A stretch of 64,000 nt of DNA, taken from NCBI GenBank assembly GCA_029820565.1, contig JALGUR010000009.1, positions 1,787 through 65,786 of the forward strand, written 5' to 3'. The position numbers and the translations under genes are program-made. Position 1 is the first letter of the stretch; each line of letters starts with the position of its first letter. This document shows positions 1-64,000 of this stretch, piece after piece. Origin of the DNA: Candidatus Zipacnadia bacterium (lineage in GTDB: Bacteria > Armatimonadota > Zipacnadia > Zipacnadales > Zipacnadaceae). The notes under the pieces were generated by a model. It was given only the letters and a program-made list of their open reading frames with translations. It made no database searches and was not told where the DNA came from.

Positions 1-1
1 T

Positions 2-2458
2 CATGGAACCGCGCTGGGGGTCTGGTTTATCTGTATAGTCATGGGAGTGTTATTGGGTCCTTCTAATGCAGCAGGGGGGCCAGCACCGGCTGCCTTCGTG
101 CCCCCCGGACCAAATGTAGCCCTGGGTAAGCCTTATGTGCTGGACCCTCAGCCGAATTACAGTACTGAGCCTGGTGACAGAGAGCAGTTGACCGATGGGG
201 AATACGCCAGCCAGCCCGGCCGAAGTCTTTGGGGCCAGCCCGGCTGTGTCGGTTGGGTCTTAACCAGTCGCGTGACCATTACCATTGATCTGGGCGAGAT
301 CGTGCCTATTGCCGGCCTGTCCTTCAGCAGCGCGGCGGGCCCAACAGGTGTATCGTGGCCCTGGGTGATCGTGATATTGGTCAGTGATGAGGGCCAGGAC
401 TTTCACTATGTCGGCGAGCTTTGCTCGCTATCTGCCCAGGTCGAGGTGCCGGCGCCCGCGGATTATCAGGAGCACCGCTTCGCTACCGACCAGTTGCGCA
501 CCCACGGGCGCTTTCTGCGTTTGGGTATTGCGGCGGTCGGCCACTTCCTGGTTTGCGATGAAATCGAGGTCTATCGCGGTCCTGACGAAATGCTGGCGTT
601 GCCGCTGGACGGTCCCATGATCACTGACCTTAGCACTTTCATCTCCCAACACAGCGTTCGTCGGCGGATTGCGGTAGACATTGCCGACACGCGAGAGGCA
701 ATAGCCGGCGCCGCTATCGAACCTGAGGTCCGCCAACAGCTCAACGAGGAGACTGCGGCCATTGAAAAGGCCAATGCAGCCGCCCCCGCCGACCTTCCCG
801 CCGACTATCGTGCCATATATCCGCTCAACGACAATCACGCCCGGTTGTTTGCCGTGGTCGCCCGACTGCGCCGAGCAGAAGGCTTGCCCCCGTCGTTCCT
901 GTGGCATAACAACCGCTGGCAGCGGCTAAACTTATGGGACTTACCGTCTCGGCTACCCAAACAGAGTCCCACGCTATCGGTCCGGATGATGTGCAATGAG
1001 ACGCGGGCAGAGACGCTCAACATCGCCAACTTCACCGACGCTCCCCTGAATGCTCAGGTGAAGTTCGTGGGGCTGCCGGGAGGACAAGCGCCTGGATATA
1101 TAACCGTGCGCAAAGCCGAGTACGTCGCGATGCAGTCCGGTATCTGGGATGCCAATGCGCTGCCCGTCATCCCTCGGGAGCGGGGCGGCTGGCGGGTTAC
1201 CCTCCCGGCCGGTATCTCGCAGCAGCTTTGGTTGAGCTTTCATCCTCAGGACATGCCCGCCCCCGGCCGGTATCGGGGGCGAGTGGTAGTTGAGGTGGAG
1301 GGGACCGGGCAGAAGTTGGAGAGTCGGCTGAGACTGGTTGTCGAGCCGTTTCAGTTTCCCGACGAACCCACGCTCACGCTAGGGATGTGGGACGACACTG
1401 ACAGCGGTGGTCACCATGACTTAAACGAACGTAATCTCCCCGCGGCTCTGGCGCATATGCAATCGTACCACTACAACGCGCCCTGGGCATACCCTAGGGT
1501 ATTCCCCCATCCTCAGGCCAGTGATTTTGATGGCTTCGGCAATTTGATCAAGCCCCTAGATATGGCCCCTTTCGATGATTGGGTACGTATGTGGCCCGAG
1601 GCCCGCTACTACATGGTCTTTGCCGCCGTAGGCACGAGCTTTGCAGGAGCGACTCTGGGCACCCCTGAGTTCAACCAGCGGGTTGGTTCGGCCATGCGGG
1701 CCTGGGCCGACCATGCGCGGGAAATCGGTATAGACCCCAGCCAAATCGGCATCCTGTTGGTGGACGAGCCCAATAAGGCGGAACAGGACCGTCGCATTCT
1801 GGCCTGGGCGGAGGCCATTAAAGCGGGCGCTCCTGAACTGCTTATATTCGAGGACCCTATTCATGCAGCACCGCAGGACGCTGAAGTGCCGGAGATGTTC
1901 AAAATCTGCGATATTCTCTGCCCATCTATATACCACTACCGTCATGGCGGTGCAGCGGCCGCCGAGTTCTATGACAAACTGCGGCGGGGAGGCCGCGAAT
2001 TGTGGTTTTACGACTGTGGGGGCGGCCCGCCGGTTAAGGATGCCATCGCCTACTACCGGGCTCCGGAATGGGAGTGTTGGAAAGCTCAGGCTACGGGCAT
2101 TGGTTTTTGGGCCTATGGAGATGCGGGCGGAATAGCCAATTCCTGGAATCAATTGGGAGCCACGCGGATAATCTATTCGCCGGTGTACATTGATTCGGAC
2201 TCCGTCACTGATGGCAAACATTGGCTGGCGATAATTGAAGGCATCCAGGACCATGAGTATCTGAGGATGCTGAACGACCGGGTGGCGGAACTGAAAGCTG
2301 GCGGGAACAGTAGCGAGGCTCTTACTCAGGCAGAAGAACTACTCGTCACGCTCCCCGACCAGGTGATTGCCGCCGCCGAGGAGGGCGACCTTGCTGCCTG
2401 TGATAGGGGGCGAGGCCAAGTGCTGGATGCTCTGGTGGCCTTGACCCAGAATCAGTAG
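2..2458 (+). CDS. Discoidin (F5/8 type C)-like domain protein with large GH-like C-terminal region; probably 5'-truncated by the window edge
   Basis: 805-aa ORF from ATG 41. The frame stays open back to nt 2, and the upstream residues (..ALGVWFICIVMGVLLG) look like a signal-anchor helix, so the true start is probably outside the window. The N-terminal NVALGKPY..QLTDGE..VTITIDLG resembles a galactose-binding/discoidin fold. No catalytic motif can be named for the rest. Confidence 0.6.
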   Translation, partial: HGTALGVWFICIVMGVLLGPSNAAGGPAPAAFVPPGPNVALGKPYVLDPQPNYSTEPGDREQLTDGEYASQPGRSLWGQPGCVGWVLTSRVTITIDLGEIVPIAGLSFSSAAGPTGVSWPWVIVILVSDEGQDFHYVGELCSLSAQVEVPAPADYQEHRFATDQLRTHGRFLRLGIAAVGHFLVCDEIEVYRGPDEMLALPLDGPMITDLSTFISQHSVRRRIAVDIADTREAIAGAAIEPEVRQQLNEETAAIEKANAAAPADLPADYRAIYPLNDNHARLFAVVARLRRAEGLPPSFLWHNNRWQRLNLWDLPSRLPKQSPTLSVRMMCNETRAETLNIANFTDAPLNAQVKFVGLPGGQAPGYITVRKAEYVAMQSGIWDANALPVIPRERGGWRVTLPAGISQQLWLSFHPQDMPAPGRYRGRVVVEVEGTGQKLESRLRLVVEPFQFPDEPTLTLGMWDDTDSGGHHDLNERNLPAALAHMQSYHYNAPWAYPRVFPHPQASDFDGFGNLIKPLDMAPFDDWVRMWPEARYYMVFAAVGTSFAGATLGTPEFNQRVGSAMRAWADHAREIGIDPSQIGILLVDEPNKAEQDRRILAWAEAIKAGAPELLIFEDPIHAAPQDAEVPEMFKICDILCPSIYHYRHGGAAAAEFYDKLRRGGRELWFYDCGGGPPVKDAIAYYRAPEWECWKAQATGIGFWAYGDAGGIANSWNQLGATRIIYSPVYIDSDSVTDGKHWLAIIEGIQDHEYLRMLNDRVAELKAGGNSSEALTQAEELLVTLPDQVIAAAEEGDLAACDRGRGQVLDALVALTQNQ

Positions 2459-2490
2459 GCGGCGAATTCACCCCCACCGAGACGGCGACC

Positions 2491-2577
2491 GGCGTACTCG
2501 TACCGCTGCGAGGACAACGGGACGCACGTGGAAGTGGTGCGTTGGAACTTGCCGCCGGTGGCCCAAGGGCAAGGTTA
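2491..2577 (+). pseudogene. Relic of the C-terminus of a BNR sialidase-like paralog
   Basis: Translates AYSYRCEDNGTHVEVVRWNLP..*. This aligns 14/21 with the C-terminus SYSYRDAQDQTHAEVVRWRLP of the intact gene 2627..3835. A shared DNA block is tactcgtaccgc. There is no start codon and no upstream body. Confidence 0.55.
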
Positions 2578-2626
2578 GGCCGCTGTAACGCGCAGATATC
2601 TTAGTGCAAGAGCGGGAGATGCAACA

Positions 2627-3835
2627 ATGAACATGCACAGCGTATTTCTGATGACAACTGCGTTGGTGACAGTCATTCTGCTGACCGGCGTGTGCGGAGC
2701 CGAAGGGGAAGACAACGCTGACAATTTTATTCAGGTCATTAACCCTGTAACGATAGGCGCGGACCGGCTGCCTGCCCAGCGTATCCCAGTGGGCCTGCCG
2801 GGTGACTACAAGCCCTGCATTGCCAGATTGCCCAGCGGGGAGTTGCTTCTGGTCATGTTCTATCCTCACCACCTGGAGGACGGTCGGTATCAGGAGGATA
2901 TCATCCTCTACCGCTCCGACGACGGAGGCGTAACCTGGCCTGAGCGTCAGGTCCTTGACTTGCTGGGCCGCGAGCCGTACCTGACCGTGCTCAAGGACGC
3001 CACTGTCTTTATTACGGTACACTTCCTCATCCAGGACTGGCGCAACAAGGACGGCTACGTGCACAGCTACGTGCACCGGTCCACGGACGGCGGGCATACC
3101 TGGACCACCACACCCATCGTCGCCGAGGACCTGCCGGATGCTCCGCCAAAGACGTCAGTGGTAACCAGCCGGAAGCTGCTGGAACGCGACGATGGGGTCC
3201 TGCTCTTGGGTGTCTCTGCCAAGGTCGGCCACTATGTGTGGCAATCAACCGACAAAGGCGAGACCTGGGACAAGTCACGCCGCGTGGCGCATCCGACTGA
3301 CGAGGATAGAGAGCAGTTCGCCGGGTTCAACGAGGGGGTGCTCTGGCAGACTCAGTCGGGCCAGGTGTTTCTGGTCAAGCGCGTCGGCAGCAGCAATTAT
3401 CCGCCACTGGACGAACGGCCCATTCCCACCGGAAGTGACCAAGTGCATCGGATGCTGTTGTTCGAATCCACTGACGGTGGATACACCTGGGGTAACGCAA
3501 GCAACTTCTCTGACTATGGGGAGATGTATCCGTCAATCCTCCGCCTTCAGGACGGTCGCCTCCTGTTCACCTTCACCGTACGGGCCTTGAAAGTGCCCCT
3601 GGGCGTGCAGGCGGCGTTAGGCTACGAGGATGAGGCGGGCTTGCACTTTGATTTCGGGCACGACCGGCTAATCCTGGACCCCAAGACGGCGGAAGATATG
3701 CCCAGTGGAGGCGGGTTCGGCCCCACTGTGCAACTGGAGGATGGGACCCTGGTCACCTCGTACTCGTACCGCGACGCCCAGGACCAGACCCACGCCGAGG
3801 TAGTGCGCTGGCGCTTGCCGAGCAGCAGCGATTAG
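2627..3835 (+). CDS. Secreted BNR/Asp-box repeat glycosidase (sialidase-like beta-propeller)
   Basis: N-terminal signal peptide (MNMHSVFLMTTALVTVILLTGVCGAEG). Four Asp-box motifs: SDDGGVTW, STDGGHTW, STDKGETW, STDGGYTW. GGGAGA lies upstream of the ATG. Confidence 0.85.
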   Translation: MNMHSVFLMTTALVTVILLTGVCGAEGEDNADNFIQVINPVTIGADRLPAQRIPVGLPGDYKPCIARLPSGELLLVMFYPHHLEDGRYQEDIILYRSDDGGVTWPERQVLDLLGREPYLTVLKDATVFITVHFLIQDWRNKDGYVHSYVHRSTDGGHTWTTTPIVAEDLPDAPPKTSVVTSRKLLERDDGVLLLGVSAKVGHYVWQSTDKGETWDKSRRVAHPTDEDREQFAGFNEGVLWQTQSGQVFLVKRVGSSNYPPLDERPIPTGSDQVHRMLLFESTDGGYTWGNASNFSDYGEMYPSILRLQDGRLLFTFTVRALKVPLGVQAALGYEDEAGLHFDFGHDRLILDPKTAEDMPSGGGFGPTVQLEDGTLVTSYSYRDAQDQTHAEVVRWRLPSSSD

Positions 3836-5826
3836 CATCCTATGCGATATGGCACCGAAGTGAAGAAGCCCACAATTATCCAAATAACACCGTTAAGCGT
3901 ATCCCCGATGATTAGGCCCAGAAAGAAAGGACGTAGCACCTCATAGGTCTTATGCCCGCCCCAGCGCACCACGGCGCTCTTTATCAACCAGGCCGAGAAT
4001 ATAGACAGGGATAACGCACAGATGAGCCAGTCGTCGGCAATCAGGAAACCAATAGGGTGGAGATTGAACCAGGTCAAATGGGTCCGCAGCCACACCAGGC
4101 CGACCATCAATAACGAGCCGCCGACAAAGTGAGATATAAGTATCGGGTCAATCTTCAGGGGATTCATCGTGGTGGCGCTAACCCAGGAATGAATAAGGTT
4201 CATATGTCTGGTCATAGGATAGTAGGACGCGAATCCCAGGGCTCCGCCCCGGGTGTAGTGCATCCACAGGGTAGCGACCACCGATATGGGAAAACCCAGC
4301 GCAATAGCACCAACACAAGCCTTCAGCAGCGAGCCGCGATGTAGACCAGTGGCATCGGAAATCTTGTAACCATTGAGCAAACTGGGCAGGAGGCACTCGG
4401 ACATCTCGAAGTGAAACGCGTAGTCACTCCATCTGGTAATTAGTAGGGATTGACGACTCCATATACTACTACCAGTCAGAGTGGCAATTACTTGGGTGAT
4501 GTAATAGGGGGGCAACACAAAGATAAACCCGGCTTGATTAACCATCCAGGACAATGCCACCAAGGTGGCTACGAACATAACCACAACTAATAGCCCCATG
4601 ACCAGGCTCCCGCCAAAGTGCGCCAGCCATCCGATCATTAGGGCAGTCCCAATTAGGAATAACACGACCATCGCTCGATAAGTCAGTGGCTCATCGGCAT
4701 CGTCAATTGAGCGGTCGCCGGTCAAAGCCTTGCGGAAGACATTGCCAAAGTGACCTCGCCCCAGCCAGACAAACAGGCTCACCAGGGTAACAGTAGCGCC
4801 GGCTTCTTCCAGTTGAGCGCCCACCCAGTTGGCCCCATACCGTAGACCGAACATGCCCAGAACCATCAGCCGCAACTTATGAAGCAGGAAGAAAAACCAA
4901 AGGCTGAAGGAGACCTCCGAGGGAATAAGATAGGCAAAGCCGACCATAGTCGGCCACAGACGCGCGCGCCACACGCCGGTGTAGGACAAGGGTGGCTCGG
5001 TAAACCTATAATCACTCCATCTCAAGGGAATCTCGGGGATGGCCGGATATAGAGCATGTAACCCGCCCAGAATATGGACTATACTCAGTATGATCACTGC
5101 CGCCCATACCAGCCTGTTACGCAAGAAACCATTAATTAGCTGACCGGGCGAGGGTGAGGCGGCAATTTGCACCGGGACCTGTACTACAGGAAATGTAAAT
5201 CTTTCCTGCTCCACCCAGCGGCGACGCAGCATCCCAGCCAGCCCAATCATCATCACCTGCATACCAGCGATATAGATAGCCCAAATGGCTACTGGTCGCA
5301 GCCACGGTTGAAAGGGAACAGCGCTTCCCAGCGGCAAACCTTCATAGAACCCTTCAATTGCCGCCGGGTCGCTTACTAATAAAGATTGAGTGCGGGGATC
5401 GGCTAATAACTCTCCCCAGTTATTCTCTGGCGAAGCGAAATAGGGGCCGTGCACCATGCTGGGGATATTCCAGCCTACTGGAGCGTTTCCCACGCTGGAA
5501 CTGGCGACAACTACGATCCACATTGCCGCCAATTGGGCAGGGGACAGTGTCCAGTGCGGGGCGAACTTGCGTAGAACCACATTTACTCCTAAAGTCATTA
5601 TCAGCAGTACACCAAAGGCGCCGACGGGGAAGAAAGTCTTACCAAGGGGGATGCTGAGGTTAGGGTTGCCCGCCATCAGGAAGGAATTAAAGGGAGTTGC
5701 GGCTAATACCGCAGCGCTGATCGCAAGGACGGCTACTAAGACTATCTTACCGATCCTTTCCCGTCTCTCACGGGGCAGGTTAGGGGCAGGAGTATGTTGT
5801 CTGGCTTGCATTAGGCTATGTCCCAA
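3832..5826 (-). CDS. Large polytopic integral membrane protein, function unknown
   Basis: 664-aa ORF with more than 12 hydrophobic helices throughout. It converges on the sialidase-like gene with a 4-nt overlap. The start could also be the internal MQARQ. Confidence 0.75.
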   Translation of the reverse strand: MGHSLMQARQHTPAPNLPRERRERIGKIVLVAVLAISAAVLAATPFNSFLMAGNPNLSIPLGKTFFPVGAFGVLLIMTLGVNVVLRKFAPHWTLSPAQLAAMWIVVVASSSVGNAPVGWNIPSMVHGPYFASPENNWGELLADPRTQSLLVSDPAAIEGFYEGLPLGSAVPFQPWLRPVAIWAIYIAGMQVMMIGLAGMLRRRWVEQERFTFPVVQVPVQIAASPSPGQLINGFLRNRLVWAAVIILSIVHILGGLHALYPAIPEIPLRWSDYRFTEPPLSYTGVWRARLWPTMVGFAYLIPSEVSFSLWFFFLLHKLRLMVLGMFGLRYGANWVGAQLEEAGATVTLVSLFVWLGRGHFGNVFRKALTGDRSIDDADEPLTYRAMVVLFLIGTALMIGWLAHFGGSLVMGLLVVVMFVATLVALSWMVNQAGFIFVLPPYYITQVIATLTGSSIWSRQSLLITRWSDYAFHFEMSECLLPSLLNGYKISDATGLHRGSLLKACVGAIALGFPISVVATLWMHYTRGGALGFASYYPMTRHMNLIHSWVSATTMNPLKIDPILISHFVGGSLLMVGLVWLRTHLTWFNLHPIGFLIADDWLICALSLSIFSAWLIKSAVVRWGGHKTYEVLRPFFLGLIIGDTLNGVIWIIVGFFTSVPYRIGC

Positions 5827-5979
5827 ATGCTATTTCGACTGAAGACTGCGATGTGTGCTCTTAACTCATGATACACTTATTCATCGTGGCCTCGATTCCT
5901 TCCGCATAGGTTGTGTATTGCTGTTTGGGTACAGAAGTGTTGGCTATGTCGGGTAATCACACAGGAATTCGGCCGATAG

Positions 5980-6180
5980 CGGAGAAACCGTCTCAGTGAT
6001 TGTGGAGGCTGCGGAGGCAGCGACGCAGTTGCCAAGGCAAAAGAATTGCTCGCCACGCTTCCCGACCAGGTGCTTGCCGCCTACGAAGCCGGGGACACTA
6101 CCGCTTGTGAGCGGGGGCGAGCCCAAGTGCTGGATGCTCTGCTGGCCTTACCGGAGCAGACCGCGGGTGGCACTGAGTAA
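5980..6180 (+). pseudogene. Relic of the C-terminus of a paralog of the 2..2458 gene
   Basis: Frame open from 5980 with no start codon. It ends AKELLATLPDQVLAAYEAGDTTACERGRAQVLDALLALPEQTAGGTE*. This parallels the ORF1 C-terminus EELLVTLPDQVIAAAEEGDLAACDRGRGQVLDALVALTQNQ*. Long identical DNA blocks are present (cccgaccaggtg; ccaagtgctggatgctct). Confidence 0.7.
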
Positions 6181-6619
6181 TGAGGTGGTGGGGTAGCCGG
6201 GCCAGACGTCGGTGATTGTTGAAAAACAAAGAGCCCACACCTTGATTGACCTGAACTTCCCTACTGCCAATGGCACCAACGTCAGCCAGACCGGCAAGGC
6301 CAGTTTCGAATTGGAAACGGTGGCCGCGCTGCCCGACTTTGAACCCAACTGGCCCGAGAATGCGATCAGCTTCGGCAAGGACTACATGTTGTAGGCAGTG
6401 GAGGCTTTGGTGTGGTTGGCTAGGAATCGGGTTTAAGAGACCTGGGGCTATAGCAACGGCAACAACTGGATGATGCCGCCGCTGGCGGGGGAAGCCCAAT
6501 ATTGAGCAGGAACAAGCCGCGGCACGTCCTTAAATAGTAGCCAGTACCTGAAGGGCGAACTCTGCCCAGACTGGAGGGTTCGCCCTCTTCAATGGTCGGG
6601 TTGTTTTCGCCGCGGGTAC

Positions 6620-7321
6620 TTAAGGCAGGAGGCGTTCGGTCTTCAGGCGGGGCCAGAATTTGCCAATCTGGAAGCCCTCCGCGTACTGTACGCCGCATTG
6701 CAGGCCGCGGGTGCGCGCTACGGCGTCAATGAAGTCGGCGATGTCAATATTATCGTGGTCCTTCATCCACTTAACCTGGCTGTCGTGACACAGCAGGGCT
6801 TTCTTCTTCAATTCAAAGGTGTCAGTAATGTCCACGTACAGTTCGGGGGTGAAGTTGGTGGCCGCTATCGCGTCCATATACAGCAGGGCCGCGATGTGGT
6901 CCTGGTGGGGGTGCTCGGTATGGATGTGGGGCAGAGTGGAGAGGAAACTGGCGGCGAACACCAGGTCGGCACAGGCCTTGTGATCCGGATGATAGTCGTC
7001 CGGCGAGTGGGTGATGATGACATCGGGATTGGCCCAGCGGATGGCGTCAATCATCATTAGCCGAGTGCGTTTGTCGTGAAACAGCCACTCATCAGGCTCG
7101 CCTAACATCTTAATCTGCGCGCCCTCAAGCGCGGCGGCGGCGGCCGCCTCTTTAGCACGGATCTCGGCCAATTCCTCCGGCGGAATGATGACGTGGCCCA
7201 TATCCCCGTTAGTACACACCACGTTGAAGACTTCGTCACCCCGCTGGGCATACTTGGCCAGGGTTCCAGCACACAAAAACTCAATATCGTCAGGATGAGC
7301 ACCTACTGCTAACACTCGCAT
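6620..7321 (-). CDS. PIG-L/LmbE family N-acetylglucosaminyl deacetylase
   Basis: N-terminus MRVLAVGAHPDDIEF carries the AHPDD zinc motif, plus the downstream HPDH. AAGGAG lies 8 nt upstream of ATG 7321. Confidence 0.85.
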   Translation of the reverse strand: MRVLAVGAHPDDIEFLCAGTLAKYAQRGDEVFNVVCTNGDMGHVIIPPEELAEIRAKEAAAAAALEGAQIKMLGEPDEWLFHDKRTRLMMIDAIRWANPDVIITHSPDDYHPDHKACADLVFAASFLSTLPHIHTEHPHQDHIAALLYMDAIAATNFTPELYVDITDTFELKKKALLCHDSQVKWMKDHDNIDIADFIDAVARTRGLQCGVQYAEGFQIGKFWPRLKTERLLP

Positions 7322-7344
7322 CACTATCGCTCCTTTCGTGGAAG

Positions 7345-7378
7345 TCTGTCCAGGACAGGCGGGACGCCTGTCCTACCG
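7345..7378 (-). repeat. REP-like element (GTAG + hairpin)
   Basis: Minus strand reads cGGTAGGACAGGCG-TCC-CGCCTGTCC immediately after the glyA stop. It has a 9-bp perfect stem and the same GTAGG 5' flank as the other copies listed. Confidence 0.7.
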
Positions 7379-8632
7379 TTACAGGTCTTCATAGATAGGA
7401 AAAGCCGCGCATAACTCGACAACTTGCTGGCGAATCTCATCAAGTACGTCAGCGGCCTCGCGGCCCTCGTGGATGGCGCGGGCCATCCACTGGCCTACCA
7501 TCTTCATCTCGTTCTCTTTCATTCCCCGGCTGGTCAGCCCCGGGGTGCCGGGGCGAATACCACTGGCTTCGGTGGAAGGCAGCGGGTCACCGGGAATTAG
7601 ATTCTTATTCACTACCATTCCGGCGGCCTCCAACAGGTCGGCGGCTTCGCGGCCTGTGACGTCTTTATTGCGCAGATCCACCAGCAGCAGATGATTGTCA
7701 CTGCCGCCAGTGACCAGAGTGAAGCCCTCCTCCAGCAGCGCCTGGCCCAGGGCCTGGGAATTGCGGATAATTTGCCGCTGGTATTCCCGGAAGCCAAACT
7801 CCTGAGCCTCTTTGAAGCAGAGGGCCTTGGCGGCGATTATCTGCATTAGCGGTCCCGCCTGGATACCAGGAAATACGGCCCGGTCAATGCGGTCGGCCCA
7901 GTCGGCCCGGCATAGAATCATCGCCCCCCGCGGACCCCGTAGGGTCTTATGGGTCGTTGAAGTTACCACTTCGCAATACGGCACAGGGTCAGGATGAGCC
8001 TCGGCCGCCACCAGCCCGCAGATATGGGCGATATCAGCCATTAAATAGGCTCCAACTTCATCGGCTATCTCCCGGAACTTCTGAAAATCTATAATACGGG
8101 GATAAGCGCTGCCGCCGGCGATAATGAGTTTAGGCCGGACTTCCTTAGCGTCCTGAAGAATCATATCGTAGTTAAGCCGGTCAGTCTCGGGGTCCAGGCC
8201 GTAGAAATGACCCTCATAAAACTGGCCACTGAAGTTTATGGGGTCGCCATGAGTCAGGTGACCGCCCTGGGCCACGCTCATGGCCAGGATCCTATCCCCC
8301 GGCTCCAGCATTGCGTAGTAAGCGGCCATATTGGCCTGGGAGCCGGTATGTAGTTGAACATTGGTGTGGTCAGCGTGGAATAGTTCGCAGGCGCGGTCAA
8401 TGGCCAGTTGCTCTAACTGGTCATAGTACTCACAGCCATTGTAATAACGCCGATATGGATAGCCCTCAGCATATTTGTTGGTGAATACCGATCCCATCGC
8501 CGCCATCACGGCGCGTGAAGCATAGTTCTCTGAGGGTATGAGCATCAGGGTATCTTTCTGGCGTTCCAGTTCCCCGGCCATAATGCGGGCTATTTGCGGG
8601 TCGGCTTGAGCAAGAGTACGGTTCATCATTGG
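7379..8632 (-). CDS. glyA: Serine hydroxymethyltransferase
   Basis: Full-length SHMT-like sequence (..TNKYAEGYPYRRYYNGCEY.., TTHKTLRGPRG PLP-lysine motif). Start chosen at ATG 8632 (MMNRTL) downstream of GGTGA; the ORF is open from GTG 8644. Confidence 0.95.
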   Translation of the reverse strand, partial: PMMNRTLAQADPQIARIMAGELERQKDTLMLIPSENYASRAVMAAMGSVFTNKYAEGYPYRRYYNGCEYYDQLEQLAIDRACELFHADHTNVQLHTGSQANMAAYYAMLEPGDRILAMSVAQGGHLTHGDPINFSGQFYEGHFYGLDPETDRLNYDMILQDAKEVRPKLIIAGGSAYPRIIDFQKFREIADEVGAYLMADIAHICGLVAAEAHPDPVPYCEVVTSTTHKTLRGPRGAMILCRADWADRIDRAVFPGIQAGPLMQIIAAKALCFKEAQEFGFREYQRQIIRNSQALGQALLEEGFTLVTGGSDNHLLLVDLRNKDVTGREAADLLEAAGMVVNKNLIPGDPLPSTEASGIRPGTPGLTSRGMKENEMKMVGQWMARAIHEGREAADVLDEIRQQVVELCAAFPIYEDL

Positions 8633-8685
8633 ACAGATCACCACTTAGCTTTCAGGGTGTACTGCACAGCAACAATACTGCTTGG

Positions 8686-9783
8686 CTAGGCGAAGGTACA
8701 CACCTCGTCTATGAGGGCCATATAGTATTTGAAATTCTCAAAGGGTACATCGGGTGGCACGGCGTGGTCCACCATGGGCGAGAAGCCGCCCTGTTTGACC
8801 AGTTGGGGCACTTTAGACATAACTTCTTGCTCTATATCCTGCTTGGTGCAGCCGTCCCGAAGCACGCGCTTGTCAATACCGCCCAGCAGTCGCAGTTCCT
8901 GACCGAACTGCTCGCGGTAGGCCACCGGATCGCAGCTAGCCGCCACCTCCAAGGGAAAGATTAAGTTGACGTCAGCCTCCAACCACAGCGGAATGAGTTC
9001 GTCCACATTCCCATCCGAGTCGAGCATGATGATCTGGATGCCGTAGTCGTTCAGCACTTTGGTCACGCGCTTCAACGGCGCCATCATAAACTCACGAAAC
9101 AGTTTCGGCGAGATGAGCGAGCCGGTCTTCATCGCCATATCTTCCCATATCAGCGCGTGATCAATGTCGGGGATTTCGCTGAGAGCACGGTCCATCAGCC
9201 GCAGCACAAAGTCAGTTACATACTCGGTCATCTCGTGGACCAAGTCGGGACAGTCGTAGTACCACAGGGCCAGGTGCTCCATCCCTATCCAGTTGCGAAT
9301 CCACCCATAGAAGGACCCGGCCATAATGCCCAGCGAGTAGTCGCGATTCCGGTAGCAGCGCTTCAGGTCCTCCCAATATTCGGAGTACCGGTTAGGCGCG
9401 TCGGGATTCAACCGCTTCTTAAGGCTCTCCCAACTGTCCCGGTCGCGCACCGGGTAAACCAGCCACTGGGGCATCCCGAACTCGCGATCAGTCCAGTGTC
9501 TGGATACGGCGCCTAATTCGTCCTCCACAGTCTGCCATTCCGCCGTCTGCTCAACTACTTTGGTCTCCGGCGGTGGCAACAGCCCAGTTTGCAGGGGAAT
9601 GTACTCTATCCGGTCAAAGCCAAAGTAGGTGGTGAAATGCTGGTCCCAGGGCATCCCTTCCCGCAGCCAGCGCTCGCGTGTGTCGGCAAACGTCCACTGC
9701 GACATCAGAAATACCCGGTCGGGCTGGCCATACTGGAAGGTAGCGTGAAACCGTTCCCGCGCATTCATTGCTTCTGAGGCCAT
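8686..9783 (-). CDS. Uroporphyrinogen decarboxylase (URO-D) family protein
   Basis: N-terminal MNARERF..GQPDRV pattern and overall length fit URO-D/MtaA-like TIM barrels. Start chosen at ATG 9783 after AAGGAG; the ORF is open from TTG 9813. Confidence 0.65.
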   Translation of the reverse strand: MASEAMNARERFHATFQYGQPDRVFLMSQWTFADTRERWLREGMPWDQHFTTYFGFDRIEYIPLQTGLLPPPETKVVEQTAEWQTVEDELGAVSRHWTDREFGMPQWLVYPVRDRDSWESLKKRLNPDAPNRYSEYWEDLKRCYRNRDYSLGIMAGSFYGWIRNWIGMEHLALWYYDCPDLVHEMTEYVTDFVLRLMDRALSEIPDIDHALIWEDMAMKTGSLISPKLFREFMMAPLKRVTKVLNDYGIQIIMLDSDGNVDELIPLWLEADVNLIFPLEVAASCDPVAYREQFGQELRLLGGIDKRVLRDGCTKQDIEQEVMSKVPQLVKQGGFSPMVDHAVPPDVPFENFKYYMALIDEVCTFA

Positions 9784-9858
9784 TTGGACAAAATCTCCTT
9801 GTGGCAGTGACAAGCCAATGTTACTAACCTTTCGCCCCCGGCCGTCTTTTACCTTCTT

Positions 9859-10932
9859 TCAGTCCAGCAGCAGATCGCTTTCTCGGAAAATAATGGCCCG
9901 AATCCAGGCCTCGGGCGCCTCGCGCTTAATGTAATTGACGCAGTAGATAGTACCGTCAGGCAGTTGTGCCCAGCCGGAGTAGCCGCTGTCCGGATAAGGG
10001 CTGTTATCATAGTCCAGCATCATAATGCGGTTGGTCTGGCGCTGGATATCGCGCTCGGGACCCGGGCCGCGCAGCAGCGCGCTGTCCACTTCCTCCAAAT
10101 AGGCGCACAGCCGCTGGGCGCCAAATGTCAGGCCCAGGTGTTCCCGGTAGGTGACCAGCACCCGGCCGCTGGCCAACAGGCCGGCCGTAGGCCGGTGGCA
10201 GCCGACCATAAACGTAGGATAGGGCCCTTCCCAGGTCAAGCCGCCGTCGCCCGAGAAGCACTTGAAGCCGGGATAATTCAGCATAGAATCCTCTCGCATA
10301 TAGCAAATGAGCGTCCCATCGGGTAGCAATAGCACGCTGCCCTCGTCATGATTATACTTCCCGTCATCGGCGATAGTTATCGGGCCATCCCAGGTGACAC
10401 TGCCATCGGTGCTGCAATACACGAACACGGCGAGTTTGCCCGTCGCCGCATTGCGCCAATGGGTGGCAACCAACAGCGTGCCGTCGGCCAGTTCACAGGG
10501 CTTGTCTGGCATAATGCCCGGGATCCCGGTCGGCTGCCGCTGACTCCAGGTCTCTCCCTCGTCTTCACTCCACCACAGGTAGTTAACCGGCCCATACTCG
10601 CCCGTGGCTGACTCCGAACGATGCCAGATCAGATCACACACTGCTACCAAGCGGCCATCATTCAGCACGCGCATACGAGGGCAATTGTACGACCAGTACT
10701 CTTCGGCTTTCACCTCGGCGGCGTGCGGGCCTACAGCCACCACGATGCGGTCGCTCCAGGTCTGGCCCTCGTCGTCGCTGAGCCGGGCGACAACCCGCGA
10801 GTATTCCCGGGCCACGTGCCAATCGGCCTCCCGGTACATAACCACCAGCCGCCCGGACGGCATCCGCACCAGGTCCGGGAAGGCTTCGTAGACGCTGTCG
10901 TCTCGGGAAACTACGCGGTATTGTAGGGCCAT
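9859..10932 (-). CDS. BNR/Asp-box repeat protein (sialidase-like), no signal peptide
   Basis: Asp-boxes SDDEGQTW, SEDEGETW, STDGSVTW, SGDGGLTW. ATG 10932 lies 1 nt after the TAG of the upstream gene. The longer 11052 start would overlap that gene. Confidence 0.8.
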   Translation of the reverse strand: MALQYRVVSRDDSVYEAFPDLVRMPSGRLVVMYREADWHVAREYSRVVARLSDDEGQTWSDRIVVAVGPHAAEVKAEEYWSYNCPRMRVLNDGRLVAVCDLIWHRSESATGEYGPVNYLWWSEDEGETWSQRQPTGIPGIMPDKPCELADGTLLVATHWRNAATGKLAVFVYCSTDGSVTWDGPITIADDGKYNHDEGSVLLLPDGTLICYMREDSMLNYPGFKCFSGDGGLTWEGPYPTFMVGCHRPTAGLLASGRVLVTYREHLGLTFGAQRLCAYLEEVDSALLRGPGPERDIQRQTNRIMMLDYDNSPYPDSGYSGWAQLPDGTIYCVNYIKREAPEAWIRAIIFRESDLLLD

Positions 10933-10933
10933 C

Positions 10934-11716
10934 CTACTGGTCCTCCTTTGGCTTTTCGGCCCAGTGGCGGATTCCTGCCTGCAGTTGCCCGCACAGACTG
11001 GGATTGTGCATAGCCGCCGTCCCCACCGCCACCGCATCCGCGCCAGCCTCAATTACTGAGCGTGCTTCCTCTGGCGTCTTGATTCCGCCACCGATAATGA
11101 GGAATAGGTCAGACTTCCTGAGCCGACTGATGGCCTGCAGACCCTCTTCACTAACCGCGTTACCAACATTGGCATGGACGATTTGGACTCCCACCTCGGC
11201 CATCACATCAACGGCTTGCTTAGTATCCGGCGTGTCATGCACTCCTATCTTTGCGATGAATGGCTGAGTAGTTGCGGCCAAGATTGCTGCGAGGTGCTCG
11301 CGCAGTCGCGGCCAGTTCTCGCGGCGCAGCAGGGCCGAACTTAGGCCTCGGCTGACAAACATCTCCATCGTTGAGTGCAGGCAAACTGAGATATAATCAG
11401 CTCCGGCATCCTCCGCCGCGACCAGGAAATCAACGGTATCATCCAGGTTGATGCTGGCCACGCTGACGCCTACCGCCGCGCCGCTGTTGCGGGCAGCCGC
11501 TACGTGTTCCTGCAGGTAACCAGCGTAGTTATGCCGGCCGGATTTGAATACGAAGTCGGGACTGTACGGCACGTCGTCGCCGGCGTCAACTATGTAGGTG
11601 CCCAGCACGACCAGGGCCGCGCCCGCACCGTGCTCCGCACAGTACGGCCCGTCACCATGCCCACCTAACTCAGCCAGTACCACTCCGTTCTTTAATCGGT
11701 CAAAAGAATGGACCAT
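10934..11716 (-). CDS. TIM-barrel protein, DHOD/Dus-like FMN-oxidoreductase fold (tentative)
   Basis: 260-aa ORF with alternating beta/alpha pattern and a C-terminal IIGGGIKT..GADAVAVGTA phosphate-binding signature. The exact family is not recognised. Confidence 0.5.
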   Translation of the reverse strand: MVHSFDRLKNGVVLAELGGHGDGPYCAEHGAGAALVVLGTYIVDAGDDVPYSPDFVFKSGRHNYAGYLQEHVAAARNSGAAVGVSVASINLDDTVDFLVAAEDAGADYISVCLHSTMEMFVSRGLSSALLRRENWPRLREHLAAILAATTQPFIAKIGVHDTPDTKQAVDVMAEVGVQIVHANVGNAVSEEGLQAISRLRKSDLFLIIGGGIKTPEEARSVIEAGADAVAVGTAAMHNPSLCGQLQAGIRHWAEKPKEDQ

Positions 11717-11749
11717 GTTACTCTACTCTCCCGTCGTGTACGTGTTTGG

Positions 11750-13390
11750 CTAATGCCAGAAGTGTCTCATACCGGTGAAGAGCATCACCAGGTTGTGCTC
11801 ATTAGCGGCGGCGATGATTTCTTCGTCGGCCCGTGAGCCGCCGGGCTGGATGATGGCACTGCAGCCCGTAGCGGCGGCGGCATCTAAGCCATCGCGGGCC
11901 GGGAACATCGCGTCCGAGGCCAGTACCGCCCCTTTTGCCCGATTGCCGGCTTTGCGGGCGGCGATTATACAGGAGTCCACGCGGCTCATCTGCCCCGCAC
12001 CACAGCCCACCAGCCGCCTGTCCTGCACCAGTACAATGGCATTGCTCTTCACGTGCTTGGCGACCTTATCAGCGAACAGCAGCGACTGGAGTTGTTCAGG
12101 CGTCGGCTGCTTCTCAGTGACAATCTCAATGTCATGGGGCGCGGCAAACTGAGCATCCGGGCTCTGCGCGACTACTCCTCCGGGAATCTTCTTGATATCC
12201 CAGTCTTTATGCTCATCCGGGGGTGCAAAATCATCCAGCAGCATAATGCGCAGATTCTTGTGTCCGCGTAGTATCTCTAAGGCTTCGTCGTCATATCCGG
12301 GAGCCACAATTGCCTCCACAAATGCGCCAATAATCGTAGACTCATCATCGCCGGATTCACTACGATAGCGCGGTTCAATGACTTCGCGCAGAAAATCTTT
12401 ACTGCCAATTCCCTGGGCGGTGGGCACATCAATGATGCGGTTGAAGCCCATCACTGAGCCGAATGCCGAGATGGGATCTGATGCCCACGCATCAGCGAAG
12501 GCATCGGCAAGGGCGTCGGCGCTGGCCAGGCCGCAGGGATTGAGGTGCTTGATGATGACGGCGGTAGGCTGGGGGAAATCGCGGGCCGCGGCGAGAGCGG
12601 CGGTCAGGTCCAGATAATTATTGAAGGACAGTTCCCGCTCGCCGTGGATTTTCTGTGCGCGGGCCAGTCCGGACTCGGCGGCGCCAATCTGGGCATATAC
12701 GACCGCTTGTTGGTGAGGATTCTCGCCGTAGCGCAAATCACTGCCCTGCTTCTGATACCAGGGCGCGAAGTACCCGGGGAAGGCACTGGGCTCCTCGGCG
12801 AACTGCTGGGAGAGGTACTGAGCGATAGCCGCATCATACTGACCCGTGTGAGCAAAGACCTCCAGCGCCAGGTCCCGCCGGGTCTGCTCACTTAGTGCTC
12901 CGCCGTTAGCCGTCATCTCAGTGATGATGTCATCATAGCGCTGTGGATTGCACACCACCGCCACGCTGCGGAAATTCTTGGCCGCCGAGCGCAGCATAGT
13001 GGGCCCGCCGATGTCAATGTTCTCCACCGCCTCCGCCAGAGTGACATTAGGTTTGGCAATGGTTTCTCGGAACGGATACAGATTGACTACGACCAGGTCA
13101 ATCAATTCAATCCCGTGCTCTTCAGCCTGCCGGATATGCTCAGAGTTGTCGCGCAAGGCCAGCAGCGCGCCGTGAATCCTGGGGTGCAGGGTCTTCACCC
13201 GCCCCTCCATCATCTCAGGAAAGCCAGTATAGTCCTCCACTGCCTGCACGGGCACGCCCGCCTCCTCCAGCGCCCGCTTGGTGCCCCCAGTAGAAAGTAT
13301 CTGTATGCCCATTTTATGCAACTGCTGGGCAAACTCGGCAACATCGGTCTTGTTGGAGACACTTATCAAAGCCCTTTGAATCTTGCGCAT
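11750..13390 (-). CDS. purH: Bifunctional AICAR transformylase / IMP cyclohydrolase
   Basis: MGS-like N-terminus (ALISVSNKTD..LSTGGT), KTLHPRIHGAL, and the AICARFT domain through the C-terminal RHFWH. Confidence 0.97.
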   Translation of the reverse strand: MRKIQRALISVSNKTDVAEFAQQLHKMGIQILSTGGTKRALEEAGVPVQAVEDYTGFPEMMEGRVKTLHPRIHGALLALRDNSEHIRQAEEHGIELIDLVVVNLYPFRETIAKPNVTLAEAVENIDIGGPTMLRSAAKNFRSVAVVCNPQRYDDIITEMTANGGALSEQTRRDLALEVFAHTGQYDAAIAQYLSQQFAEEPSAFPGYFAPWYQKQGSDLRYGENPHQQAVVYAQIGAAESGLARAQKIHGERELSFNNYLDLTAALAAARDFPQPTAVIIKHLNPCGLASADALADAFADAWASDPISAFGSVMGFNRIIDVPTAQGIGSKDFLREVIEPRYRSESGDDESTIIGAFVEAIVAPGYDDEALEILRGHKNLRIMLLDDFAPPDEHKDWDIKKIPGGVVAQSPDAQFAAPHDIEIVTEKQPTPEQLQSLLFADKVAKHVKSNAIVLVQDRRLVGCGAGQMSRVDSCIIAARKAGNRAKGAVLASDAMFPARDGLDAAAATGCSAIIQPGGSRADEEIIAAANEHNLVMLFTGMRHFWH

Positions 13391-13555
13391 GGTAGGTTTG
13401 TCCTTTCAGTGCATAACTGGTGCCGCAGACATTTCGGGGTAATACGCAACACTGCCAAAAAGAAGGTGTAGCGTCGCTGCTATCATGCTATTCTCCTGGG
13501 TCAGAGCAATACCTTCTTATGAAGGTAGGGGATTGGCAAATTGCGCCAGAGGGGT

Positions 13556-14581
13556 CTAAAATTCATACTCGCGGCGGCGATGGAGTAGGTAGAGGAAGAA
13601 CGGTGCGCCCAGCAGCGAGGTGATGATGCCGATGGGTATCTCGCCGGCCAGGTTAGCCACCATGTCAGATAGGCCGAGTACAATCCCGCCGGCGAGGAAG
13701 CACAAAGGTAGGAGAATGCGGTGGTCGGGGCCGACCATCAGGCGTATCAGATGAGGCACTACCAGGCCGACGAAGCCAATAATGCCGGTGACTGCTACCG
13801 CCGCCGCCGCTAACAGCGAGGCTAAGACCAGTAGTATCAGTTTGACTCGCTCAACTGGTATGCCCAAATGATGGGCTTGCTCGTCACCCAGTAGCAAGGC
13901 ATTTAGGTCGCGGCTATAAGCGTAGACAATCACGCTGCCGACTACAACGTAAGGCAGGACCATCCACACCTCCGGCCAACCCCGGTTGGCCAGGCTGCCC
14001 ATCATCCAGAAGATGACCAGGTCCAGGTCGCCCTGCTGACCCCGAACCAGGATAAACGAGGAGATCGCCGAGCACAGCGAGCCGAGGGCAATGCCCGTAA
14101 GTAGCAGCAGCGTGATAGGAGTACGTCCACCTCGTCGGGACAGAAAATACACTGCCACTGACACCAGCAGAGCGCCGAGGAAAGCGGCCACCGGAACCGG
14201 ACTCACGCCTAAAATCCACCAATTCAGCCCTAACATTATTGCAGCGGTGGCCCCGAGGGTCGCGCCTGCTGACACGCCCAGGATAGACGGGGCGGCCATC
14301 GGATTCTGGAAAAAGCCCTGCATAACGCCGCCGGCCACTCCTAAGGCTGCGCCTACCAGTAGCGCCAAGATCAACCGCGGCAGGCGGATGTTCAGCACTA
14401 TGGCTTGCTCGGCTTCAGAGGCCTGGGGGGCCAATCCGTGCAGGCCGGGAAGGGGACTGAGCAGTATTCGCATAGCCCGGCCAGCCGGAAGTGGCGACGG
14501 CCCAGTAGCCAGCGAGACCGCGACTGTAGCCACCAATACTATGGTGAGGCCGGCGGCGACAACCGTGTACCGCCCTTTCAT
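13556..14581 (-). CDS. FecCD/BtuC-family ABC transporter permease
   Basis: 341-aa polytopic protein with typical FecCD motifs (RLPR.., ..GIIGFVGLVVPH..). 4-nt overlap with the upstream ATPase gene. Confidence 0.9.
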   Translation of the reverse strand: MKGRYTVVAAGLTIVLVATVAVSLATGPSPLPAGRAMRILLSPLPGLHGLAPQASEAEQAIVLNIRLPRLILALLVGAALGVAGGVMQGFFQNPMAAPSILGVSAGATLGATAAIMLGLNWWILGVSPVPVAAFLGALLVSVAVYFLSRRGGRTPITLLLLTGIALGSLCSAISSFILVRGQQGDLDLVIFWMMGSLANRGWPEVWMVLPYVVVGSVIVYAYSRDLNALLLGDEQAHHLGIPVERVKLILLVLASLLAAAAVAVTGIIGFVGLVVPHLIRLMVGPDHRILLPLCFLAGGIVLGLSDMVANLAGEIPIGIITSLLGAPFFLYLLHRRREYEF

Positions 14582-15390
14582 GGCTGCGGCCTCCCTTGCT
14601 CAAGCCCGGCCGGTAGCAGGCTGACCCGTGGCTTCCCACCCGGCCCGATGTCTACCTGCACGGGCGCTCCGTAGACCTGGCGCACCATCTGCTCACTGAT
14701 TATCTGTGACCCCGGCCCGTCGTCATACACCACTCCGTCCTTGAGTACGACAATCCGGGGACAGTACTGGGCGGCCAGGTTCAGGTCGTGAGAGACGCAT
14801 ATAATGGTCATATCCTGGTCGGTATTAAAACGCTTCAGCAGTTCAAAGATTTCGCGCTGGTGGTTGAGGTCCAGAAAGGCCGTAGGCTCGTCCAGCAGCA
14901 ATACGTCAGTCTGCTGAGCCACAGCCCGGGCGATGGTCGCCCGTTGCATTTCGCCGCCGGAGAGGTCAGTGATGGGGCGATCGGCCAGGTGGGTTACGTC
15001 GGTCAGGGTCATAGCCTGCTGGGCGATCTGCCCATCGCCGGGTCGCTGAAACTGCAGTCGGCCCAGATAGGGGGTGCGGCCCATCATCACATAATCACGC
15101 ACGGTAAAGGGGAATATGCTGCCGCTGAGTTGGGGAACCACCGCTATCTTTTGGGCTATTTGGCGCCGGGTGTAATGAGCCAGAGGCTGGCCATTCAACA
15201 GGACTCGTCCACTGCGCAGCGGCAGTATGCCAGTTAATGCGCGTAGTAGTGTGCTTTTCCCCGAGCCGTTGGGTCCGATCAGCCCCACAAATTCTCCCTG
15301 CGCCACGTCCAGCGTCACATCCCGTAGCACATCCTCATCATCATACCCACAGACTATCCCTTCGGCTGCCAATGTATGCGCGTCATCCAT
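14578..15390 (-). CDS. ABC transporter ATP-binding protein (BtuD/FepC-like)
   Basis: Walker A GPNGSGKST, signature LSGGEMQR, Walker B LLLDEP. ATG 15390 is preceded by GAGGGG and overlaps the stop of the binding-protein gene. Confidence 0.9.
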   Translation of the reverse strand: MDDAHTLAAEGIVCGYDDEDVLRDVTLDVAQGEFVGLIGPNGSGKSTLLRALTGILPLRSGRVLLNGQPLAHYTRRQIAQKIAVVPQLSGSIFPFTVRDYVMMGRTPYLGRLQFQRPGDGQIAQQAMTLTDVTHLADRPITDLSGGEMQRATIARAVAQQTDVLLLDEPTAFLDLNHQREIFELLKRFNTDQDMTIICVSHDLNLAAQYCPRIVVLKDGVVYDDGPGSQIISEQMVRQVYGAPVQVDIGPGGKPRVSLLPAGLEQGRPQP

Positions 15391-16420
15391 CGTCTTGCCC
15401 CTCATAGCATTGAGTGGCGCGAGCCAGCGCTACGCTGATCGTTTCAAGCCCATCAATAAGTCGCGGGCCGGGGATGGTGACCAAATCATCATCTATTATG
15501 TAGACCTGTCCCTGCTTGACCGCCGTCACCTGCTGCCAGCCGGGATCAGTCTTTAGCCGGTGCAGTATCTGCTCCGCCTCGGCGGCTTGGGCTTTTCCAT
15601 GAGCGGCTGTGGAGATGATTGCCTGGGCATTGGCAGCTACCACCGCCTCCCGCGAAATCTGTGGCCAGGGCTTTTTCTGGTCAACGTTAGTGATTTGCCG
15701 CACGGCATTCTCGCCGCCTGCCGCAGTTATCATATCGTTGACAAAGCTGGTGGCCCCAGCCACGAACAACGGCTCCCAGGACAGCACAAACAGCACCCGC
15801 AGCCGGATACCAGACCGACCAGACGCCTGCCGCAGCACCGTTTCGTAACGCTCCCGCAAATCCTGCGCGGCTTGCTCGGCCTGTTCTTGATGGCCGGTGA
15901 CTTCTCCCAGACGGCGGACCAGTTCTATTACATCGGGCAGCGTCTGCGGGTCGTAGCCCAGCACGCTGATGTCCAGTTCCGCCAGCCGCCTGATGAAGGC
16001 CATATCATTGCCCCGGCTAACGAGGACTAAGTCGGGTTGTAGGCCCACAATCTTCTCCAGACTGGGGTTGATGATTCCCCCGACCTTGGCTTTAGCCGCG
16101 GCTTCGGGAGGGTAGTTGCAGAACTCGGTAACTCCGACCAACTGGTCAATAGCCCCCACCAGCGCGATTATTTCCGCTAAGTTCGGCTGCAAGGTAATGA
16201 CACGTTGGGGTGGCCGGGCAAGGGTCACGGTATTGCCCAGGTCATCAGTGAAAGTCCGCGGCCAAGTCTGAATGGCCGGCGAGACGGTGGAATTGGGGAG
16301 GTGCGCCTCGGGCAGTGGGCCAGAGGGCTGCCTGGAGGTGCGGCAGCCTCCCAGCAGTAAGACAGTGATGAAACCTACCAGTCCTAACTGTTTGCCAATT
16401 GACCATTTCACTGTGAGCAT
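15383..16420 (-). CDS. Lipoprotein periplasmic binding protein, BtuF/cobalamin-siderophore class
   Basis: Lipobox LLLGGC. RVITLQPNLAEIIALVGAIDQLVGVTEFCNYP is typical of class III (BtuF-like) binding proteins. Sits in the riboswitch-controlled operon. Confidence 0.85.
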   Translation of the reverse strand: MLTVKWSIGKQLGLVGFITVLLLGGCRTSRQPSGPLPEAHLPNSTVSPAIQTWPRTFTDDLGNTVTLARPPQRVITLQPNLAEIIALVGAIDQLVGVTEFCNYPPEAAAKAKVGGIINPSLEKIVGLQPDLVLVSRGNDMAFIRRLAELDISVLGYDPQTLPDVIELVRRLGEVTGHQEQAEQAAQDLRERYETVLRQASGRSGIRLRVLFVLSWEPLFVAGATSFVNDMITAAGGENAVRQITNVDQKKPWPQISREAVVAANAQAIISTAAHGKAQAAEAEQILHRLKTDPGWQQVTAVKQGQVYIIDDDLVTIPGPRLIDGLETISVALARATQCYEGQDDG

Positions 16421-16449
16421 ACCTCCCCACTATGACTCTGGTATCTTCT

Positions 16450-17175
16450 CTACTCCAGATCATAGGCGCTGTCATCAGCCGACAGGTCAGCCAACGAACC
16501 ATCATAGGTACTGACATTGAACTTCTGTGTAGCCGCTTTAGCATGCCCATCGCAATAGGCCACATTCGCCGTCTGATTATGTCGGAAATGGACATTGGGC
16601 CCAATCCAGGTATACATCGGGTCTCCGGGGGCGCGCAGGTAGTTGTTCTGGTTAATGCCCGTCCCGCTGAACGAGTCCCAAATGGCACTGTCGCACAACA
16701 TCACCGTCTCACTGGGGCGGGCGATACTTCCCAGTGCCGCCGGGGTGAGACCATCGTCAGGTGAGCCGCCCACATAAGAAGCATTGTAAGCGTAGCCACT
16801 GTACGGTCGGCCCCAGGACTGCAACTCGCCAACGGTGGGGCACAGAGTGATCTGCTCATTCAGCGTATACGGCCCAATCAGGCCCAGCCGGTGCGTCCCA
16901 TCCGACCAGTTAACATAGAAATCCCAGGCCGATTCCCAGCTCCAGTCAGGCGCCATATCGTAGGCAAAGGGCATCCTATCGTCGTAGTCCTGGGCGTACA
17001 TCATAAAAGCCAGGGCTAGTTGTTTGACATTGGACAGACAACTGGTCTGGCGGGCCTTTTCCCGTGCGTGAGCGAAGACCGGGAAAAGGATGGCGGCCAG
17101 GATAGCAATTATCGCTATCACTACTAACAGTTCTATCAATGTGAAGCCAGTTTTCTGGTTGTGAAGTCTCAGCAT
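16450..17175 (-). CDS. Prepilin-type N-terminal cleavage/methylation protein with H-X9-DG motif (DUF1559-like pseudopilin)
   Basis: Class III signal ..KTG|[24 protein letters not shown] with Glu at +5. C-terminal [15 protein letters not shown] matches H-X9-DG exactly. First gene downstream of the cobalamin riboswitch. Confidence 0.85.
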
Positions 17176-17248
17176 TGTTATCTCCCCATAATTAGTGTTT
17201 GGTTTAGGTACTGATACGTCTGTTATTCAATTGTCTGGAGCCGAGAAG

Positions 17249-17277
17249 CAAAAACCGCCGCTTCTCAGGGCGGCGGT
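17249..17277 (-). terminator. Intrinsic terminator (riboswitch expression platform)
   Basis: Minus strand CCGCCGC-cctgagaa-GCGGCGG followed by TTTTTG, located between the riboswitch aptamer and the first ORF. Confidence 0.75.
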
Positions 17278-17324
17278 GGTCGTTTAGCCAAAGAACTCAC
17301 CCCCCTCCCGCGAGAGGATGTAGT

Positions 17325-17490
17325 CAGTCGCTTACGTGGCAGTCTCCTGGCTTACGGATCGTCCTACTCCCCGTGCCTTCCCAAGGTAACGGCTCCTCAG
17401 TGGCTTGCTACGGGTTTCGTCCCCGATTACAGTTGCGGGGCAGCGACGGCTTCGCACCGTCTTCCTGCTCACACAAGCAGTTGTTATTCA
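17325..17490 (-). promoter_or_regulatory. Cobalamin (B12) riboswitch
   Basis: The minus strand contains GGTGCGAAGCC, GCTGCCCCGCAACTGTAA, the B12 box GCCACTG..GGGAAGGC, and AAGCCAGGAGACTGCC, in canonical order and spacing. Confidence 0.85.
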
Positions 17491-17499
17491 GTTTTGGTC

Positions 17500-17528
17500 A
17501 GTATATCAGGTCGCGCCTTCCTTGTCAA
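17500..17528 (-). promoter_or_regulatory. Sigma70-type promoter of the riboswitch operon
   Basis: Minus strand TTGACA-17 nt-TATACT, about 10 nt upstream of the aptamer. Confidence 0.6.
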
Positions 17529-17664
17529 GAGCTATCTCGCGGCAGCTACCAACTCAGAAATCAACCTCGCCAGGGGCTCGTTTGGCGCAAGGGCACTTAT
17601 GGTGTACGCGCTCCCGCTCATCCCTGGCGAGGATTAGTTATTAGCGATCAATCTATCGGCCGGC

Positions 17665-19003
17665 TTACTCAATATCGGGCAGGCTTGCCAGAGCCTCCTG
17701 GATCTTCGCTTCGGGATACTCGTAATCCACCAAGTCCCCAGTCAGATAGGCATCGTAAGCGGCCAAGTCAAAGAAGCCGTGCCCACTGTAGGCGATGACT
17801 ATACACTTCTCTTCGCCGGTTTCTTTGCATTTCAGGGCCTCGTCAATCGCTCCCTTGACACAGTGCGCTGTCTCGGGGGCCGGTAGTGAGCCTTCGGTAC
17901 GGGTGAAAGTTATCGCGGCCTCAAAGACCTCATTTTGGTGGAAGGCCCGGGCTTCAATAACTCCCTGATTAACGAGCAGACACAGCAGCGGCGCATCGCC
18001 GTGATAACGTAGGCCGCCCGCATGAATTGGCGGCGGCACAAAACTATGCCCCAGGGTGTACATCTTCAGCAGGGGCGTAAGTTCGGCCGTGTCGCCGAAG
18101 TCATAGCGGAAAGGCGCTCGGGTCAGGGTCGGGCAGGCGGTCGGTTCGGTGGCGATAATGTCAATGTCCTGGCCGTCCAATTTGTCCTTAACAAAGGGGA
18201 AACACTGGCCGGCAAAGTTAGACCCGCCGCCCACACAACCTCTCATCCACCATGGCCAGTTGTTTTTTCAGCTCCAAGCCCACAATAGTCTGGTGCAGCA
18301 TCACGTGATTGAGCACGCTGCCCAGGGCATACTTGGCTTCCGGGTCACTAACGGCATCCTGGAGAGCCTCGGAAATGGCAATCCCCAGGCTGCCAGGCGA
18401 GTCAGGGTCCTGGGCCAGGATGGCACGGCCTGCCTCGGTCCTGTCGGTGGGCGAGGGGAAGCACTCCGCGCCCCAGGCCTCCATCAGCATCCGCCGGTAG
18501 GGCTTCTGGTCGTAACTAATCCTCACCATATATACAGTGATATCCAAGTCAAACAGGGCCCCAGCCAACGATAGGGCGCTGCCCCACTGGCCGGCTCCGG
18601 TCTCGGTGCAGATCCGCTTGACCCCTTCTTGCTTGTTGTAGTAGGCCTGGGCCACCGCCGTATTGGGTTTATGGCTACCCGCCGGGCTGAAGCTTTCATT
18701 CTTGTAGTAGATGCGGGCCGGCGTGTCCAGGTATTCCTCCAGCCGGTACGCTCGGAACAGTGGGCTGGGCCGCCACAGCTTGTAGATCCGCAGCACTTCG
18801 TCGGGAATATCAATCCACCGCTCCATGCTCACTTCCTGCTTGATGAGCTCCATCGGGAAGATGGGCGCCAGGTCCTCCGGGCCGATAGGCTCACCGGTAC
18901 CCGGATTCAGGGGTGGCGCCAGCGGCGCGGGCAAGTCCGGATTGATATTGTACCACTGTTGAGGCATTTCACTTTCGGGCAGGATAATCCTTGTGTCATT
19001 CAT
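17665..19003 (-). pseudogene. trpB: TrpB2-type tryptophan synthase beta-like PLP enzyme, interrupted by a frameshift
   Basis: Two ORFs (18218..19003 and 17665..18246) together cover a complete TrpB2. The first has the PLP-lysine region ..[12 protein letters not shown]... The first ends ..[16 protein letters not shown]. The second resumes at [11 protein letters not shown] in another frame. The junction lies at about 18231-18250. Confidence 0.85.
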
Positions 19004-19198
19004 CGCTAACTACCTCCTTAAGATGTTTTCTGGGCAAATCACTTGGCACATAGCCGTCTACTTTCCACTGTTGCTTATACACCACTATTATTGTATATTC
19101 CTCCTTCATATTACTTTTCCCTGCTTGCTATGAGGAGTAATCAATATATGTTGCCCAAAAAGCAAAAGGCCGCGCACCTGCACTGAGGCCCACGACCT

Positions 19199-19236
19199 TA
19201 AACAAAAGTCACGGGCCAGGCGAGCCGGCCCATGAC
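19199..19236 (-). terminator. Intrinsic terminator-like hairpin
   Basis: Minus strand GTCATGGGCC-ggctcgcct-GGCCCGTGAC followed by TTTTGTTT, about 185 nt downstream of the 101-aa ORF stop. Confidence 0.5.
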
Positions 19237-19419
19237 TATAATAATCTTACCTTGCCTAACCTATCAAACCACAGCCGGGGCCGACCCGCTGCTGGAAGCG
19301 TCGCCAAGCCCACTTGCATCGCCACCCGATTATGCTTGTGGAAGTAATTGAACCCATGGTCATCGCGTATCGCGAACTACAATAGCACAAGAAGGCAACT
19401 TCGTCAAGGCCTGGGGAGC

Positions 19420-19725
19420 TCACCCCCGTCGCCAGAGGGTGCCGGTGGGGGTGTCTTCTAAGATGATGCCCTGGGCGGCCAGTTGGGTGCGGATTTCGTC
19501 GGCGCGGGTGAAGTTGCCCTCTTGCCGAGCTTCCTCACGTTGGGCGATCAGAGTCTTGATTCTCTCTGTATCAATAGCGTCCAACAGTCGTTTGATAGCC
19601 TCTTCATTCCGAAGGGGGCCATGCACGTGGATATGGCCGTCTTGCGTCTGTATCACAACCAAGTGTTCAACTATCTCGCCTTCAACGGGAATGTCTCTCT
19701 TCTCGGAGCAAAACGGGCATTGCAT
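19420..19725 (-). CDS. Small protein: CxxC/HxHxH N-terminal module fused to the CysRS C-terminal domain
   Basis: Own RBS (GGAAGGAG, 9 nt before the ATG). The C-terminal half IKTLIAQREEARQEGNFTRADEIRTQLAAQGIILEDTPTGTLWRRG matches the conserved extreme C-terminus of cysteinyl-tRNA synthetases. The N-terminal MQCPFC..HIHVHGP is unrelated. Confidence 0.7.
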   Translation of the reverse strand: MQCPFCSEKRDIPVEGEIVEHLVVIQTQDGHIHVHGPLRNEEAIKRLLDAIDTERIKTLIAQREEARQEGNFTRADEIRTQLAAQGIILEDTPTGTLWRRG

Positions 19726-19766
19726 ATTGCGTCACTCCTTCCTGTGATGCAAACAAGCCTTAGCCG

Positions 19767-21153
19767 TTACCGGATTGGGCTACTGCTACTGGATGATGAG
19801 CCGCTACTGCTTGAGCTGCTACTCGAACTGCTGCTTAACGAAGACAAACTCGCAACGACCTGGCGTTTCTCCAGTTGCTTCGTCATTATGCCCAGGACGC
19901 TGTCGGCCTGCTGCAGGAACTCAAAGATAGCCTCGCGGTCGCCGGCGTGAAGCTGGCCTGCGTCAATCATCATATTGACCTGCTTTATCAGCTCAAATAC
20001 CACGCCTATGGCGCCCGGGACGTTCAGGTCATCATCCATCGCAGTTTCAAAGTCCTGGTGCGCGCGCGCCACAATCTCCCCTGCTTGCTCTGAGCGGCCC
20101 TCGCGCAAGGGCAGGCGGGGCAGGCGGGGCAACCGATCAATGAAGGTATTGAGCCGCGCGACGGTCCGCTCGCTCTGCTGGAGCCCCTCCATAGTGAAGT
20201 TGAGTTGCTGGCGGTAGTGGGCGGTGAGCAGTTGGTGGCGGATGGCCTGGGGCGAGTAGCCCTGCTCCAGCAGGTCGCGTAGGGTGAAGAAATTGCCCCT
20301 CCAGCAGGTCGCGTAGGGTGAAGAAATTGCCCAGTGACTTGGACATCTTCTGGCCTTCCACTATGAGATGCTCGCCATGCACCCAGAAGCGGCAGAACTG
20401 CTGGCCGGTAGCGCCTTCGCTCTGGGCGATTTCGTTCTCGTGATGCGGAAAGAGCAGGTCAACAGCGCCGGTGTGAATGTCCAGGGTCGGCCCCAGATAG
20501 GCCATAGACATCGCCGAGCACTCAATATGCCAGCCCGGCCGGCCCGACCCCCACGGGCTATCCCAGGAGGGCTCACCGGGCTTAGCCGCCTTCCAGAGGA
20601 CAAAGTCGCCGGCTTCCTCCCGCTCATACTGGTCGCCCTCCAGGCGGCTGAACTCGGTGGAACTTGATAATTCTTCGGGCTGGACGCCGGACAGTTTCCC
20701 ATAATCGGCAAATGAAGAGATATCATAGTAGACGCTGCCCTCGGCGACATAGGCATGGCCATTATCCAACAGTTTCTGAATAATCTCGTGCATCTGGGAG
20801 ATATGCTGGGTGGCTTGGGGGTATTTCCAGGCGCGCCGAATGTTGAGGGCATCAATGTCGTCAAAGAAATACTGAGTGTACTTTTCAGTGTACTCCGCGA
20901 GGCTGAGGCCCTGGGCGGCGGCGCCGGCGATGGTCTTGTCATCCACATCAGTGATGTTCATCACCTGCTTGACCTCAAAGCCCTTGAAGGACAGATAGCG
21001 GCACAGGATATCATTGAACGTGAAGGTACGCAGGTTGCCGATATGGGCAAAGTCGTAGACCGTCGGCCCGCAGGAGTACACCCTGGCCGTTTCGCCATCA
21101 TCCGGCTCAAAGACTTGTTTCCTTCTGGTCAGGGAATTGTACAATCGTAGCAT
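19767..21153 (-). pseudogene. cysS: Cysteinyl-tRNA synthetase, frameshifted by a 34-bp tandem duplication, ending in a poly-Ser tail
   Basis: N-terminal ORF carries the HIGN-type motif (FAHIGNLRT) and KMSKS. After ..[11 protein letters not shown] the frame is lost. Removing one 34-bp copy restores ..[35 protein letters not shown].., which joins ORF 19767..20192 (anticodon-binding domain). It ends ..SLSSLSSSSSSSSSSSGSSSSSSSPIR*. Confidence 0.9.
20265..20332. repeat. Perfect 34-bp direct tandem duplication inside cysS
   Basis: ctccagcaggtcgcgtagggtgaagaaattgccc occurs twice head-to-tail (20265-20298 and 20299-20332). Confidence 0.95.
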
Positions 21154-21238
21154 ATGTTAATTTTCTCCTCGGGAGGCAACAATCGGGCTAAGCGGAGGCT
21201 GATTGGCTTGCACTAGCGAGGGCGCCCTGCCAGCCAGG

Positions 21239-21808
21239 CTATTTCTGGTAGCGTTTCTTAATCTTGTTAGAGGCAAAGGTAAGAAAGGCTTTCACCGTAG
21301 CCCTATCGGTGGGACCAGAGCCCTGCATACCGACGAGGCAAACATAGTTGCGCTGCCAGAACATCCCGGTGATACTGCCCGCGGCCTCGGCGACGAAGGC
21401 CTGCTGCTTGATGGTATTGTACAGGGTGAAGGATGCGGCACCATCCCGCTGAGTCTCGCGGTGCGGAAGAAAGTATGCCTTGGCCTGCCGCCAGTTGCCC
21501 AGCCGGAACATATCCATGCTTATTCGCTGGTCGCTTTTCTTGTAGATACGCTGGTGGGCCGACTTAAGGCCCTTCTGGCGCATCTGGGGAACGGCCCCGT
21601 CGTAGATCGTGTAGAGCACTTCGTTGGTAGTTCCGCCCCGGTCAGTGCCCGCGATTATCTGCCAGCCTGCCATTTGACCGCTATTCGGCAGGAAACTGGC
21701 CAGCAGCGCGGTCTCGGCAGCACCTTGGACGGCTATCAGCGCACTGCCTGCTACAATCACGGTGATGGGAAGAACTATCAGCCACTTGCGCATACTCATT
21801 GCTCTCAT
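21239..21808 (-). CDS. Secreted hypothetical protein
   Basis: 189-aa ORF with signal peptide (MRKWLIVLPITVIVAGSALIAVQGAAE). Starts 3 nt after the tatA stop. No recognisable motif. Confidence 0.6.
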   Translation of the reverse strand: MRAMSMRKWLIVLPITVIVAGSALIAVQGAAETALLASFLPNSGQMAGWQIIAGTDRGGTTNEVLYTIYDGAVPQMRQKGLKSAHQRIYKKSDQRISMDMFRLGNWRQAKAYFLPHRETQRDGAASFTLYNTIKQQAFVAEAAGSITGMFWQRNYVCLVGMQGSGPTDRATVKAFLTFASNKIKKRYQK

Positions 21809-21811
21809 GCC

Positions 21812-22030
21812 TTAGCCGACCAGCGGCTCGTCGCCGCCGGCATCCTTGGTATCGTTGGATTCTTCTTCGGTCAAGGACGAGATCTCATCCACCGCCTCCT
21901 GGGAGGCGTGCTTGAATTCGCGGATGCCCTTGCCTAATCCGCGCATTATTTCCGGGATTTTCTTGGCTCCAAACAACAGCAGAACAATCAACAGAATTAG
22001 CAGGATTTCCTGCGTTCCCAGTCCAAACAT
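21812..22030 (-). CDS. tatA: Twin-arginine translocase subunit TatA/E
   Basis: MFGLGTQEILLILLIVLLLFGAKKIPEIMRGLGKGIREFK: canonical TatA transmembrane helix, hinge FG and amphipathic helix. Confidence 0.9.
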   Translation of the reverse strand: MFGLGTQEILLILLIVLLLFGAKKIPEIMRGLGKGIREFKHASQEAVDEISSLTEEESNDTKDAGGDEPLVG

Positions 22031-22096
22031 AGCCCTTCGCCTCCTTCACTGTTAAATTCGGCAGGCCGTTGCTCTAAAGGATTAGCATCAGCCAGC

Positions 22097-23137
22097 CTAA
22101 ATGGTTAGCAATACCTCTTCTATCTCGGCAGCACTGGCGTGCCCCAATCCGATTTGGGCCCCGGTGAAGATGTGACTCATATGACCGTTACTAATCGGCG
22201 ACTTACCGTTCTGCTGGCGGGCCTGGTTGATGAGGCGAGCACCGATGAAATCAAGCGCTACCGGGTCCGGGGACATCAGTATGCTCTGCTGGGCCCACTG
22301 GAACTGGGCCTTGCCGCCCGGGCCACCTTCGTACTGGCCCTTCAGTCCGTCGAGAATGTGCAGTACTGTCTTCTGACGGACTACCGGATGGGAGCACATA
22401 TATGGTATGTAGGGATTGCAATGGTTGTCGTGGGCGCTGCCGGTATGGTTGAAGATGCCAAAGGCGATATTCTTCAGCGCCAGGGTTACCCCCGCCCCCC
22501 CGTGGTTTTTTAGGATGGGGATGTTTATCATCTTGCTTATCTTCTGGGTGACAATCTTGCTGCAGGGCGCGGCTTCCTTGGTATCTTTGCCGTGGGGTGG
22601 AAATTCCTGAGTAACTGCGCCGTCGTATCCGGGCCCGCTGCCATCAGTGGCTATTAGCCAGGAGCCGTCCTCCTGCTGGCCGATGGTGAAGCCAGCGCCC
22701 TTCAGATGCCCGGTATAACGGTCAAAAGCAATTATATTCTCGGACCGCACGCCCACCGCAACCAACTCCTCTTTGAGCACCCGCAGCAGCACGTGGTCGT
22801 TGTAGAATCCAGGCCGCCCCAAGCAGTTTATCTTCAGGCCGACGACGTCATCCGGGCCTACTAGGCTGCGCCAGGCTTCCGCGAGATCGAGTTTCCCGGT
22901 AACCTGACAGATACCAGTTTGCACCATACTGCTAACCCTCTCGTAATCAGCCTGGCCAGTTTGCAGGTTAAAAGCGCCGTCTGAATGCGTATGGATGACG
23001 CGGCTGGTGCCGGCCGCTGTTGCCTGCTGAGCAGTTGCTTGGCCACTGCCCCCGAGTATCGCGGCGCCAATCAGCCCGGCGCCGACGGCAGCAGTCCGCT
23101 CGACAAACTCTCGCCTCGTTATCTTATCATCAGCCAT
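22097..23137 (-). CDS. Tat-signal DUF362-family protein, paralog 1
   Basis: Twin-arginine signal MADDKITRREFVERTAAVGAGLIGAAILG. LKNHGGAGVTLALKNIAFG is typical of DUF362. Confidence 0.8.
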   Translation of the reverse strand: MADDKITRREFVERTAAVGAGLIGAAILGGSGQATAQQATAAGTSRVIHTHSDGAFNLQTGQADYERVSSMVQTGICQVTGKLDLAEAWRSLVGPDDVVGLKINCLGRPGFYNDHVLLRVLKEELVAVGVRSENIIAFDRYTGHLKGAGFTIGQQEDGSWLIATDGSGPGYDGAVTQEFPPHGKDTKEAAPCSKIVTQKISKMINIPILKNHGGAGVTLALKNIAFGIFNHTGSAHDNHCNPYIPYMCSHPVVRQKTVLHILDGLKGQYEGGPGGKAQFQWAQQSILMSPDPVALDFIGARLINQARQQNGKSPISNGHMSHIFTGAQIGLGHASAAEIEEVLLTI

Positions 23138-23180
23138 AAATATCTCCTGTCTATCCGGCGATGCCAGATTATCTATTACA

Positions 23181-23210
23181 ATTCTACTCCTTTGACGGCA
23201 TTGGTGTCAA
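23181..23210 (-). promoter_or_regulatory. Sigma70-type promoter of DUF362 paralog 1
   Basis: Minus strand TTGACA-18 nt-TAGAAT, 44 nt upstream of the ATG. Confidence 0.55.
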
Positions 23211-23237
23211 CTTAGTTTGGTCTACCAACTGTTCCAG

Positions 23238-24254
23238 CTAAGGGAGGGTTCGCTCCAGTAACTCAATCCGGGATCGGTCGTTGGTGCCCAGACCGTACTG
23301 GGCGGCGGTATTGATATGTTTGGGCAGCTTGCCCGGCCCTCCGCCCAGCGGTCCTTTGCCCTGCTGGGCGCGCTTAGCATCAATTATGCCCGTGCCTATG
23401 GCATCACAGGCCACAGGGTCCTTGCCCACAATGATGCCCTTATAGGTCCAGATCGTCCCAGCCCCAGGCCCGGGGCCCCCGTCCCAGCAGCCCCGCGTGG
23501 CGTCACACACAATTAGCCGCGTCTTATTCCTGATCGTCGGTATATCGTTGATATCGGCAATGTGCGGGTCACAGTTGTTGCCGTGGTAGGGGCCGGGCTT
23601 GTCAATGGTGCCGTAGTGATTCTTCAACGCCAGTGTAACCTGCGCCCCGCCGTGGTTTTTCACTACCGGAACATTTATAAGCGCCGAGGCCCTCTGGGTA
23701 ATGATATTGCTCAGCGAATGGTGGAACGAGCGGTGATTTATGGGCTGGTCGTAGTCGCCATCGGTGCCGTAGACTCTCACTCCCTCCCCTTCCGTGCGCA
23801 CCTCATAACCAGCCTTACGCAGCTCGCCGGTGCTCCGGTCGAAGACAATGATATTCTCGCCAGGTATCCCCAGGTCCATGAGGCGCGTGGCGACCGCCAG
23901 CACTACAGGAACGCTACTGGACAGATGCGAACAGATACAGTTCACCTTAATTGCCACTACGTCATCGGCGGCGGCAACTTTCTCCCAGGCCTGCTGTACA
24001 TTCTCGGTGGCGAACACATGGCAAACCGCTGTGTCCAGCATCTCCAGAACCTTCTCCAGCCGCGGCTGGCTCTCGGTGGCCATTACGGTCTCGCTGCGTA
24101 TCAGAGCGACACGGCTCATTGTCGGCGTCGGCGGCGCTACCTGCTGCGCGACTGTCTCACAGCTCGTACCCAGGAGGCCCGCGCCAATCAGCCCGGCGCC
24201 GAGGGCAGCAGTCCGCTCGACAAACTCTCGCCTCGTTATCTTATTATCAGCCAT
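23238..24254 (-). CDS. Tat-signal DUF362-family protein, paralog 2
   Basis: MADNKITRREFVERTAALGAGLIGAGLLG. VKNHGGAQVTLALKNHYG. Collinear with paralogs 1 and 3. Confidence 0.8.
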   Translation of the reverse strand: MADNKITRREFVERTAALGAGLIGAGLLGTSCETVAQQVAPPTPTMSRVALIRSETVMATESQPRLEKVLEMLDTAVCHVFATENVQQAWEKVAAADDVVAIKVNCICSHLSSSVPVVLAVATRLMDLGIPGENIIVFDRSTGELRKAGYEVRTEGEGVRVYGTDGDYDQPINHRSFHHSLSNIITQRASALINVPVVKNHGGAQVTLALKNHYGTIDKPGPYHGNNCDPHIADINDIPTIRNKTRLIVCDATRGCWDGGPGPGAGTIWTYKGIIVGKDPVACDAIGTGIIDAKRAQQGKGPLGGGPGKLPKHINTAAQYGLGTNDRSRIELLERTLP

Positions 24255-24297
24255 AAATGTCTCCTATCTATCCCGCGATGCCAGATTATCTACTACA

Positions 24298-24327
24298 ATT
24301 CTACTCCTTTGACGGTATTGGTGTCAA
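24298..24327 (-). promoter_or_regulatory. Sigma70-type promoter of DUF362 paralog 2
   Basis: The same TTGACA-18 nt-TAGAAT block, within a roughly 100-bp intergenic copy nearly identical to 23138-23240. Confidence 0.55.
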
Positions 24328-24354
24328 CTTAGTCTGGTCTACCAACTGTTCCAG

Positions 24355-25374
24355 CTAAGGGAGGGTTTGCTCCAGTAACTCAATCCGCGATCGGTCGTTG
24401 TTGCCCAATCCGATCCGTGCCGCAGTATTGATGTGAGCGGGCAACTGGCCAGGCCCGGCTATCGGGGTCTTGCCCTGCTGCTCGCGCTGGGCATCAATTA
24501 TACCTGTGCCTATCGTATCACAGGCCACCGGATCCTGGCCGACAATAATGCCCTGGTAGACCCAGATGTCCGCCGCGTGAGGCGAAGGCCCGCCTTGCCA
24601 GCAGCCCCGGAGGGCATCGCAGACGATTAGTCGCGTCTTGTCCTTGATAGCCGGTATGTCATTGATGTCAGCAATGTACGGATCACAGTTATTGTGCGGC
24701 CCGTGATAGGCTGAGGGGTTGCTGATGCTGCCGTAATGATTCTTCATCGCCAGGGTAACCCCAGCGCGCTGATGGGTCTTGAGCACGGGCATGTTTATTA
24801 AAGCCGAGGCTTTCTGCGTGATAATTTTGCCCAGCCGATCGCGGAAGGAGCGATGAACTATAGGTTCATCATAGTCGCGGTCAACCCCATAGTATTTCAC
24901 GCCCGGCCCCGACCGCCGTGGCTCAAAACCCCCCTTGAGCAGATCTCCTGTGGCCTGCTCATAGACAATGATATTCTCCGCCGCCACGCCGCAGTCCATG
25001 AGACGAGTGCACACGCCCTGGACCAGCGAGACACTGGTAGCTAAAAGGATGCACATGCAGTTTGTCTTGATGGCGACCACATCGTCGGAGGCAGCCACTT
25101 TCTCCCAGGCATGCCGCGGATTGTCGCTGCCGAAGACATGCTGGACGGCAATGTCCAGCATCTCCAGAACCTTCGCCAGCCGCGGCTGGCTCTCGGTGGC
25201 CATCACTGTCTCGCTGCGTATGAGGGCAATGCGGCTGATCCCCGGTGCCGCGAGCGGTGTCTGCTGTCCCGCTCTCCCGCAGGTCACACCGAGAATTCCC
25301 GCGCCAATTAGTCCGGCTCCCGCCGCCGCAGTCTGCTGTATGAAGTGGCGTCTGGTTATCTTGTCATCGGCCAT
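24355..25374 (-). CDS. Tat-signal DUF362-family protein, paralog 3
   Basis: MADDKITRRHFIQQTAAAGAGLIGAGILG. LKTHQRAGVTLAMKNHYG. Confidence 0.8.
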   Translation of the reverse strand: MADDKITRRHFIQQTAAAGAGLIGAGILGVTCGRAGQQTPLAAPGISRIALIRSETVMATESQPRLAKVLEMLDIAVQHVFGSDNPRHAWEKVAASDDVVAIKTNCMCILLATSVSLVQGVCTRLMDCGVAAENIIVYEQATGDLLKGGFEPRRSGPGVKYYGVDRDYDEPIVHRSFRDRLGKIITQKASALINMPVLKTHQRAGVTLAMKNHYGSISNPSAYHGPHNNCDPYIADINDIPAIKDKTRLIVCDALRGCWQGGPSPHAADIWVYQGIIVGQDPVACDTIGTGIIDAQREQQGKTPIAGPGQLPAHINTAARIGLGNNDRSRIELLEQTLP

Positions 25375-25419
25375 GTATATCCGCTCTGTGCACCTCGCAG
25401 GGCCAAGTTACCTATTAGA

Positions 25420-25449
25420 ATTCTATTCCTCTGACGCTATCTGTGTCAA
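25420..25449 (-). promoter_or_regulatory. Sigma70-type promoter of DUF362 paralog 3
   Basis: TTGACA-18 nt-TAGAAT again, here overlapping the last codons of the PfkB kinase gene. Confidence 0.5.
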
Positions 25450-26367
25450 TGTCGTTTGCTCCACCAGCTCTTCTATCTGCGCCCGAGTGCACCGGCCGAT
25501 GCCGAAACTGGAAGCATTAGCCGCGCCCGCAGCCACCGCCCAGCGCAACCGCTCTTCACAGGGTTTTTCCTCCACTGTCGCGGAAGCCAAACCGGCGACC
25601 ATAGCATCGCCACTGCCCACGCGGCTGACTAATTCTATCTCAGGTGGCTTGACCCACCACTGTTCCTCGGCGGAGACGGCGATGGCTCCTTGAGCCCCTA
25701 ATGAAGTCAGCACCAGTTCAGTGCCGCTGTCCAGCAACTCCTCGCTGGCGGCAATGACCCCTTCCGGAACGTTGAGGCGACGGCCCACCAGCCATTCTAA
25801 CTCTCCCAGGTTAGGTTTCATCACCTCAGGAGCAGCCTTTGCTGCCTCGCGTAGCGGGTCGTCGTGGACATCCAACACTACGGGCACATCCGCCTTGTGG
25901 GCATCCTCCACCAGCCCGCGATAGAAGTCGGAGGGTACGCCTCGGGCCGGATTGCCCGATATTATTGCAATCTGGGCTTCAGCCAATAGTTCACGCCAGC
26001 GCGAGCGCAGTTGGCGCACTTCCCGCGGGCTTACCAGCGGCCCTAGCTCGTCCACGCGGGTTTCGGTGCCAGCGGTGCGGTCCACAAAGGTCTGACATAG
26101 TCGCGATTCCTCAGCAATCGCTACAAACGTCGGCTTAACAGTGACTTTGCGTAGGTCGGCTTGGATGAACTGTCCGATTATACCGCCGGCAAATCCGGTA
26201 ACTACCACATCATTATGGCCGAGAATGCGCAGCACCCGGGCCACGTTAATCCCTTTGGCACCGGCCGCCACGTCAAAGCGGCTGGCATGGTGAAACTGTC
26301 CCACCCCGAAATTCTTCACCTCATAGGTGCGGACCATCGCTGCGTTACTGCTGAGTACTAATATCAT
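25423..26367 (-). CDS. PfkB-family sugar kinase (1-phosphofructokinase/tagatose-6-P kinase type)
   Basis: N-terminal ..AAGAKGINVARVL.., and a C-terminal GSGDAMVAGL anion-hole/ATP motif typical of the FruK/LacC subgroup. Confidence 0.85.
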   Translation of the reverse strand: MILVLSSNAAMVRTYEVKNFGVGQFHHASRFDVAAGAKGINVARVLRILGHNDVVVTGFAGGIIGQFIQADLRKVTVKPTFVAIAEESRLCQTFVDRTAGTETRVDELGPLVSPREVRQLRSRWRELLAEAQIAIISGNPARGVPSDFYRGLVEDAHKADVPVVLDVHDDPLREAAKAAPEVMKPNLGELEWLVGRRLNVPEGVIAASEELLDSGTELVLTSLGAQGAIAVSAEEQWWVKPPEIELVSRVGSGDAMVAGLASATVEEKPCEERLRWAVAAGAANASSFGIGRCTRAQIEELVEQTTLTQIASEE

Positions 26368-26502
26368 GCCTGCTTACTCCTGAGTTGTCTGTTCAAAATT
26401 GCTTCATCGTGAGGCTTGGTGCTGGCTAATGCTATTTCCCCATGCTTACCCGCTTTCCTGCCTGGAGAAACCGTCTGGTACGCCAAGGTCACGGAGATAA
26501 CC

Positions 26503-26539
26503 AGACAGCCACCCTTTCGGCAAACTCAGAGTGGCTGTC
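26503..26539. repeat. Conserved hairpin element, copy 1
   Basis: agacagccaccctttcggcaaactcagagtggctgtc: a 9-bp stem GACAGCCAC/GTGGCTGTC. Near-identical to 29288-29323. Confidence 0.6.
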
Positions 26540-26585
26540 ATTTTCGTACCTTATTAGACTTCGCACCAATCGGCAAAGTTCCGCG

Positions 26586-26834
26586 TCATCCCTGTCGCCG
26601 GCGGAGGTAGATTGTTAGGCCGACAATCACGGGCACGGCGAATAGTCCATATAGTCCGACCCAGACCAGCGCCACCCCCACCTTGGCCGCAGCGCGGGTG
26701 AAGCTGCGCCAGGCTCCGCGGACACCCGAGAGTGCTTCCGAGACCTCCGGAGTTTTCTCGATCAGGGTGGCGCTGATGGTAGCCAAGACCAGCTCGCGCT
26801 GCACGGGGCCATCGGGTTGGGGGGAAAGTGGCAA
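26586..26834 (-). CDS. Possible small C-terminally anchored membrane protein
   Basis: 82-aa ORF (TTG start) with GC3-rich codons and a clear C-terminal transmembrane helix (VALVWVGLYGLFAVPVIVGLTIYLRRRQG). It overlaps the upstream gene end by 73 nt, so either this ORF or that gene's tail is misread. Confidence 0.3.
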   Translation of the reverse strand: MPLSPQPDGPVQRELVLATISATLIEKTPEVSEALSGVRGAWRSFTRAAAKVGVALVWVGLYGLFAVPVIVGLTIYLRRRQG

Positions 26835-29167
26835 GTCATGGTTGGCCAGGTCAGTTCGACGTCGCCAAATGGCACAACCCAGCTCTCGTACTTGGCGGGG
26901 TCGACCTTTCCTCCCTGGATGCTGTAATTAGCGCTCCAGGGCATCTCCTCCGAGATACCATAAATTGCGAAACCCGAGGAGTCGTCGCTGTGGACTGTTC
27001 CGTCTTGGTCTCGCGATTCGAAATGGCAGGGCAATACGAATCTAGCCCACAGCGCCACTTTATTCCGTGTCCAGTAAAGCCAGGCTTGGGCCCATACGGC
27101 CGGACCCTCAAAACCACTCCCGGGAGGGGCCCACGCTGCTGGGAGCGTGCCACTGCCTGAATAAGTGTAAGTTGTCCACCTGCCTCCCCCATAATCGTTT
27201 GTGTAACTTCCCGAGATACCGTAACTCCCGGTCGAATCTCGCACTATCTTAATAAGGCTGACATCCGACCTCAGTGGTGGCTGGCCGCTCTGCGGACGGC
27301 ACTCCTGTAGGGCCGAGCGCAGATGGACATTTGCCGTGGCCCACGCTTTCACGGTACCAAGCCCCGGCCCCCCCTTAAGGGTGAATGTTCCCCGGTAATC
27401 CGACAGTTGTTTCGCATTACTCTCGTGACCGTCCACCTCCACCACAACATCGCCCGCCGACCCCGGTCCACTGCAGGGCAACTTGCAGTTCATCCAGTCC
27501 CAGTCCGGGACTGTTTCCCCTGGTTGCCATTGTGTGATTTGCAATTGCTGACCGCCGACCTTTACCTTAGCTTTGCTCTGCTCATGCCCAAACATACCGC
27601 CCAGATGCAGTTCCTGATTTTCTTCGTCCACCGCCACGAACCTAATGCTGGGGGCCAGGAGGCCGAAATCACCATTATCTGGGTCCCGGTAATATTCCAG
27701 TTTGGCGGCGGAGGAACCTGCAGGCGTGGAAGTATCCAACCCCCGGTTTTTCATATCTTCCCACACCGAGACATAGTCAAAGGGGCGCTGGGGTGGGTTC
27801 TCCTTGGGATCCACGGCATTGGTACCCAACAGCCGGTCAAAGAGGAAGGGGGCCGCCTTGAAGGCATCGGCAACCACCACCAGTTGGGTCCAGCCCGCAT
27901 AGAGGCAAGCACCCTGGGTATGGCAGGCGTTCTGAAAGTCACTGGCGTCCGCCCCGCGGCTGTGGCAGGAGTTTATGAACACCAAGCTGTTCCGGCTAAA
28001 ACTCATATACTCTGAGACAAATGCGGAGGTGATACCGTAATGCCACTCATCGACCCACGTATGATCGACCAGGTTCTGGAGGGCGTGCATATACACGAGT
28101 CGGTGGTTATCCAGGTCGTCTTTATACTTTATGTCGTCGGCCACCGAGACCAAGGTCGCCGTCCACACCCCAAAGACAGGGTTGCCAGCTCGGTCCCGCC
28201 CCGAGCCGCCATGGCCCTCAAAGTAGAACACGCCCACGTCTTTCAAGTAGTACTTTAACACCTCTACAGTGGCGGGCATGGCCCCCGCACTGTCATAGTT
28301 TCTTTGCGCGAGAAGGGAATTGATAGTGTAGGCGGTCTCGATGGGCTGGATGAGAGGAGGCACAAAAGCAGTGCCGAAGGAATAACATACTACACATTTT
28401 TTGTTGGCAGGCATATCCGAGCGAGGGACCGCCTGGCTGGGGCGCACCACTGGTATGGAGACGGCCCCCGCCGGTTCCAGCTCACGGTTGGTGACAATCT
28501 TGTTTCTGGGCACGTCCGACGGGGCCACCTGGCTGGGTCGTGCCAGTGGTACAGAGGTGGTTCCCACTGGCTCGGGCTCGCAATTGTTAATAATAATGAC
28601 CAGGCGGCCGTCCTTGAAGCGCCCCCAGGCGCAACTGGTGTCCGAAAACCCCGACTCCTCAAACTCCGGCCGGCCAGCCATAAACGCGGCCATCTGTTGA
28701 TTTTGCTCATCGCGCGGAAGGGCCTCCAGCGTCTGGAACTTGGCGTCAATGGCCTGCAGGGCGACTTCGCGTTGTTGGTCGGTGATAGTGCCGCCGCCGA
28801 TGGGCCATGGTTCTAATCCCACCACACAGCGCAGTACCAGGATGGCGTCGCCGACGTCGGTGCTGTCGTTTTCGTTGGCATCGGCGCAGGGTACATTGTC
28901 GTCCAGGCCCACCACAATGCGCAGAATCTTAATCGCATCGCCCACCGAGGGCTGCCCGTCGTCGTCCATGTCACCCAGCAAGCCACCGCCGTTAGCTGGC
29001 GAGACCTCCGCTGGATACAGCGTAGTTGGAGGGATGGCAGACGTACTTGAGGTAGGGGTAGTTACGGCCCGGTGCCCTCCTCCACCACAGCCGCCCAGGC
29101 ATAACGCCGTAACCATTAACAGCGTCGTCAGAACTGTCAGTCTCACCGGCTGTTTCATCACAATCAC
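26762..29167 (-). CDS. Dockerin-containing lipoprotein with clan-CD-like cysteine peptidase dyad and IPT-like C-terminal domains
   Basis: Lipobox LCLGGCGGGG. Paired EF-hand-like dockerin repeats: GDMDDDGQPSVGDAIKILRIVVGL and ADANENDSTDVGDAILVLRCVVGL. YFEGHGGSG..FINSCHSRG resembles the His/Cys dyad of gingipain/clostripain-type peptidases (tentative). There are two tandem repeats of about 30 aa (..RPSQVAPSDVPRNK / ..RPSQAVPRSDMPANK). Confidence 0.75.
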   Translation of the reverse strand: MIVMKQPVRLTVLTTLLMVTALCLGGCGGGGHRAVTTPTSSTSAIPPTTLYPAEVSPANGGGLLGDMDDDGQPSVGDAIKILRIVVGLDDNVPCADANENDSTDVGDAILVLRCVVGLEPWPIGGGTITDQQREVALQAIDAKFQTLEALPRDEQNQQMAAFMAGRPEFEESGFSDTSCAWGRFKDGRLVIIINNCEPEPVGTTSVPLARPSQVAPSDVPRNKIVTNRELEPAGAVSIPVVRPSQAVPRSDMPANKKCVVCYSFGTAFVPPLIQPIETAYTINSLLAQRNYDSAGAMPATVEVLKYYLKDVGVFYFEGHGGSGRDRAGNPVFGVWTATLVSVADDIKYKDDLDNHRLVYMHALQNLVDHTWVDEWHYGITSAFVSEYMSFSRNSLVFINSCHSRGADASDFQNACHTQGACLYAGWTQLVVVADAFKAAPFLFDRLLGTNAVDPKENPPQRPFDYVSVWEDMKNRGLDTSTPAGSSAAKLEYYRDPDNGDFGLLAPSIRFVAVDEENQELHLGGMFGHEQSKAKVKVGGQQLQITQWQPGETVPDWDWMNCKLPCSGPGSAGDVVVEVDGHESNAKQLSDYRGTFTLKGGPGLGTVKAWATANVHLRSALQECRPQSGQPPLRSDVSLIKIVRDSTGSYGISGSYTNDYGGGRWTTYTYSGSGTLPAAWAPPGSGFEGPAVWAQAWLYWTRNKVALWARFVLPCHFESRDQDGTVHSDDSSGFAIYGISEEMPWSANYSIQGGKVDPAKYESWVVPFGDVELTWPTMTCHFPPNPMAPCSASWSWLPSAPP

Positions 29168-29287
29168 CTCTTGCTCGGATTCCTTGCTACATAGTCCTTT
29201 CCCCTTCAGTTTCCTTATTCCTCTCTAAGATATCTGCTGGCACAGATATATCTATTGGACCACCCATCAAAGAGTATGGTGCTAATT

Positions 29288-29323
29288 AGACAGCCACCCC
29301 TTCGGCAAGCTCAGGATGGCTGT
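29288..29323. repeat. Conserved hairpin element, copy 2
   Basis: agacagccaccccttcggcaagctcaggatggctgt, located 36 nt downstream of the stop of the 831-aa gene. It is a paralog of 26503-26539. Confidence 0.6.
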
Positions 29324-29358
29324 GGTTGGTGAGCGGCAACTTATGCGTACCAGCGGGC

Positions 29359-31854
29359 CTAACTGGGGGGCGAGACCCCAGGTCCACATTTACACTTGCC
29401 CTCTTCCTTTTGATTACACTCAGGAGGATAATCTTGGCAGCCGTTGCCGTCCCAGTCAATCGGGGAGAAGATGTTATCCGGATTCAAACCACTATTACCA
29501 CCTTGCATCGGGTCGTTCAGCAGACCGCCAGTGCCGACACTTTGGTCAAGAATCTGCGTGTTGGAAAAAGTATTGTTGGTGAGTCCTAACAAGCCGAAAA
29601 CAACAAACACTGAACCAGTAATCGTATTGTTGTCGGCGTTCACCCGGGCGTCAGGGCCTATATCCACGGCACAAATCCCCGGAGCGTTAATAGTATTGTT
29701 GCTCAGTGTGACATTGCCAGAGTCGCTTGCACCGAATCCCATAGAGCCGGGCCCGGCGGTAATAGTATTGTCCGTGATGGTGGAATCCGTCGCCCATACT
29801 CCCAGCGCTGCCGTGTTGGCAACGTCACAGTTGATAGCATTATCTTTAACGGTAGCCGAGCCACAATCGCCAATGGTCACCCCACCCTTGCTGATGGTAT
29901 TCCCGCTGATGCTAATAGCTCCTTGTACCTCTTCCAGATGGATAGCCAGGGGCTTGGCGGCAATGGTGCAGTTCTCAATAGTGACCGGGCAATTAACATC
30001 CGTAATCTCGATCCAGTCATTGTCGTTGTGCATCTGGAGGCCACTGATGATAATCCCGCCGGCGCCCTGCTGGGGTTGGACGAGGTCGGCAGTATGAGTC
30101 TGAGGACGCGCTCCGCCCGGGGCGGACATACCTCCGCTGACCGGCCCGGAAATGTAGATACCTGCCGAACTGCCCCCAAAGATGGCATCAGTAATTGTAA
30201 CCGAAAAGTTCACCCCGGCCGTGCCGTCAATGGACAGATTGTCTTTGAAAGTCACGTCGTTCATGTTGGCGGTTATCCCGGCGCTCAGCCCCTTCATTTC
30301 CACAAACAGACCGGCTTCGCAGTCCACGTGGGTGGCCTCCAGGTCGAGCAGACTCCCCCGCATGTCAATATGTGCCTTTCCGGTCAGTTTGACTTGTTCT
30401 GACAAGTATAGGGTAACATTACCGTTCAGGGAGGCGTCGAACGTACCGTCAAACTTGAAACTCTTGAGCGTCACATCAACATTAGCAGTATTAGGTATAT
30501 TCAACGCATTCAAGGTGAAAGGACCCACTACGTTTGACCCTATGTCATTCCAGTTAAATGTGCTAAGCGCGCTACCCAGGGTCACGGCTGCTTGGGCGTA
30601 CTTTCCGTACTTGCTATTCAGGACGGAGTCGGAAACACTGAACCCCAGGTCCAAGTTATCATAGTCCTCGTTGTCCAGCTTCAGCGTTACCTTTCCCAGC
30701 CCGAAAAGATTAAGCGTTGCCGTTGCGGCGACATTGTTCCCAAAGTCGAAAACTGGGTTACCGGTATTCACCTCGGAATTCACCGCGAAGCTGTTTAGCT
30801 TGAGGTGGTCGCTGACGCCGACGGTGGCGCTGCCCTGCGCCTTCAAGTCCAGGCTCAGGTCGTCAATATCATTACTACCAATGTGCATTTGGGCGGTGCC
30901 GCCGAACTTGCCACTGCCCCCAATGTTCACCCTGCTGCCCTTGTTGTTATCAATATCGTAGCTCGCGCTCAGAACATCCAGTTTGTAATTCAAGGCGAAC
31001 TGCCCGAAATCGTTATTAGTAATGCTCGAACCACCGGCCAGCACCGCCTGCTGAGGCGTAATATCCCCACTGGCGCTCCCCGCGGGGAAGGCCGCCCCGG
31101 ACACGCCGCCGATATTCACCGCGGCACTGGACGGCAGATGGTTGCCGGATAGTTCAATCCGGCGATTGGCGTTGAAGATAACACCGCCGGCATTGGAGAT
31201 GGTAAAGCCACCCAGGTTCAGAGCGCCCGCTGCATCTATCACCAAAGGTGCCGCCCCAGGGCCAGCGATTCTTCCCGTATAGCCCTGGTCCACCTCAATT
31301 TCCAGGTCACAGCCAAACGAGAGCGCGTCTACCACCAGTTCACGATTGGTCTGAATCACTACTGTGCCCAGTTCTCCTGCGGGTACATTGTTCTTTAGAT
31401 ATGTCACCGCATCAGTCAGTTCTCGGAAGTGGTCGTGGCTGCCAGTGGGAGGATTGTCAACAACGTAGACGGTGGTGGCGCCGGTGCCCCCAATCGGCCA
31501 AGGGTCTAGGCCGACCACGCAGCGCAATACCTTGATAGCATCGCCGACGTCAGCACTGCCGCTTTGGTTAGCGTCGGCACTGGCGTCATGCGGGTCAAGC
31601 CCCACCACTATACGCAGTATCCTGATGGCGTCGCCCACGCTCGCCTTCCCGTCGCCGTCCATGTCGCCCAGCAAGCCACCGCCGTTAGCCGGCGAGACCT
31701 CCGCTGGATACAGCGTAGTTGGAGGAATGGTAGACGTACTTGAGGTAGGGGTAGTTACGGCCCGGTGGCCTCCCCCACCACAGCCGGCCAGCCACACGGA
31801 CATAACCACCAGCAGCAACATCACTACACACACTCTGACTGGCTGTTTCATCAT
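29359..31854 (-). CDS. Dockerin-containing lipoprotein with right-handed parallel beta-helix repeats
   Basis: The signal, lipobox and dockerin module are near-identical to the neighbour. The remainder is full of PbH1-like repeats (..ITDNTITAG.., ..LSNNTINAPG.., ..ADNNTITGS..). The C-terminus is Cys-rich. Confidence 0.8.
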   Translation of the reverse strand: MMKQPVRVCVVMLLLVVMSVWLAGCGGGGHRAVTTPTSSTSTIPPTTLYPAEVSPANGGGLLGDMDGDGKASVGDAIRILRIVVGLDPHDASADANQSGSADVGDAIKVLRCVVGLDPWPIGGTGATTVYVVDNPPTGSHDHFRELTDAVTYLKNNVPAGELGTVVIQTNRELVVDALSFGCDLEIEVDQGYTGRIAGPGAAPLVIDAAGALNLGGFTISNAGGVIFNANRRIELSGNHLPSSAAVNIGGVSGAAFPAGSASGDITPQQAVLAGGSSITNNDFGQFALNYKLDVLSASYDIDNNKGSRVNIGGSGKFGGTAQMHIGSNDIDDLSLDLKAQGSATVGVSDHLKLNSFAVNSEVNTGNPVFDFGNNVAATATLNLFGLGKVTLKLDNEDYDNLDLGFSVSDSVLNSKYGKYAQAAVTLGSALSTFNWNDIGSNVVGPFTLNALNIPNTANVDVTLKSFKFDGTFDASLNGNVTLYLSEQVKLTGKAHIDMRGSLLDLEATHVDCEAGLFVEMKGLSAGITANMNDVTFKDNLSIDGTAGVNFSVTITDAIFGGSSAGIYISGPVSGGMSAPGGARPQTHTADLVQPQQGAGGIIISGLQMHNDNDWIEITDVNCPVTIENCTIAAKPLAIHLEEVQGAISISGNTISKGGVTIGDCGSATVKDNAINCDVANTAALGVWATDSTITDNTITAGPGSMGFGASDSGNVTLSNNTINAPGICAVDIGPDARVNADNNTITGSVFVVFGLLGLTNNTFSNTQILDQSVGTGGLLNDPMQGGNSGLNPDNIFSPIDWDGNGCQDYPPECNQKEEGKCKCGPGVSPPS

Positions 31855-31893
31855 AGTCGCCTCTTAATCAGGTTGTGATGTAATAACTTCAAT

Positions 31894-31952
31894 CCGTAGG
31901 AGCGGCATCCCTGCCGCGACTAGATCTCGGGCCAAGGATGGTCCTCCTACGG
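31894..31952. repeat. REP-like element bracketed by a 9-bp inverted repeat
   Basis: ccGTAGGAG-CGGCA-tccc-TGCCG-cgac ... CTCCTACgg. The GTAGGAG flank is repeated in inverted orientation 48 nt away. Lies downstream of the aminotransferase stop. Confidence 0.7.
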
Positions 31953-31993
31953 CGAGTGGGCCTACAATGTCCCCGACTGAGAATACTTGCTGG

Positions 31994-33154
31994 CTATTCT
32001 ACTAACAAATCCCCGAGTCTTTGTAGGGCCACTTGGAGGTTCTCCACGGAGTTAGCGTAACACATTCGCAAGTAACCTTCACCATATTCGCCGAAGGCTG
32101 TGCCGGACAGAACCGCCACGTCGGCCTCCTCCAGACACTTGCTTTCTAACGTGCGGCTGTCTATGCCGGTCTGCGTGATGTTGGGGAAAACATAGAAGGC
32201 CCCATGGGGGCGCAGGCAGTTGATACCGGGGATTTCGTTCAGTCCGTCTACTATCACATCGCGGCGGCGCTTGAACTCGGCTACCATGGCCTCGCTGGGT
32301 CCCATCGGGCCGGTGAGCGCAGCAATGCCTGCTCTCTGGATGAAGGCGGCAGTGCAGGAGGTACAGTTAGTTTGCAGTTTGGCAATTTGCGCGGTCAATT
32401 CCTTATTCATCACCCCATAGCCCAGCCGCCAGCCGGTCATAGCAAAGGTCTTGGAGAAACTATTAAGGAGGATAGTGCGCTCCTTCATTCCCTCCAGGGC
32501 GGCGATGCTGTAATGAGTGCCTTCGTAGAGAATATGATCATAAGGCTCGTCAGACATTACCATTATATCGTGGCGCAGCGCCACCTCAGCGATGGCCGCC
32601 AGGTCTTCTTTGGTCAGAACCCCACCGGTGGGGTTCTGGGGGGAATTGATGATGATCATACTGGTTTTGTCGGTGACCAAGGAGGCTAATTCCTCAACGT
32701 CCAGACGAAACTCATTTTCTTCCCGCAGCGGTACGGGCACCGGCTTAGCCCCGACGAAGTTAATCATAGACTCAAAGATGGGGAATCCCGGATTAGGATA
32801 GATGACCTCATCGCCCGGGTTGACCACCGCGGTAATACCCCAATAGATGATGGGCTTGGCCCCAGGGACAACGACGACTTCGTCTGCCGTGCAGGGCATC
32901 CCCCGGGACTTACTGATATGCTCGGCGATGACCTGACGCAATTCGGGGTCGCCGGCGCTGGGTCCGTAATGGGTCCAGCTGCTGTTGAGCGCCTCGCAGG
33001 CAGCATCAATAATGTGCTGAGGAGTGTCAAAGTCGGGTTCGCCGATTTCCAGGTGCACAATAGGACGGCCTTCGGCCTCCAGTTGCTTGGCCCGGGCCAG
33101 GACCTCAAATGCAGTTTCTGTACCTAATCGGCTCATACGCTGGGCAAGTTGCAT
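31994..33154 (-). CDS. Class I/II PLP-dependent aminotransferase (aspartate aminotransferase-like)
   Basis: SFSKTFAMTGWRLGY carries the PLP-lysine motif. NPQNPTGGV motif present. 386 aa. Confidence 0.9.
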   Translation of the reverse strand: MQLAQRMSRLGTETAFEVLARAKQLEAEGRPIVHLEIGEPDFDTPQHIIDAACEALNSSWTHYGPSAGDPELRQVIAEHISKSRGMPCTADEVVVVPGAKPIIYWGITAVVNPGDEVIYPNPGFPIFESMINFVGAKPVPVPLREENEFRLDVEELASLVTDKTSMIIINSPQNPTGGVLTKEDLAAIAEVALRHDIMVMSDEPYDHILYEGTHYSIAALEGMKERTILLNSFSKTFAMTGWRLGYGVMNKELTAQIAKLQTNCTSCTAAFIQRAGIAALTGPMGPSEAMVAEFKRRRDVIVDGLNEIPGINCLRPHGAFYVFPNITQTGIDSRTLESKCLEEADVAVLSGTAFGEYGEGYLRMCYANSVENLQVALQRLGDLLVE

Positions 33155-33180
33155 GCGATTTCACCTCATATTGGTTAGGT

Positions 33181-34206
33181 TCAACGGTGACGGGCGGCTC
33201 TGCGGGAAAGTTGGCGCAACATATCAATCTCATCCAGTACCCGGCCTGTGCCAACTGCTACAGAAGATATGGCATCATCGGCGACAGTCACCGGGATACC
33301 AGTTTCCAGTTCCAGTAGTCGGTCCATACCGGCCAGTAGGGCAACGCCCCCGGTGAGGGTAATGCCTCGTTCAATGATGTCAGCCGCCAACTCGGGAGGA
33401 GTCTGCTCCAGGATAGTGCGCACACGGTCAATGATTTGCATAATATCCTCAGCCATGGCCTCGCGAATCTCTGCGGCGTTGATGCGGACCATTTGAGGCA
33501 GCCCGGAAACTATGTCTCGGCCCCGAACTTCCATTTGTTCGTCGCCATTGACATCAAAGGCCGAGCCGATTTGAATCTTGACCACTTCGGCGCTGCGCTC
33601 TCCAATGTCCAGGTTATATACTCGTTTTACGTGACGGATTATGGCCTCATCCAGATCATTGCCGCCGATGCGTACTGAATCGCTGACCACAATGCCGCCC
33701 AGAGATATTACGGCCACATCAGTAGTGCCCCCGCCAATGTCGACCACCATATTGCCGCCGGCCATGGCTATGGGCAAGCCCGCCCCAATCGCCGCGGCCA
33801 TAGGCTCTTCAATGGGGATAACCTCGCGGGCGCCAGCGGCGCGGGTGGCGTCCAGGGCGGCGCGCCGTTCAACGCTGGTTGCGCCCGAAGGGATGCATAT
33901 TACGACCATCGGCTTGAATAGCCGTCCCCCCAGGCCACAGGCCTTGCGGATAAGATGGCAGAGCATCTCCCGAGTAATGGAGTAGTCGGCTATGACGCCG
34001 TCGCGCAGCGGACGCAGGGCGGTGATATTGCCCGGGGTGCGGCCCAACATTCCCTGTGCTTGCTGGCCCACGGCCAAGACCTTGCGGGACCGATGTTCGA
34101 TGGCTACTACGGAGGGCTCGCGTAATATTATACCCCGGCCGTGGGCATAAACGACGATGTTAGAGGTGCCCAGGTCAATGCCCAAACGCTCGCCTAGGCC
34201 AAACAT
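33181..34206 (-). CDS. mreB: Rod shape-determining actin homolog MreB
   Basis: LGIDLGTSNIVVY.., ..DIGGGTTDVAVISLGGIV.., ..ITLTGGVALLAGMD.. Confidence 0.95.
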   Translation of the reverse strand: MFGLGERLGIDLGTSNIVVYAHGRGIILREPSVVAIEHRSRKVLAVGQQAQGMLGRTPGNITALRPLRDGVIADYSITREMLCHLIRKACGLGGRLFKPMVVICIPSGATSVERRAALDATRAAGAREVIPIEEPMAAAIGAGLPIAMAGGNMVVDIGGGTTDVAVISLGGIVVSDSVRIGGNDLDEAIIRHVKRVYNLDIGERSAEVVKIQIGSAFDVNGDEQMEVRGRDIVSGLPQMVRINAAEIREAMAEDIMQIIDRVRTILEQTPPELAADIIERGITLTGGVALLAGMDRLLELETGIPVTVADDAISSVAVGTGRVLDEIDMLRQLSRRAARHR

Positions 34207-35486
34207 AGTGCCTCCCGGCTTGGGGCCTCGCCCTGAGAGAGGATTTGCGCCCCCGCCGTTTGCAACTTGGTCACGAAGTTCTCGTAGCCACGGTCTAAAA
34301 AGTGGGCGCCACTAATCTCGGTCTGTCCTTCAGCGGCCAACCCGGCCAGCACCAGGGCTGCCGCCGCCCGGATGTCAGTAGCCTCCACCGGTGCTCCGGT
34401 GAGTTTAGGCACACCCTTGAAGATAGCCACTTGTCCCACTACTCTGACATCAGAGCCCATGCGGGTGATTTCGTCAATGTAATTGAACCGGGCGTCGAAG
34501 ATGGTCTCCTCAATGACACTGGTGCCATTGGCCAGCGAGACCAGCACACTATGAGCCGGCTGAAGATCGGTGGGGAACCCGGGATACGGGGCAGTCGTTA
34601 TATCTACCGGCCGGGGCTGCCCCGAGGCCACTATGCGCACACTTTCGGCAGTTGTGTCTACCTGCATCCCAGCCTTGCGCAACTTAGCGACGACCATGTC
34701 CATATGTTGAGTCTGAGTGGGTTGCACCGTCAGGTCGCCGCCGGCTATTGCTGTGGCATACAGGAAGGTTCCTGCCTCCATTCGGTCGGGGATTGACCGG
34801 AAGCGGCAGCCGTGGAGTTTCTTCACGCCTTCGATGACCAGTGTGGCTCCGCTGCCGTTAGTGATATTGGCACCACACTGCTTTAAGAAGCGTTCGCAGG
34901 CTACTACTTCAGGCTCCCGCGAGGCATTCTCTATGACGGTAGTGCCCGTGGCGAGGGTAGCGGCCAGCATAATATTGACGGTCGCTCCAACGCTGCGGAC
35001 ACGCGGGTCCATATACACTGGGGCGCCCTGCAACTGAGAAGCCGCCGCGTGCATTACCCCATATTTGTCCTCAACACTGGCCCCCAGGGCCTTGAAACCA
35101 TTTATATGAAAGTTCACCGGTCGCGACCCGATAACACAACCTCCCGGTAGAGGCACCTGGGCTTCCCCCAGTCGGCCTAACAGGGCGCCGGCTACATAGA
35201 ACGAACCCCGCATACTGCGCACCAAACTATAGGGGGCTTGCGAAGTTTGAATATTACTGGCGTCTACTCTCAAAGTGCCCGGACTTATGAAGGTGCATTC
35301 TACACCCAACGCCCGCAGCATCTGAATCATTGTGCCCACATCGTATATGTCAGGCACATTCTCTATAATGCTCTCCCCGTCCACCAGCATTGTGGCGGCC
35401 AGCAGCGGCAAGGTACCATTCTTCGAGCCGCTTATGCCAACGGTGCCTGTAAGGGGATTGCCTCCCGATATGGTTAGCGCTTCCAC
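34194..35486 (-). CDS. murA: UDP-N-acetylglucosamine 1-carboxyvinyltransferase
   Basis: ISGSKNGTLPLLAA.., ..LPGGCVIGSRPVN.. (active-site Cys loop). 430 aa. 13-nt overlap with mreB. Confidence 0.95.
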   Translation of the reverse strand: MEALTISGGNPLTGTVGISGSKNGTLPLLAATMLVDGESIIENVPDIYDVGTMIQMLRALGVECTFISPGTLRVDASNIQTSQAPYSLVRSMRGSFYVAGALLGRLGEAQVPLPGGCVIGSRPVNFHINGFKALGASVEDKYGVMHAAASQLQGAPVYMDPRVRSVGATVNIMLAATLATGTTVIENASREPEVVACERFLKQCGANITNGSGATLVIEGVKKLHGCRFRSIPDRMEAGTFLYATAIAGGDLTVQPTQTQHMDMVVAKLRKAGMQVDTTAESVRIVASGQPRPVDITTAPYPGFPTDLQPAHSVLVSLANGTSVIEETIFDARFNYIDEITRMGSDVRVVGQVAIFKGVPKLTGAPVEATDIRAAAALVLAGLAAEGQTEISGAHFLDRGYENFVTKLQTAGAQILSQGEAPSREALCLA

Positions 35487-36158
35487 GGAGTGTTCACCTC
35501 GCAGTGCTTCAGCTTATGCTTCAGCTTATCCAACGATGGGTTCGTTGTTGTGCGAGAAATGTGTACGAGTGCCCCTTCCTCAGTGACTGCTTTTAGTATA
35601 ACTTATTCTCACTAACTTTGCAAGACCCTGGCCATTGCAAACTTCAAATAGCCCTCCTTTACAAGTTCTATTCTCCCCAACATAATCCCTGCCAATCGCC
35701 GCGTCTTCCCTCTTCTCTCAAACGCCAACAGGGCACAGGCAGTCGCAGGATTGTAGAGCGAGAAGTTAATATAATACTAATATCCGAATGGAGGGACTGG
35801 AGGGGGTAGTCCAGAAATAGAAATAAGCGCAGAAGAGATGAAACCGCCCTTGGGCTAAGGGGATTGGCGCGTAGGTAATACTGGGCTTCTGGGCCATTAC
35901 CGGGCGGCTGTCAGAAGCCCGAAGCCATTGGAAGTTGGGGTTGCTCAGAATTATGCTTTTCCAGGCGGCGGGAGTTGTGGCTGCTGAGAATACAGCCAGC
36001 AATTGCACATATGCCCAAGACCGTCCCCACGGCCCCGACAATTGCGATGATAACCAACAAAGGTATTCACCTATCCTTAGAGTATTTACCATGTTGATTA
36101 TCGGCATCCCGGCGCTTAACTTTAGCAGTCGGGGGCAAAAATACAGAAAGTAAGCACA

Positions 36159-37112
36159 ATGGTCACATCCAGCGAAGTACCGACTTTGCAGAAGATGGAG
36201 ATTGCCGACCTCATTGACGCGGCGATCCGACTATATCGGCACAATTTCCGGCCCCTGCTGGAGATTGTCGCTGTGGTCTATGGGCCGCTGATGGTGATGC
36301 AGATAATTGCTCAGTACCTATTCTTCAATCAAGTGCTGACCACCGGCGGTGAGCAGGTTCCATGGGGAGCCCTACTAACCGCGATTCCCGTAGTCTTGGT
36401 ACTGGTAGCTGCCTGGATAGTGCTGTTTCCTATGAGCGAGGGGGCTCTGGCAGTTAGCGTATCCGAGATCTACCTGGGCCGCGAGATATCGCTGCGTGGT
36501 GCCTACCAGCGCATTTGGCCCCTGTGGTGGAAATTACTGCTGACGATGATATTAGTATCGGTAATCCTATCAGCAGGAACATTGTTTTGCCTAATACCCG
36601 GGTTGGTATTTGGAATTTGGTTTCTGGCTACCACGCCGATTGTAGCTATTGAGCGGCGCTGGGGCGCCGAGGCCATGCGGCGGTCGTATGATCTGGTTAC
36701 CGGCCACGGCTGGCGCGTCTTCATCACCTGGTTCCTGTTACAACTCATGATAATCGTCGTCTCCCAGGCAGTGGCCACTCCGGCCGCCATTGGGCTAATG
36801 CTTTTACTTGGTGAAACGAATCCACTAGCCCAAACATTGGGCCAGGCTATCGGTGCGATGGTGCAGATTGTGATAAGACCAGTGGCGATGATTGGGATAG
36901 TTCTGATATACTATGACCTGCGCATTCGCAAGGAGGGCTTCGACTTGGTGATGATGGCCCAAGATTTACACCGGCACGCCCCTCAGCCGGCCTCGGCGGC
37001 CCAGCCGCTGTTCTCCACTGAAACGGAGTTGCCTCCCCGGCCTGGGGAAGACACAGACAGGCTCTCGCAACTACCCCCTCCTCCGCAAGGCGGGGCTGAT
37101 AATGACCAATAA
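36159..37112 (+). CDS. Polytopic membrane protein with Pro-rich C-terminal tail
   Basis: 317-aa ORF with about six hydrophobic helices. Tail ..PQPASAAQP..PPRPGED..PPPPQGG. Overlaps the RNase H gene by 11 nt. Confidence 0.7.
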   Translation: MVTSSEVPTLQKMEIADLIDAAIRLYRHNFRPLLEIVAVVYGPLMVMQIIAQYLFFNQVLTTGGEQVPWGALLTAIPVVLVLVAAWIVLFPMSEGALAVSVSEIYLGREISLRGAYQRIWPLWWKLLLTMILVSVILSAGTLFCLIPGLVFGIWFLATTPIVAIERRWGAEAMRRSYDLVTGHGWRVFITWFLLQLMIIVVSQAVATPAAIGLMLLLGETNPLAQTLGQAIGAMVQIVIRPVAMIGIVLIYYDLRIRKEGFDLVMMAQDLHRHAPQPASAAQPLFSTETELPPRPGEDTDRLSQLPPPPQGGADNDQ

Positions 37113-37545
37113 ACCCGAATTTGACGCAATTTTGCACACTGATGGTTCTTCGCTGGGCAATCCGGGTCCGGCCGGCGCCGGATTTGTGTTGCAAACCCCC
37201 GAGGGCCAGGCCATCGTGGAGCGGGCCATTCCACTGGGCTCTACTACGGTAGGAGTAGCGGAATATCGTGCCCTGATAGCCGGCCTGTCCGAAGCCATCT
37301 CCCAAGGGTTGCGGCGGGTGCAGGTGATTAGTGACAGCCAGTTTATGTGCCGCCAACTGCAAGGCGAATACAGAGTGCGCACTGCGGCCATAAAGCCTCT
37401 GTATGAATGGGCGCGAAAACTCATCAGTCGCCTGCAACATTTTGAAATTCAGTACACTGCCCGCGAAAACAACGCCCGAGCCGACGAATTAGCTAAACAG
37501 GGCGCTCAAAAGGCCGAGCAGCAGATGGTAGACCAATTGCAATAA
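37102..37545 (+). CDS. RNase H (type 1, short archaeal-like form)
   Basis: D-E-D-D catalytic pattern: HTDGSS, VAEYRALI, ISDSQ, NARADELA. 147 aa. Confidence 0.85.
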   Translation: MTNKPEFDAILHTDGSSLGNPGPAGAGFVLQTPEGQAIVERAIPLGSTTVGVAEYRALIAGLSEAISQGLRRVQVISDSQFMCRQLQGEYRVRTAAIKPLYEWARKLISRLQHFEIQYTARENNARADELAKQGAQKAEQQMVDQLQ

Positions 37546-37585
37546 TGACCTTACAATATCTATGTCGCTTGCATAGAACAGGGGC

Positions 37586-37614
37586 TTGACAGTGAGGGGC
37601 TGGACTATTAAGAT
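37586..37614 (+). promoter_or_regulatory. Candidate sigma70-type promoter
   Basis: TTGACA-17 nt-TAAGAT, leaving a leader of about 190 nt before ATG 37805. Confidence 0.4.
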
Positions 37615-37804
37615 AGCCACACGAGGCCCGGACGGTTTATTGGCGTTGAGCAGGGGCTGCTGTGTTGACGGGGAGCGAGCGAGACGCCCGCAGCCAGCAC
37701 CAACACCCTAAGCCGCTTTGAAACGGAGACACTCTCCCGCTGCGAGAACCTGGCGGCCTTGGCCCGGCTGAAATGGGGCCTGGGTATCCCAGAACTAAGG
37801 AGAA

Positions 37805-39829
37805 ATGACTATGTCGCGCCTCAGCGCCGGACTGTTGATAGTGGTCGTATTGGCTTCTACAGTCGTAGTACTTTGCGCCGAGCCGGCCCCGCCGGGTAGC
37901 CCGTTGAATCCCTTCGATCCACCACCAGGCACGGCCTGGTTGGGCAATGAATTGGGGCTATCGGAGACGCCTCCGCCGCCCTTTGAGCCGGTCCGCCTGC
38001 AAGAGTCACAAGGCAGCCTGACCGTGACGTGCTGGGGCCGCCGCTATGAATTGGGTGTTCTGGGTCTGCCGCGCCGGATCATTTCGGCGGGCGAGCCAAT
38101 ACTCGCTCAGCCCATTGAGCTCCGCGTGGTAAGCGACGGGGAAGAGCTGCTCTGGCAGCAAACCTCGTGCCGTGTAACAGAGCGCAGCCCTGTCAAGGTG
38201 CAGTTGAAAGGGGCCGCTAACAGTGCGCTCGGGCGGCTGCGGTGGACGTGCACGGCTGAGTATGACGGCCTCTTGCGGTATGATTTCATTTTGCATCCCG
38301 CTGCCGGCGCCACGGTTGACAACTTCGAAATAGTTTTTCCTCTGAAGCAAGAATGCGCCAGCTTTTACTATTTTGCCCCGGGGGGCCGGGGCGCAACGCA
38401 TCAGATGCTGAGTGGCTGGTGGCATCAATGGTGGCTGGGCAACGAAGAGCAAGGGTTAGAAGCCTTCTGTGAAACCGAGGAGGCCGCGAACAGTGCCGGG
38501 CGCCGTGACTGTTTCCGCGTTGAATCGGGCGAGCAAGTGACCAACGTGGTGTGGAACTTTGCCAACGAAACCTGGCAGGTGCGCGACCCGTGGCGGTTCA
38601 CATTCGGCCTGCTTGCCACACCAGTGAAGGATAGCACAGCCAAGTGGCACCGCTACCGGGCTGGGGGCCCGGGACGTAATGTAAACATCTACTGGCCGCA
38701 GACTTCTGTCCAGCCGTTTTACACGCACCCCATACCCAATGATGTGGACCAGTTCCGCACACTGGTGGCCGCGGCCCATGCCGAGGGGGAGAAGTTCATT
38801 CCCTACTCAATGCTTACGCAGATTTCCGGCTCCACCCCAGCCTGGCAGGCCCACGAGGCGGAATGGCTGCGGCCCGACAAGTGGCACATCGGCGCCGACC
38901 ATCCTGACACCGGCCGATTCGGCGCGGTGATCTACGCAGCGCGTCCCACCCAAAGCTTTATTGACTACATCGTTTGGCAGAACTATCACCTGGTTAAGGA
39001 GTTGGGCCTGGACGGCATCTATGTAGACTATTCGATGACCCAGTTCTGGAACAAGACGCGCCGGGGCCAGCGCATGCGCTACTGGCCGTTTTTCAGGGTG
39101 CGCGAGCTGTTCAAGCGGGTCTACACTATGCTCAAAGACCTGAACCCCGACAACCTGCTGATTGCCCACATGTCGCCCCACCTCGAGCCACATCTAATTG
39201 CCTTCACTGACATTTACCTGGATGGCGAGGGCAACTGGGTGGGGCAACTGGGTGACAACTACCTGGAGGTTATTCCGTTAGAGGCAATGCGGGCGGAGTT
39301 TATGGGCCATCAGTACGGAGTTATTCCCTGGTTCCTGCCGCAGTGGTACGGCGCAACTCTGGAGGACCAGGATGTCGCGAAGTTTCAGGATAATGGTAAG
39401 CCTGCACAGGTCACCATTGAAAAGTCCCATCATCTCTTTGGCCTGGGGCTGCTGCACGACTTTGGCTTCTGGCCTATCTGCGGGACGAACCCCGAGGCCA
39501 GCGAGCAGTACTACGGCATATTAGATGAGTTTGGCATTGGTGACGCCCAATTCTTCGGCTACTGGGATAACGCCGGGCTTATTGGCGGGCAGACCGAAGC
39601 CATCAAGGCCAGCGCGTATCGCAAGCCGGATGGCGGGGGATTGGTGTGCGTTTACAATGTGACCCGGGAGGCGCAGAAGCCGACTTTGCGCGTGGATTGG
39701 CAGCGCTTGCAAGGCCAGGACCCTTTGACCGTTGTGGACGCGTACACTAAGGAACCAGTGGTGACCGACGGGCAGAATGTGGCTCTGGAAGTCCCGCCGC
39801 TGAATTATCGCTTGCTGTGGGTGAGATAG
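37805..39829 (+). CDS. Secreted glycoside-hydrolase-like protein (family not assigned)
   Basis: Signal peptide MTMSRLSAGLLIVVVLASTVVVLCAEP. 674 aa with a TIM-barrel-like central region (..DGIYVDYS..). No catalytic motif can be named confidently. Confidence 0.7.
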   Translation: MTMSRLSAGLLIVVVLASTVVVLCAEPAPPGSPLNPFDPPPGTAWLGNELGLSETPPPPFEPVRLQESQGSLTVTCWGRRYELGVLGLPRRIISAGEPILAQPIELRVVSDGEELLWQQTSCRVTERSPVKVQLKGAANSALGRLRWTCTAEYDGLLRYDFILHPAAGATVDNFEIVFPLKQECASFYYFAPGGRGATHQMLSGWWHQWWLGNEEQGLEAFCETEEAANSAGRRDCFRVESGEQVTNVVWNFANETWQVRDPWRFTFGLLATPVKDSTAKWHRYRAGGPGRNVNIYWPQTSVQPFYTHPIPNDVDQFRTLVAAAHAEGEKFIPYSMLTQISGSTPAWQAHEAEWLRPDKWHIGADHPDTGRFGAVIYAARPTQSFIDYIVWQNYHLVKELGLDGIYVDYSMTQFWNKTRRGQRMRYWPFFRVRELFKRVYTMLKDLNPDNLLIAHMSPHLEPHLIAFTDIYLDGEGNWVGQLGDNYLEVIPLEAMRAEFMGHQYGVIPWFLPQWYGATLEDQDVAKFQDNGKPAQVTIEKSHHLFGLGLLHDFGFWPICGTNPEASEQYYGILDEFGIGDAQFFGYWDNAGLIGGQTEAIKASAYRKPDGGGLVCVYNVTREAQKPTLRVDWQRLQGQDPLTVVDAYTKEPVVTDGQNVALEVPPLNYRLLWVR

Positions 39830-39998
39830 GATATTAGAGAACAACGCCCGAGCCGAGGCTGCTTGCCAAGGCAAATCGACCTTACGAGTCACCACCTATC
39901 GATACCATTGGTCCGGATGAAGTCCCATTGTGGGAATGGGGGGGGGCAGTAGATTGGCAACAGCATATAGTAAAATCCACCATTGAGGGATGATACTT

Positions 39999-41084
39999 AT
40001 GAGTAATGAGAGAATTGGCTGGGGGATCATCGGTTGCGGAGTTATTGGCCCGTGGCACGCACAGGCAATTACCGGCGCTGAAGGCGCTGAGCTGGTCGCG
40101 GTCTGCGACATAGTTGAACAGAAGGCCAAGAAGCTCGGTGAGGAATACAGCGTGCCGTATGTAACCGATATCAACGAGTTTTTGGCCCGTGAGGATGTGC
40201 AAGCAGTTTCTATCTGCACGCCCAGTGGGATGCACGCCGAACAGGCCATAGCCGCGGCTGAGGCGGGCAAACACATTCTGTGCGAGAAGCCTCTGGATAT
40301 TACTCTGGAGAGAATTGACGCGATGATTGAGGCCGCCGCGGCGAATAATGTGAAGTTGGCCGGAGTATTCCAGCGGCGCACGTTGCCCAGTTCACAGCGC
40401 GTGCGCGAGGCGGTGCGCGGCGGCAAGTTGGGCAAAGTAGTTCTCGGTGACTGTTATCAGAAATACTACCGGTCCCACGAGTACTACGCCAGTGGCGAGT
40501 GGCGGGCGACGTGGGATTTGGATGGCGGTGGTGCACTTATGAATCAGGGGGTGCATGGTGTGGACCTGTTGCTGTGGATTATGGGCGACGTGGCCCGGGT
40601 CAGCGGTTATTGCCGCCGATTGGTGCGCAACATTGATGTTGAGGACACCGCAGTAGCTATGGTAGAGTTTGCCAACGGTGCTCTGGGAGTGTTAGAGGCT
40701 ACCACTTCAGTGACGCCGGGGTATGCTATGGCTTTGGAAGTACACGGAGATACGGGCAGTATAAAAATGGCGTCTGATGAGATCACCACTTGGGCCATTG
40801 CGGGCGAAGAAGAACAGACTGCCGAGGCCACCGGCGCGGGGACTGCTGCCGACCCGACGGCGCTCAGCACGTACGGCCACCAGCATCACGTGGCGGACCT
40901 CTGTCAGGCCATTACTGAAGACCGGCCGCCGCAGATACCAGGCCATGAAGCCCGCAAGGCGGTTGAACTGATCAAAGCCATATATCTGTCCAGCCGGGAG
41001 GGCGGCGCTGCGGTTGAACTGCCGCTGGCTTACGACGACGATGGCCCGGGAATCTATCCGTCTGTGGTGCCGCCGCCTTGGTAA
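39999..41084 (+). CDS. Gfo/Idh/MocA family NAD(P)-dependent oxidoreductase
   Basis: Rossmann N-terminus IGWGIIGCGVIG, and EKP motif (ILCEKPL). ATG 39999 follows GAGGGA; the ORF is open from 39990. Confidence 0.9.
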   Translation: MSNERIGWGIIGCGVIGPWHAQAITGAEGAELVAVCDIVEQKAKKLGEEYSVPYVTDINEFLAREDVQAVSICTPSGMHAEQAIAAAEAGKHILCEKPLDITLERIDAMIEAAAANNVKLAGVFQRRTLPSSQRVREAVRGGKLGKVVLGDCYQKYYRSHEYYASGEWRATWDLDGGGALMNQGVHGVDLLLWIMGDVARVSGYCRRLVRNIDVEDTAVAMVEFANGALGVLEATTSVTPGYAMALEVHGDTGSIKMASDEITTWAIAGEEEQTAEATGAGTAADPTALSTYGHQHHVADLCQAITEDRPPQIPGHEARKAVELIKAIYLSSREGGAAVELPLAYDDDGPGIYPSVVPPPW

Positions 41085-41130
41085 TGGTGCCCCACTGAAC
41101 GCTAACGCACCACTACGGCCGGTAGGTCAG

Positions 41131-41160
41131 TTGACACAAGTAATAGTAATGACTTATAAT
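41131..41160 (+). promoter_or_regulatory. Near-consensus sigma70 promoter upstream of pilB
   Basis: TTGACA-18 nt-TATAAT. Confidence 0.65.
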
Positions 41161-41236
41161 AGAGTAGTCATAGTCCGATAAAGCATGTGGATAACAAACC
41201 GCGTAAAAGTATGATGACGCTGAGGTGTTGATAACT

Positions 41237-43021
41237 ATGCGACGGCCCCAGGGACATAAGCGTATTGGTGAGATGCTCATCGACAAAGGTCTGCTTACCG
41301 AGGAGCAACTCCAACAGGCTCTGGAAACGCAGCAGCAAACTACCCAACTGATTGGTGAAGTATTGATGGACTTAGGGTTTGTGGAGCCTCGTCAACTCCA
41401 CGAAACTCTGGCTGAGCAACTCAAGGTGCCCTTCTACAATTTGGACAGCCAGGACGTTGATACCGGGGTGGCGCTGCTGTTAGGGCGAGATCTGGCCGAG
41501 CGGTATCGGGCCATCCCGGTCGGCCGCGGGGAGGGAACAATCCGGGTGGCAATGGCTGAGCCGGGCGATGTCATTGCTATGGATGACTTGAAAAGGCATC
41601 TTCAGGTGCCCATTGAGCCGCTGCTGGCTGTTCCGGCCGCGTTGGAGAGAACAATTGAGAAGGTTTACGAGAGCGCGCAGGAGAGTTCTGCGTCGGCCGC
41701 GGCTACAGGAGCCGCCTTAGGTGGGGTGGATATGGAGCAACTCACCCAGTCAGTTCGAGACTCGGGTGTGTTAGGGACCACTGAACCCGAGGACAGGCGG
41801 GAAGAGCGTCTGGAGACGGACCGCCTTACCGACGTGACCGATGAAGCCCCTATTATCAAGATTGCCAAAGTACTCATTCAGCGGGGCATCCAGGAGCGGG
41901 CCAGCGATATCCACGTTGAGCCTTACCAGAATCGCGTGCGGGTCCGCTATCGGATTGATGGCGTGCTCCACGATGTGATGCAGATACCCAAGTATGTCCA
42001 CGCTCCGTTGGTCTCGCGCATCAAGATTATGTCGGATATGAATATCGCTGAGCGCCGGGTGCCGCAGGACGGCCGCATCCATGTGCGCCATGCCGATAAG
42101 GACTACGACTTGCGTTGCTCAGTCATTCCTACCACGCTGGGAGAGAAGGCTGTGATGCGGATCTTGGACAAGACCTCCATACAAATAGGTCTGCAGGAGC
42201 TGGGGTTTGAAGAAGAAACTTTGGCCCAATTGGAGAAACTCATCATCCAGCCCAACGGAATGATTCTTTCCACTGGGCCTACTGGGTCGGGTAAGACTAC
42301 TACGCAGTACAATATTCTCAACCGTATTCTATCGGTAGAGACCAATATCATCACTATTGAAGATCCTGTTGAATACCAACTGGACGGTCTGAGCCAAGTC
42401 CACGTCAACCGTAAGGCGGGTCTGACTTTTGCGATCGCCCTGAAATATTTCCTGCGTCAGGACCCGGACATAATCCTGGTGGGAGAGATCCGCGACTTGG
42501 AGACCTCGGAAATTGCCATTCAGGCCGCGCTCACCGGCCACCTGGTGCTCAGCACTCTACACACCAACGATGCTCCTTCTACAATTACCCGGATGGTGGA
42601 TATGGGGGTGGAACCGTTCCTGATCTCTTCGTCGGTCATCGCCTCGCTATCGCAGCGGCTGACGCGCCAAGTCTGTCCGAACTGCAAAGAGCCTTATACT
42701 CCGCGCAAAGACCAACTGTTGGGCTTTGGCTTTGACCCCGATGCGCCCGAGAATAAGGATGTGGTATTCTATCACGGTGCAGGTTGTGATGCGTGTCGTC
42801 AGACCGGCTATCGCGGGCGCATGGGTATCTTTGAGTTGATGGTGATGAACCAGGACATTGCGGAGTTGATTGTTAAGCGGGCCTCGGCCGGGCAGATCCG
42901 TGAAGCTGCCATGGCGTCGGGAATGATTACGCTGCGCGAAGACGGATTCAAGAAAGTCCTGCGCGGGGTCACCACTATAGAGGAGTTAACCCGCGTGGTA
43001 TTTACTGCGGGAACCTGGTAA
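41237..43021 (+). CDS. pilB: Type IV pilus assembly ATPase PilB (GspE family) with MshEN-type N-terminal domain
   Basis: Walker A GPTGSGKTTT, Asp/His boxes, and the tetracysteine motif CPNC..CDAC. ATG 41237 lies 9 nt after GAGGTG. Confidence 0.93.
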   Translation: MRRPQGHKRIGEMLIDKGLLTEEQLQQALETQQQTTQLIGEVLMDLGFVEPRQLHETLAEQLKVPFYNLDSQDVDTGVALLLGRDLAERYRAIPVGRGEGTIRVAMAEPGDVIAMDDLKRHLQVPIEPLLAVPAALERTIEKVYESAQESSASAAATGAALGGVDMEQLTQSVRDSGVLGTTEPEDRREERLETDRLTDVTDEAPIIKIAKVLIQRGIQERASDIHVEPYQNRVRVRYRIDGVLHDVMQIPKYVHAPLVSRIKIMSDMNIAERRVPQDGRIHVRHADKDYDLRCSVIPTTLGEKAVMRILDKTSIQIGLQELGFEEETLAQLEKLIIQPNGMILSTGPTGSGKTTTQYNILNRILSVETNIITIEDPVEYQLDGLSQVHVNRKAGLTFAIALKYFLRQDPDIILVGEIRDLETSEIAIQAALTGHLVLSTLHTNDAPSTITRMVDMGVEPFLISSSVIASLSQRLTRQVCPNCKEPYTPRKDQLLGFGFDPDAPENKDVVFYHGAGCDACRQTGYRGRMGIFELMVMNQDIAELIVKRASAGQIREAAMASGMITLREDGFKKVLRGVTTIEELTRVVFTAGTW

Positions 43022-43063
43022 CAGGGACTGATTGCTGCGTACTTGTCCAGAAAAGGGAGAGCA

Positions 43064-44227
43064 ATGGCAGAACAATATCCAGAAATAGACGAGAATCAGC
43101 CGGCAGTGACTACCAAAGCCAAGCCGTCTCGCGCCAAGAAGACCGAGCGCAAGCCGGTGGAGAATGTTCATATCGAAGAACTTCTGGAATTGGTGGTGGA
43201 GAATAACGCCTCGGACCTGCACCTGGCAGTGGGGCTGCCCCCGGTGCTTAGAATTGATGGCCATCTCAAGCAGACTCGCTACGAATCGCTGACGGCGGGG
43301 GTGAGTCAGCGGATGATTTATGATATTCTTAGCGATGACCAGATTCAACGGTTTGAGACGAATCTGGAACTGGATTGCTCGTATGCGATGCGCCAGATAG
43401 CCCGTTTCCGGGTTAACGTATTCCGGGAACGGGGCAATGTGGCCAGTGCCTTGCGCTTGATTCCTGCGGAGGTCCCAACTATCCAGGAACTGGGGTTACC
43501 GCCAGTAGTAGAGGAGTTGGCCGGTCGGCCCCGCGGCTTGATACTGGTGACGGGTCCGACGGGCTCGGGTAAGTCCACCACGCAAGCCTCTATGATTCAC
43601 CACATCAACACTGAGCGATCCGAACACATCATAACTATCGAAGACCCCATTGAATATCTGCATAGTCACCGTAAGTGTATAATTCACCAGCGGGAATTGG
43701 GACAAGACACGCATAGTTTTGCTAATGCCTTGCGCTCGGCGCTGCGTGAAGACCCTGACGTATTGCTGGTGGGGGAAATGCGTGATTTGGAGACCATTCA
43801 ACTGGCCATTACCTGTGCGGAGACTGGTCACTTGGTGATGGCTACCTTGCACACTAACAATGCGCCTGAGTCCGTGGATCGGGCAATTGATGTCTTCCCC
43901 CCGGCCCAGCAAGAGCAGATTCGCGTAATGTTGGCCAATAACTTAATCGCAATTCTGTCTCAGCAACTGATGCCTCGGGCTGGGCAGGCCGGGCGCGTGT
44001 GCGCCGTAGAAGTAATGGTAGCTACGGCGGCTATTCGTAACCTCATCCGCGAAAATAAAGCCTTCCAGATGCACTCAATCATTCAAACCAGTGCGGATGT
44101 AGGGATGCAGTCAATGGACCAGGCTCTCCGGGATTTGTACAACCAGGGGCTGATAACCTATGAGGTGGCTACAAGGAGGTCCCACAATCCCGACGAATTA
44201 GAGAAACTTATCCACGGTGGCGCATAG
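43064..44227 (+). CDS. pilT: Twitching-motility retraction ATPase PilT
   Basis: GPTGSGKSTT, and the PilT-specific AIRNLIRE motif. About 50-aa N-terminal extension. Confidence 0.9.
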   Translation: MAEQYPEIDENQPAVTTKAKPSRAKKTERKPVENVHIEELLELVVENNASDLHLAVGLPPVLRIDGHLKQTRYESLTAGVSQRMIYDILSDDQIQRFETNLELDCSYAMRQIARFRVNVFRERGNVASALRLIPAEVPTIQELGLPPVVEELAGRPRGLILVTGPTGSGKSTTQASMIHHINTERSEHIITIEDPIEYLHSHRKCIIHQRELGQDTHSFANALRSALREDPDVLLVGEMRDLETIQLAITCAETGHLVMATLHTNNAPESVDRAIDVFPPAQQEQIRVMLANNLIAILSQQLMPRAGQAGRVCAVEVMVATAAIRNLIRENKAFQMHSIIQTSADVGMQSMDQALRDLYNQGLITYEVATRRSHNPDELEKLIHGGA

Positions 44228-44339
44228 ATCTGCAGGCGGATATGGGTGATTGCGGGGAAGTTGGGGTATAATACATTTATGGCGTTGCTTTGCTATTATT
44301 CTACTATACGGTTAGCCTCACAAAGGGGGCGGTGACCGC

Positions 44340-45578
44340 ATGACTACTTACGCGTATGTGGCTCGGGACAAAACGGGCCGAGAAATCTCGGAGACGTTAG
44401 AAGCCCCCAATAAGGATGCTTTGCTCCAGCAACTCCGGGACAGAGGACTGTACGTAAGTCAAGTAACCGAGCAGAAGGCTACGAGCCGGGCGAAGAAGAA
44501 GGGCATGGGAGGAATCACCCTATTCAAGGGGCGGGTGAAGTTGCGCGACCTGTCTATCTTCTTCCGACAATTCGCTACTATGATCAATGCTGGAGTTTCA
44601 CTGGTGCGGTGTCTGGACGTCTTAGAGCAGCAGAGTTCCAGTTATCGACTGAAGGAAATCATTCGTGATATTGAGAGTGAAATCGAAGGCGGCGCCAGCC
44701 TCAGTCGGGCCATGCTCAAGCATCCTAAGACCTTCTCCAACCTGGCTATTGGTCTGACCCGGGCTGGCGAAGTGGGCGGAGTGCTGGACGAAACCATGGA
44801 GCGCCTGGCCACCTTCATCGAAAAGGATATGGACATGCGCCGGAAGATCAAATCGGCTATGACTTATCCGGTTTTAGTGCTAATTTTCGCCGGGGGCATC
44901 GTCCTGCTGCTGACCACCTACATCCTCCCCAAGTTCATTAAACTGTTCACTGATCTGGGGTTGGAGGAGGACCAATTTCCGCTGCCGACCCTGATGTTGA
45001 TGAAGTTCAGCGACTTTGTCATCCACCGTTGGTGGGCGGCGATACTCATTGTTGTCGCTCTGGTCATCGTCTACAACCGAATTAGAGCGACTAAGACCGG
45101 CAAGCACTACCTGGACATCATAAAGCTGAAACTACCGGTATTCGGGGGCCTTACCCACAAAGTGGCAGTGGCTCGCTTCTCCCGGACCTTATCCACATTG
45201 CTGGGCAGCGGGGTACCCATCCTACAAGCGATGGAGACGACCGCCGGAACCATAGATAATGACCTAATCTCTGATGCCGTTCTGGCAGCCCGAGCCAGTA
45301 TCCGGGAGGGCGATACCATTGGCGATCCCCTGGCTGCTTCTCGCCAATTTCCCCCGATGGTCGTGCAGATGATCACAATTGGGGAAGAGACCGGCCAGTT
45401 GGACGCTATGCTGGAGAAGGTGGCCGATTTCTATGAAAGTGAAGTGGACGCCACCCTGGAGAGTCTGGCAGCGGCGCTGGAGCCGGTGATGATTGTACTT
45501 CTGGGGGTTGTAGTTGGCTTCATAGTAATATCTATGTTCCTGCCGCTCATCGAGATTATCGGGCAACTGTCTCAGTAA
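44340..45578 (+). CDS. pilC: Type IV pilus platform protein PilC (GspF family)
   Basis: Two GspF repeats and three transmembrane segments. 412 aa. Confidence 0.93.
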   Translation: MTTYAYVARDKTGREISETLEAPNKDALLQQLRDRGLYVSQVTEQKATSRAKKKGMGGITLFKGRVKLRDLSIFFRQFATMINAGVSLVRCLDVLEQQSSSYRLKEIIRDIESEIEGGASLSRAMLKHPKTFSNLAIGLTRAGEVGGVLDETMERLATFIEKDMDMRRKIKSAMTYPVLVLIFAGGIVLLLTTYILPKFIKLFTDLGLEEDQFPLPTLMLMKFSDFVIHRWWAAILIVVALVIVYNRIRATKTGKHYLDIIKLKLPVFGGLTHKVAVARFSRTLSTLLGSGVPILQAMETTAGTIDNDLISDAVLAARASIREGDTIGDPLAASRQFPPMVVQMITIGEETGQLDAMLEKVADFYESEVDATLESLAAALEPVMIVLLGVVVGFIVISMFLPLIEIIGQLSQ

Positions 45579-45801
45579 CCCGATACCCGTCTCATTATAG
45601 CAAACACGATGTAGCAGTTGGGCGAGGGCCGGTTCTCACTGCCGTCCCTCGTTGCAGTTTAGTCATTGCACTGTGGGCCGGCTACCGAGTTCCGTCACAC
45701 ACCACCTTATAGGAGCGGTGTCCGCGGCACGGTAGCCGTGGCGGAGGCTTGGGCCGGGGACAGGCCGCCTATAAAATAGCCTTGCCTGACAGGAGTACGG
45801 T

Positions 45802-46647
45802 TTGCCTGGGTTATCCTGGATTGTTTCTGTATTGCTGTTTCTACTGGGCGCGAGCATCGGTAGTTTTCTCAATGTCATCATCTACCGGTTTCCGCGGGCC
45901 AAATCGTTGGTCTTTCCTCCTTCTCATTGCCTCAGTTGCGGAGCCCGGCTGACGTTCGTAGACCTGATTCCCGTACTCAGTTATCTGCTGCTGCGCGGGC
46001 GCTGTCGGCACTGCGGCAAGCGCTTTAGCATCCGCTATATGCTCGTAGAAGCCGCGGCCGGCCTGCTCGCCGTCGGGTGTGCCCACCTGTTTGGCCTCAC
46101 TGCTTATGCGTTGGGAGTGTTTATCGCCGCGTGTGCCCTGATAGTCATATTCTTCATTGACCTTGACCATATGATAATTCCTGACCAGTTGACAGGCATA
46201 GTAGCCGCAGTCGGATTGGTCTTCGACGGTTACCGTCTGGCGGTTTTCGGTCGCGAGCAGACCATCGCCTTTTCCGAACAGATCGGCTCCCAGCACTATT
46301 CAGTCTATCTGCCGCGTAGTATCGTCGGGCTGGTGATGGCGGGCGGGGTGTTTCTGCTTATTGCCTGGGTCTCGCAAGCCGTCTTCAAGAAGCCGGCGAT
46401 GGGGATGGGCGATGTCAAACTGGCTGCGGCTATGGGTGCGATGCTGGGCCCAGGCTATGCGTTCCTTAGTTACTTTGTGCTGTGTATCTTGATTGGCGCA
46501 GCAGTATCTGTGTTATTGATTGTACTGCGGCTACGGCGGCGGCGTGACTATGTTCCCTTCGGCCCGATGATGGCCGTGGCCGGTCTGATTATGCTACTAT
46601 GGGGCGATGCAGTCGCGCCCTGGATACTGAACTGGTACATCCCTTGA
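45802..46647 (+). CDS. pilD: Prepilin peptidase / N-methyltransferase (A24 family)
   Basis: CLSCG..CRHCG zinc motif and the catalytic GMGDVKL Asp box. TTG start 6 nt after AGGAG. Confidence 0.9.
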   Translation: MPGLSWIVSVLLFLLGASIGSFLNVIIYRFPRAKSLVFPPSHCLSCGARLTFVDLIPVLSYLLLRGRCRHCGKRFSIRYMLVEAAAGLLAVGCAHLFGLTAYALGVFIAACALIVIFFIDLDHMIIPDQLTGIVAAVGLVFDGYRLAVFGREQTIAFSEQIGSQHYSVYLPRSIVGLVMAGGVFLLIAWVSQAVFKKPAMGMGDVKLAAAMGAMLGPGYAFLSYFVLCILIGAAVSVLLIVLRLRRRRDYVPFGPMMAVAGLIMLLWGDAVAPWILNWYIP

Positions 46648-46821
46648 TTGAGTTAGCGACTCTCCCTATCACTTAAACAAATTGATAGCACTTAGGGGCC
46701 AAAGTCAATGTTTAGCCAGGCCCAAACAAGGGTAGAAGTTCAATGAAGACTCGTACCCACTACCCTCTACTATGCAGTTGCATTTTGCAGAATCACTGGA
46801 CCTGCCGAAGGAGGTCATTTA

Positions 46822-47682
46822 ATGCGTAGATGGCACGACGCGCGGGGTTTCACGCTGGTAGAAATGTTGGTGGTCATTGGCATTATCGCGGTACTGGTGG
46901 CTATAATCTTCCCGACTTTCACCACCGCTCGGGAAAAGTCCCGCCAGGCCCGCTGCCGCACTAACCTGATGCAATTGGTCACACAACTGAAGGTCTACCG
47001 CACCGACTACGGCCTGTATCCGTCGGCCTGGGCCTGGGACAGCGATCCCGCTACCGGTTGGGTAGTAGGAGTGTGGTATAACTACCACGACGGCTATGAG
47101 AGATACGAGGGCGGCGTCAGTGCCCTATACCCCGACTATATTCAAGATAGAAACTTGCTGATATGCCCTGATGATAAAGATGTCAAAATCCGCAAAGAGG
47201 AGGCTACAAGCAAAGTCTACAGTTCCTATAACGGCACGGTGGATTTTTCCAACTGGAGTATAACTGGTGCCCTGTATAACTACTACGGCTACACCTATGT
47301 GGCCGATAGTACTAACGGTGCCAGTGATGGATACGAGGAGATCACTGCTCCTCTGCATACTTCTGGCGGGCCTCAGGTGCCACCCGGTTGGATGGATATT
47401 GATAGCAATTCAGTACCCGATTGGCTACAGACGCAAAGTCTGCGGTGGGGTCACTTTCCCGCTTTGTCAAATCCGCACGCACCGGATAGCACCATTGTCA
47501 CTCATTGCAGATGTCATCGCCAATTCTACAGCGAAGAGCGCCAGCGTGACGTAGTGGTGCGACTCAATGGGGAATCGGAGACGGTCGAGGTCGCGGGTAT
47601 GGAAACTCCTCATTCTTCCTGGGTGACTGATTGGAATGCCGGCGCTACTGAAGTAGCCCCGTGGGTGCACCAAAGTTTCTAA
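46822..47682 (+). CDS. Pilin/pseudopilin with class III signal
   Basis: MRRWHDARG|FTLVEMLVVIGIIAVLVAIIFP, Glu at +5. GGAGG RBS. 286 aa. Confidence 0.8.
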   Translation: MRRWHDARGFTLVEMLVVIGIIAVLVAIIFPTFTTAREKSRQARCRTNLMQLVTQLKVYRTDYGLYPSAWAWDSDPATGWVVGVWYNYHDGYERYEGGVSALYPDYIQDRNLLICPDDKDVKIRKEEATSKVYSSYNGTVDFSNWSITGALYNYYGYTYVADSTNGASDGYEEITAPLHTSGGPQVPPGWMDIDSNSVPDWLQTQSLRWGHFPALSNPHAPDSTIVTHCRCHRQFYSEERQRDVVVRLNGESETVEVAGMETPHSSWVTDWNAGATEVAPWVHQSF

Positions 47683-47795
47683 ATCAGGCTTATGGACACG
47701 CTTAGCGAGCTGCTGCATAATAAAATCGGCGGCTCTGTTTTATTGTCCGCCAGAAGGGTAAAATAAAGGTAGTAACGAGTTCGGGAACAGCAGAA

Positions 47796-49427
47796 ATGAA
47801 GAAAGGACACTTCCGGAAAATTCATAATGGCAGGGGCTTCCGGTGGCACGGGCTTCCAGCCCGTGTAAGCACAGGCAGGATGGCTGTGCCACTATCTGGT
47901 ATGACTCTGGTAGAAGTGTTGGTGGCTATGGTCATCCTGTTAGTGGGGATATGGGCGGTCGCCTCGGGCTTCCCTAAATTGTTTGGCGTGCTGGCCGGTG
48001 AGGAGAAGCGCACCGAGATGAGCCGGCTGGCCGAGGGTACTGTTGAGCGGCTCAAGACCGATCCTTATGCCCTGCCCCTGGCCATCAGCGGTGGCCCGAC
48101 CATCCATCCCGACAGCGTCCCCGACGACCCTGATATCGCCACCGGCCCGGCTAACTCGCGCGATGATATTCTGTGGGTGGGCGGCGAGAGTTTTGTAGTG
48201 CCGGCGGTAGATCCGACTACAACGGTAGCAGTGCATGTATTTAACCTGGGTCTGGCGCAGGGCTGGGCCGCGGGCGACCCACCCCTGACCGCCGTCTACG
48301 AAGTCTGGCCGCTGACGCCGGGCACCCACTTCACAGTGGACACCAGCACTGGAGTTCTGGATTTGCTGGGCCCCTTCAATGCACACTACGCAGAACTTAG
48401 CTACGCCTGGCGTGACACCGGCGGCGGGGTGTATTATGTTCACGGTGAGGTGGTCCACGACGGCGATCCAGTAGCGGCCGCCAGCGTAACTGGCTTCCAT
48501 TCCATCGTCGCGGACAGTGCTCACGGCAGGGGACGTGTATACTACACCGTCATCTGCGCCGTGACTGACCCTCCCGGTACATTCCCTGGGGCCGGAGAGG
48601 CAGTCCAGAACCTCTATGGCGCCGCGCTGCTGTTTAATTCCGTAGATGTGGGCAAGAGGATTAGGATAGACTATTACCTGCGCACTGATCCCACCCGTGG
48701 CAACCGCCGGGCCCTGATAATGTCCGAAGACCGCCAGATTTCTTCTACCCCAGCCACCATCAACTTGGTAGGGACAGGAATTGACGGCACTCCACCCTCG
48801 CCTATCCCAGGCGGCACCAATATGCTGGCCGTCGACTTAAACAATGGTGCTGCTTATGGTGAAGGAACCGGCTTGGTGATAAACGACTACGGTCGTGGCA
48901 CAGTTACCCTGCATGCTCAGGACTATGAGGTCGGCCATACTTTCCGCTTCTACTATCGCACTACGGACCAATACACAATAACTGTCCAGAAAGCGCCCAG
49001 CCTATTTGTGCCTATTGTGATGTGGGATGCTTATGACGCTACTGGCCAGGTTGGATTGATAGATTACCGCGTCTATGACAGGTTTGAGTTTGACAGCAAT
49101 GGCCAGACCTGGACCTGTCTGGATTTCACGACTGAGTGGGATGGGGGTGGCAATCCGGTTAACAGCGCAGTCGCCGGGCAGACGGTAGCAGTGGATTATA
49201 CTTATGGCGGCGGCCAGTTAGCCGTCGGTGAAATGCATACAATCTCCGCGAGTGTGGTGGCGGTGGGGAGTGAGAGCGGTTACCTTATTACCTTGGACAA
49301 TCCTGGCGTGGAGAACATCGTCGCCGTGCGGGGGATGTCGCTTAAGGTGCGGGCCTGGTGGCGCACCCAGAGTGGCCGCCTGGTGCACCAGGATGTGGAC
49401 ACGATCTTAGGATTGAGACCGATGTAG
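47796..49427 (+). CDS. Large pseudopilin (PilV-like N-terminus), 543 aa
   Basis: ..PLSG|MTLVEVLVAMVILLVGIWAV, Glu at +5. The start may be the internal ATG 47880. Confidence 0.75.
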   Translation: MKKGHFRKIHNGRGFRWHGLPARVSTGRMAVPLSGMTLVEVLVAMVILLVGIWAVASGFPKLFGVLAGEEKRTEMSRLAEGTVERLKTDPYALPLAISGGPTIHPDSVPDDPDIATGPANSRDDILWVGGESFVVPAVDPTTTVAVHVFNLGLAQGWAAGDPPLTAVYEVWPLTPGTHFTVDTSTGVLDLLGPFNAHYAELSYAWRDTGGGVYYVHGEVVHDGDPVAAASVTGFHSIVADSAHGRGRVYYTVICAVTDPPGTFPGAGEAVQNLYGAALLFNSVDVGKRIRIDYYLRTDPTRGNRRALIMSEDRQISSTPATINLVGTGIDGTPPSPIPGGTNMLAVDLNNGAAYGEGTGLVINDYGRGTVTLHAQDYEVGHTFRFYYRTTDQYTITVQKAPSLFVPIVMWDAYDATGQVGLIDYRVYDRFEFDSNGQTWTCLDFTTEWDGGGNPVNSAVAGQTVAVDYTYGGGQLAVGEMHTISASVVAVGSESGYLITLDNPGVENIVAVRGMSLKVRAWWRTQSGRLVHQDVDTILGLRPM

Positions 49428-49629
49428 AGGATAGTGGACAGTCGTCAGTGGACAGTGGGCAGGAACGGCGAATTAACGACAGGCAGTGGTCGTTTGGAGG
49501 GGCCGCGCCGAGCATAGCAAGGCCGGCCCACCTGTCCATAGAACGCGGGCCGGGTTCACTGCGTTCAACCGGTCCCTCCAAGAAACGACGGATAACGACA
49601 GAGAAGTGGCAGCGGAACACATTTTACCA

Positions 49630-49785
49630 TTGTAGGAGGGGCTTCATAGCCCCGAGAAGCACAACCTGACGAGAGAGGCTTCTAATCACGAGACCGGTCG
49701 CGGCAGAGATGCCGCTCCTACAAATCAAACAGAACGTTGTAGGAGGGGCTTCCCAGCCCCGATAAGTAGTCCTACAAATCAAAGA
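49630..49785. repeat. Cluster of three REP-like elements (BIME-like)
   Basis: tGTAGGAGGGGCttcataGCCCCgag (+), tGTAGGAGCGGCAtctcTGCCGCgac (-), tGTAGGAGGGGCttcccaGCCCCgat (+). The motif ctcctacaaatcaaa occurs twice. Confidence 0.8.
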
Positions 49786-49812
49786 CAGATAGGCAGTGCA
49801 AGGGGAAGGCGA

Positions 49813-50610
49813 ATGACGGGCCGGTATGACGCGACAACTGGGTTCACTCTCACCGAACTGTTAGTGGTAATCGGTATAGCGGTACTGTTGCTGGCTATCA
49901 CTATTCCGGTGGCCAAGACCATCACTGAAGGCAATAATGTGGCCCGGTGCAATGCCCAGTTGCAACAAATCGGCCAGGCCCTGAAGGTGTATCATTTGGA
50001 TTACCAGGGCGTCCCGGCCTGTCATCCAGTTGACCCTGGCACTACTGACTCCGATCCCGCCGTTGAGTTGACGGGCACCCGAGGACGAACTGCGGAGATA
50101 CCGGGGCTGGTATGGCTGTGGTATAGTGGATATTTGAACAATAAGAAGACCCTTCACTGTCCGCGAGATGTTTATAATCAAGACGGCGCGCAGTTAGAGT
50201 TTTATGAGAGTTACACTGGCCGCGACCCGGATGCTCAGACCCAGTCGGGTGCGAACTACGAGTTATTCAACAATTATAAGTATCTGTCTACCCGGGGGAT
50301 AATAGATAACACTGACCCTGATTACTATCGCCAACTGGACCGTGCCTATTTTGACTCCGGCCTGGGGATAGTTGTACCGGCTTTTGATACCACCTGGCAT
50401 CCCGATGACACCACCGTAGTCACCTGGTGTGACTGGCACGCTGACTCGGTCGTCCGCCAGGACTATGGTCAGTATCTGGTGCTGTTCTGGGACGGGTCGG
50501 TGCGGAGTCTCCCGGAGTGGCTGTTCAACGGGGCTGTGACCCCACCAGCGGGCTGTACACCACCCGCTGCCGCCTGGCGGGTGAGACCATCCGACATGCT
50601 CTGCCCTTAG
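49813..50610 (+). CDS. Pilin/pseudopilin with class III signal and DGSVR-type C-terminus
   Basis: MTGRYDATTG|FTLTELLVVIGIAVLLLAI. C-terminal ..VLFWDGSVRSL as in DUF1559-type pseudopilins. Confidence 0.8.
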   Translation: MTGRYDATTGFTLTELLVVIGIAVLLLAITIPVAKTITEGNNVARCNAQLQQIGQALKVYHLDYQGVPACHPVDPGTTDSDPAVELTGTRGRTAEIPGLVWLWYSGYLNNKKTLHCPRDVYNQDGAQLEFYESYTGRDPDAQTQSGANYELFNNYKYLSTRGIIDNTDPDYYRQLDRAYFDSGLGIVVPAFDTTWHPDDTTVVTWCDWHADSVVRQDYGQYLVLFWDGSVRSLPEWLFNGAVTPPAGCTPPAAAWRVRPSDMLCP

Positions 50611-50620
50611 AGTAAAGATT

Positions 50621-52687
50621 ATGAAAGAGTTTATCCCGACACAATTTGGATCGAAGCGATGCCAGCGCCCACCTGTGGTGAGCCGGCCCCTCGGCAGTGC
50701 TCGGGGCTTCACGCTGACTGAGGTGTTGGTGGTCCTGGGCATAATGGTGATTCTGTTCGCGATGCTGTTTGTGCCTATCACCAGTTCTATTGAGATGACT
50801 CGCACTGCCCATAACCGCAGCCAGATGAACCAGACTTTGCGCCTGGCTATGGAGCAGTTCCGCCGCGATTTTTCCGATGCGGCCGCCATCTATCTGCCCG
50901 AGTATATTGATATGGGCGATGGCACCTATCTTATCAACTACTGCAATATTACCTTCATCCCATCTAACCAGGCCGGGCTAACCAGCCCCCGGGTAGTGCG
51001 TTACACTGTGCACACTCCCGAGACGACCCGCAATCCGAACATAATAACGCGTAGCGGCATCAATTACCTGGTCGAGCAAGAGACGACCGTTGATAATCCC
51101 TTCGTGCTGTACCGCCAGGAAGCCTATATGAATGACAGTCTAATTCCGGGCCGCAACTTGTTTGGCTCAGGTTACGACCAGGACGGCGACGGCACCGATG
51201 ACTACTTTTTAGTGGGGATGCCACTGTCCGAGAACGCCCTCACGCCGGTGCGGGAGGCCGATATTCCCGTCACCCAGACGGTTTGCCTGGATGCGTCGGG
51301 CTACTATGTGGATATGGTAGACGGCTATGTGAAGCCCGCTGACATATCCAGTGTCTTCACGGGCGGGGAGCAACTGGTGTACATCCACGGTGGGATCCAG
51401 TTCACTCCGCTCCGGGTGGAAGGTGAACGGATTGAGCCGGGCGCTAATCAGACCATCTATCCCGCCCAACACGGTCACTGGCTGGGTTTGCATAATCCAA
51501 CCAGTGCTGGAGTCACTTATACTGTAGCCGATGCCCTTTGGGGTAGTTGGGGCCAATTCCCCCTACTGATAAACTCCTCGGAACTGCGGCCCCGGATTGT
51601 GGTGCGGCGAAACAACTCGTTGTTACTGGACACTGACACCTTGAGCCCCGGCGATCCTGCGCCGCCGCTTACCAGCCTTACCTATGACTTGCGCTGGGAT
51701 TCTCAGCGGGGCACGGTGTCGGTGTGGCTGCCCCTTTCGGGTCCCGCACAGTGGCAAGCGCTCTTTGATATGACCTCTACGCCCATGCCACCGAATCCCG
51801 GCGATCCTTGGACAGTCACCTCTCCACCGAGCGACCCAGTCGGTACCGATTTTGAGTACACCAAACCCGAACACCGCACCGAACAATTAACTGACAACGC
51901 CGGGCCCTCGTACCCACCGGCTAATTGGCTGCCAATGAGCAAGGCGGACACATTCACTGACGGCGAACAAATAACCATTGACCCTGCAGGGACTGGGGAG
52001 AGCGCTATTATTGATACTGTTGTCAGTGGCTCTGGGCTTCAATTGACTGCGGATCTTGCCAACGATTACCCGGCCGGCACATGGGTCAAGGCTGACCAGA
52101 AGTCTGCCACGGCGCCTAGTACTTACACAGTCGACCCCGGCGGTGGCGATAAGATGATAGTCCCCGACTCAGTGCGAGTGTGGGCAGAAGCCTACGATGC
52201 TGACGCACCTCAGAGATACTCTTTGGAATATGTTCCTGTTCGTGGGGTGGGTCAAGATGCGCTGGGTTATGGTCAATTCCTGCTGGAAGCAGGCGGCGGC
52301 GGGAACAATTACACTAGCATGACAATCAAGTTCGCCGACTCCAGCGGCCAGACTCCACCACCAAGCCCTGAGGATCAGAGAACCTATGGTGCGCCCTCTA
52401 CTTTCGATTGGGCCAACGACTTGACCGATAACCCTGGAAATGATTACTTCCGCATACTGGTTCAATACCAATACCGGCGCAACTTTGATAATGCGAGTCC
52501 GGACGTCAACGACTATGATATCATTGAGGTCAGTTATTCGACCGGCGAAGTGTACAACGTGGCCCTGGAGGTAATGCCCTATCGGTATCTGGACGACCCC
52601 GACGGCGACCTGGTATGGCAGCCGCACGGGCCAGCCACCGGGGTGCAGATGCGCGGGCAGGTGGAGGTGCGTAACCTGAGCCGATGA
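50621..52687 (+). CDS. Giant pseudopilin, 688 aa
   Basis: ..SARG|FTLTEVLVVLGIMVILFAMLF, Glu at +5. The rest has no recognisable domain. Confidence 0.75.
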   Translation: MKEFIPTQFGSKRCQRPPVVSRPLGSARGFTLTEVLVVLGIMVILFAMLFVPITSSIEMTRTAHNRSQMNQTLRLAMEQFRRDFSDAAAIYLPEYIDMGDGTYLINYCNITFIPSNQAGLTSPRVVRYTVHTPETTRNPNIITRSGINYLVEQETTVDNPFVLYRQEAYMNDSLIPGRNLFGSGYDQDGDGTDDYFLVGMPLSENALTPVREADIPVTQTVCLDASGYYVDMVDGYVKPADISSVFTGGEQLVYIHGGIQFTPLRVEGERIEPGANQTIYPAQHGHWLGLHNPTSAGVTYTVADALWGSWGQFPLLINSSELRPRIVVRRNNSLLLDTDTLSPGDPAPPLTSLTYDLRWDSQRGTVSVWLPLSGPAQWQALFDMTSTPMPPNPGDPWTVTSPPSDPVGTDFEYTKPEHRTEQLTDNAGPSYPPANWLPMSKADTFTDGEQITIDPAGTGESAIIDTVVSGSGLQLTADLANDYPAGTWVKADQKSATAPSTYTVDPGGGDKMIVPDSVRVWAEAYDADAPQRYSLEYVPVRGVGQDALGYGQFLLEAGGGGNNYTSMTIKFADSSGQTPPPSPEDQRTYGAPSTFDWANDLTDNPGNDYFRILVQYQYRRNFDNASPDVNDYDIIEVSYSTGEVYNVALEVMPYRYLDDPDGDLVWQPHGPATGVQMRGQVEVRNLSR

Positions 52688-52759
52688 AGCAGCGGATTAA
52701 TATAACAGGTTGGTACAGCGATGCAACGGCAAGTCGGGGCAGGGGTTGTCTGCCTTATC

Positions 52760-52823
52760 GCGTAGGCGAGGTTCTCCAACCTCGCCTGACGGCATCGCGC
52801 AGGTTGAGAACCTGCGCTACGCG
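52760..52823. repeat. Inverted pair of REP-like elements
   Basis: cGCGTAGGCGAGGTT-ctcc-AACCTCGCC (+) and GTAGCGCAGGTT-ctc-AACCTGCGC (-). The outer inverted repeat is CGCGTAG/CTACGCG. Confidence 0.8.
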
Positions 52824-52876
52824 ACTAATATCGGGCCGAGGACGGCCCTCATACAACAGTATTTTAAGCGGAGGAG

Positions 52877-55800
52877 GTGAAGCCAGTGGCTAAACCAGGG
52901 AGAAAAAACTGCAAGCACCAAGCCGGTCAGGCCCTGTTGATTGCTGTGCTGATTATGATGGCTATCCTGCTGGTCGGGGCCTTGTTCGTCGCCATTGTCA
53001 ATTACAATCAACAGTCTTCGGTCCGCCACAGTGATATGGTCGCCGCCCAGGGTCTGGCCGAGGCGGGGATCCGGTACGCCGACTATATGCTCCAGTACAG
53101 CCCCGCCGGCGCCGACTGGCGCCCGCCGTTTGTGCCTGTCACGGCGATTGGTAGTGGTTACTACACCCAGCAAGAGATAGACCACGGCTGGTGCCCAGTA
53201 TTTAACACTGGCACCGGTGAATATGAGCGTTTGGGCTTCAGTCGGTATCCGAATCCGTTTGACCCCAGTGGCAACCTGGATATTGGCCGAGGGCACTTTT
53301 TCCTGCGCGTTACCTATGACCCTGACCCGCCCTATGAGCCGGCGCAACTGGACGACCCGGCGCATATCAATCCCGCCAATCCTGAGCCGGATCCACTGAG
53401 CAGGTACATAAGGATTGAGTCCATCGGTGTAGTGGCTGATGAAGGGTTTGTGTTCCGCCAGTTAGTGGCCTACAAGCCCATTGCCCTGACCGATTATCTA
53501 CTGTTCGTCACCGACCGCAGCCGCCGCGCCCAGCCCACTATCCTGGGCTACAACCCGTACTTTGATATGGATAATAGCGGCTCCTGGGGTGTAGCAGACT
53601 TCCTCTCCCCACAATGCCAATATACTAGTGGCCTTCTGGGCACTAGGTATACATGGCACGGTCCAATGCGTTTCAACACACCCGTGCAGCTCGAAGGTGG
53701 GGACGCGGGTCTGAACTTCATAAGTATGACCCCAGTCCGCGCACAGACTCAGGCCACACCACCCACCAGCGCGCCAGGACAACCGGAGGGGGGTGGTTAC
53801 CTGCGAGGCGATAGATTTGAGGCAGCACAAACAGTTAGCGGCAATGGAATTCTTGCCTCTACAGCTCTGACGGCTAATGCCTCGGCAGGGGCCACCCAGC
53901 TATACGTATATGGGGCTGGTGCATTCGATGTTGGAGACCAAGTCTGGATAGGGGACGCTCCCAACCAAGAGTACCTTGGTGGAATTGCCGCTATTGATGC
54001 GATGTTAGGCACCATTAGAGTAAGTAACCCCCTCGCGGCCGGGTATGCCACGGGGGATTCTGTTGAAATTCACAGCGGCCCGGTTCAACGCCTGCGCCCG
54101 CCTGACCTATTCGCCGAAGACCCGGCCACCGGCACCATGCGCTGGTATGCTCTGACTCGCGACTCAGGAGAGGTAGTATTGAACCCCAGTTCTGGCGAGA
54201 CGGTCAATACCGGCCGGTACGGTCACGGCCAAGGCATCTACATTGATAATGGCGGCGATATACAATTCGCCCATAACATTAACAGAGCAATGCAGGACTG
54301 GCTCCATAATCTCACCACTGGCAGTTCCTGGAATCAGGTCGGCGAGATGTATGAGCCGCCGGGCGTGGAGATTGAGCTATTCGCCACTGAGGCGGCGACG
54401 ATTGAAGACCCAAATGATACTGTAGATCAGCAATATGACATAGTCAATGACCCGAGCCCTGGCACTGCGATTGATAATGATTATACTGATGGTGAGATCC
54501 AAATATGGTGGCCTAATCACGTAATCGGCTCTGGCGAGCCGGGTATCCGGCTTGAGCGTACAGCCGGTGGTGACGGCGGGTATGGGGGGGGCCTGTGGTG
54601 TATCGCCGATCCGAATAATCCCAGCACCATCGGCGACACCACGCCCCAGACGAGAACAATGTATCTCGATTATCCACAGCCTGGCCACCAGGTCATCTTT
54701 GCCGAGGGCAATGTGCGCATCTCGGGGCGGCTGCCGCGACTGGATACGGCCAACGCGGGCAATGGCCGCTATAACCTGACGGTGGTCTCCGGCGGCACCA
54801 TTTATATTGACGGCCAACTGCTCTCGCCCCAAGACCAGTTCGGACGTGTCGTGACTGGCTCATCGGCTGCGACGCGCACCGGTGCGACCAACGACCAGGA
54901 CAATACTTACATCGCCCTGCTGGCCCGCGATTGCGTAGTGGTCAACCCCACGCTGCTGGTGCCGCAGACACAGGTAGCAGTAGGTGGAGCGACTGCCGAG
55001 GAAGATGACTTCGGATGGCATTGGACAACTACGCCTGCCGGTGCACCTATTGATGCCGTGAACAGCCGCTGGTATTTCGGCGCGAATCCGGACGACGCTG
55101 GGAATACAGTAAATCTGGTCGGATACCAGACAATGGGCGGATTTGCCACTCTGGCAAACGCCGTGATCCTCGGTGAGACTACACTCAACCTATCAACAGA
55201 TGTCAGCGATTGGCAGAACGGTGACGCGATCGCGATCACACCAGCCGCCAGCTGGCCCGACGCCAGCCAGCGGGTCGGGGGTATGACCGTCGCCAGTGCA
55301 ATCGGAACTATCCTAACCTTGCAGCTACCAGGCACCCCTATCGCCTTTTCGGCTGGCGCTTACGTTGAGAATCTCAGCCGACCTGACTGTACGGGCTTGA
55401 ATTTGGGAGCTTATAACCCAGGGAATGGTTGGCAGTGGTACGACTTCGACCAGGTGCAGACTACTCCTTCTGATGACCCCTTATTCCTAATTACGAGAGA
55501 CGCGCCCGGCGCGCCAGCAAACTGGTTCTGGGAAATGGATAGCCTATGGTTAACCGACCTCGCCTGGCCCTTGCTTGATGCCAGCAACGGTTACCTCGGC
55601 CTGTCCGGCGGGCAGCCCGGCGGGATGCTCAACTCGCTGTGGTTTAGGCTGCCCTCAATCACTGACATTCAAACCGCTAACGGCGGAAATGGCACAGTCC
55701 GACCTTATTGGCTAAAGAAGTTCAAGATTGAGGAGCTTGATAGTACTACCGATGAGCCGACCGGTGCCATTCATGCCAAGATAAATGCAGTGATGTATGC

Positions 55801-56167
55801 CGAGAATGGGTGCTTCTTCGTCATACCTGCTCCGTACTTCAAAGAGGACGAGACCGGTTCTAATGCGGAGCGCTTCCTGCGCTATAACTACGATATTGAG
55901 ATTCGGGGGGCTATCACCGAGAATTTCCATCCCGGGCCAGCGGCGGTGCGCGAGTGGCAGGAGAAGTGGGCTTGGCCGGACGGGGCTAACTGGAACAGCA
56001 TAAGATATGTCTATGACGAGACCGTACTAGCCGCCCGCGAGCAGCCGACGACCACGCTAAGCGGACCTGTGCGAAGCGCCAGTACCGTGCTGGCCACTGA
56101 TCAGGCCAATCTACCCAAACACCCGCTGCTGCCGGTCAGCCCGGATCTGATTTACTACGGCCAGTAA
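52877..56167 (+). CDS. Giant PilX-like N-terminal-helix protein (putative pilus tip/adhesin), 1096 aa
   Basis: The N-terminal QAGQALLIAVLIMMAILLVGALFVAIV resembles the PilX N-terminal helix (no Glu at +5). Sits in the minor-pilin position. The start may be GTG 52886. Confidence 0.7.
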   Translation: MKPVAKPGRKNCKHQAGQALLIAVLIMMAILLVGALFVAIVNYNQQSSVRHSDMVAAQGLAEAGIRYADYMLQYSPAGADWRPPFVPVTAIGSGYYTQQEIDHGWCPVFNTGTGEYERLGFSRYPNPFDPSGNLDIGRGHFFLRVTYDPDPPYEPAQLDDPAHINPANPEPDPLSRYIRIESIGVVADEGFVFRQLVAYKPIALTDYLLFVTDRSRRAQPTILGYNPYFDMDNSGSWGVADFLSPQCQYTSGLLGTRYTWHGPMRFNTPVQLEGGDAGLNFISMTPVRAQTQATPPTSAPGQPEGGGYLRGDRFEAAQTVSGNGILASTALTANASAGATQLYVYGAGAFDVGDQVWIGDAPNQEYLGGIAAIDAMLGTIRVSNPLAAGYATGDSVEIHSGPVQRLRPPDLFAEDPATGTMRWYALTRDSGEVVLNPSSGETVNTGRYGHGQGIYIDNGGDIQFAHNINRAMQDWLHNLTTGSSWNQVGEMYEPPGVEIELFATEAATIEDPNDTVDQQYDIVNDPSPGTAIDNDYTDGEIQIWWPNHVIGSGEPGIRLERTAGGDGGYGGGLWCIADPNNPSTIGDTTPQTRTMYLDYPQPGHQVIFAEGNVRISGRLPRLDTANAGNGRYNLTVVSGGTIYIDGQLLSPQDQFGRVVTGSSAATRTGATNDQDNTYIALLARDCVVVNPTLLVPQTQVAVGGATAEEDDFGWHWTTTPAGAPIDAVNSRWYFGANPDDAGNTVNLVGYQTMGGFATLANAVILGETTLNLSTDVSDWQNGDAIAITPAASWPDASQRVGGMTVASAIGTILTLQLPGTPIAFSAGAYVENLSRPDCTGLNLGAYNPGNGWQWYDFDQVQTTPSDDPLFLITRDAPGAPANWFWEMDSLWLTDLAWPLLDASNGYLGLSGGQPGGMLNSLWFRLPSITDIQTANGGNGTVRPYWLKKFKIEELDSTTDEPTGAIHAKINAVMYAENGCFFVIPAPYFKEDETGSNAERFLRYNYDIEIRGAITENFHPGPAAVREWQEKWAWPDGANWNSIRYVYDETVLAAREQPTTTLSGPVRSASTVLATDQANLPKHPLLPVSPDLIYYGQ

Positions 56168-56322
56168 CTGCGGCAAGGACAGCAACGGCAGCAAGGACAG
56201 TAACGACAGCAACGACAGCAAGGACAGCAGGAACAGCAACAGCAGCAACGACAGCAACAGCAGCAAGGACAGCAACGACTGTAACGGCAGTAACGGCAGG
56301 AGCGGCACAGAACGGCAACACA
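56168..56322 (+). repeat. T-depleted imperfect 9-nt/3-nt periodic tract
   Basis: Units such as aaggacagc, aacgacagc and aacagcagc repeated about 15 times. Only 4 T in about 150 nt on the + strand. Begins directly after the stop of the 1096-aa gene. Confidence 0.85.
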
Positions 56323-56416
56323 GTTTTTGCCGTCGGTGGGATAGGGTGTCAGCGGGTGGCGGTAGCATTTTTAGATGACTTGGAAACCCTGTTCCACTGC
56401 GATATCAGAGCAGGAC

Positions 56417-56445
56417 TTGACAAGATTCGCAATTTACGCTACACT
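56417..56445 (+). promoter_or_regulatory. Candidate sigma70-type promoter for pilM-pilQ
   Basis: TTGACA-17 nt-TACACT, 57 nt upstream of the pilM ATG. Confidence 0.55.
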
Positions 56446-56502
56446 GCAATAATTAAGTAAAGGCAGTCGCAATTATAGCCGACATTATAGGAGGAGCAAC
56501 CG

Positions 56503-57612
56503 ATGCCCAGAGGCGCGGCTCACGCACTGGGCCTAGACATAGGTACTCACGCAATCAAAGCAGTAGAGTTGCGCCGCACCGGTGAGGGTATTGAACTGGT
56601 TGGCACCCCGGCAGTGGTGGCTACTCCGCCGGGTAGTGTTAGCGACGGGGTCATAGTAGACGGCGGCCAGGTCTCCGAAGCATTGGCGCAGATGGTCAAG
56701 ACTTATGGGTTTACCACCCGCCAGGTGATCGTCTCAGTGGGGGGCGAGAGTTCTGTGGTGGTACGCATTGCGTCTATGCCCCGAATGGAGCCCAAAGAAC
56801 TGGACGACGCTATGCAGTGGGAGTTAGAACGGCAGGTCCCCTTCCCCGTAGATCAGGTGATATTCGACTACGAGGTCATTGATATCCCGGGACAGACCGG
56901 TGAAGACAATATAGACGTTTTCCTGGCGGTGGCCCAGGAAGATATGGTTGACGCCCACGTAGAGGCAATTATGGGCGCGAAGTTAACCCCGATTCATATT
57001 GATGTTGAGCCTTTAGCCATTGGCCGGGCCCTGGTGCATGCCTCAGACAATGGTTACCGCGACCAGACGGTACTACTGGTTCACATCGGGGCTAATAGCA
57101 CCGGAATATACATTGTGAGCAACGGCTGGATGAACTTTGTCCGCACTCTGCCCACGGCGGGTAGTGCCTTCACCGCTGCCATTAGTGAAAACATCTTGGG
57201 TGATGAGGAGCAAGCCGAGCGGGCCAAGCGCCAGTTTGCTGATTTGACCGAAGCGGCTACTGAAGAGTCAGAAGAGACTGGTGATGTGGCCCAGGCTCAG
57301 ACCGCTATCCAGGAGGCCATATCTGAGGCCTTATTTGATTTGAGCACCGAGGTCGGTCGGAGCTTAGAGTTTTATCGCCGCCAGCACCGCGATGCGCAAA
57401 TAAGTGCCATTCTTCTATGCGGAGGAAGTGCAGTAATTCCGGGGCTGGCTGAATTCATCCAGAATGAGACAGGAGTAACTACTGAGGTTGCTAATCCCTA
57501 CCAGCATCTAATTTGTGACACCCAACAAGTCTCGAAAAGTTATCTCGCCGATGTGGGGCCGGCTACTGTGGTAGCGGTGGGTCTGGCGATGCGAGATATG
57601 TTGGAAGACTAA
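56503..57612 (+). CDS. pilM: Type IV pilus assembly protein PilM (actin-like ATPase fold)
   Basis: LGLDIGTHAIKAVEL.., ..LLCGGSAVIPGL... 369 aa. AGGAGG RBS. Confidence 0.9.
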   Translation: MPRGAAHALGLDIGTHAIKAVELRRTGEGIELVGTPAVVATPPGSVSDGVIVDGGQVSEALAQMVKTYGFTTRQVIVSVGGESSVVVRIASMPRMEPKELDDAMQWELERQVPFPVDQVIFDYEVIDIPGQTGEDNIDVFLAVAQEDMVDAHVEAIMGAKLTPIHIDVEPLAIGRALVHASDNGYRDQTVLLVHIGANSTGIYIVSNGWMNFVRTLPTAGSAFTAAISENILGDEEQAERAKRQFADLTEAATEESEETGDVAQAQTAIQEAISEALFDLSTEVGRSLEFYRRQHRDAQISAILLCGGSAVIPGLAEFIQNETGVTTEVANPYQHLICDTQQVSKSYLADVGPATVVAVGLAMRDMLED

Positions 57613-57625
57613 AAGGAAGCCCAAA

Positions 57626-58528
57626 GTGCTGAAGATAGACCTGCTGCCGCGACAATTCGCGATTGCTCGCACTAATAAGAAGTGGATAGGAATATTTGCA
57701 GTTCTACTGGCTGTTGTTGTGCTCGGGTTCTTTATCTGGTTTGGCGGCATTGGGTCCCAGATTGAGAAGGTGCAGGCCGACGTAGATGAAGTTAAGCCTA
57801 TCGCCGACGAAGTGCGTGCCTTGCGCAGCGAGAAACAGTCCAAAGAAGCGGATCTGCAGCCCATAAAGGATAAGTTGCAGTTTATTGCCCAAGCGGATCG
57901 CAGTGTCTCGGTGTACTGGGACCGATTTCACGCGATTAACAAGTACATTTGGGACCGAGCCCAGGTCTCGGCTTTTACCATCACTCCGCCTGATACCGTG
58001 CAGTTTACCGTGACGATTCACGGGACGCAGGAAGCCGGTCGTTTCGTGCTCAACCTGCTGCGCTGTCCGGCGCTGACTAATATTAGTATATCAGGACTAC
58101 CCGCAGGCAAGTCGGTGGAAGGAGAAGGTGGCGTCACCGGACCAAGCCGCGGCGGTTTTGGTGCGCCTGGTATGCCGGGAAGACCGGGAGGTCCACCGCG
58201 GATGCCGGAAAGACCAGGAGGGCCAGCGGGCCCGGGGCCGATGGTACCCGGACCAATGGCACCACCAGGAGGGCCGTTCGGGTTAGGCGCACAGCCTGGT
58301 GTGACGACTGAGACTGCTGAGGTAGGTAGTCCCGAAGAGGAAATCATATTCCAGGTGACGGCTACCCTAACTGAACCGATAAATGCCCCCCAGCTGCCGG
58401 GGACGGCGGTAGCGGGTGGCATGGGTATGCCCGGGATGGGACCGCCCGGTATGGGACCACCGGGTATGGGACCACCGGGTATGGGACCACCGGGGCCAGG
58501 GGCCGAGGAACCAGAAGAGGACCTCTAA
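57626..58528 (+). CDS. pilN: PilN-like protein with Met/Gly/Pro-rich C-terminal tract
   Basis: MLKIDLLPRQF, then a transmembrane helix and coiled coil as in PilN. The tail is ..GMGMPGMGPPGMGPPGMGPPGMGPPGPG... Confidence 0.8.
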   Translation: MLKIDLLPRQFAIARTNKKWIGIFAVLLAVVVLGFFIWFGGIGSQIEKVQADVDEVKPIADEVRALRSEKQSKEADLQPIKDKLQFIAQADRSVSVYWDRFHAINKYIWDRAQVSAFTITPPDTVQFTVTIHGTQEAGRFVLNLLRCPALTNISISGLPAGKSVEGEGGVTGPSRGGFGAPGMPGRPGGPPRMPERPGGPAGPGPMVPGPMAPPGGPFGLGAQPGVTTETAEVGSPEEEIIFQVTATLTEPINAPQLPGTAVAGGMGMPGMGPPGMGPPGMGPPGMGPPGPGAEEPEEDL

Positions 58529-58636
58529 TCCCGTTTGAGTGAGTAGCGGTTGGCTGGAGAGATAAACAGTGACAAAGGTGGTAGAGAGCAAGACTTAGGG
58601 CTAAGACAGGGCCTCTAACTGCATAGGAAAACTAAT

Positions 58637-59392
58637 ATGGGTAGAATACCGCCTATAGCAATAATTATAGTGGGGGTGCTATTAATCATCGGGGTGAGTG
58701 CCGGTGCCTTCTTTGTGCTGATAAAACCGAAGAGGGCAGAGTTGGCTGAACTACAAGCCAAGCTGGAGGAGGAGCAGAAAGTAGCGGCGGAACTGGACAG
58801 CGCCAAAGATGAACTGCTCAAGATGACGAAGCGGTGGAAGAAGGCCCAAGACGATTTGGAAGAAGCCCGGGACACCCGCAGTATTCCCATCTCCTTCACC
58901 CAGCCCATAACGGCCATGGTCAGCCTGTGGCCGGAATATCGCAAGACATTGCCTGATAAGGTCACAGAGTTTGTGGAAAGCAGCGGCTGCACCATTACTT
59001 CAGGAGCTTCATTTCCCGCGCCTCCCAGTGTGCCGCCGCCCGCGCCGAGCAGCGGCTTTTTGCAGATACCCGAGGGCCAGGATATCACCTTAGCGGTGGA
59101 AGGATCACTGACTGAGGTAGAGAAACTGTACAGATCACTGCGCGATTTCCCCCGGGTAACGGTAGTGAGTAGCTTGTCATTGACCGGTGTAGATGATACA
59201 ATATCAGCACAACTGCCGCTGACGTTCTATCTATTAGTGGAGGTACCGGAGGGCGCAGCAGCGGCCCCTATGGGATTCGGACGAGGAGGAATGGGACCGC
59301 CCGGGATGGGACCGCCTATGCCACCGGGACCGCCCGGAATGGGACCGCCAATGCCACCGGGTCCGCCGGGCCCTGGATTTTCACCTCCGTAA
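58637..59392 (+). CDS. pilO: PilO-like protein with Met/Gly/Pro-rich C-terminal tract
   Basis: Transmembrane helix, then coiled coil (KPKRAELAELQAKLEEEQK), then an alpha/beta core. The tail is GMGPPGMGPPMPPGPPGMGPPMPPGPPGPGFSPP. Confidence 0.75.
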   Translation: MGRIPPIAIIIVGVLLIIGVSAGAFFVLIKPKRAELAELQAKLEEEQKVAAELDSAKDELLKMTKRWKKAQDDLEEARDTRSIPISFTQPITAMVSLWPEYRKTLPDKVTEFVESSGCTITSGASFPAPPSVPPPAPSSGFLQIPEGQDITLAVEGSLTEVEKLYRSLRDFPRVTVVSSLSLTGVDDTISAQLPLTFYLLVEVPEGAAAAPMGFGRGGMGPPGMGPPMPPGPPGMGPPMPPGPPGPGFSPP

Positions 59393-59447
59393 TGGCGGCG
59401 AGCAGGACGGCAAGTAAGACGGACAACCAGAGAGGAATTATCAGCCA

Positions 59448-60101
59448 GTGGACCGTCAACAGAAGGCTAAGATGATGGTAGTAGGCGGGGTCGGAGTGTT
59501 TGTGATAGCAATCGTAGTATTGCTATTGTTTGTGCTCCCGGCCACCCGGGAGGGTAGTCTTCCTCTCCAAGCACAACCAGCGCCCGGAGGTGGGGCGCCG
59601 ACAATGCCGGGGCCTCCTGGTATGCCTGGGCCTGGTATGCCTGGTATGGGAGGCTTTGGGATGGCTCCGCCAACAGTGCCTGAGGGAGTTAAGGGGGATC
59701 CTCTGGAGCCCTCACGACCTAATCCCTTTAAGCCGGTGGGCGTACTGGGCATAGAAGCGATAGAGGATTTTGTTACGCCAGCCACTAGATATGGGCCAGT
59801 TTGGAGTCGTATGCCTATTACTACTCGCGTCGGCTTTCCCCGACCCGAACGACCGGCGCGGCCGGCTCCGCCCGAGCCCCCGCCTCCCACGGCTAAGAAG
59901 TTCCTCCGTATCAGCGTTATTATGTGGAGCAAGGGTGTGCCCACGGCTAGCTACGAAACTGCTGAGGGCAAAATTGGGAGTATCCAACCAGGAGACTGGG
60001 TGGAGGAATGGCAGGTCGTGGAAATTGGTCAGGACTATGTTGTAGTCAAAAACCGTGATACCGGCGAGATACAGCGAGTGTTCTTAAAGGGCAAAGAGTG
60101 A
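59448..60101 (+). CDS. PilP-like protein (tentative) with Pro/Gly/Met-rich linker
   Basis: Transmembrane helix, then the linker GGGAPTMPGPPGMPGPGMPGMGGFGMAPP, then a small C-terminal beta domain (..IQPGDWVEEWQVVEIGQDYVVVKN..). Sits in the pilP position. Confidence 0.6.
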   Translation: MDRQQKAKMMVVGGVGVFVIAIVVLLLFVLPATREGSLPLQAQPAPGGGAPTMPGPPGMPGPGMPGMGGFGMAPPTVPEGVKGDPLEPSRPNPFKPVGVLGIEAIEDFVTPATRYGPVWSRMPITTRVGFPRPERPARPAPPEPPPPTAKKFLRISVIMWSKGVPTASYETAEGKIGSIQPGDWVEEWQVVEIGQDYVVVKNRDTGEIQRVFLKGKE

Positions 60102-60174
60102 ACTTAGGCGGCCCGGGGGTCGTCAGTGCGTATACCGACGTAGCGCTGCAAACCGGACGTAGAGACTATCGGAG

Positions 60175-61011
60175 GTGAGGACTGTGAGATGTACCAAATT
60201 GACAATAGCGTTGCTGGCGATGGGGTTGATATTGGCCCAAGGGCCAGTTGGGGCTGAGGGAGCTAACTTCCAGTGGGAGGGAGCCACCGTAAATCAGGCC
60301 TTGTCCGCCTTGAATCGTCAATTCCAGCTCAACTATTCCATAGCGGGCGATTTGGGCGAACGAAAGATCACTGCCTCTTTGACCAATGCTACCGCGGCCG
60401 AAGCGTTCCAGACCATTCTGGAGGCTAGTAATCTGGCGGCGGTCAATGATGGTGGCGTGTGGCGGATTCGGGAAAAGCCGGAGGGTGGCGCTATTGCGCA
60501 GCGGGGTATGCCTGGAGCACCAGGCCTGCCGCAGCCTATGATGGGGCCGGCGCAACCGGGATTTCCAAGTCGTCAACCACCGGTGCCGTTCCGCCAGCCG
60601 CCCGCGCAGGTGCAGCGGGGCCCCGGCGCAGAGGCGGAAGCCGCCGAAATCCCCGAAGAGTGGAATCCGGAGAACTGGGTGATGCGCATCATTCCCCTGA
60701 AGTTTATAAATCCGTATCTGGTGACGGACATATTTGGGGGTCAGACAGTCAGCGAAGAGTATTATAGCGGCGGTGGTGGTGGTCGTGGTGGCTATGGTGG
60801 GCGTGGCGGTTACGGTGGCCGCAGCGGTGGCTATGGTGGGCAGAGCGGTTACGGTGGCCGCAGCGGTGGCTATGGTGGGCAGAGCGGTTACGGTGGCCGT
60901 AGCGGTGGCTATGGTGGGCAGAGCAGTTACGGTGGCCGTAGCGGTGGCTATGGTGGGCAGAGCAGTTACGGTGGCGGCGGCTATAGTGGAGGCGGCTACC
61001 GCGGTTACTAA
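60175..61011 (+). CDS. Secreted secretin-N-terminal (N0/STN-like) paralog with Gly/Tyr/Arg/Ser-rich repeat tail
   Basis: Signal peptide. The domain ..ATVNQALSALNRQFQLNYSIAGDL..ITASLTNATAAEAFQTILEA.. is collinear with PilQ residues ..GDIVDVLRMLGRAADVDIVINEGV..MKLRDKTIEQALWLITQA... The tail is (GYGGRSGGYGGQS)n. The start is likely GTG 60184. Confidence 0.75.
   Translation: MRTVRCTKLTIALLAMGLILAQGPVGAEGANFQWEGATVNQALSALNRQFQLNYSIAGDLGERKITASLTNATAAEAFQTILEASNLAAVNDGGVWRIREKPEGGAIAQRGMPGAPGLPQPMMGPAQPGFPSRQPPVPFRQPPAQVQRGPGAEAEAAEIPEEWNPENWVMRIIPLKFINPYLVTDIFGGQTVSEEYYSGGGGGRGGYGGRGGYGGRSGGYGGQSGYGGRSGGYGGQSGYGGRSGGYGGQSSYGGRSGGYGGQSSYGGGGYSGGGYRGY
60808..60975 (+). repeat. Near-perfect 39-bp tandem repeat (about 4.3 units)
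   Basis: ggttacggtggccgcagcggtggctatggtgggcagagc is repeated head-to-tail, with only c/t and g/a third-position or first-position changes. Confidence 0.95.
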
Positions 61012-61031
61012 GGGAAGACTGCTGCAAAACC

Positions 61032-61056
61032 GGTAGGAGGGGCATCCTTGCCCCGA
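61032..61056 (+). repeat. REP-like element
   Basis: GTAGGAGGGGCA-tcct-TGCCCCgat, 21 nt after the stop of the upstream gene. Confidence 0.7.
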
Positions 61057-61241
61057 TACTTGTATAAGTGCGGATAGCCGAAGGTAGGCAGAATATCTTG
61101 CTAACAGGTTTCCAATTGCCTTTTGCAACAATCTCAAGTAAAGAGTTGACCGGTTAGTTATCAGGTTTAGTGGGTCTTAGGTATTTGGGTTATGGTGATA
61201 CATAAGTCGGCAGCCGGTAGCGTAACCAGGGAGGGTTAGTT

Positions 61242-62999
61242 ATGTTCAGGTCATCGCTTTGGCAATCAAAGTTTACCATTACACTCGTCATCGCGGCATT
61301 GATAGCAGTACTGGGCGTGGTGGGCCCAGCCAAGGCAGAGCAGCAGGCCGACCACCCACCAATCAACATTGACATCCGGGGCGGCGACATAGTTGATGTC
61401 CTGCGAATGCTGGGGCGAGCAGCGGATGTTGATATTGTAATCAATGAGGGCGTGGCGGGAGAGATCCCCAGTATGAAACTGCGGGATAAGACCATTGAGC
61501 AGGCTCTGTGGCTAATCACTCAGGCGCAGGGCTATCGTTGTTATCAGGTGGACGAGCGGACCTACGTTGTGTCAGTCGCACCGTTGACCGCTCCACGCCC
61601 TGGTCAGGCGGCACCAACTGAATTAACCTCGCCCTTTGAGGGACAGGGCACGCCAGTAGCCACCCCGCCGGCCCGTGACCAGACATTGCAACCACAGCCT
61701 TCGCCGGTGCTCACGGCGACTACCCCGCCGCCAGCCCCGGGCGTTAGTGCGCCTGAGCGTGGCAGTGTAGAGGTCGTCACTGAGAGGCTGCCACTAAAAT
61801 ACGAAGACCCGCGCGTGATTGCTCTGGCCTGCGGCGGTACGGTAGTGAGTGGGCGGATGTTCTCCCCGCGCGAATTACTGCCCGCCCGCCACAAGCCCTA
61901 TGGCAATATGTCGGGTCAACGTGCGGCTACGGCTCAGCCCTTTGCCGGTGACTTGGCCGCGCCTGGCGCTCCGGGATTGGGCGGCTGGGGCCAGATGTAT
62001 CCCGGTGGGGGAGGTCTGGGTGGTGGCTTAGGTGGCTACGGGGGCGGGCAACGTGGTATGGGCGGCTATGGAGGAGGAATGGGTGGGTACGGCGGAGCGA
62101 TGGGCGGCATGGGGGGGCGGTATGGTGGCGGTGGATACGGCGGTGGCTATGGTGGAGGAGGAGGTATGGGCATTATGTTGCCCGAAGGTATGATGCCTCC
62201 GGTGGCGCTCATGCAACAAAATGTGCTACTGGTCCACGGTACTCAGGAGGCTATTGACAAATTCCGCGAGATACTCGCCATTTTTGACAAACCGGCCAAA
62301 CAGGTAGAAATAGCCGCTAAATTCATCGAGATAGAGACCACGCAGGATAAAGCCTTCGGCATCGACTGGTTTGTTTCCAACGGCGCAACGGAGTTTTTCA
62401 ACTTGGGCTTCGCTCCGGGTGAAGGCATTAGTGTGGCCCGATTTAGGCGGGGACGGTTTGAAGCCGAGTTGCGCACGTTAATCAGCGAAGGACGAGCCCA
62501 AGTAATTAACGAGCCGCGCGTGACCACCCAGAATAATATGCCGGCTGAGGTGAACTTTTCCACTGAGATACCCTACTTTTATGCCACTATAACCTACAAT
62601 CAGTTCGGCCAGCGCGAAGTTGACTATGAAAGTGACACTGTCTCAGTAATGCAAGCCCTGTATGTAACCCCGAGAATCTCGGAGGACGACAGTATAGTTC
62701 TGGATCTACAGCCCGAGATTGATGACCAAGTGGGCACCGTGGTCGGCCCCAACGGCGAAACTTTGCCCATTATCAGTACGCAGACTGCCTACACACAGGT
62801 GCGGGTACCGGATGGCGACACCCTGGTCATCGGGGGCATGATCCGCAGAAATGAGACCCACAACATCCGGAAGACGCCCCTGCTGTCAGAGATTCCCATA
62901 ATCGGGGATTTGTTCAAATCCAAGAAAACTGCAATCCGCAACTCCGAACTGTTGATATTCGTTACCCCTCGTATTATCAGGGAGATACCGCGGCAATAG
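61242..62999 (+). CDS. pilQ: Type IV pilus secretin PilQ with internal Gly/Tyr/Met-rich insertion
   Basis: Signal peptide. Conserved C-terminal secretin domain (..VPDGDTLVIGGM.., ..TPLLSEIPIIGDLFKSK..ELLIFVTPRII). About 90 aa of GGLGGYGGGQRGMGGYGGGMGGYGGAMGGMGGRYGGGGYGG.. lie between the N0 and secretin domains. Confidence 0.9.
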   Translation: MFRSSLWQSKFTITLVIAALIAVLGVVGPAKAEQQADHPPINIDIRGGDIVDVLRMLGRAADVDIVINEGVAGEIPSMKLRDKTIEQALWLITQAQGYRCYQVDERTYVVSVAPLTAPRPGQAAPTELTSPFEGQGTPVATPPARDQTLQPQPSPVLTATTPPPAPGVSAPERGSVEVVTERLPLKYEDPRVIALACGGTVVSGRMFSPRELLPARHKPYGNMSGQRAATAQPFAGDLAAPGAPGLGGWGQMYPGGGGLGGGLGGYGGGQRGMGGYGGGMGGYGGAMGGMGGRYGGGGYGGGYGGGGGMGIMLPEGMMPPVALMQQNVLLVHGTQEAIDKFREILAIFDKPAKQVEIAAKFIEIETTQDKAFGIDWFVSNGATEFFNLGFAPGEGISVARFRRGRFEAELRTLISEGRAQVINEPRVTTQNNMPAEVNFSTEIPYFYATITYNQFGQREVDYESDTVSVMQALYVTPRISEDDSIVLDLQPEIDDQVGTVVGPNGETLPIISTQTAYTQVRVPDGDTLVIGGMIRRNETHNIRKTPLLSEIPIIGDLFKSKKTAIRNSELLIFVTPRIIREIPRQ

Positions 63000-63036
63000 T
63001 TGTTCGCAACCGGCACGATTGAATAGTTGCCCCTGC

Positions 63037-63065
63037 AAACGGCACGAGCGTCGGTGCCGTTTGTG
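63037..63065 (+). terminator. Hairpin, possible terminator after pilQ
   Basis: AAACGGCAC-gagcgtcg-GTGCCGTTT followed by only a short T run. Confidence 0.4.
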
Positions 63066-63076
63066 CGTAAAGGAGA

Positions 63077-64000
63077 ATGGTGGTGGCTGATTCACTGCAC
63101 TTCTATACCGCCGGCGAATCACATGGGCCGCGTCTGCTGGCCATAATAGAGGGCCTTCCGGCGGGCGTCCCGGTTGCGACCGCGTTTATTGACCAACAAC
63201 TCCGCCGCCGCCAGAGCGGATACGGCCGTGGGGCCCGAATGGACATAGAACACGACCAGGCCGCGGTGGTCAGTGGCGTGCGCCACGGGTACAGCCTGGG
63301 CACACCCTTGGGACTGGTTATTGAGAACCGCGATTGGCCCAACTGGGAACAGGAGATGTCTCCTCAGCCACCTCCGGAGGATTTCGTCAGCCAGCGTCGG
63401 GTAACCACTCCTCGTCCGGGCCATGCCGACCTGGCCGGGGCGGCCAAGTTCGGCCACCGGGATATGCGCAATGTCCTGGAGCGCGCCAGTGCCCGCGAGA
63501 CCGCCGCCCGCGTGGCGGTCGGAGCAGTTTGTCAGCAATTATTGGCTCAATTTGACATGAGCATACGCAGTTGCGTAGTAAACATCGGGGGCATCCAAGC
63601 CTCGGCGCCGGCGCAACCTGATGAGGATTTCTTCGCTACAGTGGAGGCCAGCGAGGTGCGTTGTGGCGATCCCCAAGCGGCGGCCGGGATGCGCGAGGTC
63701 ATTGATAAGGCCCGCCGGGACGGGGATAGCCTGGGCGGTATTTTCCGAGTCTACGGCTTTGCGGTCCCACCGGGGCTGGGCACAATGGCCACTTGGCAGC
63801 AACGGCTGGATAGCCGGCTGGCTGCCGCCGTGATGAGCATTCCGGCCATTAAGAGTGTAGAAATAGGCCTGGGCCGCCAGGTGGCCAACTGTCCTGGCTC
63901 TCAGGTCCACGATCCTATCGAGTTTGACGGGGAGCGCAGTGCCTGGCCTTTTGTGCGCCCGACCAATAATGCCGGCGGTGTGGAGGGAGGAATGTCCAAC
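63077..64000 (+). CDS. aroC: Chorismate synthase, 3'-truncated by the window edge
   Basis: Not in the ORF track because there is no stop in the window. The translation ..LHFYTAGESHGPRLLAIIEGLPAGV..RRRQSGYGRGARM..RPGHADLAG..ERASARETAARV.. is canonical AroC. The start is ATG 63077 or GTG 63083, after AGGAG. Confidence 0.9.
   Translation, partial: MVVADSLHFYTAGESHGPRLLAIIEGLPAGVPVATAFIDQQLRRRQSGYGRGARMDIEHDQAAVVSGVRHGYSLGTPLGLVIENRDWPNWEQEMSPQPPPEDFVSQRRVTTPRPGHADLAGAAKFGHRDMRNVLERASARETAARVAVGAVCQQLLAQFDMSIRSCVVNIGGIQASAPAQPDEDFFATVEASEVRCGDPQAAAGMREVIDKARRDGDSLGGIFRVYGFAVPPGLGTMATWQQRLDSRLAAAVMSIPAIKSVEIGLGRQVANCPGSQVHDPIEFDGERSAWPFVRPTNNAGGVEGGMSN

Follow-up and report, generated by a model that had tools for sequence, protein, structure and literature searches.

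Results

A cobalamin riboswitch precedes a four-gene operon that begins with a prepilin gene

The stretch of DNA analysed here, 64 kb long and referred to below as the window, carries on its minus strand a cobalamin riboswitch followed by genes for a DUF1559/H-X9-DG prepilin, a BtuF-like substrate-binding lipoprotein, an ABC transporter ATPase and a FecCD-family permease, and on its plus strand a type IV pilus gene cluster (Table 1). The riboswitch blocks named in a preliminary description of the locus (GGTGCGAAGCC, GCTGCCCCGCAACTGTAA, GCCACTG..GGGAAGGC and AAGCCAGGAGACTGCC) can be read directly in the minus-strand sequence, and the covariance check proposed there is positive: in an Rfam scan the aptamer core matches RF00174 at 95.8 bits (E = 1.3e-22; gathering score 31.5), which is the sole Rfam match across the window. 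A custom covariance model (R1), built from 13 orthologous aptamers (that of the window and 12 others), scores the window aptamer at 167.5 bits and widens the match beyond the core to the full extent given in Table 1, P1 included. The B12 box and the core columns are invariant in all 13 aligned aptamers.

Table 1. Coordinates of the riboswitch-controlled locus and of the type IV pilus genes in the window.
Feature	Position	Strand	Remarks
Cobalamin riboswitch aptamer (RF00174)	17321..17488; core 17340-17467	-	P1 = GCTTGT/GTAAGC
Candidate sigma-70-type promoter, TTGACA-17 nt-TATACT	17500..17528	-	11/12 consensus positions; TG ahead of -10
Intrinsic-terminator-like hairpin ACCGCCGC/GCGGCGGT, then TTTTT	17249..17277	-	stem 17277-17254
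Shine-Dalgarno sequence GGGGAG	17182..17187	-	6 nt ahead of pilin ATG; read from sequence
DUF1559/H-X9-DG prepilin, 241 aa	16450..17175	-	first ORF behind riboswitch
BtuF-like substrate-binding lipoprotein	15383..16420	-	Peripla_BP_2 PF01497, 126.5 bits; lipobox LLGGC
ABC transporter ATPase (BtuD/HmuV-like)	14578..15405	-	PF00005
FecCD-family permease (BtuC-like)	13556..14581	-	PF01032, 315 bits
Type IV pilus gene cluster	41225..62999	+	inferred candidate machine for B12-linked pilin
PilB	41225-43021	+	type IV pilus cluster
PilT	43043-44227	+	type IV pilus cluster
PilC	44340-45578	+	type IV pilus cluster
Prepilin peptidase PilD (Peptidase_A24)	45802..46647	+	PF06750, PF01478
Four prepilin-type genes	46822-52687	+	without riboswitch
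PilM	56503-57612	+	type IV pilus cluster
Secretin PilQ (PilQ/HofQ-like)	61242-62999	+	type IV pilus cluster

The two flanking elements named in the same description are also present. Ahead of the aptamer lies a near-consensus promoter, a candidate by consensus match only, and behind it a hairpin of 8 base pairs, 7 of them G-C, runs into five T residues and presumably forms the expression platform of an OFF switch. Among 37 directly linked leaders, 27 have a counterpart hairpin with a T-run after the aptamer and before the pilin start, and their stem sequences differ. The minimum-free-energy fold of the whole leader shows the aptamer helices and the terminator; as a single-sequence fold it is uninformative (z-score -0.12) and contains no convincing antiterminator pairing, and for this reason the case for the terminator rests on its comparative conservation.

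The first gene encodes a DUF1559-type pilin with a clade-specific signature

The first product has a 10-residue leader followed by G|FTLIE and shows all the features of a class III signal peptide: a short basic leader, glycine at -1, a hydrophobic residue at +1, glutamate at +5 and a hydrophobic N-terminal segment of the alpha-1 helix. Its earlier assignment as a prepilin with an H-X9-DG motif holds up against curated models. It exceeds the thresholds of PF07963 N_methyl (36.7 bits against 21.2) and TIGR02532 (32.6 against 16.3), of PF07596 DUF1559 (40.7 against 23.3, over profile positions 2-72 of 268 only) and of TIGR04294 H-X9-DG (21.9 against 19; motif H199-x9-D209-G210). GspG-type pseudopilin models match its N-terminus as well, and the residues found family-wide in DUF1559 proteins (C46, C112, R198, H199, D209, G210 and H211) are all present.

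An AlphaFold2 model of the pilin (pLDDT 93.7) consists of an alpha-1 helix spanning residues 13-63, eleven strands and a short helix at 188-191, that is, the long N-terminal helix and beta-rich head of a type IV pilin or pseudopilin. A search of PDB sequences gave matches to solved pilins that are confined to the helix, and a Foldseek search of the model against the PDB, which the long helix may dominate, returned nothing at E <= 0.001. In these searches the head shows no structural or sequence likeness to known B12-binding folds (BtuF, BtuG, BtuH/DUF4465, transcobalamin and BtuM). Residues specific to the B12-linked pilin clade described below are D85, G98, P145, R181 and 231-238; no cobalt-coordinating His or Cys is among them.

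The remaining genes of the operon resemble BtuFCD

The lipoprotein binding protein, ATPase and FecCD permease previously described behind the pilin gene are confirmed by their domain matches, so that a cluster A binding protein, a FecCD permease and an ABC ATPase lie together in one operon with a BtuFCD layout. The lipoprotein scores 121 bits with the BtuF model NF002894 (equivalog cut-off 234), the ATPase 247 bits with the corrinoid ABC ATPase model NF007082 (cut-off 537), and the permease, for which the BtuC model NF007081 is the best match, 341.7 bits (cut-off 461). Because all three components miss the NCBI equivalog cut-offs for BtuF, BtuC and BtuD, the B12 specificity of the importer rests on the riboswitch. 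The four genes are separated by a 29-nt gap between the pilin and BtuF-like genes and then overlap by 23 and 4 nt, and an internal promoter or terminator therefore cannot fit between them; from this geometry we infer that the pilin and importer genes are co-regulated. Neither the operon nor the large window ORFs included in the scan showed a TonB-dependent receptor domain, in keeping with the operon having been described as devoid of a BtuB-like gene.

Genes for a prepilin peptidase (PilD) and for an assembly machine (PilB, PilT, PilC, PilM and PilQ) lie in the window as well. PilD would be expected to process the riboswitch-linked pilin in trans, and the cluster as a whole is a candidate for the machine that assembles and retracts it and takes it through the outer membrane.

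The riboswitch-pilin linkage recurs within one pilin clade

Recurrence of DUF1559-type genes behind cobalamin riboswitches had been set beforehand as the decisive test of the linkage, and it was found. We surveyed 79 genome loci with pilin homologues, taken from one-genome-per-species contigs; 44 of them have a clear cobalamin riboswitch, and 2 more a weak one, ahead of the pilin gene in the same orientation. Because the loci share descent, these counts do not represent independent events. Rfam confirmed 29 of the 44 clear riboswitches, the others being identified by R1 at 32-185 bits, and the riboswitch matches at loci L027 and L032 are under the Rfam threshold. Among 31 paralogue control loci (250 kb) there are no Rfam matches. 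All of these controls were re-scanned with Rfam because negatives from R1 alone are unreliable, this model having missed the riboswitch of L040, which Rfam scored at 69 bits. The four other prepilin genes of the window have no riboswitch either.

The linked loci come from about 45 genomes of uncultured bacteria, and the linkage persists in at least four phyla and in four distinct operon architectures. In a neighbour-joining tree, drawn without bootstrap, the riboswitch-linked pilins form a single clade with L068 as the sole exception, an outlier that hints at a second recruitment. This clade spans Armatimonadota, WS1, Omnitrophota, Victivallales and Phycisphaerae-type Planctomycetota, and its hallmark is a C-terminal tail, LSxDDSAYDL, that is kept across widely differing habitats. 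Tail motif and riboswitch occur together for 42 pilins, the motif without riboswitch for 1, the riboswitch without motif for 2, and neither for 32 (Fisher p = 4e-18). At L064, a clade member adjoining btuFCD, no riboswitch was detected. The clade is small, accounting for 29 of the top 150 representative clusters; the DUF1559 family as a whole counts 389,546 clusters at 50% identity. The proposal that a DUF1559 pseudopilin is co-regulated with B12 uptake genes is thus supported by recurrence within one clade and with varied partners.

Partner genes at the linked loci are B12-related

All the partner genes found at the linked loci are related to B12. BtuFCD accompanies the pilin at about 25 loci, at L016 with CobU and CobT within the BtuFCD operon, and DUF1638, for which a role in reactivating split MetH has been reported (bioRxiv 10.1101/192971), is the partner at L042, L043 and L047. 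At four loci (L018, L020, L024 and L029) the pilin is the sole gene behind tandem riboswitches, with no transporter nearby, and must therefore itself be the regulated target.

A PEP-CTERM protein is the partner at L033, L035 and L036 and at the Planctomycetota loci, where the riboswitch-controlled pilin is always paired with it. Locus L082, reached independently via the PEP-CTERM protein, has the order riboswitch, binder, tailed pilin. The AlphaFold2 model of this partner (pLDDT 87) includes a domain of about 105 residues that superposes in Foldseek on 5np4 with a TM score of 0.75 and an rmsd of 2.5 Å (probability 1.0). As modelled, it corresponds to the beta domain with which transcobalamin, intrinsic factor and haptocorrin bind cobalamin, and we predict that it binds B12. 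The top Foldseek match of the protein, 8blw_B, superposes poorly (rmsd 14.8 Å) and was given no weight. Pfam and NCBIfam models found in the PEP-CTERM proteins the sorting signals and one weak LIC_13355 match, with no DUF4465 or other Pfam domain detected, and searches of PDB sequences, whether started from one sequence or from a profile, gave no match; since sequence searches showed no such relation, the transcobalamin link is a structural one. A relationship between the pilin head and the transcobalamin-beta-like domain was ruled out by profile comparison (hhalign probability 0.8%).

Discussion

To our knowledge, few protein families that lack an assigned function are as large as the DUF1559/H-X9-DG prepilins, and we know of no member that has been tied to a ligand or a process. 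Their copies can reach hundreds per genome in Planctomycetota, Verrucomicrobiota, Armatimonadota and allies. Papers that mention DUF1559 are, by their titles and abstracts, genome, transcriptome or gene-essentiality surveys, and a full-text search of open-access papers and preprints returned none that connects cobalamin riboswitches with DUF1559, H-X9-DG or pilins. As it identifies the metabolite involved, a riboswitch gives an exceptionally reliable clue to function. We consider it likely that the genes described here form a B12-repressed operon for corrinoid acquisition, in which the clade pilin is an envelope component ahead of BtuFCD.

How would such an operon work? With ample cobalamin, the aptamer would bind it, the terminator would form and transcription would halt before reaching the pilin gene. 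Under scarcity, the polymerase would read through, and a single mRNA would carry all four genes from pilin to permease. The pilin, one of a clade that would be dedicated to corrinoid acquisition and distinct within the DUF1559/H-X9-DG family, would first be synthesised as a prepilin, which the window's own PilD would cut behind G10. The mature pilin might then capture corrinoid directly, or take it from a surface binder, and deliver it to BtuF. For this it could be built into a retractile type IV filament passing through the PilQ secretin, or stay anchored in the membrane as a receptor of the kind found in the archaeal bindosome. In both cases it would fill the step that is carried out by BtuB and TonB in Proteobacteria.

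A wider reading can be put forward only tentatively: the tailed DUF1559 clade may supply the subunit that confers substrate specificity on an uptake route powered by a type IV pilus or pseudopilus and independent of TonB, and DUF1559 paralogues may by extension constitute a repertoire of substrate-capture pilins. Along this route the pilin, alone or with the transcobalamin-beta-like surface protein, would pick up corrinoid outside the cell; retracted through the secretin, the loaded pilin would pass its cargo to BtuF.

The constant pairing with a PEP-CTERM protein under the riboswitch in Planctomycetota would also suit a pseudopilin for secretion or display that makes no contact with corrinoid itself, a T2SS-like piston induced by B12 starvation that exports or presents B12 binders such as the transcobalamin-beta-like protein. 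The GspG-type N-terminus of the pilin and a head without fold likeness to known B12 binders point the same way. However, the operon of the window and most of those in Armatimonadota have no secreted partner, showing BtuFCD or no partner instead, and the usual sorting route of PEP-CTERM proteins is exosortase rather than type II secretion (TIGR02595). We regard a purely secretory role as unlikely.

Type IV pilins commonly mediate adhesion, and the four lone pilins behind tandem riboswitches, with their transporter-free surroundings, would be compatible with an adhesin or behavioural pilin that is induced by B12 starvation and acts outside the transport path, for instance in attachment to corrinoid producers or particles. 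We give this little chance, as it is opposed by the repeated tight operon linkage to BtuFCD, to CobU/CobT and to a predicted B12 binder in several phyla, and by the conservation of the clade tail across habitats. It could further be argued that an ordinary DUF1559 paralogue without any B12 role came to lie between riboswitch and btuF in one lineage by chance or hitch-hiking, given that such genes are hugely numerous and that other prepilin-like genes occur in the same window. Coincidence of this kind is very improbable and already contradicted by recurrence across phyla and operon architectures; moreover, the linkage is confined to a single clade, recognisable by a sequence signature, and is absent from the 31 control loci.

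The riboswitch linkage offers, for one branch of the DUF1559 family, a first concrete pointer to function. It defines a clade that a C-terminal motif identifies and names a ligand class, the corrinoids, together with named partners (BtuFCD, CobU/CobT and the predicted transcobalamin-like surface binder) and a plausible machine in PilD, PilB, PilT and PilQ, and thereby makes the question of DUF1559 function directly testable. It also raises the possibility of a BtuB-independent route for B12 across the outer membrane in environmentally abundant phyla, in which B12 exchange shapes communities. Should the wider reading hold, the DUF1559 repertoire would take the role that TonB-dependent receptors have in Proteobacteria and Bacteroidota.

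Comparison with known systems

The arrangement recalls the btuB loci of other bacteria, such as E. coli btuB and the Bacteroides btuB-btuG-btuFCD loci. There a cobalamin riboswitch represses the operon and the first product is an envelope component ahead of the BtuFCD inner-membrane importer, as would be the case here, and in the Bacteroides B12 loci extra extracytoplasmic proteins are likewise placed under the same riboswitch (PMC6143338, PMC10404256). In contrast, the operon of the window has no TonB-dependent beta-barrel, and its hosts are Armatimonadota and Planctomycetota-type bacteria. Bacteroides BtuG, BtuH and BtuJ are accessory, non-transporter surface lipoproteins that bind B12 and raise the efficiency of its capture (PMC6143338, PMC8941943, PMC13398666), and such a riboswitch-regulated accessory role is the one we propose for the pilin and the PEP-CTERM transcobalamin-beta-like protein. 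Those lipoproteins, however, fold as beta-propellers or as DUF4465 jelly rolls, and the pilin model matches none of them.

For an importer operon headed by the gene of a pilin-like protein, the nearest parallel is the Sulfolobus bindosome, in which ABC sugar-binding proteins with class III (pilin-type) signal peptides are assembled by Bas (PMC3047682). Both systems would combine a protein bearing a pilin-type signal peptide with an ABC importer in solute uptake. The bindosome is archaeal, however, and its binding proteins are canonical solute-binding folds with a pilin signal, whereas the window encodes a separate, canonical BtuF-like lipoprotein and a pilin whose head is a DUF1559 fold without a solved relative.

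Filaments that bind and move a substrate are known from competence pseudopili and type IV pili (ComGC, PilQ/HofQ), where a DNA-binding filament retracts through a secretin, and the window likewise has PilB, PilT and a secretin; in Planctomycetes, pili-like fibres bind dextran (PMC5394234). Compared with these DNA- and dextran-binding pili, the cargo would here be a vitamin of about 1.3 kDa, and the pilin is a putative filament subunit. Within the DUF1559/H-X9-DG family (PF07596, TIGR04294), of which the window pilin is a member above both curated thresholds, it belongs to a small clade that is set apart from the family at large by its unique C-terminal tail and its linkage to B12 riboswitches.

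Results

The riboswitch operon of the window

The cobalamin riboswitch named in the preliminary description is recognised by Rfam far above the gathering score, as the sole RNA family in the 64 kb (Table). All four sequence blocks quoted for it are readable, and the proposed promoter and hairpin with T5 run are both present. A covariance model built from an alignment of this aptamer with 12 orthologous aptamers delimits the full aptamer; the alignment also shows that its 5' peripheral hairpin is shorter than in its relatives, which is why the Rfam match is only local. A Shine-Dalgarno sequence (GGGGAG) and the pilin ATG lie ~70 nt past the T-run. A terminator hairpin and T-run follow the aptamer in 27 of 37 directly linked leaders, with a stem sequence that varies by lineage.

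As described, the first ORF downstream encodes a 241-aa H-X9-DG prepilin, which scores above the curated cut-offs for N_methyl (PF07963), for DUF1559 (PF07596) and for the H-X9-DG domain (TIGR04294). The lipoprotein binding protein, ATPase and FecCD permease reported downstream are likewise there and tightly spaced: 29 nt separate the pilin gene from the next, and the remaining junctions overlap by 23 and 4 nt, which makes a compact four-gene unit. All three transporter genes fall short of the NCBI equivalog cut-offs for BtuF, BtuC and BtuD, so the assignment of the importer to B12 rests on the riboswitch. The next gene, purH, begins after a 165-nt gap and is probably separate from the operon. 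From riboswitch to permease, identity to a sister metagenome contig is ~98%, with zero indels.

Compared with the sister contig L001, which has an unbroken copy (451 aa), the TrpB-like PLP enzyme gene just upstream of the promoter has a 17-bp deletion at about 18240 that splits it in two ORFs. The cysS gene beside it is also fragmented, in a region just 87% identical to L001, with gaps; the breaks reflect either errors of assembly or genuine pseudogenes. At locus L034, a BNR_2 sialidase-like beta-propeller protein directly follows the riboswitch-linked pilin, and the window has a homologue (35% identical) three genes beyond the permease; the protein could be a further accessory of B12 loci, or its presence a coincidence.

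Positions of features in the window and at loci (L numbers) carrying homologues of its pilin
Feature	Locus	Position	Strand	Remarks
Promoter TTGACA-17-TATACT	window	17528-17500	-	11/12 consensus positions, TG extension; upstream of riboswitch
Full cobalamin aptamer	window	17321-17488	-	orthologue-built model; includes closing P1 helix GCTTGT...GTAAGC
RF00174 match	window	17340-17467	-	Rfam, 95.8 bits (gathering score 31.5), E = 1.3e-22
Terminator-like hairpin, then TTTTT	window	17277-17254	-	8 pairs, 7 G-C; downstream of riboswitch
Pilin, 241 aa	window	16450-17175	-	ten residues, then FTLIELLVV; H199-x9-D209-G210
Gene 2, Peripla_BP_2 lipoprotein	window			lipobox LLGGC
Gene 3, ABC ATPase	window
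Gene 4, FecCD permease	window			top NCBIfam model BtuC
BNR_2 homologue	window	9859-11052	-
TrpB-like gene	window	17665-19003	-	ORFs 18218-19003 and 17665-18246
cysS	window	19420-21153
Complete type IV pilus cluster	window	41225-62999	+
PilB	window	41225-43021	+
PilT	window	43043-44227	+
PilC	window	44340-45578	+
Prepilin peptidase PilD	window	45802-46647	+
Four prepilin-type genes	window	46822-52687	+	two weakly DUF1559-like
PilM	window	56503-57612	+
PilQ/HofQ-type secretin	window	61242-62999	+
BNR_2 protein	L034	3570-4979
PF01902 gene	L003	7819-8505
PF01902 gene	L020	6711-7367
PF01902 gene	L035	10465-11178
CobU and CobT	L016	8162-9848
Tandem aptamers before clade pilin	L018	2856-3332
Tandem aptamers before clade pilin	L020	5388-5859
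Tandem aptamers before clade pilin	L024	2981-3479
Tandem aptamers before clade pilin	L029	1526-1980
Riboswitch, divergent pilin, DUF6580 protein	L068	4591-6611		riboswitch 125 bits
PEP-CTERM (or dockerin) surface protein	L079	2904-4208
PEP-CTERM (or dockerin) surface protein	L038	1975-3486
PEP-CTERM (or dockerin) surface protein	L042	4390-5974
PEP-CTERM (or dockerin) surface protein	L036	6988-9637
PEP-CTERM (or dockerin) surface protein	L082	8001-9215
Fluoride riboswitch RF01734	L057	9126-9195	-	49.8 bits

Recurrence of the link and the tailed pilin clade

The survey of related genomes bore out the proposed riboswitch-pilin linkage. A search of GTDB r232 contigs, with one genome per species and mostly MAGs, yielded 79 distinct loci with pilin homologues at 30-79% identity; the nearest relatives are annotated Armatimonadota, mostly Candidatus Zipacnadia MAGs. 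In all 12 of the best loci, Rfam places a same-strand cobalamin riboswitch upstream of the pilin gene. With our orthologue-built model and further Rfam scans added, 44 of the 79 have a clear one (29 Rfam-confirmed, 15 resting on our model at 32-185 bits), and L027 and L032 give weak matches beyond these. Rfam finds no match of any family in 31 paralogue control loci (250 kb), and no riboswitch at the other four prepilin-type genes of the window.

In a neighbour-joining tree of mature pilins, computed without support values, every riboswitch-linked pilin but that of L068 falls in a single clade of 48 sequences. Four members are without a riboswitch: at L037, L041 and L048 the contig end is too near the pilin gene for the check, and at L064, where none was detected, the pilin directly follows an SBP-permease-ATPase operon. 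The clade spans Armatimonadota (Zipacnadia, Armatimonadia, Fimbriimonadaceae), candidate division WS1, Omnitrophota, Victivallales and Planctomycetota (Phycisphaerales, Sedimentisphaerales, Tepidisphaeraceae). Its members share D85, G98, P145 and R181 and a C-terminal tail (consensus LADLSxDDSAYDL), all absent from paralogues. By a loose regular expression, tail motif and riboswitch occur together in 42 pilins and are both missing in 32, with one pilin having the tail only and two the riboswitch only (Fisher's exact p = 4e-18, for sequences related by descent whose counts are not independent events). The whole family comprises 389,546 clusters at 50% identity (E <= 0.001), and 29 of the 150 best-scoring cluster representatives carry the tail; no model in NCBIfam release 20 represents the clade. 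Judged from sequence, the association of the pilin with genes for B12 uptake, salvage and binding is clade-specific and cross-phylum.

DUF1559 pilins also occur on short contigs labelled Streptosporangiaceae (L041), Desulfuromonadaceae (L044) and Bacteroidetes (L052), phyla normally without this family; L041 is almost identical to the Phycisphaerales locus L038, and these assignments are probably MAG binning errors. A fluoride riboswitch a few kb from the B12 locus of a Tepidisphaeraceae MAG (L057) is unrelated to the pilin link.

Operon architectures

The window and most Armatimonadota share the order riboswitch, pilin, BtuF, BtuD, BtuC (architecture A), which becomes F-C-D in L026, L030 (Omnitrophota) and L031. 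In L016 (Ca. Zipacnadum vermilionense), genes for CobU (cobinamide kinase/guanylyltransferase) and CobT (DMB phosphoribosyltransferase) lie between btuF and btuD inside the pilin operon, which indicates an uptake system coupled to cobinamide salvage. A PF01902 PP-loop ATPase is added in six loci and in L020 and L035. This Dph6/MJ0570-like ATP pyrophosphatase gene, seen at L003, L005, L014, L021, L020 and L035 and absent from the window operon, sits between btuF and btuD or right after the pilin, within riboswitch-controlled operons, and may encode an unrecognised corrinoid-related enzyme.

Architecture B has two tandem riboswitches before the pilin and no transporter after it, so the pilin itself is the regulated target. 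Both aptamers are complete and lie about 80-90 nt apart, and such a tandem suggests a steeper B12 response; groES-groEL come next after the pilin in L018, L020 and L029. In architecture C, from Planctomycetota, one or more PEP-CTERM proteins stand between riboswitch and pilin, and DUF1638, a MetH-reactivation-type protein (10.1101/192971), sometimes comes after the pilin; in L033, L035 and L036 the pilin precedes the PEP-CTERM (or dockerin) protein. Architecture D is represented by L068, a Schlesneria MAG. Its divergent 340-aa pilin is not a clade member, which suggests that a DUF1559 pilin was brought under B12 control a second time, independently. The DUF6580 membrane protein behind it (217 aa) may transport corrinoids, as a small protein of the inner membrane.

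Predicted structures of the pilin and its PEP-CTERM partner

The AlphaFold2 model of the pilin (pLDDT 93.7, pTM 0.86) has a 50-residue N-terminal helix and a beta-rich head. Solved structures match the helix only, and Foldseek against the PDB returns nothing at E <= 0.001, so the DUF1559 head is without a solved relative. The pilin retains the family-wide invariant residues C46, C112, R198, H199, D209, G210 and H211; among the clade-specific residues there is no His or Cys suggestive of cobalt coordination.

The PEP-CTERM partner is always under a cobalamin riboswitch and adjoins a tailed pilin; used as a query, it recovered a new locus, L082, with the same order of riboswitch, putative binder and tailed pilin. 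By sequence it lacks a Pfam core domain and matches nothing in the PDB; a weak PF28005 'SCO2322' annotation appears on some copies in databases, and the window has no homologue. In its AlphaFold2 model (mean pLDDT 87), a domain some 105-112 residues long is matched by the cobalamin-binding beta domains of transcobalamin (5np4, TM 0.75 normalised to target, rmsd 2.5 A, probability 1.0; 2bb6 and 2v3n match too), intrinsic factor (2pmv), haptocorrin (4kki) and bacterial 3u7z. We infer that this is the C-terminal domain, which also occurs on its own in PEP-CTERM proteins of ~190 aa in the same operons. Given the predicted fold, the family probably represents a new class of B12-binding protein at the bacterial surface. 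A relationship between this domain and the pilin head was considered and rejected, as comparison shows the two to be unrelated.

Discussion

How might a pilin serve B12 uptake? At high B12, transcription would terminate ahead of the pilin gene; when B12 is low, pilin and BtuFCD would be produced together. The pilus cluster of the window holds components for prepilin processing, filament polymerisation and retraction, and outer-membrane crossing, and the B12-linked pilin may use this machinery; the cluster also encodes an unannotated 1096-aa protein. PilD would cleave the pilin, which would then act before BtuF, either in a filament that retracts through PilQ or as a receptor anchored in the membrane. 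From this computational evidence, most of it drawn from MAGs, we consider the pilin likely to be part of corrinoid acquisition. The specific filament, retraction and secretin model is a good deal more doubtful.

B12 import operons under riboswitch control are well known. In the literature searched, a pilin-class protein is not reported as a conserved, often first and sometimes sole riboswitch-regulated gene of a B12 operon. Riboswitch-controlled B12 loci commonly include extra extracytoplasmic capture proteins, such as BtuG, BtuH and BtuJ of Bacteroides (PMC6143338, PMC8941943, PMC10404256, PMC13398666). Precedents for pilin-type proteins in solute uptake come from the Sulfolobus bindosome, in which binding proteins of ABC transporters carry class III signal peptides (PMC3047682), and from the dextran-binding pili-like fibres of Planctomycetes (PMC5394234).

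Follow-up and report, generated by a model that had tools for sequence, protein, structure and literature searches.

Organization of the pilus gene cluster

The window analysed here, a stretch of 64,000 nucleotides from an Armatimonadota bacterium, carries a retractile type IVa pilus cluster that is complete and also encodes PilB, the retraction ATPase PilT, PilC and PilD. Positions 57626-62999 comprise pilN, pilO, pilP, a gene for a 278-aa PilQ-N paralog and pilQ, all on the forward strand. The genes run in the order pilM-N-O-P-Q, followed by aroC and the aroK/aroB genes, and this order is kept among related operons. The block and its putative upstream signals, the latter from reading the sequence, are as follows:

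56419..56447, + strand, candidate sigma-70-like promoter of the pilM-N-O-P-paralog-Q block (TTGACA-N17-TACACT)
56489, + strand, likely Shine-Dalgarno sequence AGGAGG of pilM (pilM ATG at 56503)
56503..57612, + strand, pilM, 369 aa, cytoplasmic actin-like ring protein (Pfam PilM_2, 3.4e-59)
57626..58528, + strand, pilN, 300 aa (hhalign against canonical PilN 98.3%, E=1.8e-14; AlphaFold model)
58637..59392, + strand, pilO, 251 aa (hhalign against canonical PilO 98.6%, E=5.8e-16)
59448..60101, + strand, pilP-like gene, 217 aa (hhalign against canonical PilP 63.7%, E=6.7e-5, 49 columns)
60175..61011, + strand, PilQ-N paralog, 278 aa (Pfam STN, 3.7e-6)
61242..62999, + strand, pilQ, secretin, 585 aa (Pfam Secretin, 1.3e-42)

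These matches uphold the PilN, PilO and PilQ assignments of a preliminary description made from the sequence alone. PilN starts with MLKIDLLPR, a PilM-binding-type motif, and consists of a transmembrane helix and coiled coil (residues 13-105) followed by a ferredoxin-like core (113-156 plus the strand at 239-248). PilO matches the Pfam PilO family weakly (9e-4). For PilQ, the top PDB profile match is V. cholerae PilQ (6W6M, 1.8e-67), which is also the top Foldseek match (6w6m_A, 2.5e-16). From its N-terminus the protein runs through a signal peptide, the N0 domain (40-112), a Pro-rich linker and a split N3 domain to the secretin core (354-579). As had been proposed, it lacks an AMIN domain: Pfam finds none, and in the AlphaFold model the signal peptide is followed directly by N0. 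The PilP assignment, at 64% profile probability and E=0.062 against TIGR03021, is moderately supported by profile comparison and conserved gene order; this protein has a transmembrane anchor, no lipobox, a conserved PSRPNPF motif and a C-terminal beta-domain.

The 278-aa protein had been described as a secretin-N paralog. Its kinship to PilQ is borne out and extends further: a family-versus-family hhalign comparison aligns it with PilQ residues 1-314 (99.8%, E=1.1e-28). Judging from this alignment, the paralogy covers the entire N-terminal half of PilQ, and the protein ends within the Gly tract. It contains a signal peptide, N0/STN, a Pro-rich linker, a beta-alpha element (RIIPLKF...DIFGG) and a Gly/Tyr/Arg/Ser tail, and its gene was found in 13/13 operons and in 30 representative clusters.

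Six low-complexity tracts in five consecutive proteins

The preliminary description had reported low-complexity tracts in five consecutive proteins, and every peptide string it quoted was found in place. It had overlooked a sixth segment inside PilN (about 161-232), and we therefore list six tracts:

58106..58321, + strand, PilN internal Gly/Pro/Met tract, residues 161-232, inserted ahead of the final core beta-strand
58382..58525, + strand, PilN C-terminal tail, residues 253-300, (GMGPP)n and then an acidic tip, AEEPEEDL; period-15 repeat
59249..59389, + strand, PilO C-terminal Gly/Pro/Met tail, residues 205-251, with the GMGPP motif in common with PilN
59547..59687, + strand, PilP juxtamembrane Gly/Pro/Met tract, residues 34-80
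60742..61008, + strand, C-terminal tail of the paralog, residues 190-278, (GYGGRSGGYGGQS)n, last residue Tyr
61851..62183, + strand, PilQ N3-loop insert, residues 204-314, Gly/Tyr/Met/Arg-rich (pLDDT about 30)

The preliminary description had located the PilQ tract between the N0 domain and the core of the secretin. The tract itself is real, but it is an insert of about 106 residues (205-310) inside an N3-type beta-alpha-beta-beta-alpha domain, with alpha1 (190-196) on one side and beta2 (317-323) on the other. In agreement with the earlier expectation, AlphaFold predicts the tracts to be disordered (pLDDT about 30-50; below 50 for PilN residues 163-230). From the signal peptides, the transmembrane helices and the homology of PilN and PilO, all tracts would lie in the periplasm. 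PilM of the present genome carries no such tract. The DNA of the tracts consists of short tandem arrays with periods of 15, 33, 39 and 21, the period-39 repeat of the paralog tail reaching a 96% match. A second contig, from an independent assembly, has a PilQ identical at 583/585 positions with 0 gaps, which reproduces the tract length in this protein.

The tracts are confined to the pilN-pilQ block and hold their positions among relatives

Stretches of 25 residues with 20-25 Gly/Met/Pro (or at least 17 Gly/Tyr) occur in only these five of the about 50 genes in the window; in all others the peak is at most 12. When we counted genes over the window and nine related loci, at least 30 low-complexity residues were present in 33/36 genes of the pilN-pilQ block versus 8/116 others (Fisher p=2e-22). 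A second secretin of the same MAG is devoid of the tract, as are further secretins from the phylum, and about 30 canonical pilMNOPQ outgroup operons contain zero tract residues, which bears out the earlier statement that canonical PilN, PilO, PilP and PilQ lack such segments.

With the tract segments delimited by conserved flanking anchors, the same six positions are occupied in all 11-13 related operons, by 28-126 residues each. The PilN internal tract is present in 11/11 orthologs (28-122 aa) and 17/18 further homologs, both PilN tracts in 17/18 PilN homologs, and the paralog tail in 30/30 paralog clusters. A strict composition filter is passed by 73/120 PilQ homologs; a Gly-rich insert occupies the PilQ position in 32/32 aligned homologs, down to 26% identity, and virtually every PilQ homolog of the clade has a tract there. 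Overall, the tracts persist at the same positions across lineages with about 26-36% PilQ identity, and lineage-specific slippage noise fails as an account of them. Their lengths vary freely between relatives, and composition drifts widely, Gly giving way to Ser/Asn or Asp/Glu in some lineages. This drift fits a loose physical role, and it fits weak constraint too. We conclude that, across this clade of Armatimonadota, the trans-envelope machine of the type IVa pilus exists in a variant form. Literature searches indicate that coordinated tracts over five pilus proteins have apparently not been described before for any type IV pilus, as the preliminary description had supposed.

Two compositional classes and signs of selection

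The tracts fall into two classes. Those of PilN, PilO and PilP, on the inner-membrane side, are Met-rich, non-aromatic and neutral to acidic, with Met stickers and Gly/Pro or Asp/Glu spacers; those of the paralog and PilQ, on the outer-membrane side, are Met-poor and slightly basic, with Tyr/Phe/Trp and Arg stickers and Gly/Ser/Asn spacers. The two sides differ in Met (8.5% vs 1.7%, p=2e-8), in aromatics (1.4% vs 11.2%, p=4e-12) and in net charge per residue (-0.05 vs +0.04, p=1.5e-8). The suggestion of an FG-nucleoporin-like matrix does not apply literally, FG motifs being absent from this Tyr/Arg sticker, Gly/Ser/Asn spacer grammar on the outer-membrane side. Stickers are densely spaced (median 3-4 residues). 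Met (9.8%) and Tyr (11.5%) lie far above the about 1% that the base composition of tract DNA would predict, sticker residues with AT-rich codons are enriched about tenfold, and GC3 of the tracts is not elevated; the excess of Met and Tyr thus points to selection, not mutation bias.

Different tract proteins within a genome have 4-mers in common twice as often as orthologs from different genomes (0.26 vs 0.135, p=5e-6), and the PilN and PilO termini are matched inside each genome. Third codon positions of peptides common to different tract proteins are randomised in most genomes; for GMGPP in PilN versus PilO of the window, they agree at only 2-4/8. In one genome, L081, shared tract motifs are identical at the DNA level (54/54 nt), and part of the within-genome similarity is therefore gene conversion, not selection.

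Such recent copying between genes, the tandem-repeat structure of the tracts, and the fast turnover of their length and wording even at about 60-70% identity would all be expected if the tracts were a neutral by-product, slippage-prone repeats tolerated in permissive loops and termini. We regard this as quite improbable given the six fixed positions, the lack of tracts in other genes and other secretins of the same genomes, the conserved compositional classes with stickers encoded by AT-rich codons, and the identical peptides with saturated synonymous sites. The terminal residue of the paralog is also conserved as an aromatic (15/16 and 20/30 sequences; P about 2e-12). Taken together, the fixed positions, the specificity, the two classes and the genome-specific motifs with scrambled synonymous sites indicate that the tracts are selected and are not slippage noise.

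Candidate functions of the tracts

A selected role need not involve cohesion. The tracts could be passive flexible spacers or entropic bristles that provide reach and slack over a wide or variable periplasm or repel envelope neighbours. Their freely varying lengths suit this reading, and some segments do join an anchor to a domain as genuine linkers, namely the juxtamembrane one of PilP and the Pro-rich ones in PilQ and the paralog. There is also a parallel in Thermus PilW, noted as Gly/Pro-rich and flexible, which was read as an adaptation to a periplasm of roughly 70 nm (PMC13039148). However, at least 4/6 segments are not linkers: the C-terminal segments of PilN, PilO and the paralog are free tails and two others are loops within a single domain. 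Nor do spacers predict the strict partition of Met versus Tyr/Arg, the tenfold excess of stickers with AT-rich codons, the matched PilN/PilO termini with scrambled synonymous sites, or the conserved terminal aromatic of the paralog. We consider passive spacing unlikely, if still worth serious consideration.

The retraction ATPase PilT, together with the missing AMIN domain, raises another option, namely that the tracts act as entropic springs of the elastin, abductin or resilin type and absorb retraction force in a machine without an AMIN peptidoglycan anchor. Elastomers of this kind are built on motifs such as elastin xPGxG and the Gly/Met/Phe repeats of abductin, besides those of resilin. 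The (PPGMG)n repeat in the window resembles the xPGxG pentapeptide form, and GGMPG, GPGGx and GGFGGMG-like units recur among relatives. But springs need two points of attachment, which free tails and same-domain loops, making up most of the segments, do not offer; the pentapeptide regularity is not kept, some lineages having Glu/Asp plus Met or Ser/Asn plus Tyr; and there is no evidence of cross-linking. An elastomeric damper is thus distinctly unlikely.

On the inner-membrane side, no feature persists as widely as methionine. It makes up 5-19% in 11/13 genomes, about tenfold above the base-composition expectation, and is retained even where Asp/Glu replaces Gly/Pro; MxxM, MxxxM and MxM spacings are present. 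This persistence lends something to the earlier idea of a metal or redox sink, in which the PilN, PilO and PilP tracts would be a Cu(I)/Ag(I) sink, an Msr-repairable antioxidant or a redox-switchable assembly, the last on the model of the Met-rich domain of yeast Pbp1. The chemistry fits poorly in other respects. No His or Cys accompanies Met, and Met spacing ranges from 1 to 5 residues between genomes with no fixed chelating geometry. The deepest lineage, L083, has 0% Met and keeps its tracts (Ala/Thr/Gly-rich in PilN and PilO, Phe-bearing in PilP). There is no reason for a sink to be confined to pilus proteins, and the outer-membrane-side tracts are Met-poor. We therefore judge Met chemistry to be an improbable function.

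For the outer-membrane-side tracts, the slightly basic character and the resemblance to the RGG/YGG tails of RNA-binding proteins could point to nucleic-acid capture, the Arg/Gly/Tyr tail of the paralog and the PilQ loop binding incoming DNA like an RGG box during pilus-mediated uptake. PilQ-type secretins are used for DNA uptake by other bacteria. Yet Arg/Lys is low and variable (0-20%, and nil in some genomes), the net charge amounts to no more than about +0.04 per residue, and no competence genes were seen within the window, which makes this role very improbable.

A possible collar or gasket around the pilus path

We tentatively favour a mechanism in which the tracts form a flexible, weakly self-associating (sticker-and-spacer) collar or gasket, while putting its chances somewhat short of even. 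If each protein were present in about a dozen copies, as we assume, roughly 5,000 disordered residues would surround the pilus path, at a concentration that we roughly put at 60-150 mg/mL, with an assumed volume. By analogy with the InvG loop, the PilQ N3 insert would face the lumen. The N3 loops of PilQ and the paralog tails would then fill or line the periplasmic vestibule beneath the secretin gate, forming a compliant gasket through which the moving pilus could pass with limited leakage. The need for such a device has precedent, since PilQ channels leak unless plugged by SlkA/SlkB (PMC13392014).

A second, Met-based layer may consist of the PilP segment and the matched tails of PilN and PilO; it would couple the alignment complex to the secretin side, where PilQ has no AMIN anchor, without rigid domain contacts. 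That the tracts substitute for a peptidoglycan anchor is weakly supported. Genome by genome, charge is not compensated between the two tract classes (Spearman 0.31, p=0.31), which leaves a direct electrostatic partnership unsupported; motif sharing between them is almost nil (0.046), and the Met and Tyr/Arg tracts may thus not interact at all. If the collar reading is true, the machine would possess a soft seal or coupling layer around its pilus.

Comparison with known systems

The locus has the gene order of the PilMNOPQ systems of P. aeruginosa, M. xanthus and V. cholerae (6W6M), matching PilN and PilO folds, and the N0, N3 and secretin-core domains of V. cholerae PilQ. It departs from the canonical systems in its six disordered segments of 28-126 residues, a PilQ without AMIN, a PilP that is anchored by a transmembrane helix instead of being a lipoprotein, and an extra gene for a truncated PilQ-N paralog. 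In N3, the loop from alpha1 to beta2 measures about 110 residues here versus about 12 in V. cholerae.

Low-complexity domains that combine Tyr/Arg stickers with Gly/Ser spacers are known from the FUS/hnRNP family, which the paralog tail and the PilQ loop match in their composition and in how densely the stickers are spaced. FG-nucleoporin barriers, in which many copies are anchored around a channel, offer a similar geometry, although cohesion is putative here. The present tracts are bacterial and periplasmic, lack FG motifs, and would face a rigid filament as cargo, not soluble receptors.

Profile alignment places the PilQ insert at the N3 variable loop, the position of InvG residues 217-267. 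The InvG loop is disordered in isolated secretins and has been proposed to form a periplasmic constriction; it is displaced once the needle or filament is present (PMC6155069). The shared position lends some indirect support to the earlier suggestion that the tracts may act as a gate. The PilQ loop is two to three times longer, and it is Gly-rich and of low complexity with Tyr/Met/Arg stickers, whereas the InvG loop has a unique sequence and orders on needle binding; here, moreover, a separate protein, the paralog, bears a like tract. A functional analogue of the proposed gasket is provided by the P. aeruginosa plugs SlkA/SlkB. They lie in the vestibule of PilQ as a mass that is mobile and poorly ordered, keeps the outer-membrane barrier and is displaced upon pilus assembly (PMC13392014). 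The Slk plugs are separate and apparently unrelated proteins, whereas the proposed mass would be built into PilQ and the paralog as low-complexity chains. Finally, the PilP analogue PilW of Thermus thermophilus, also a non-proteobacterial diderm, is a Gly/Pro-rich flexible periplasmic connector (PMC13039148). It is a single protein, read as a length adaptor; in the Armatimonadota system five proteins are coordinated, and only here do free tails and separate Met and Tyr/Arg classes occur.

Five adjacent pilus genes carry low-complexity tracts

The plus strand of the window encodes a complete type IV pilus system between ~41.2 kb and 63 kb, with the following features:

Within ~41.2-63 kb, +, PilB-like ATPase (T2SSE 5.7e-134 plus MshEN domain)
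Within ~41.2-63 kb, +, PilT-like ATPase (T2SSE 6.3e-50)
Within ~41.2-63 kb, +, PilC (T2SSF)
Within ~41.2-63 kb, +, prepilin peptidase PilD
Within ~41.2-63 kb, +, several pilin-like proteins
5' of the five-gene block, +, pilM (PilM_2 3.4e-59)
57626-58528, +, pilN
58637-59392, +, pilO
59448-60101, +, pilP
60175-61011, +, paralog of the PilQ N-terminal half
61242-62999, +, pilQ
Directly 3' of pilQ, +, chorismate synthase gene

The nearest PilQ relatives in public data carry the names Armatimonadota, Armatimonadia, Zipacnadales or Fimbriimonadales, so the window comes from an uncultured Armatimonadota bacterium.

Every low-complexity peptide quoted in the preliminary description for the five gene products was found at its coordinates; the tracts listed for the five genes stand, and a second, internal tract in PilN (residues ~161-232) had been missed. 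In a scan of every long ORF in the window, no genes but these five reach 20-25 G/M/P (or at least 17 G/Y) per 25 residues; the others all peak at 12 or below. Across ten loci of the clade, 33/36 genes of the pilN-pilQ block contain at least 30 low-complexity residues, versus 8/116 genes elsewhere (Fisher p=2e-22). The tract DNA consists of short tandem arrays with periods of 15, 33, 39 and 21. An assembly artefact was rejected for the PilQ tract, since its length recurs on an independently assembled contig on which PilQ is 583/585 identical and gap-free; of the five proteins, this comparison covered PilQ.

Identity and architecture of PilN, PilO and PilP

Family searches with single sequences give weak results for PilN, PilO and PilP, so we built profiles from 11-13 orthologs and compared them by hhalign with canonical PilN, PilO and PilP profiles from outgroup operons. 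The latter came from a genome scan with one generic secretin motif of the PilQ alignment and are mostly non-Armatimonadota loci. PilN matches the canonical PilN profile (98.3%, E=1.8e-14) and has no single-sequence Pfam PilN match. Its nearly invariant start, MLKIDLLPR (L2, I4, D5, L6, L7 and P8 invariant in A2), is an INLLP-type sequence that we take to be the PilM-binding motif. The protein combines a short cytoplasmic N-terminus with a single TM helix, a coiled coil and a periplasmic core of ferredoxin-like fold. In the AlphaFold model (H13-105, E113-120, E124-132, H134-145, E150-156, E239-248), a long TM/coiled-coil helix is followed by beta-beta-alpha-beta, a disordered stretch (163-230), a strand (239-248, pLDDT 93) and a disordered tail. 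Because the disordered stretch precedes the final confident strand, the model makes the internal tract an insertion into the final loop of this core.

PilO matches its canonical profile (98.6%, E=5.8e-16; Pfam PilO at 9e-4, below cut-off), lies directly 3' of pilN in conserved gene order, and has the TM helix, coiled coil and core domain of the family; its tract is confined to the C-terminal tail. A C-terminal beta-sandwich (HR) domain of the PilP/GspC kind marks the PilP family; the match of PilP to canonical PilP spans 49 columns of the C-terminal beta-domain only (63.7%, E=6.7e-5), and its single-sequence scores stay below the cut-offs (TIGR03021 E=0.062, GspC E=0.037). We read PilP as probably TM-anchored because its N-terminus (MDRQQKAKMMVVGGVGVFVIAIVVLLLFVLPATREG) is Cys-free and thus has no lipobox Cys. 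The PilP tract is the juxtamembrane segment between the TM anchor and the conserved ...SRPNPF motif. By topology and homology, all six segments (two in PilN and one in each of the other proteins) should be periplasmic.

PilQ and its N3-loop insert

PilQ contains a secretin domain (Pfam PF00263, 1.3e-42), and its best match is the V. cholerae type IVa PilQ 6W6M, both in a PDB profile search (1.8e-67) and with Foldseek (6w6m_A). Against NCBIfam TIGR02515 it scores 197.1 bits, below the trusted cut-off of 284.35; the family model is matched in three separate pieces, a result of the insert and of the divergent N-terminus. AMIN peptidoglycan-binding domains are typical of the proteobacterial PilQ N-terminus and are not universal. 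As first described, this PilQ lacks one: no Pfam AMIN match was found, and the AlphaFold model, built with 32 homologs, runs from the signal peptide into N0 (residues 40-112, pLDDT >90), which matches the PilQ N0 structure 4AR0 at 2.3e-13.

In the model, N0 is followed by a Pro-rich linker of low confidence, by beta178-184 and alpha190-196, by beta317-323, beta328-334 and alpha335-348, and then by the secretin core; residues 205-310 form an insert of 106 residues with pLDDT ~30. The elements on either side (178-202 and 317-348) align with V. cholerae N3 in the profile search, and the model describes 178-348 as a single N3-type beta-alpha-beta-beta-alpha ring domain split at its alpha1-beta2 loop. 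This loop has ~12 residues in V. cholerae PilQ, whereas the insert of the window PilQ has 106. The tract had been placed between N0 and the secretin core; its existence is confirmed, and its modelled place is inside the split N3-type domain.

The InvG alignment of the PDB profile search starts at InvG residue 264, immediately after the PilQ tract, which puts the insert at the variable loop of the InvG N3 domain (217-267). This loop is reported to be disordered in other secretins, presumably gives rise to a periplasmic constriction in the closed state, and threads outward when the needle fills the lumen (PMC6155069).

A paralog of the PilQ N-terminal half

The 278-aa protein had been called a secretin-N paralog. 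The paralogy stands and can be made more specific: in a comparison of family profiles it aligns over its whole length with residues 1-314 of PilQ (99.8%, E=1.1e-28), through the signal peptide, N0/STN, the Pro-rich linker, a beta-alpha element common to both (RIIPLKF...DIFGG vs RLPLKY...ACGG) and the Gly-rich tract, where the paralog stops. A word-indexed search with its folded part gave only 3 close relatives and was replaced by synteny (13/13 operons) and an exhaustive HMMER search. The latter found 55 relatives of the folded part, and 30/30 of those covering the FGG element have a low-complexity tail of 39-94 residues. The final residue is Tyr, Phe or Trp in 15/16 and 20/30 sequences (window, last codon 61006-61008, plus 45 relatives; P ~2e-12). 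Such an ending recalls signals that are recognised at the C-terminus, for example the beta-signals of outer-membrane proteins or the ligands of PDZ proteases. We rejected a frameshifted or split pilQ pseudogene, as the paralog begins with a signal peptide and ends at a stop codon of its own, is kept in every operon, and has a conserved aromatic C-terminus.

In other frames, the Gly/Tyr repeat of the paralog gives rise to spurious ORFs that are longer. The window has a 323-aa antisense ORF of this kind (60166-61137, -), and in the related locus L081 the public gene call at 9659-9907 ('VVGVAGTVAMV...') is in the wrong frame. For annotation such ORFs are a pitfall, through which the paralog goes unseen in MAGs. 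The tracts also break family models, with PilN and PilP lacking a Pfam match and PilQ falling short of TIGR02515; since they mislead gene callers as well, pilus operons of this kind are under-annotated in Armatimonadota MAGs.

Conservation across relatives

We retrieved 13 operons from relatives for comparison. The six-gene order is identical in 13/13, followed by aroC and aroK/aroB. The six segments were delimited by conserved flanking anchors, which avoids circular, composition-based detection; the latter missed the acidic Met-rich tails of three loci (L085, L002 and L082). Each anchor-defined segment is present in every operon containing its gene.

Length of the anchor-defined segments in the related operons
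Segment: length
PilN internal segment: 28-122 aa
PilN tail: 39-103 aa
PilO tail: 36-95 aa
PilP segment: 40-96 aa
Paralog tail: 64-94 aa
PilQ loop: 76-126 aa

Both PilN tracts occur in 17/18 additional PilN homologs. A Gly-rich insert occupies the same PilQ position in 32/32 aligned sequences, down to 26% identity, and 73/120 PilQ homologs passed a strict Gly-rich filter there. The Fimbriimonadales locus (L091) is cut at the contig start, and that order is represented by PilQ tracts only (P0116, L030). We found zero tract residues in ~30 canonical pilMNOPQ operons, including those of Pseudomonas, Elusimicrobia, Omnitrophota, Desulfobacteraceae and Clostridia, and no long tract in the second secretin (1063 aa) of the MAG of L081 or in two other non-PilQ secretins of the phylum. 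This agrees with the preliminary view that canonical PilN, PilO, PilP and PilQ lack such segments: the tracts are kept in relatives, where lineage-specific slippage noise would have left them missing, and are absent from systems of the characterised type. Nor did we find a prior description of a type IV pilus with coordinated tracts, in a literature coverage that was incomplete and mostly without subscription journals, so that absence is unproven.

Composition of the two tract classes

The tracts fall into two chemical classes, one on the inner-membrane side (PilN, PilO, PilP) and one on the outer-membrane side (paralog, PilQ).

Composition of the tracts by side
Property: PilN/O/P vs paralog + PilQ; p
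Met: 8.5% vs 1.7%; p=1.7e-8
Aromatic: 1.4% vs 11.2%; p=3.9e-12
Net charge per residue: -0.050 vs +0.043 (positive in 24/26); p=1.5e-8

On the inner-membrane side Asp/Glu can stand in for Gly/Pro (EEEMMEPG, DDGMPDDMP), and on the outer-membrane side Ser/Asn can stand in for Gly (SSSRSSSRSSY). The constant features are disorder and a sticker particular to each class (Met on the inner side, Tyr/Phe/Trp plus Arg on the outer), with a median sticker spacing of 3-4 residues. Met is missing from one deep lineage, L083, where the PilP tract bears Phe (GGFPGQ) and the PilN and PilO tails are Ala/Thr/Gly-rich. Paralog tails range over 6-76% Gly, up to 79% Ser+Asn, 2-24% aromatic and 0-21% Arg+Lys, with Met ~0.

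The paralog tails, alongside a PilQ loop of pLDDT ~30, match Tyr/Arg-sticker prion-like domains, a likeness of composition alone. Domains of that type are predicted to be disordered, have Gly/Ser/Asn/Gln spacers in which Tyr and Arg recur regularly, and contain few aliphatic residues. RGG-type DNA capture is a further candidate role, against which the low and variable Arg content speaks. The FG-nucleoporin likeness proposed earlier does not hold to the letter, as FG motifs (FxFG/GLFG) in a disordered spacer are not recurrent and Phe makes up ~1% of the window's outer-membrane-side tracts. The recurrent non-spacer residues of the window tracts are Tyr, Arg and Met, and GGF units occur only in some lineages. 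A likeness to the cohesive, hydrogel-like FG-nucleoporin barrier, whose chains are anchored around a transport channel and fill it, would be one of position, by way of the InvG N3 variable loop.

In copper-handling proteins, the Met-rich segments that bind Cu(I) (Mets motifs; CopA/PcoA-type MDH repeats) keep an MxxM/MxM spacing, and His or Asp mostly serve as further ligands. Met-based metal or redox chemistry, such as the metal/redox sink suggested earlier, is another candidate role. The tracts contain no His or Cys, Met spacing differs between genomes (GMGPP, GMPG, GMDPGM, MGMGMG, EEEMME), and Met is 0% in L083, all of which argues against this reading. Elastomeric repeat proteins (elastin xPGxG, flagelliform GPGGx, abductin Gly/Met/Phe) consist of one short unit in long regular arrays that are kept as such. 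An elastomeric damper is another candidate role; the window has (GMGPP)x4 and variants in PilO, and the units differ among genomes, giving way in some to acidic or Ser/Asn-rich sequences. A collagen-like triple helix, (Gly-X-Y)n, was rejected, as the five-residue GMGPP unit puts Gly out of three-residue register.

Evolution of the tracts

In the window, Met and Tyr make up 9.8% and 11.5% of their tracts, where the base composition of this DNA would predict ~1%. Pure GC-driven slippage was rejected, since Met and Tyr codons are AT-rich and GC at third codon positions is not elevated. Sharing of 4-mers is higher among different proteins of one genome (0.258) than among orthologs between genomes (0.135, p=4.5e-6), and nearly nil between the two classes (0.046). 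Each genome has its own dialect, such as GMGPP in the window, GMDPGM in L082, GGMPG in L084 and GGFPGQ in L083.

In L081, the strings common to the pilN, pilO and pilP tracts are DNA-identical over 42-54 nt (best 54/54 nt, GPGSVRPPGPGGVGGMPG; L081 6105-8907), which indicates recent gene conversion or copying among these three adjacent genes. Elsewhere (the window, L084, L087, L088 and L089), third codon positions are all but random where the peptides are identical (matches at 2/8 for GMGPPGMGPP and 5/11 for PKLRRGGEGGG at the PilN and PilO termini), so the match is maintained at the protein level. PilN and PilO tips are near-identical within each genome. Neutral slippage would make the tracts a product of mutation bias; we argue instead for selection, given the Met/Tyr excess, the synonymous scrambling, the shared tips and the terminal aromatic.

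Neighbouring genes

Synteny is kept downstream (window 63077-64000; L081-L090) through pilQ, aroC, aroK/aroB, a PASTA-domain protein, an ECF sigma factor and a zf-HC2 anti-sigma factor. The pilQ-aroK-aroB linkage also occurs in proteobacteria, and the sigma/anti-sigma pair may be regulatory. Directly 5' of pilM, the window encodes a 1096-aa protein (52877-56167) with a pilin-like hydrophobic N-terminal segment and no Pfam family match; its counterparts in relatives, at the same place, have 1400-2060 aa. This protein could be a giant minor pilin or a tip adhesin. The stop of its gene is followed at once by a degenerate tandem array with a 9-nt unit (56168-56310; CAGCAACGG/CAGCAAGGA, ~14 copies, 78% match), which lies ~110 nt upstream of a pilM promoter-like site and appears non-coding because it has stops in all three plus frames.

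PilM is enlarged in more distant relatives, with 451 aa in L082 (5155-6510), 793 in L083 (2731-5112) and 454 in L084 (4701-6065) versus 369 in the window. The enlargement is a long low-complexity insert, which in L082 and L083 is acidic with much Ala, Pro and Asp and in L084 is rich in Ala and Pro; this suggests that disorder of a different chemistry has spread to the cytoplasmic ring in some lineages. A VIT/VWA-domain protein encoded a few genes downstream of pilQ in L084 (16715-19294) carries tracts in the L084 dialect (GGGGGGMGGYGGGGYGG and GPGGMPGG), and VIT/VWA genes stand at the corresponding position in L087 and L089. The L084 protein is a possible additional partner of the pilus system.

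Possible function of the disordered segments

Fixed positions, disorder, two classes, co-evolution and specificity to the pilus machine make up a robust descriptive result, one unexpected in this field; the mechanism outlined here is a proposal. At ~12-14 copies each, the periplasmic part of one machine would hold ~5,000-5,800 disordered residues, or ~60-150 mg/mL in a 20-25 nm cylinder under an assumed stoichiometry and geometry. We tentatively propose that they form a flexible, weakly self-associating collar, in our view the likeliest role, which we rate somewhat below even chances. Lining or filling the vestibule beneath the gate, the PilQ N3 inserts and paralog tails would act as a compliant gasket, and the Met-type PilN/PilO tails and the PilP segment would form a second layer coupling the alignment complex to the secretin side. 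Evidence speaks against a direct partnership of the two layers, which have no common motifs and show no charge compensation between inner-side acidity and outer-side basicity per genome (Spearman 0.31, p=0.31).

Passive spacers, a role proposed for the Gly/Pro-rich PilW of Thermus (PMC13039148), would account for the PilP segment but leave the free tails and same-domain loops unexplained. Going beyond the collar, the segments could form an obligatory, co-evolving disordered protein phase in the periplasm, in two chemically distinct layers, with a Met-sticker layer held at the inner membrane by PilN/O/P and a Tyr/Arg-sticker layer suspended from the secretin and its truncated paralog jointly giving a nuclear-pore-style permeability seal and compliant coupling around the filament as it moves. 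We consider this unlikely; if true, it would be the first periplasmic condensate or gel as a structural part of a secretion or pilus machine.

Relation to known systems

Secretin-based machines are normally described as stacked folded rings. Two questions stand: how the large secretin channel is sealed during filament movement, and how inner-membrane platform and outer-membrane pore are coupled across a variable periplasm. The answer of this lineage would lie in disordered residues, hundreds for each protomer set, that are conserved, divided into chemical classes and co-evolve in five proteins. Sticker-and-spacer physics is known from nuclear pores and cytoplasmic condensates; if the segments are cohesive, it would extend to the bacterial periplasm, and the pilus would offer a natural system in which to study the sealing or mechanical buffering of a moving shaft by disordered layers.

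The purpose of the proposed gasket may be likened to that of the SlkA/B plugs, which keep P. aeruginosa PilQ from leaking (PMC13392014), and its position to that of the InvG variable loop. Judged by gene content, gene order and folds, the system is a member of the type IVa pilus family, yet a distinct variant, which differs from the known type IVa pilus in having no AMIN domain, a TM-anchored PilP, an extra truncated PilQ-N paralog and six conserved disordered segments.
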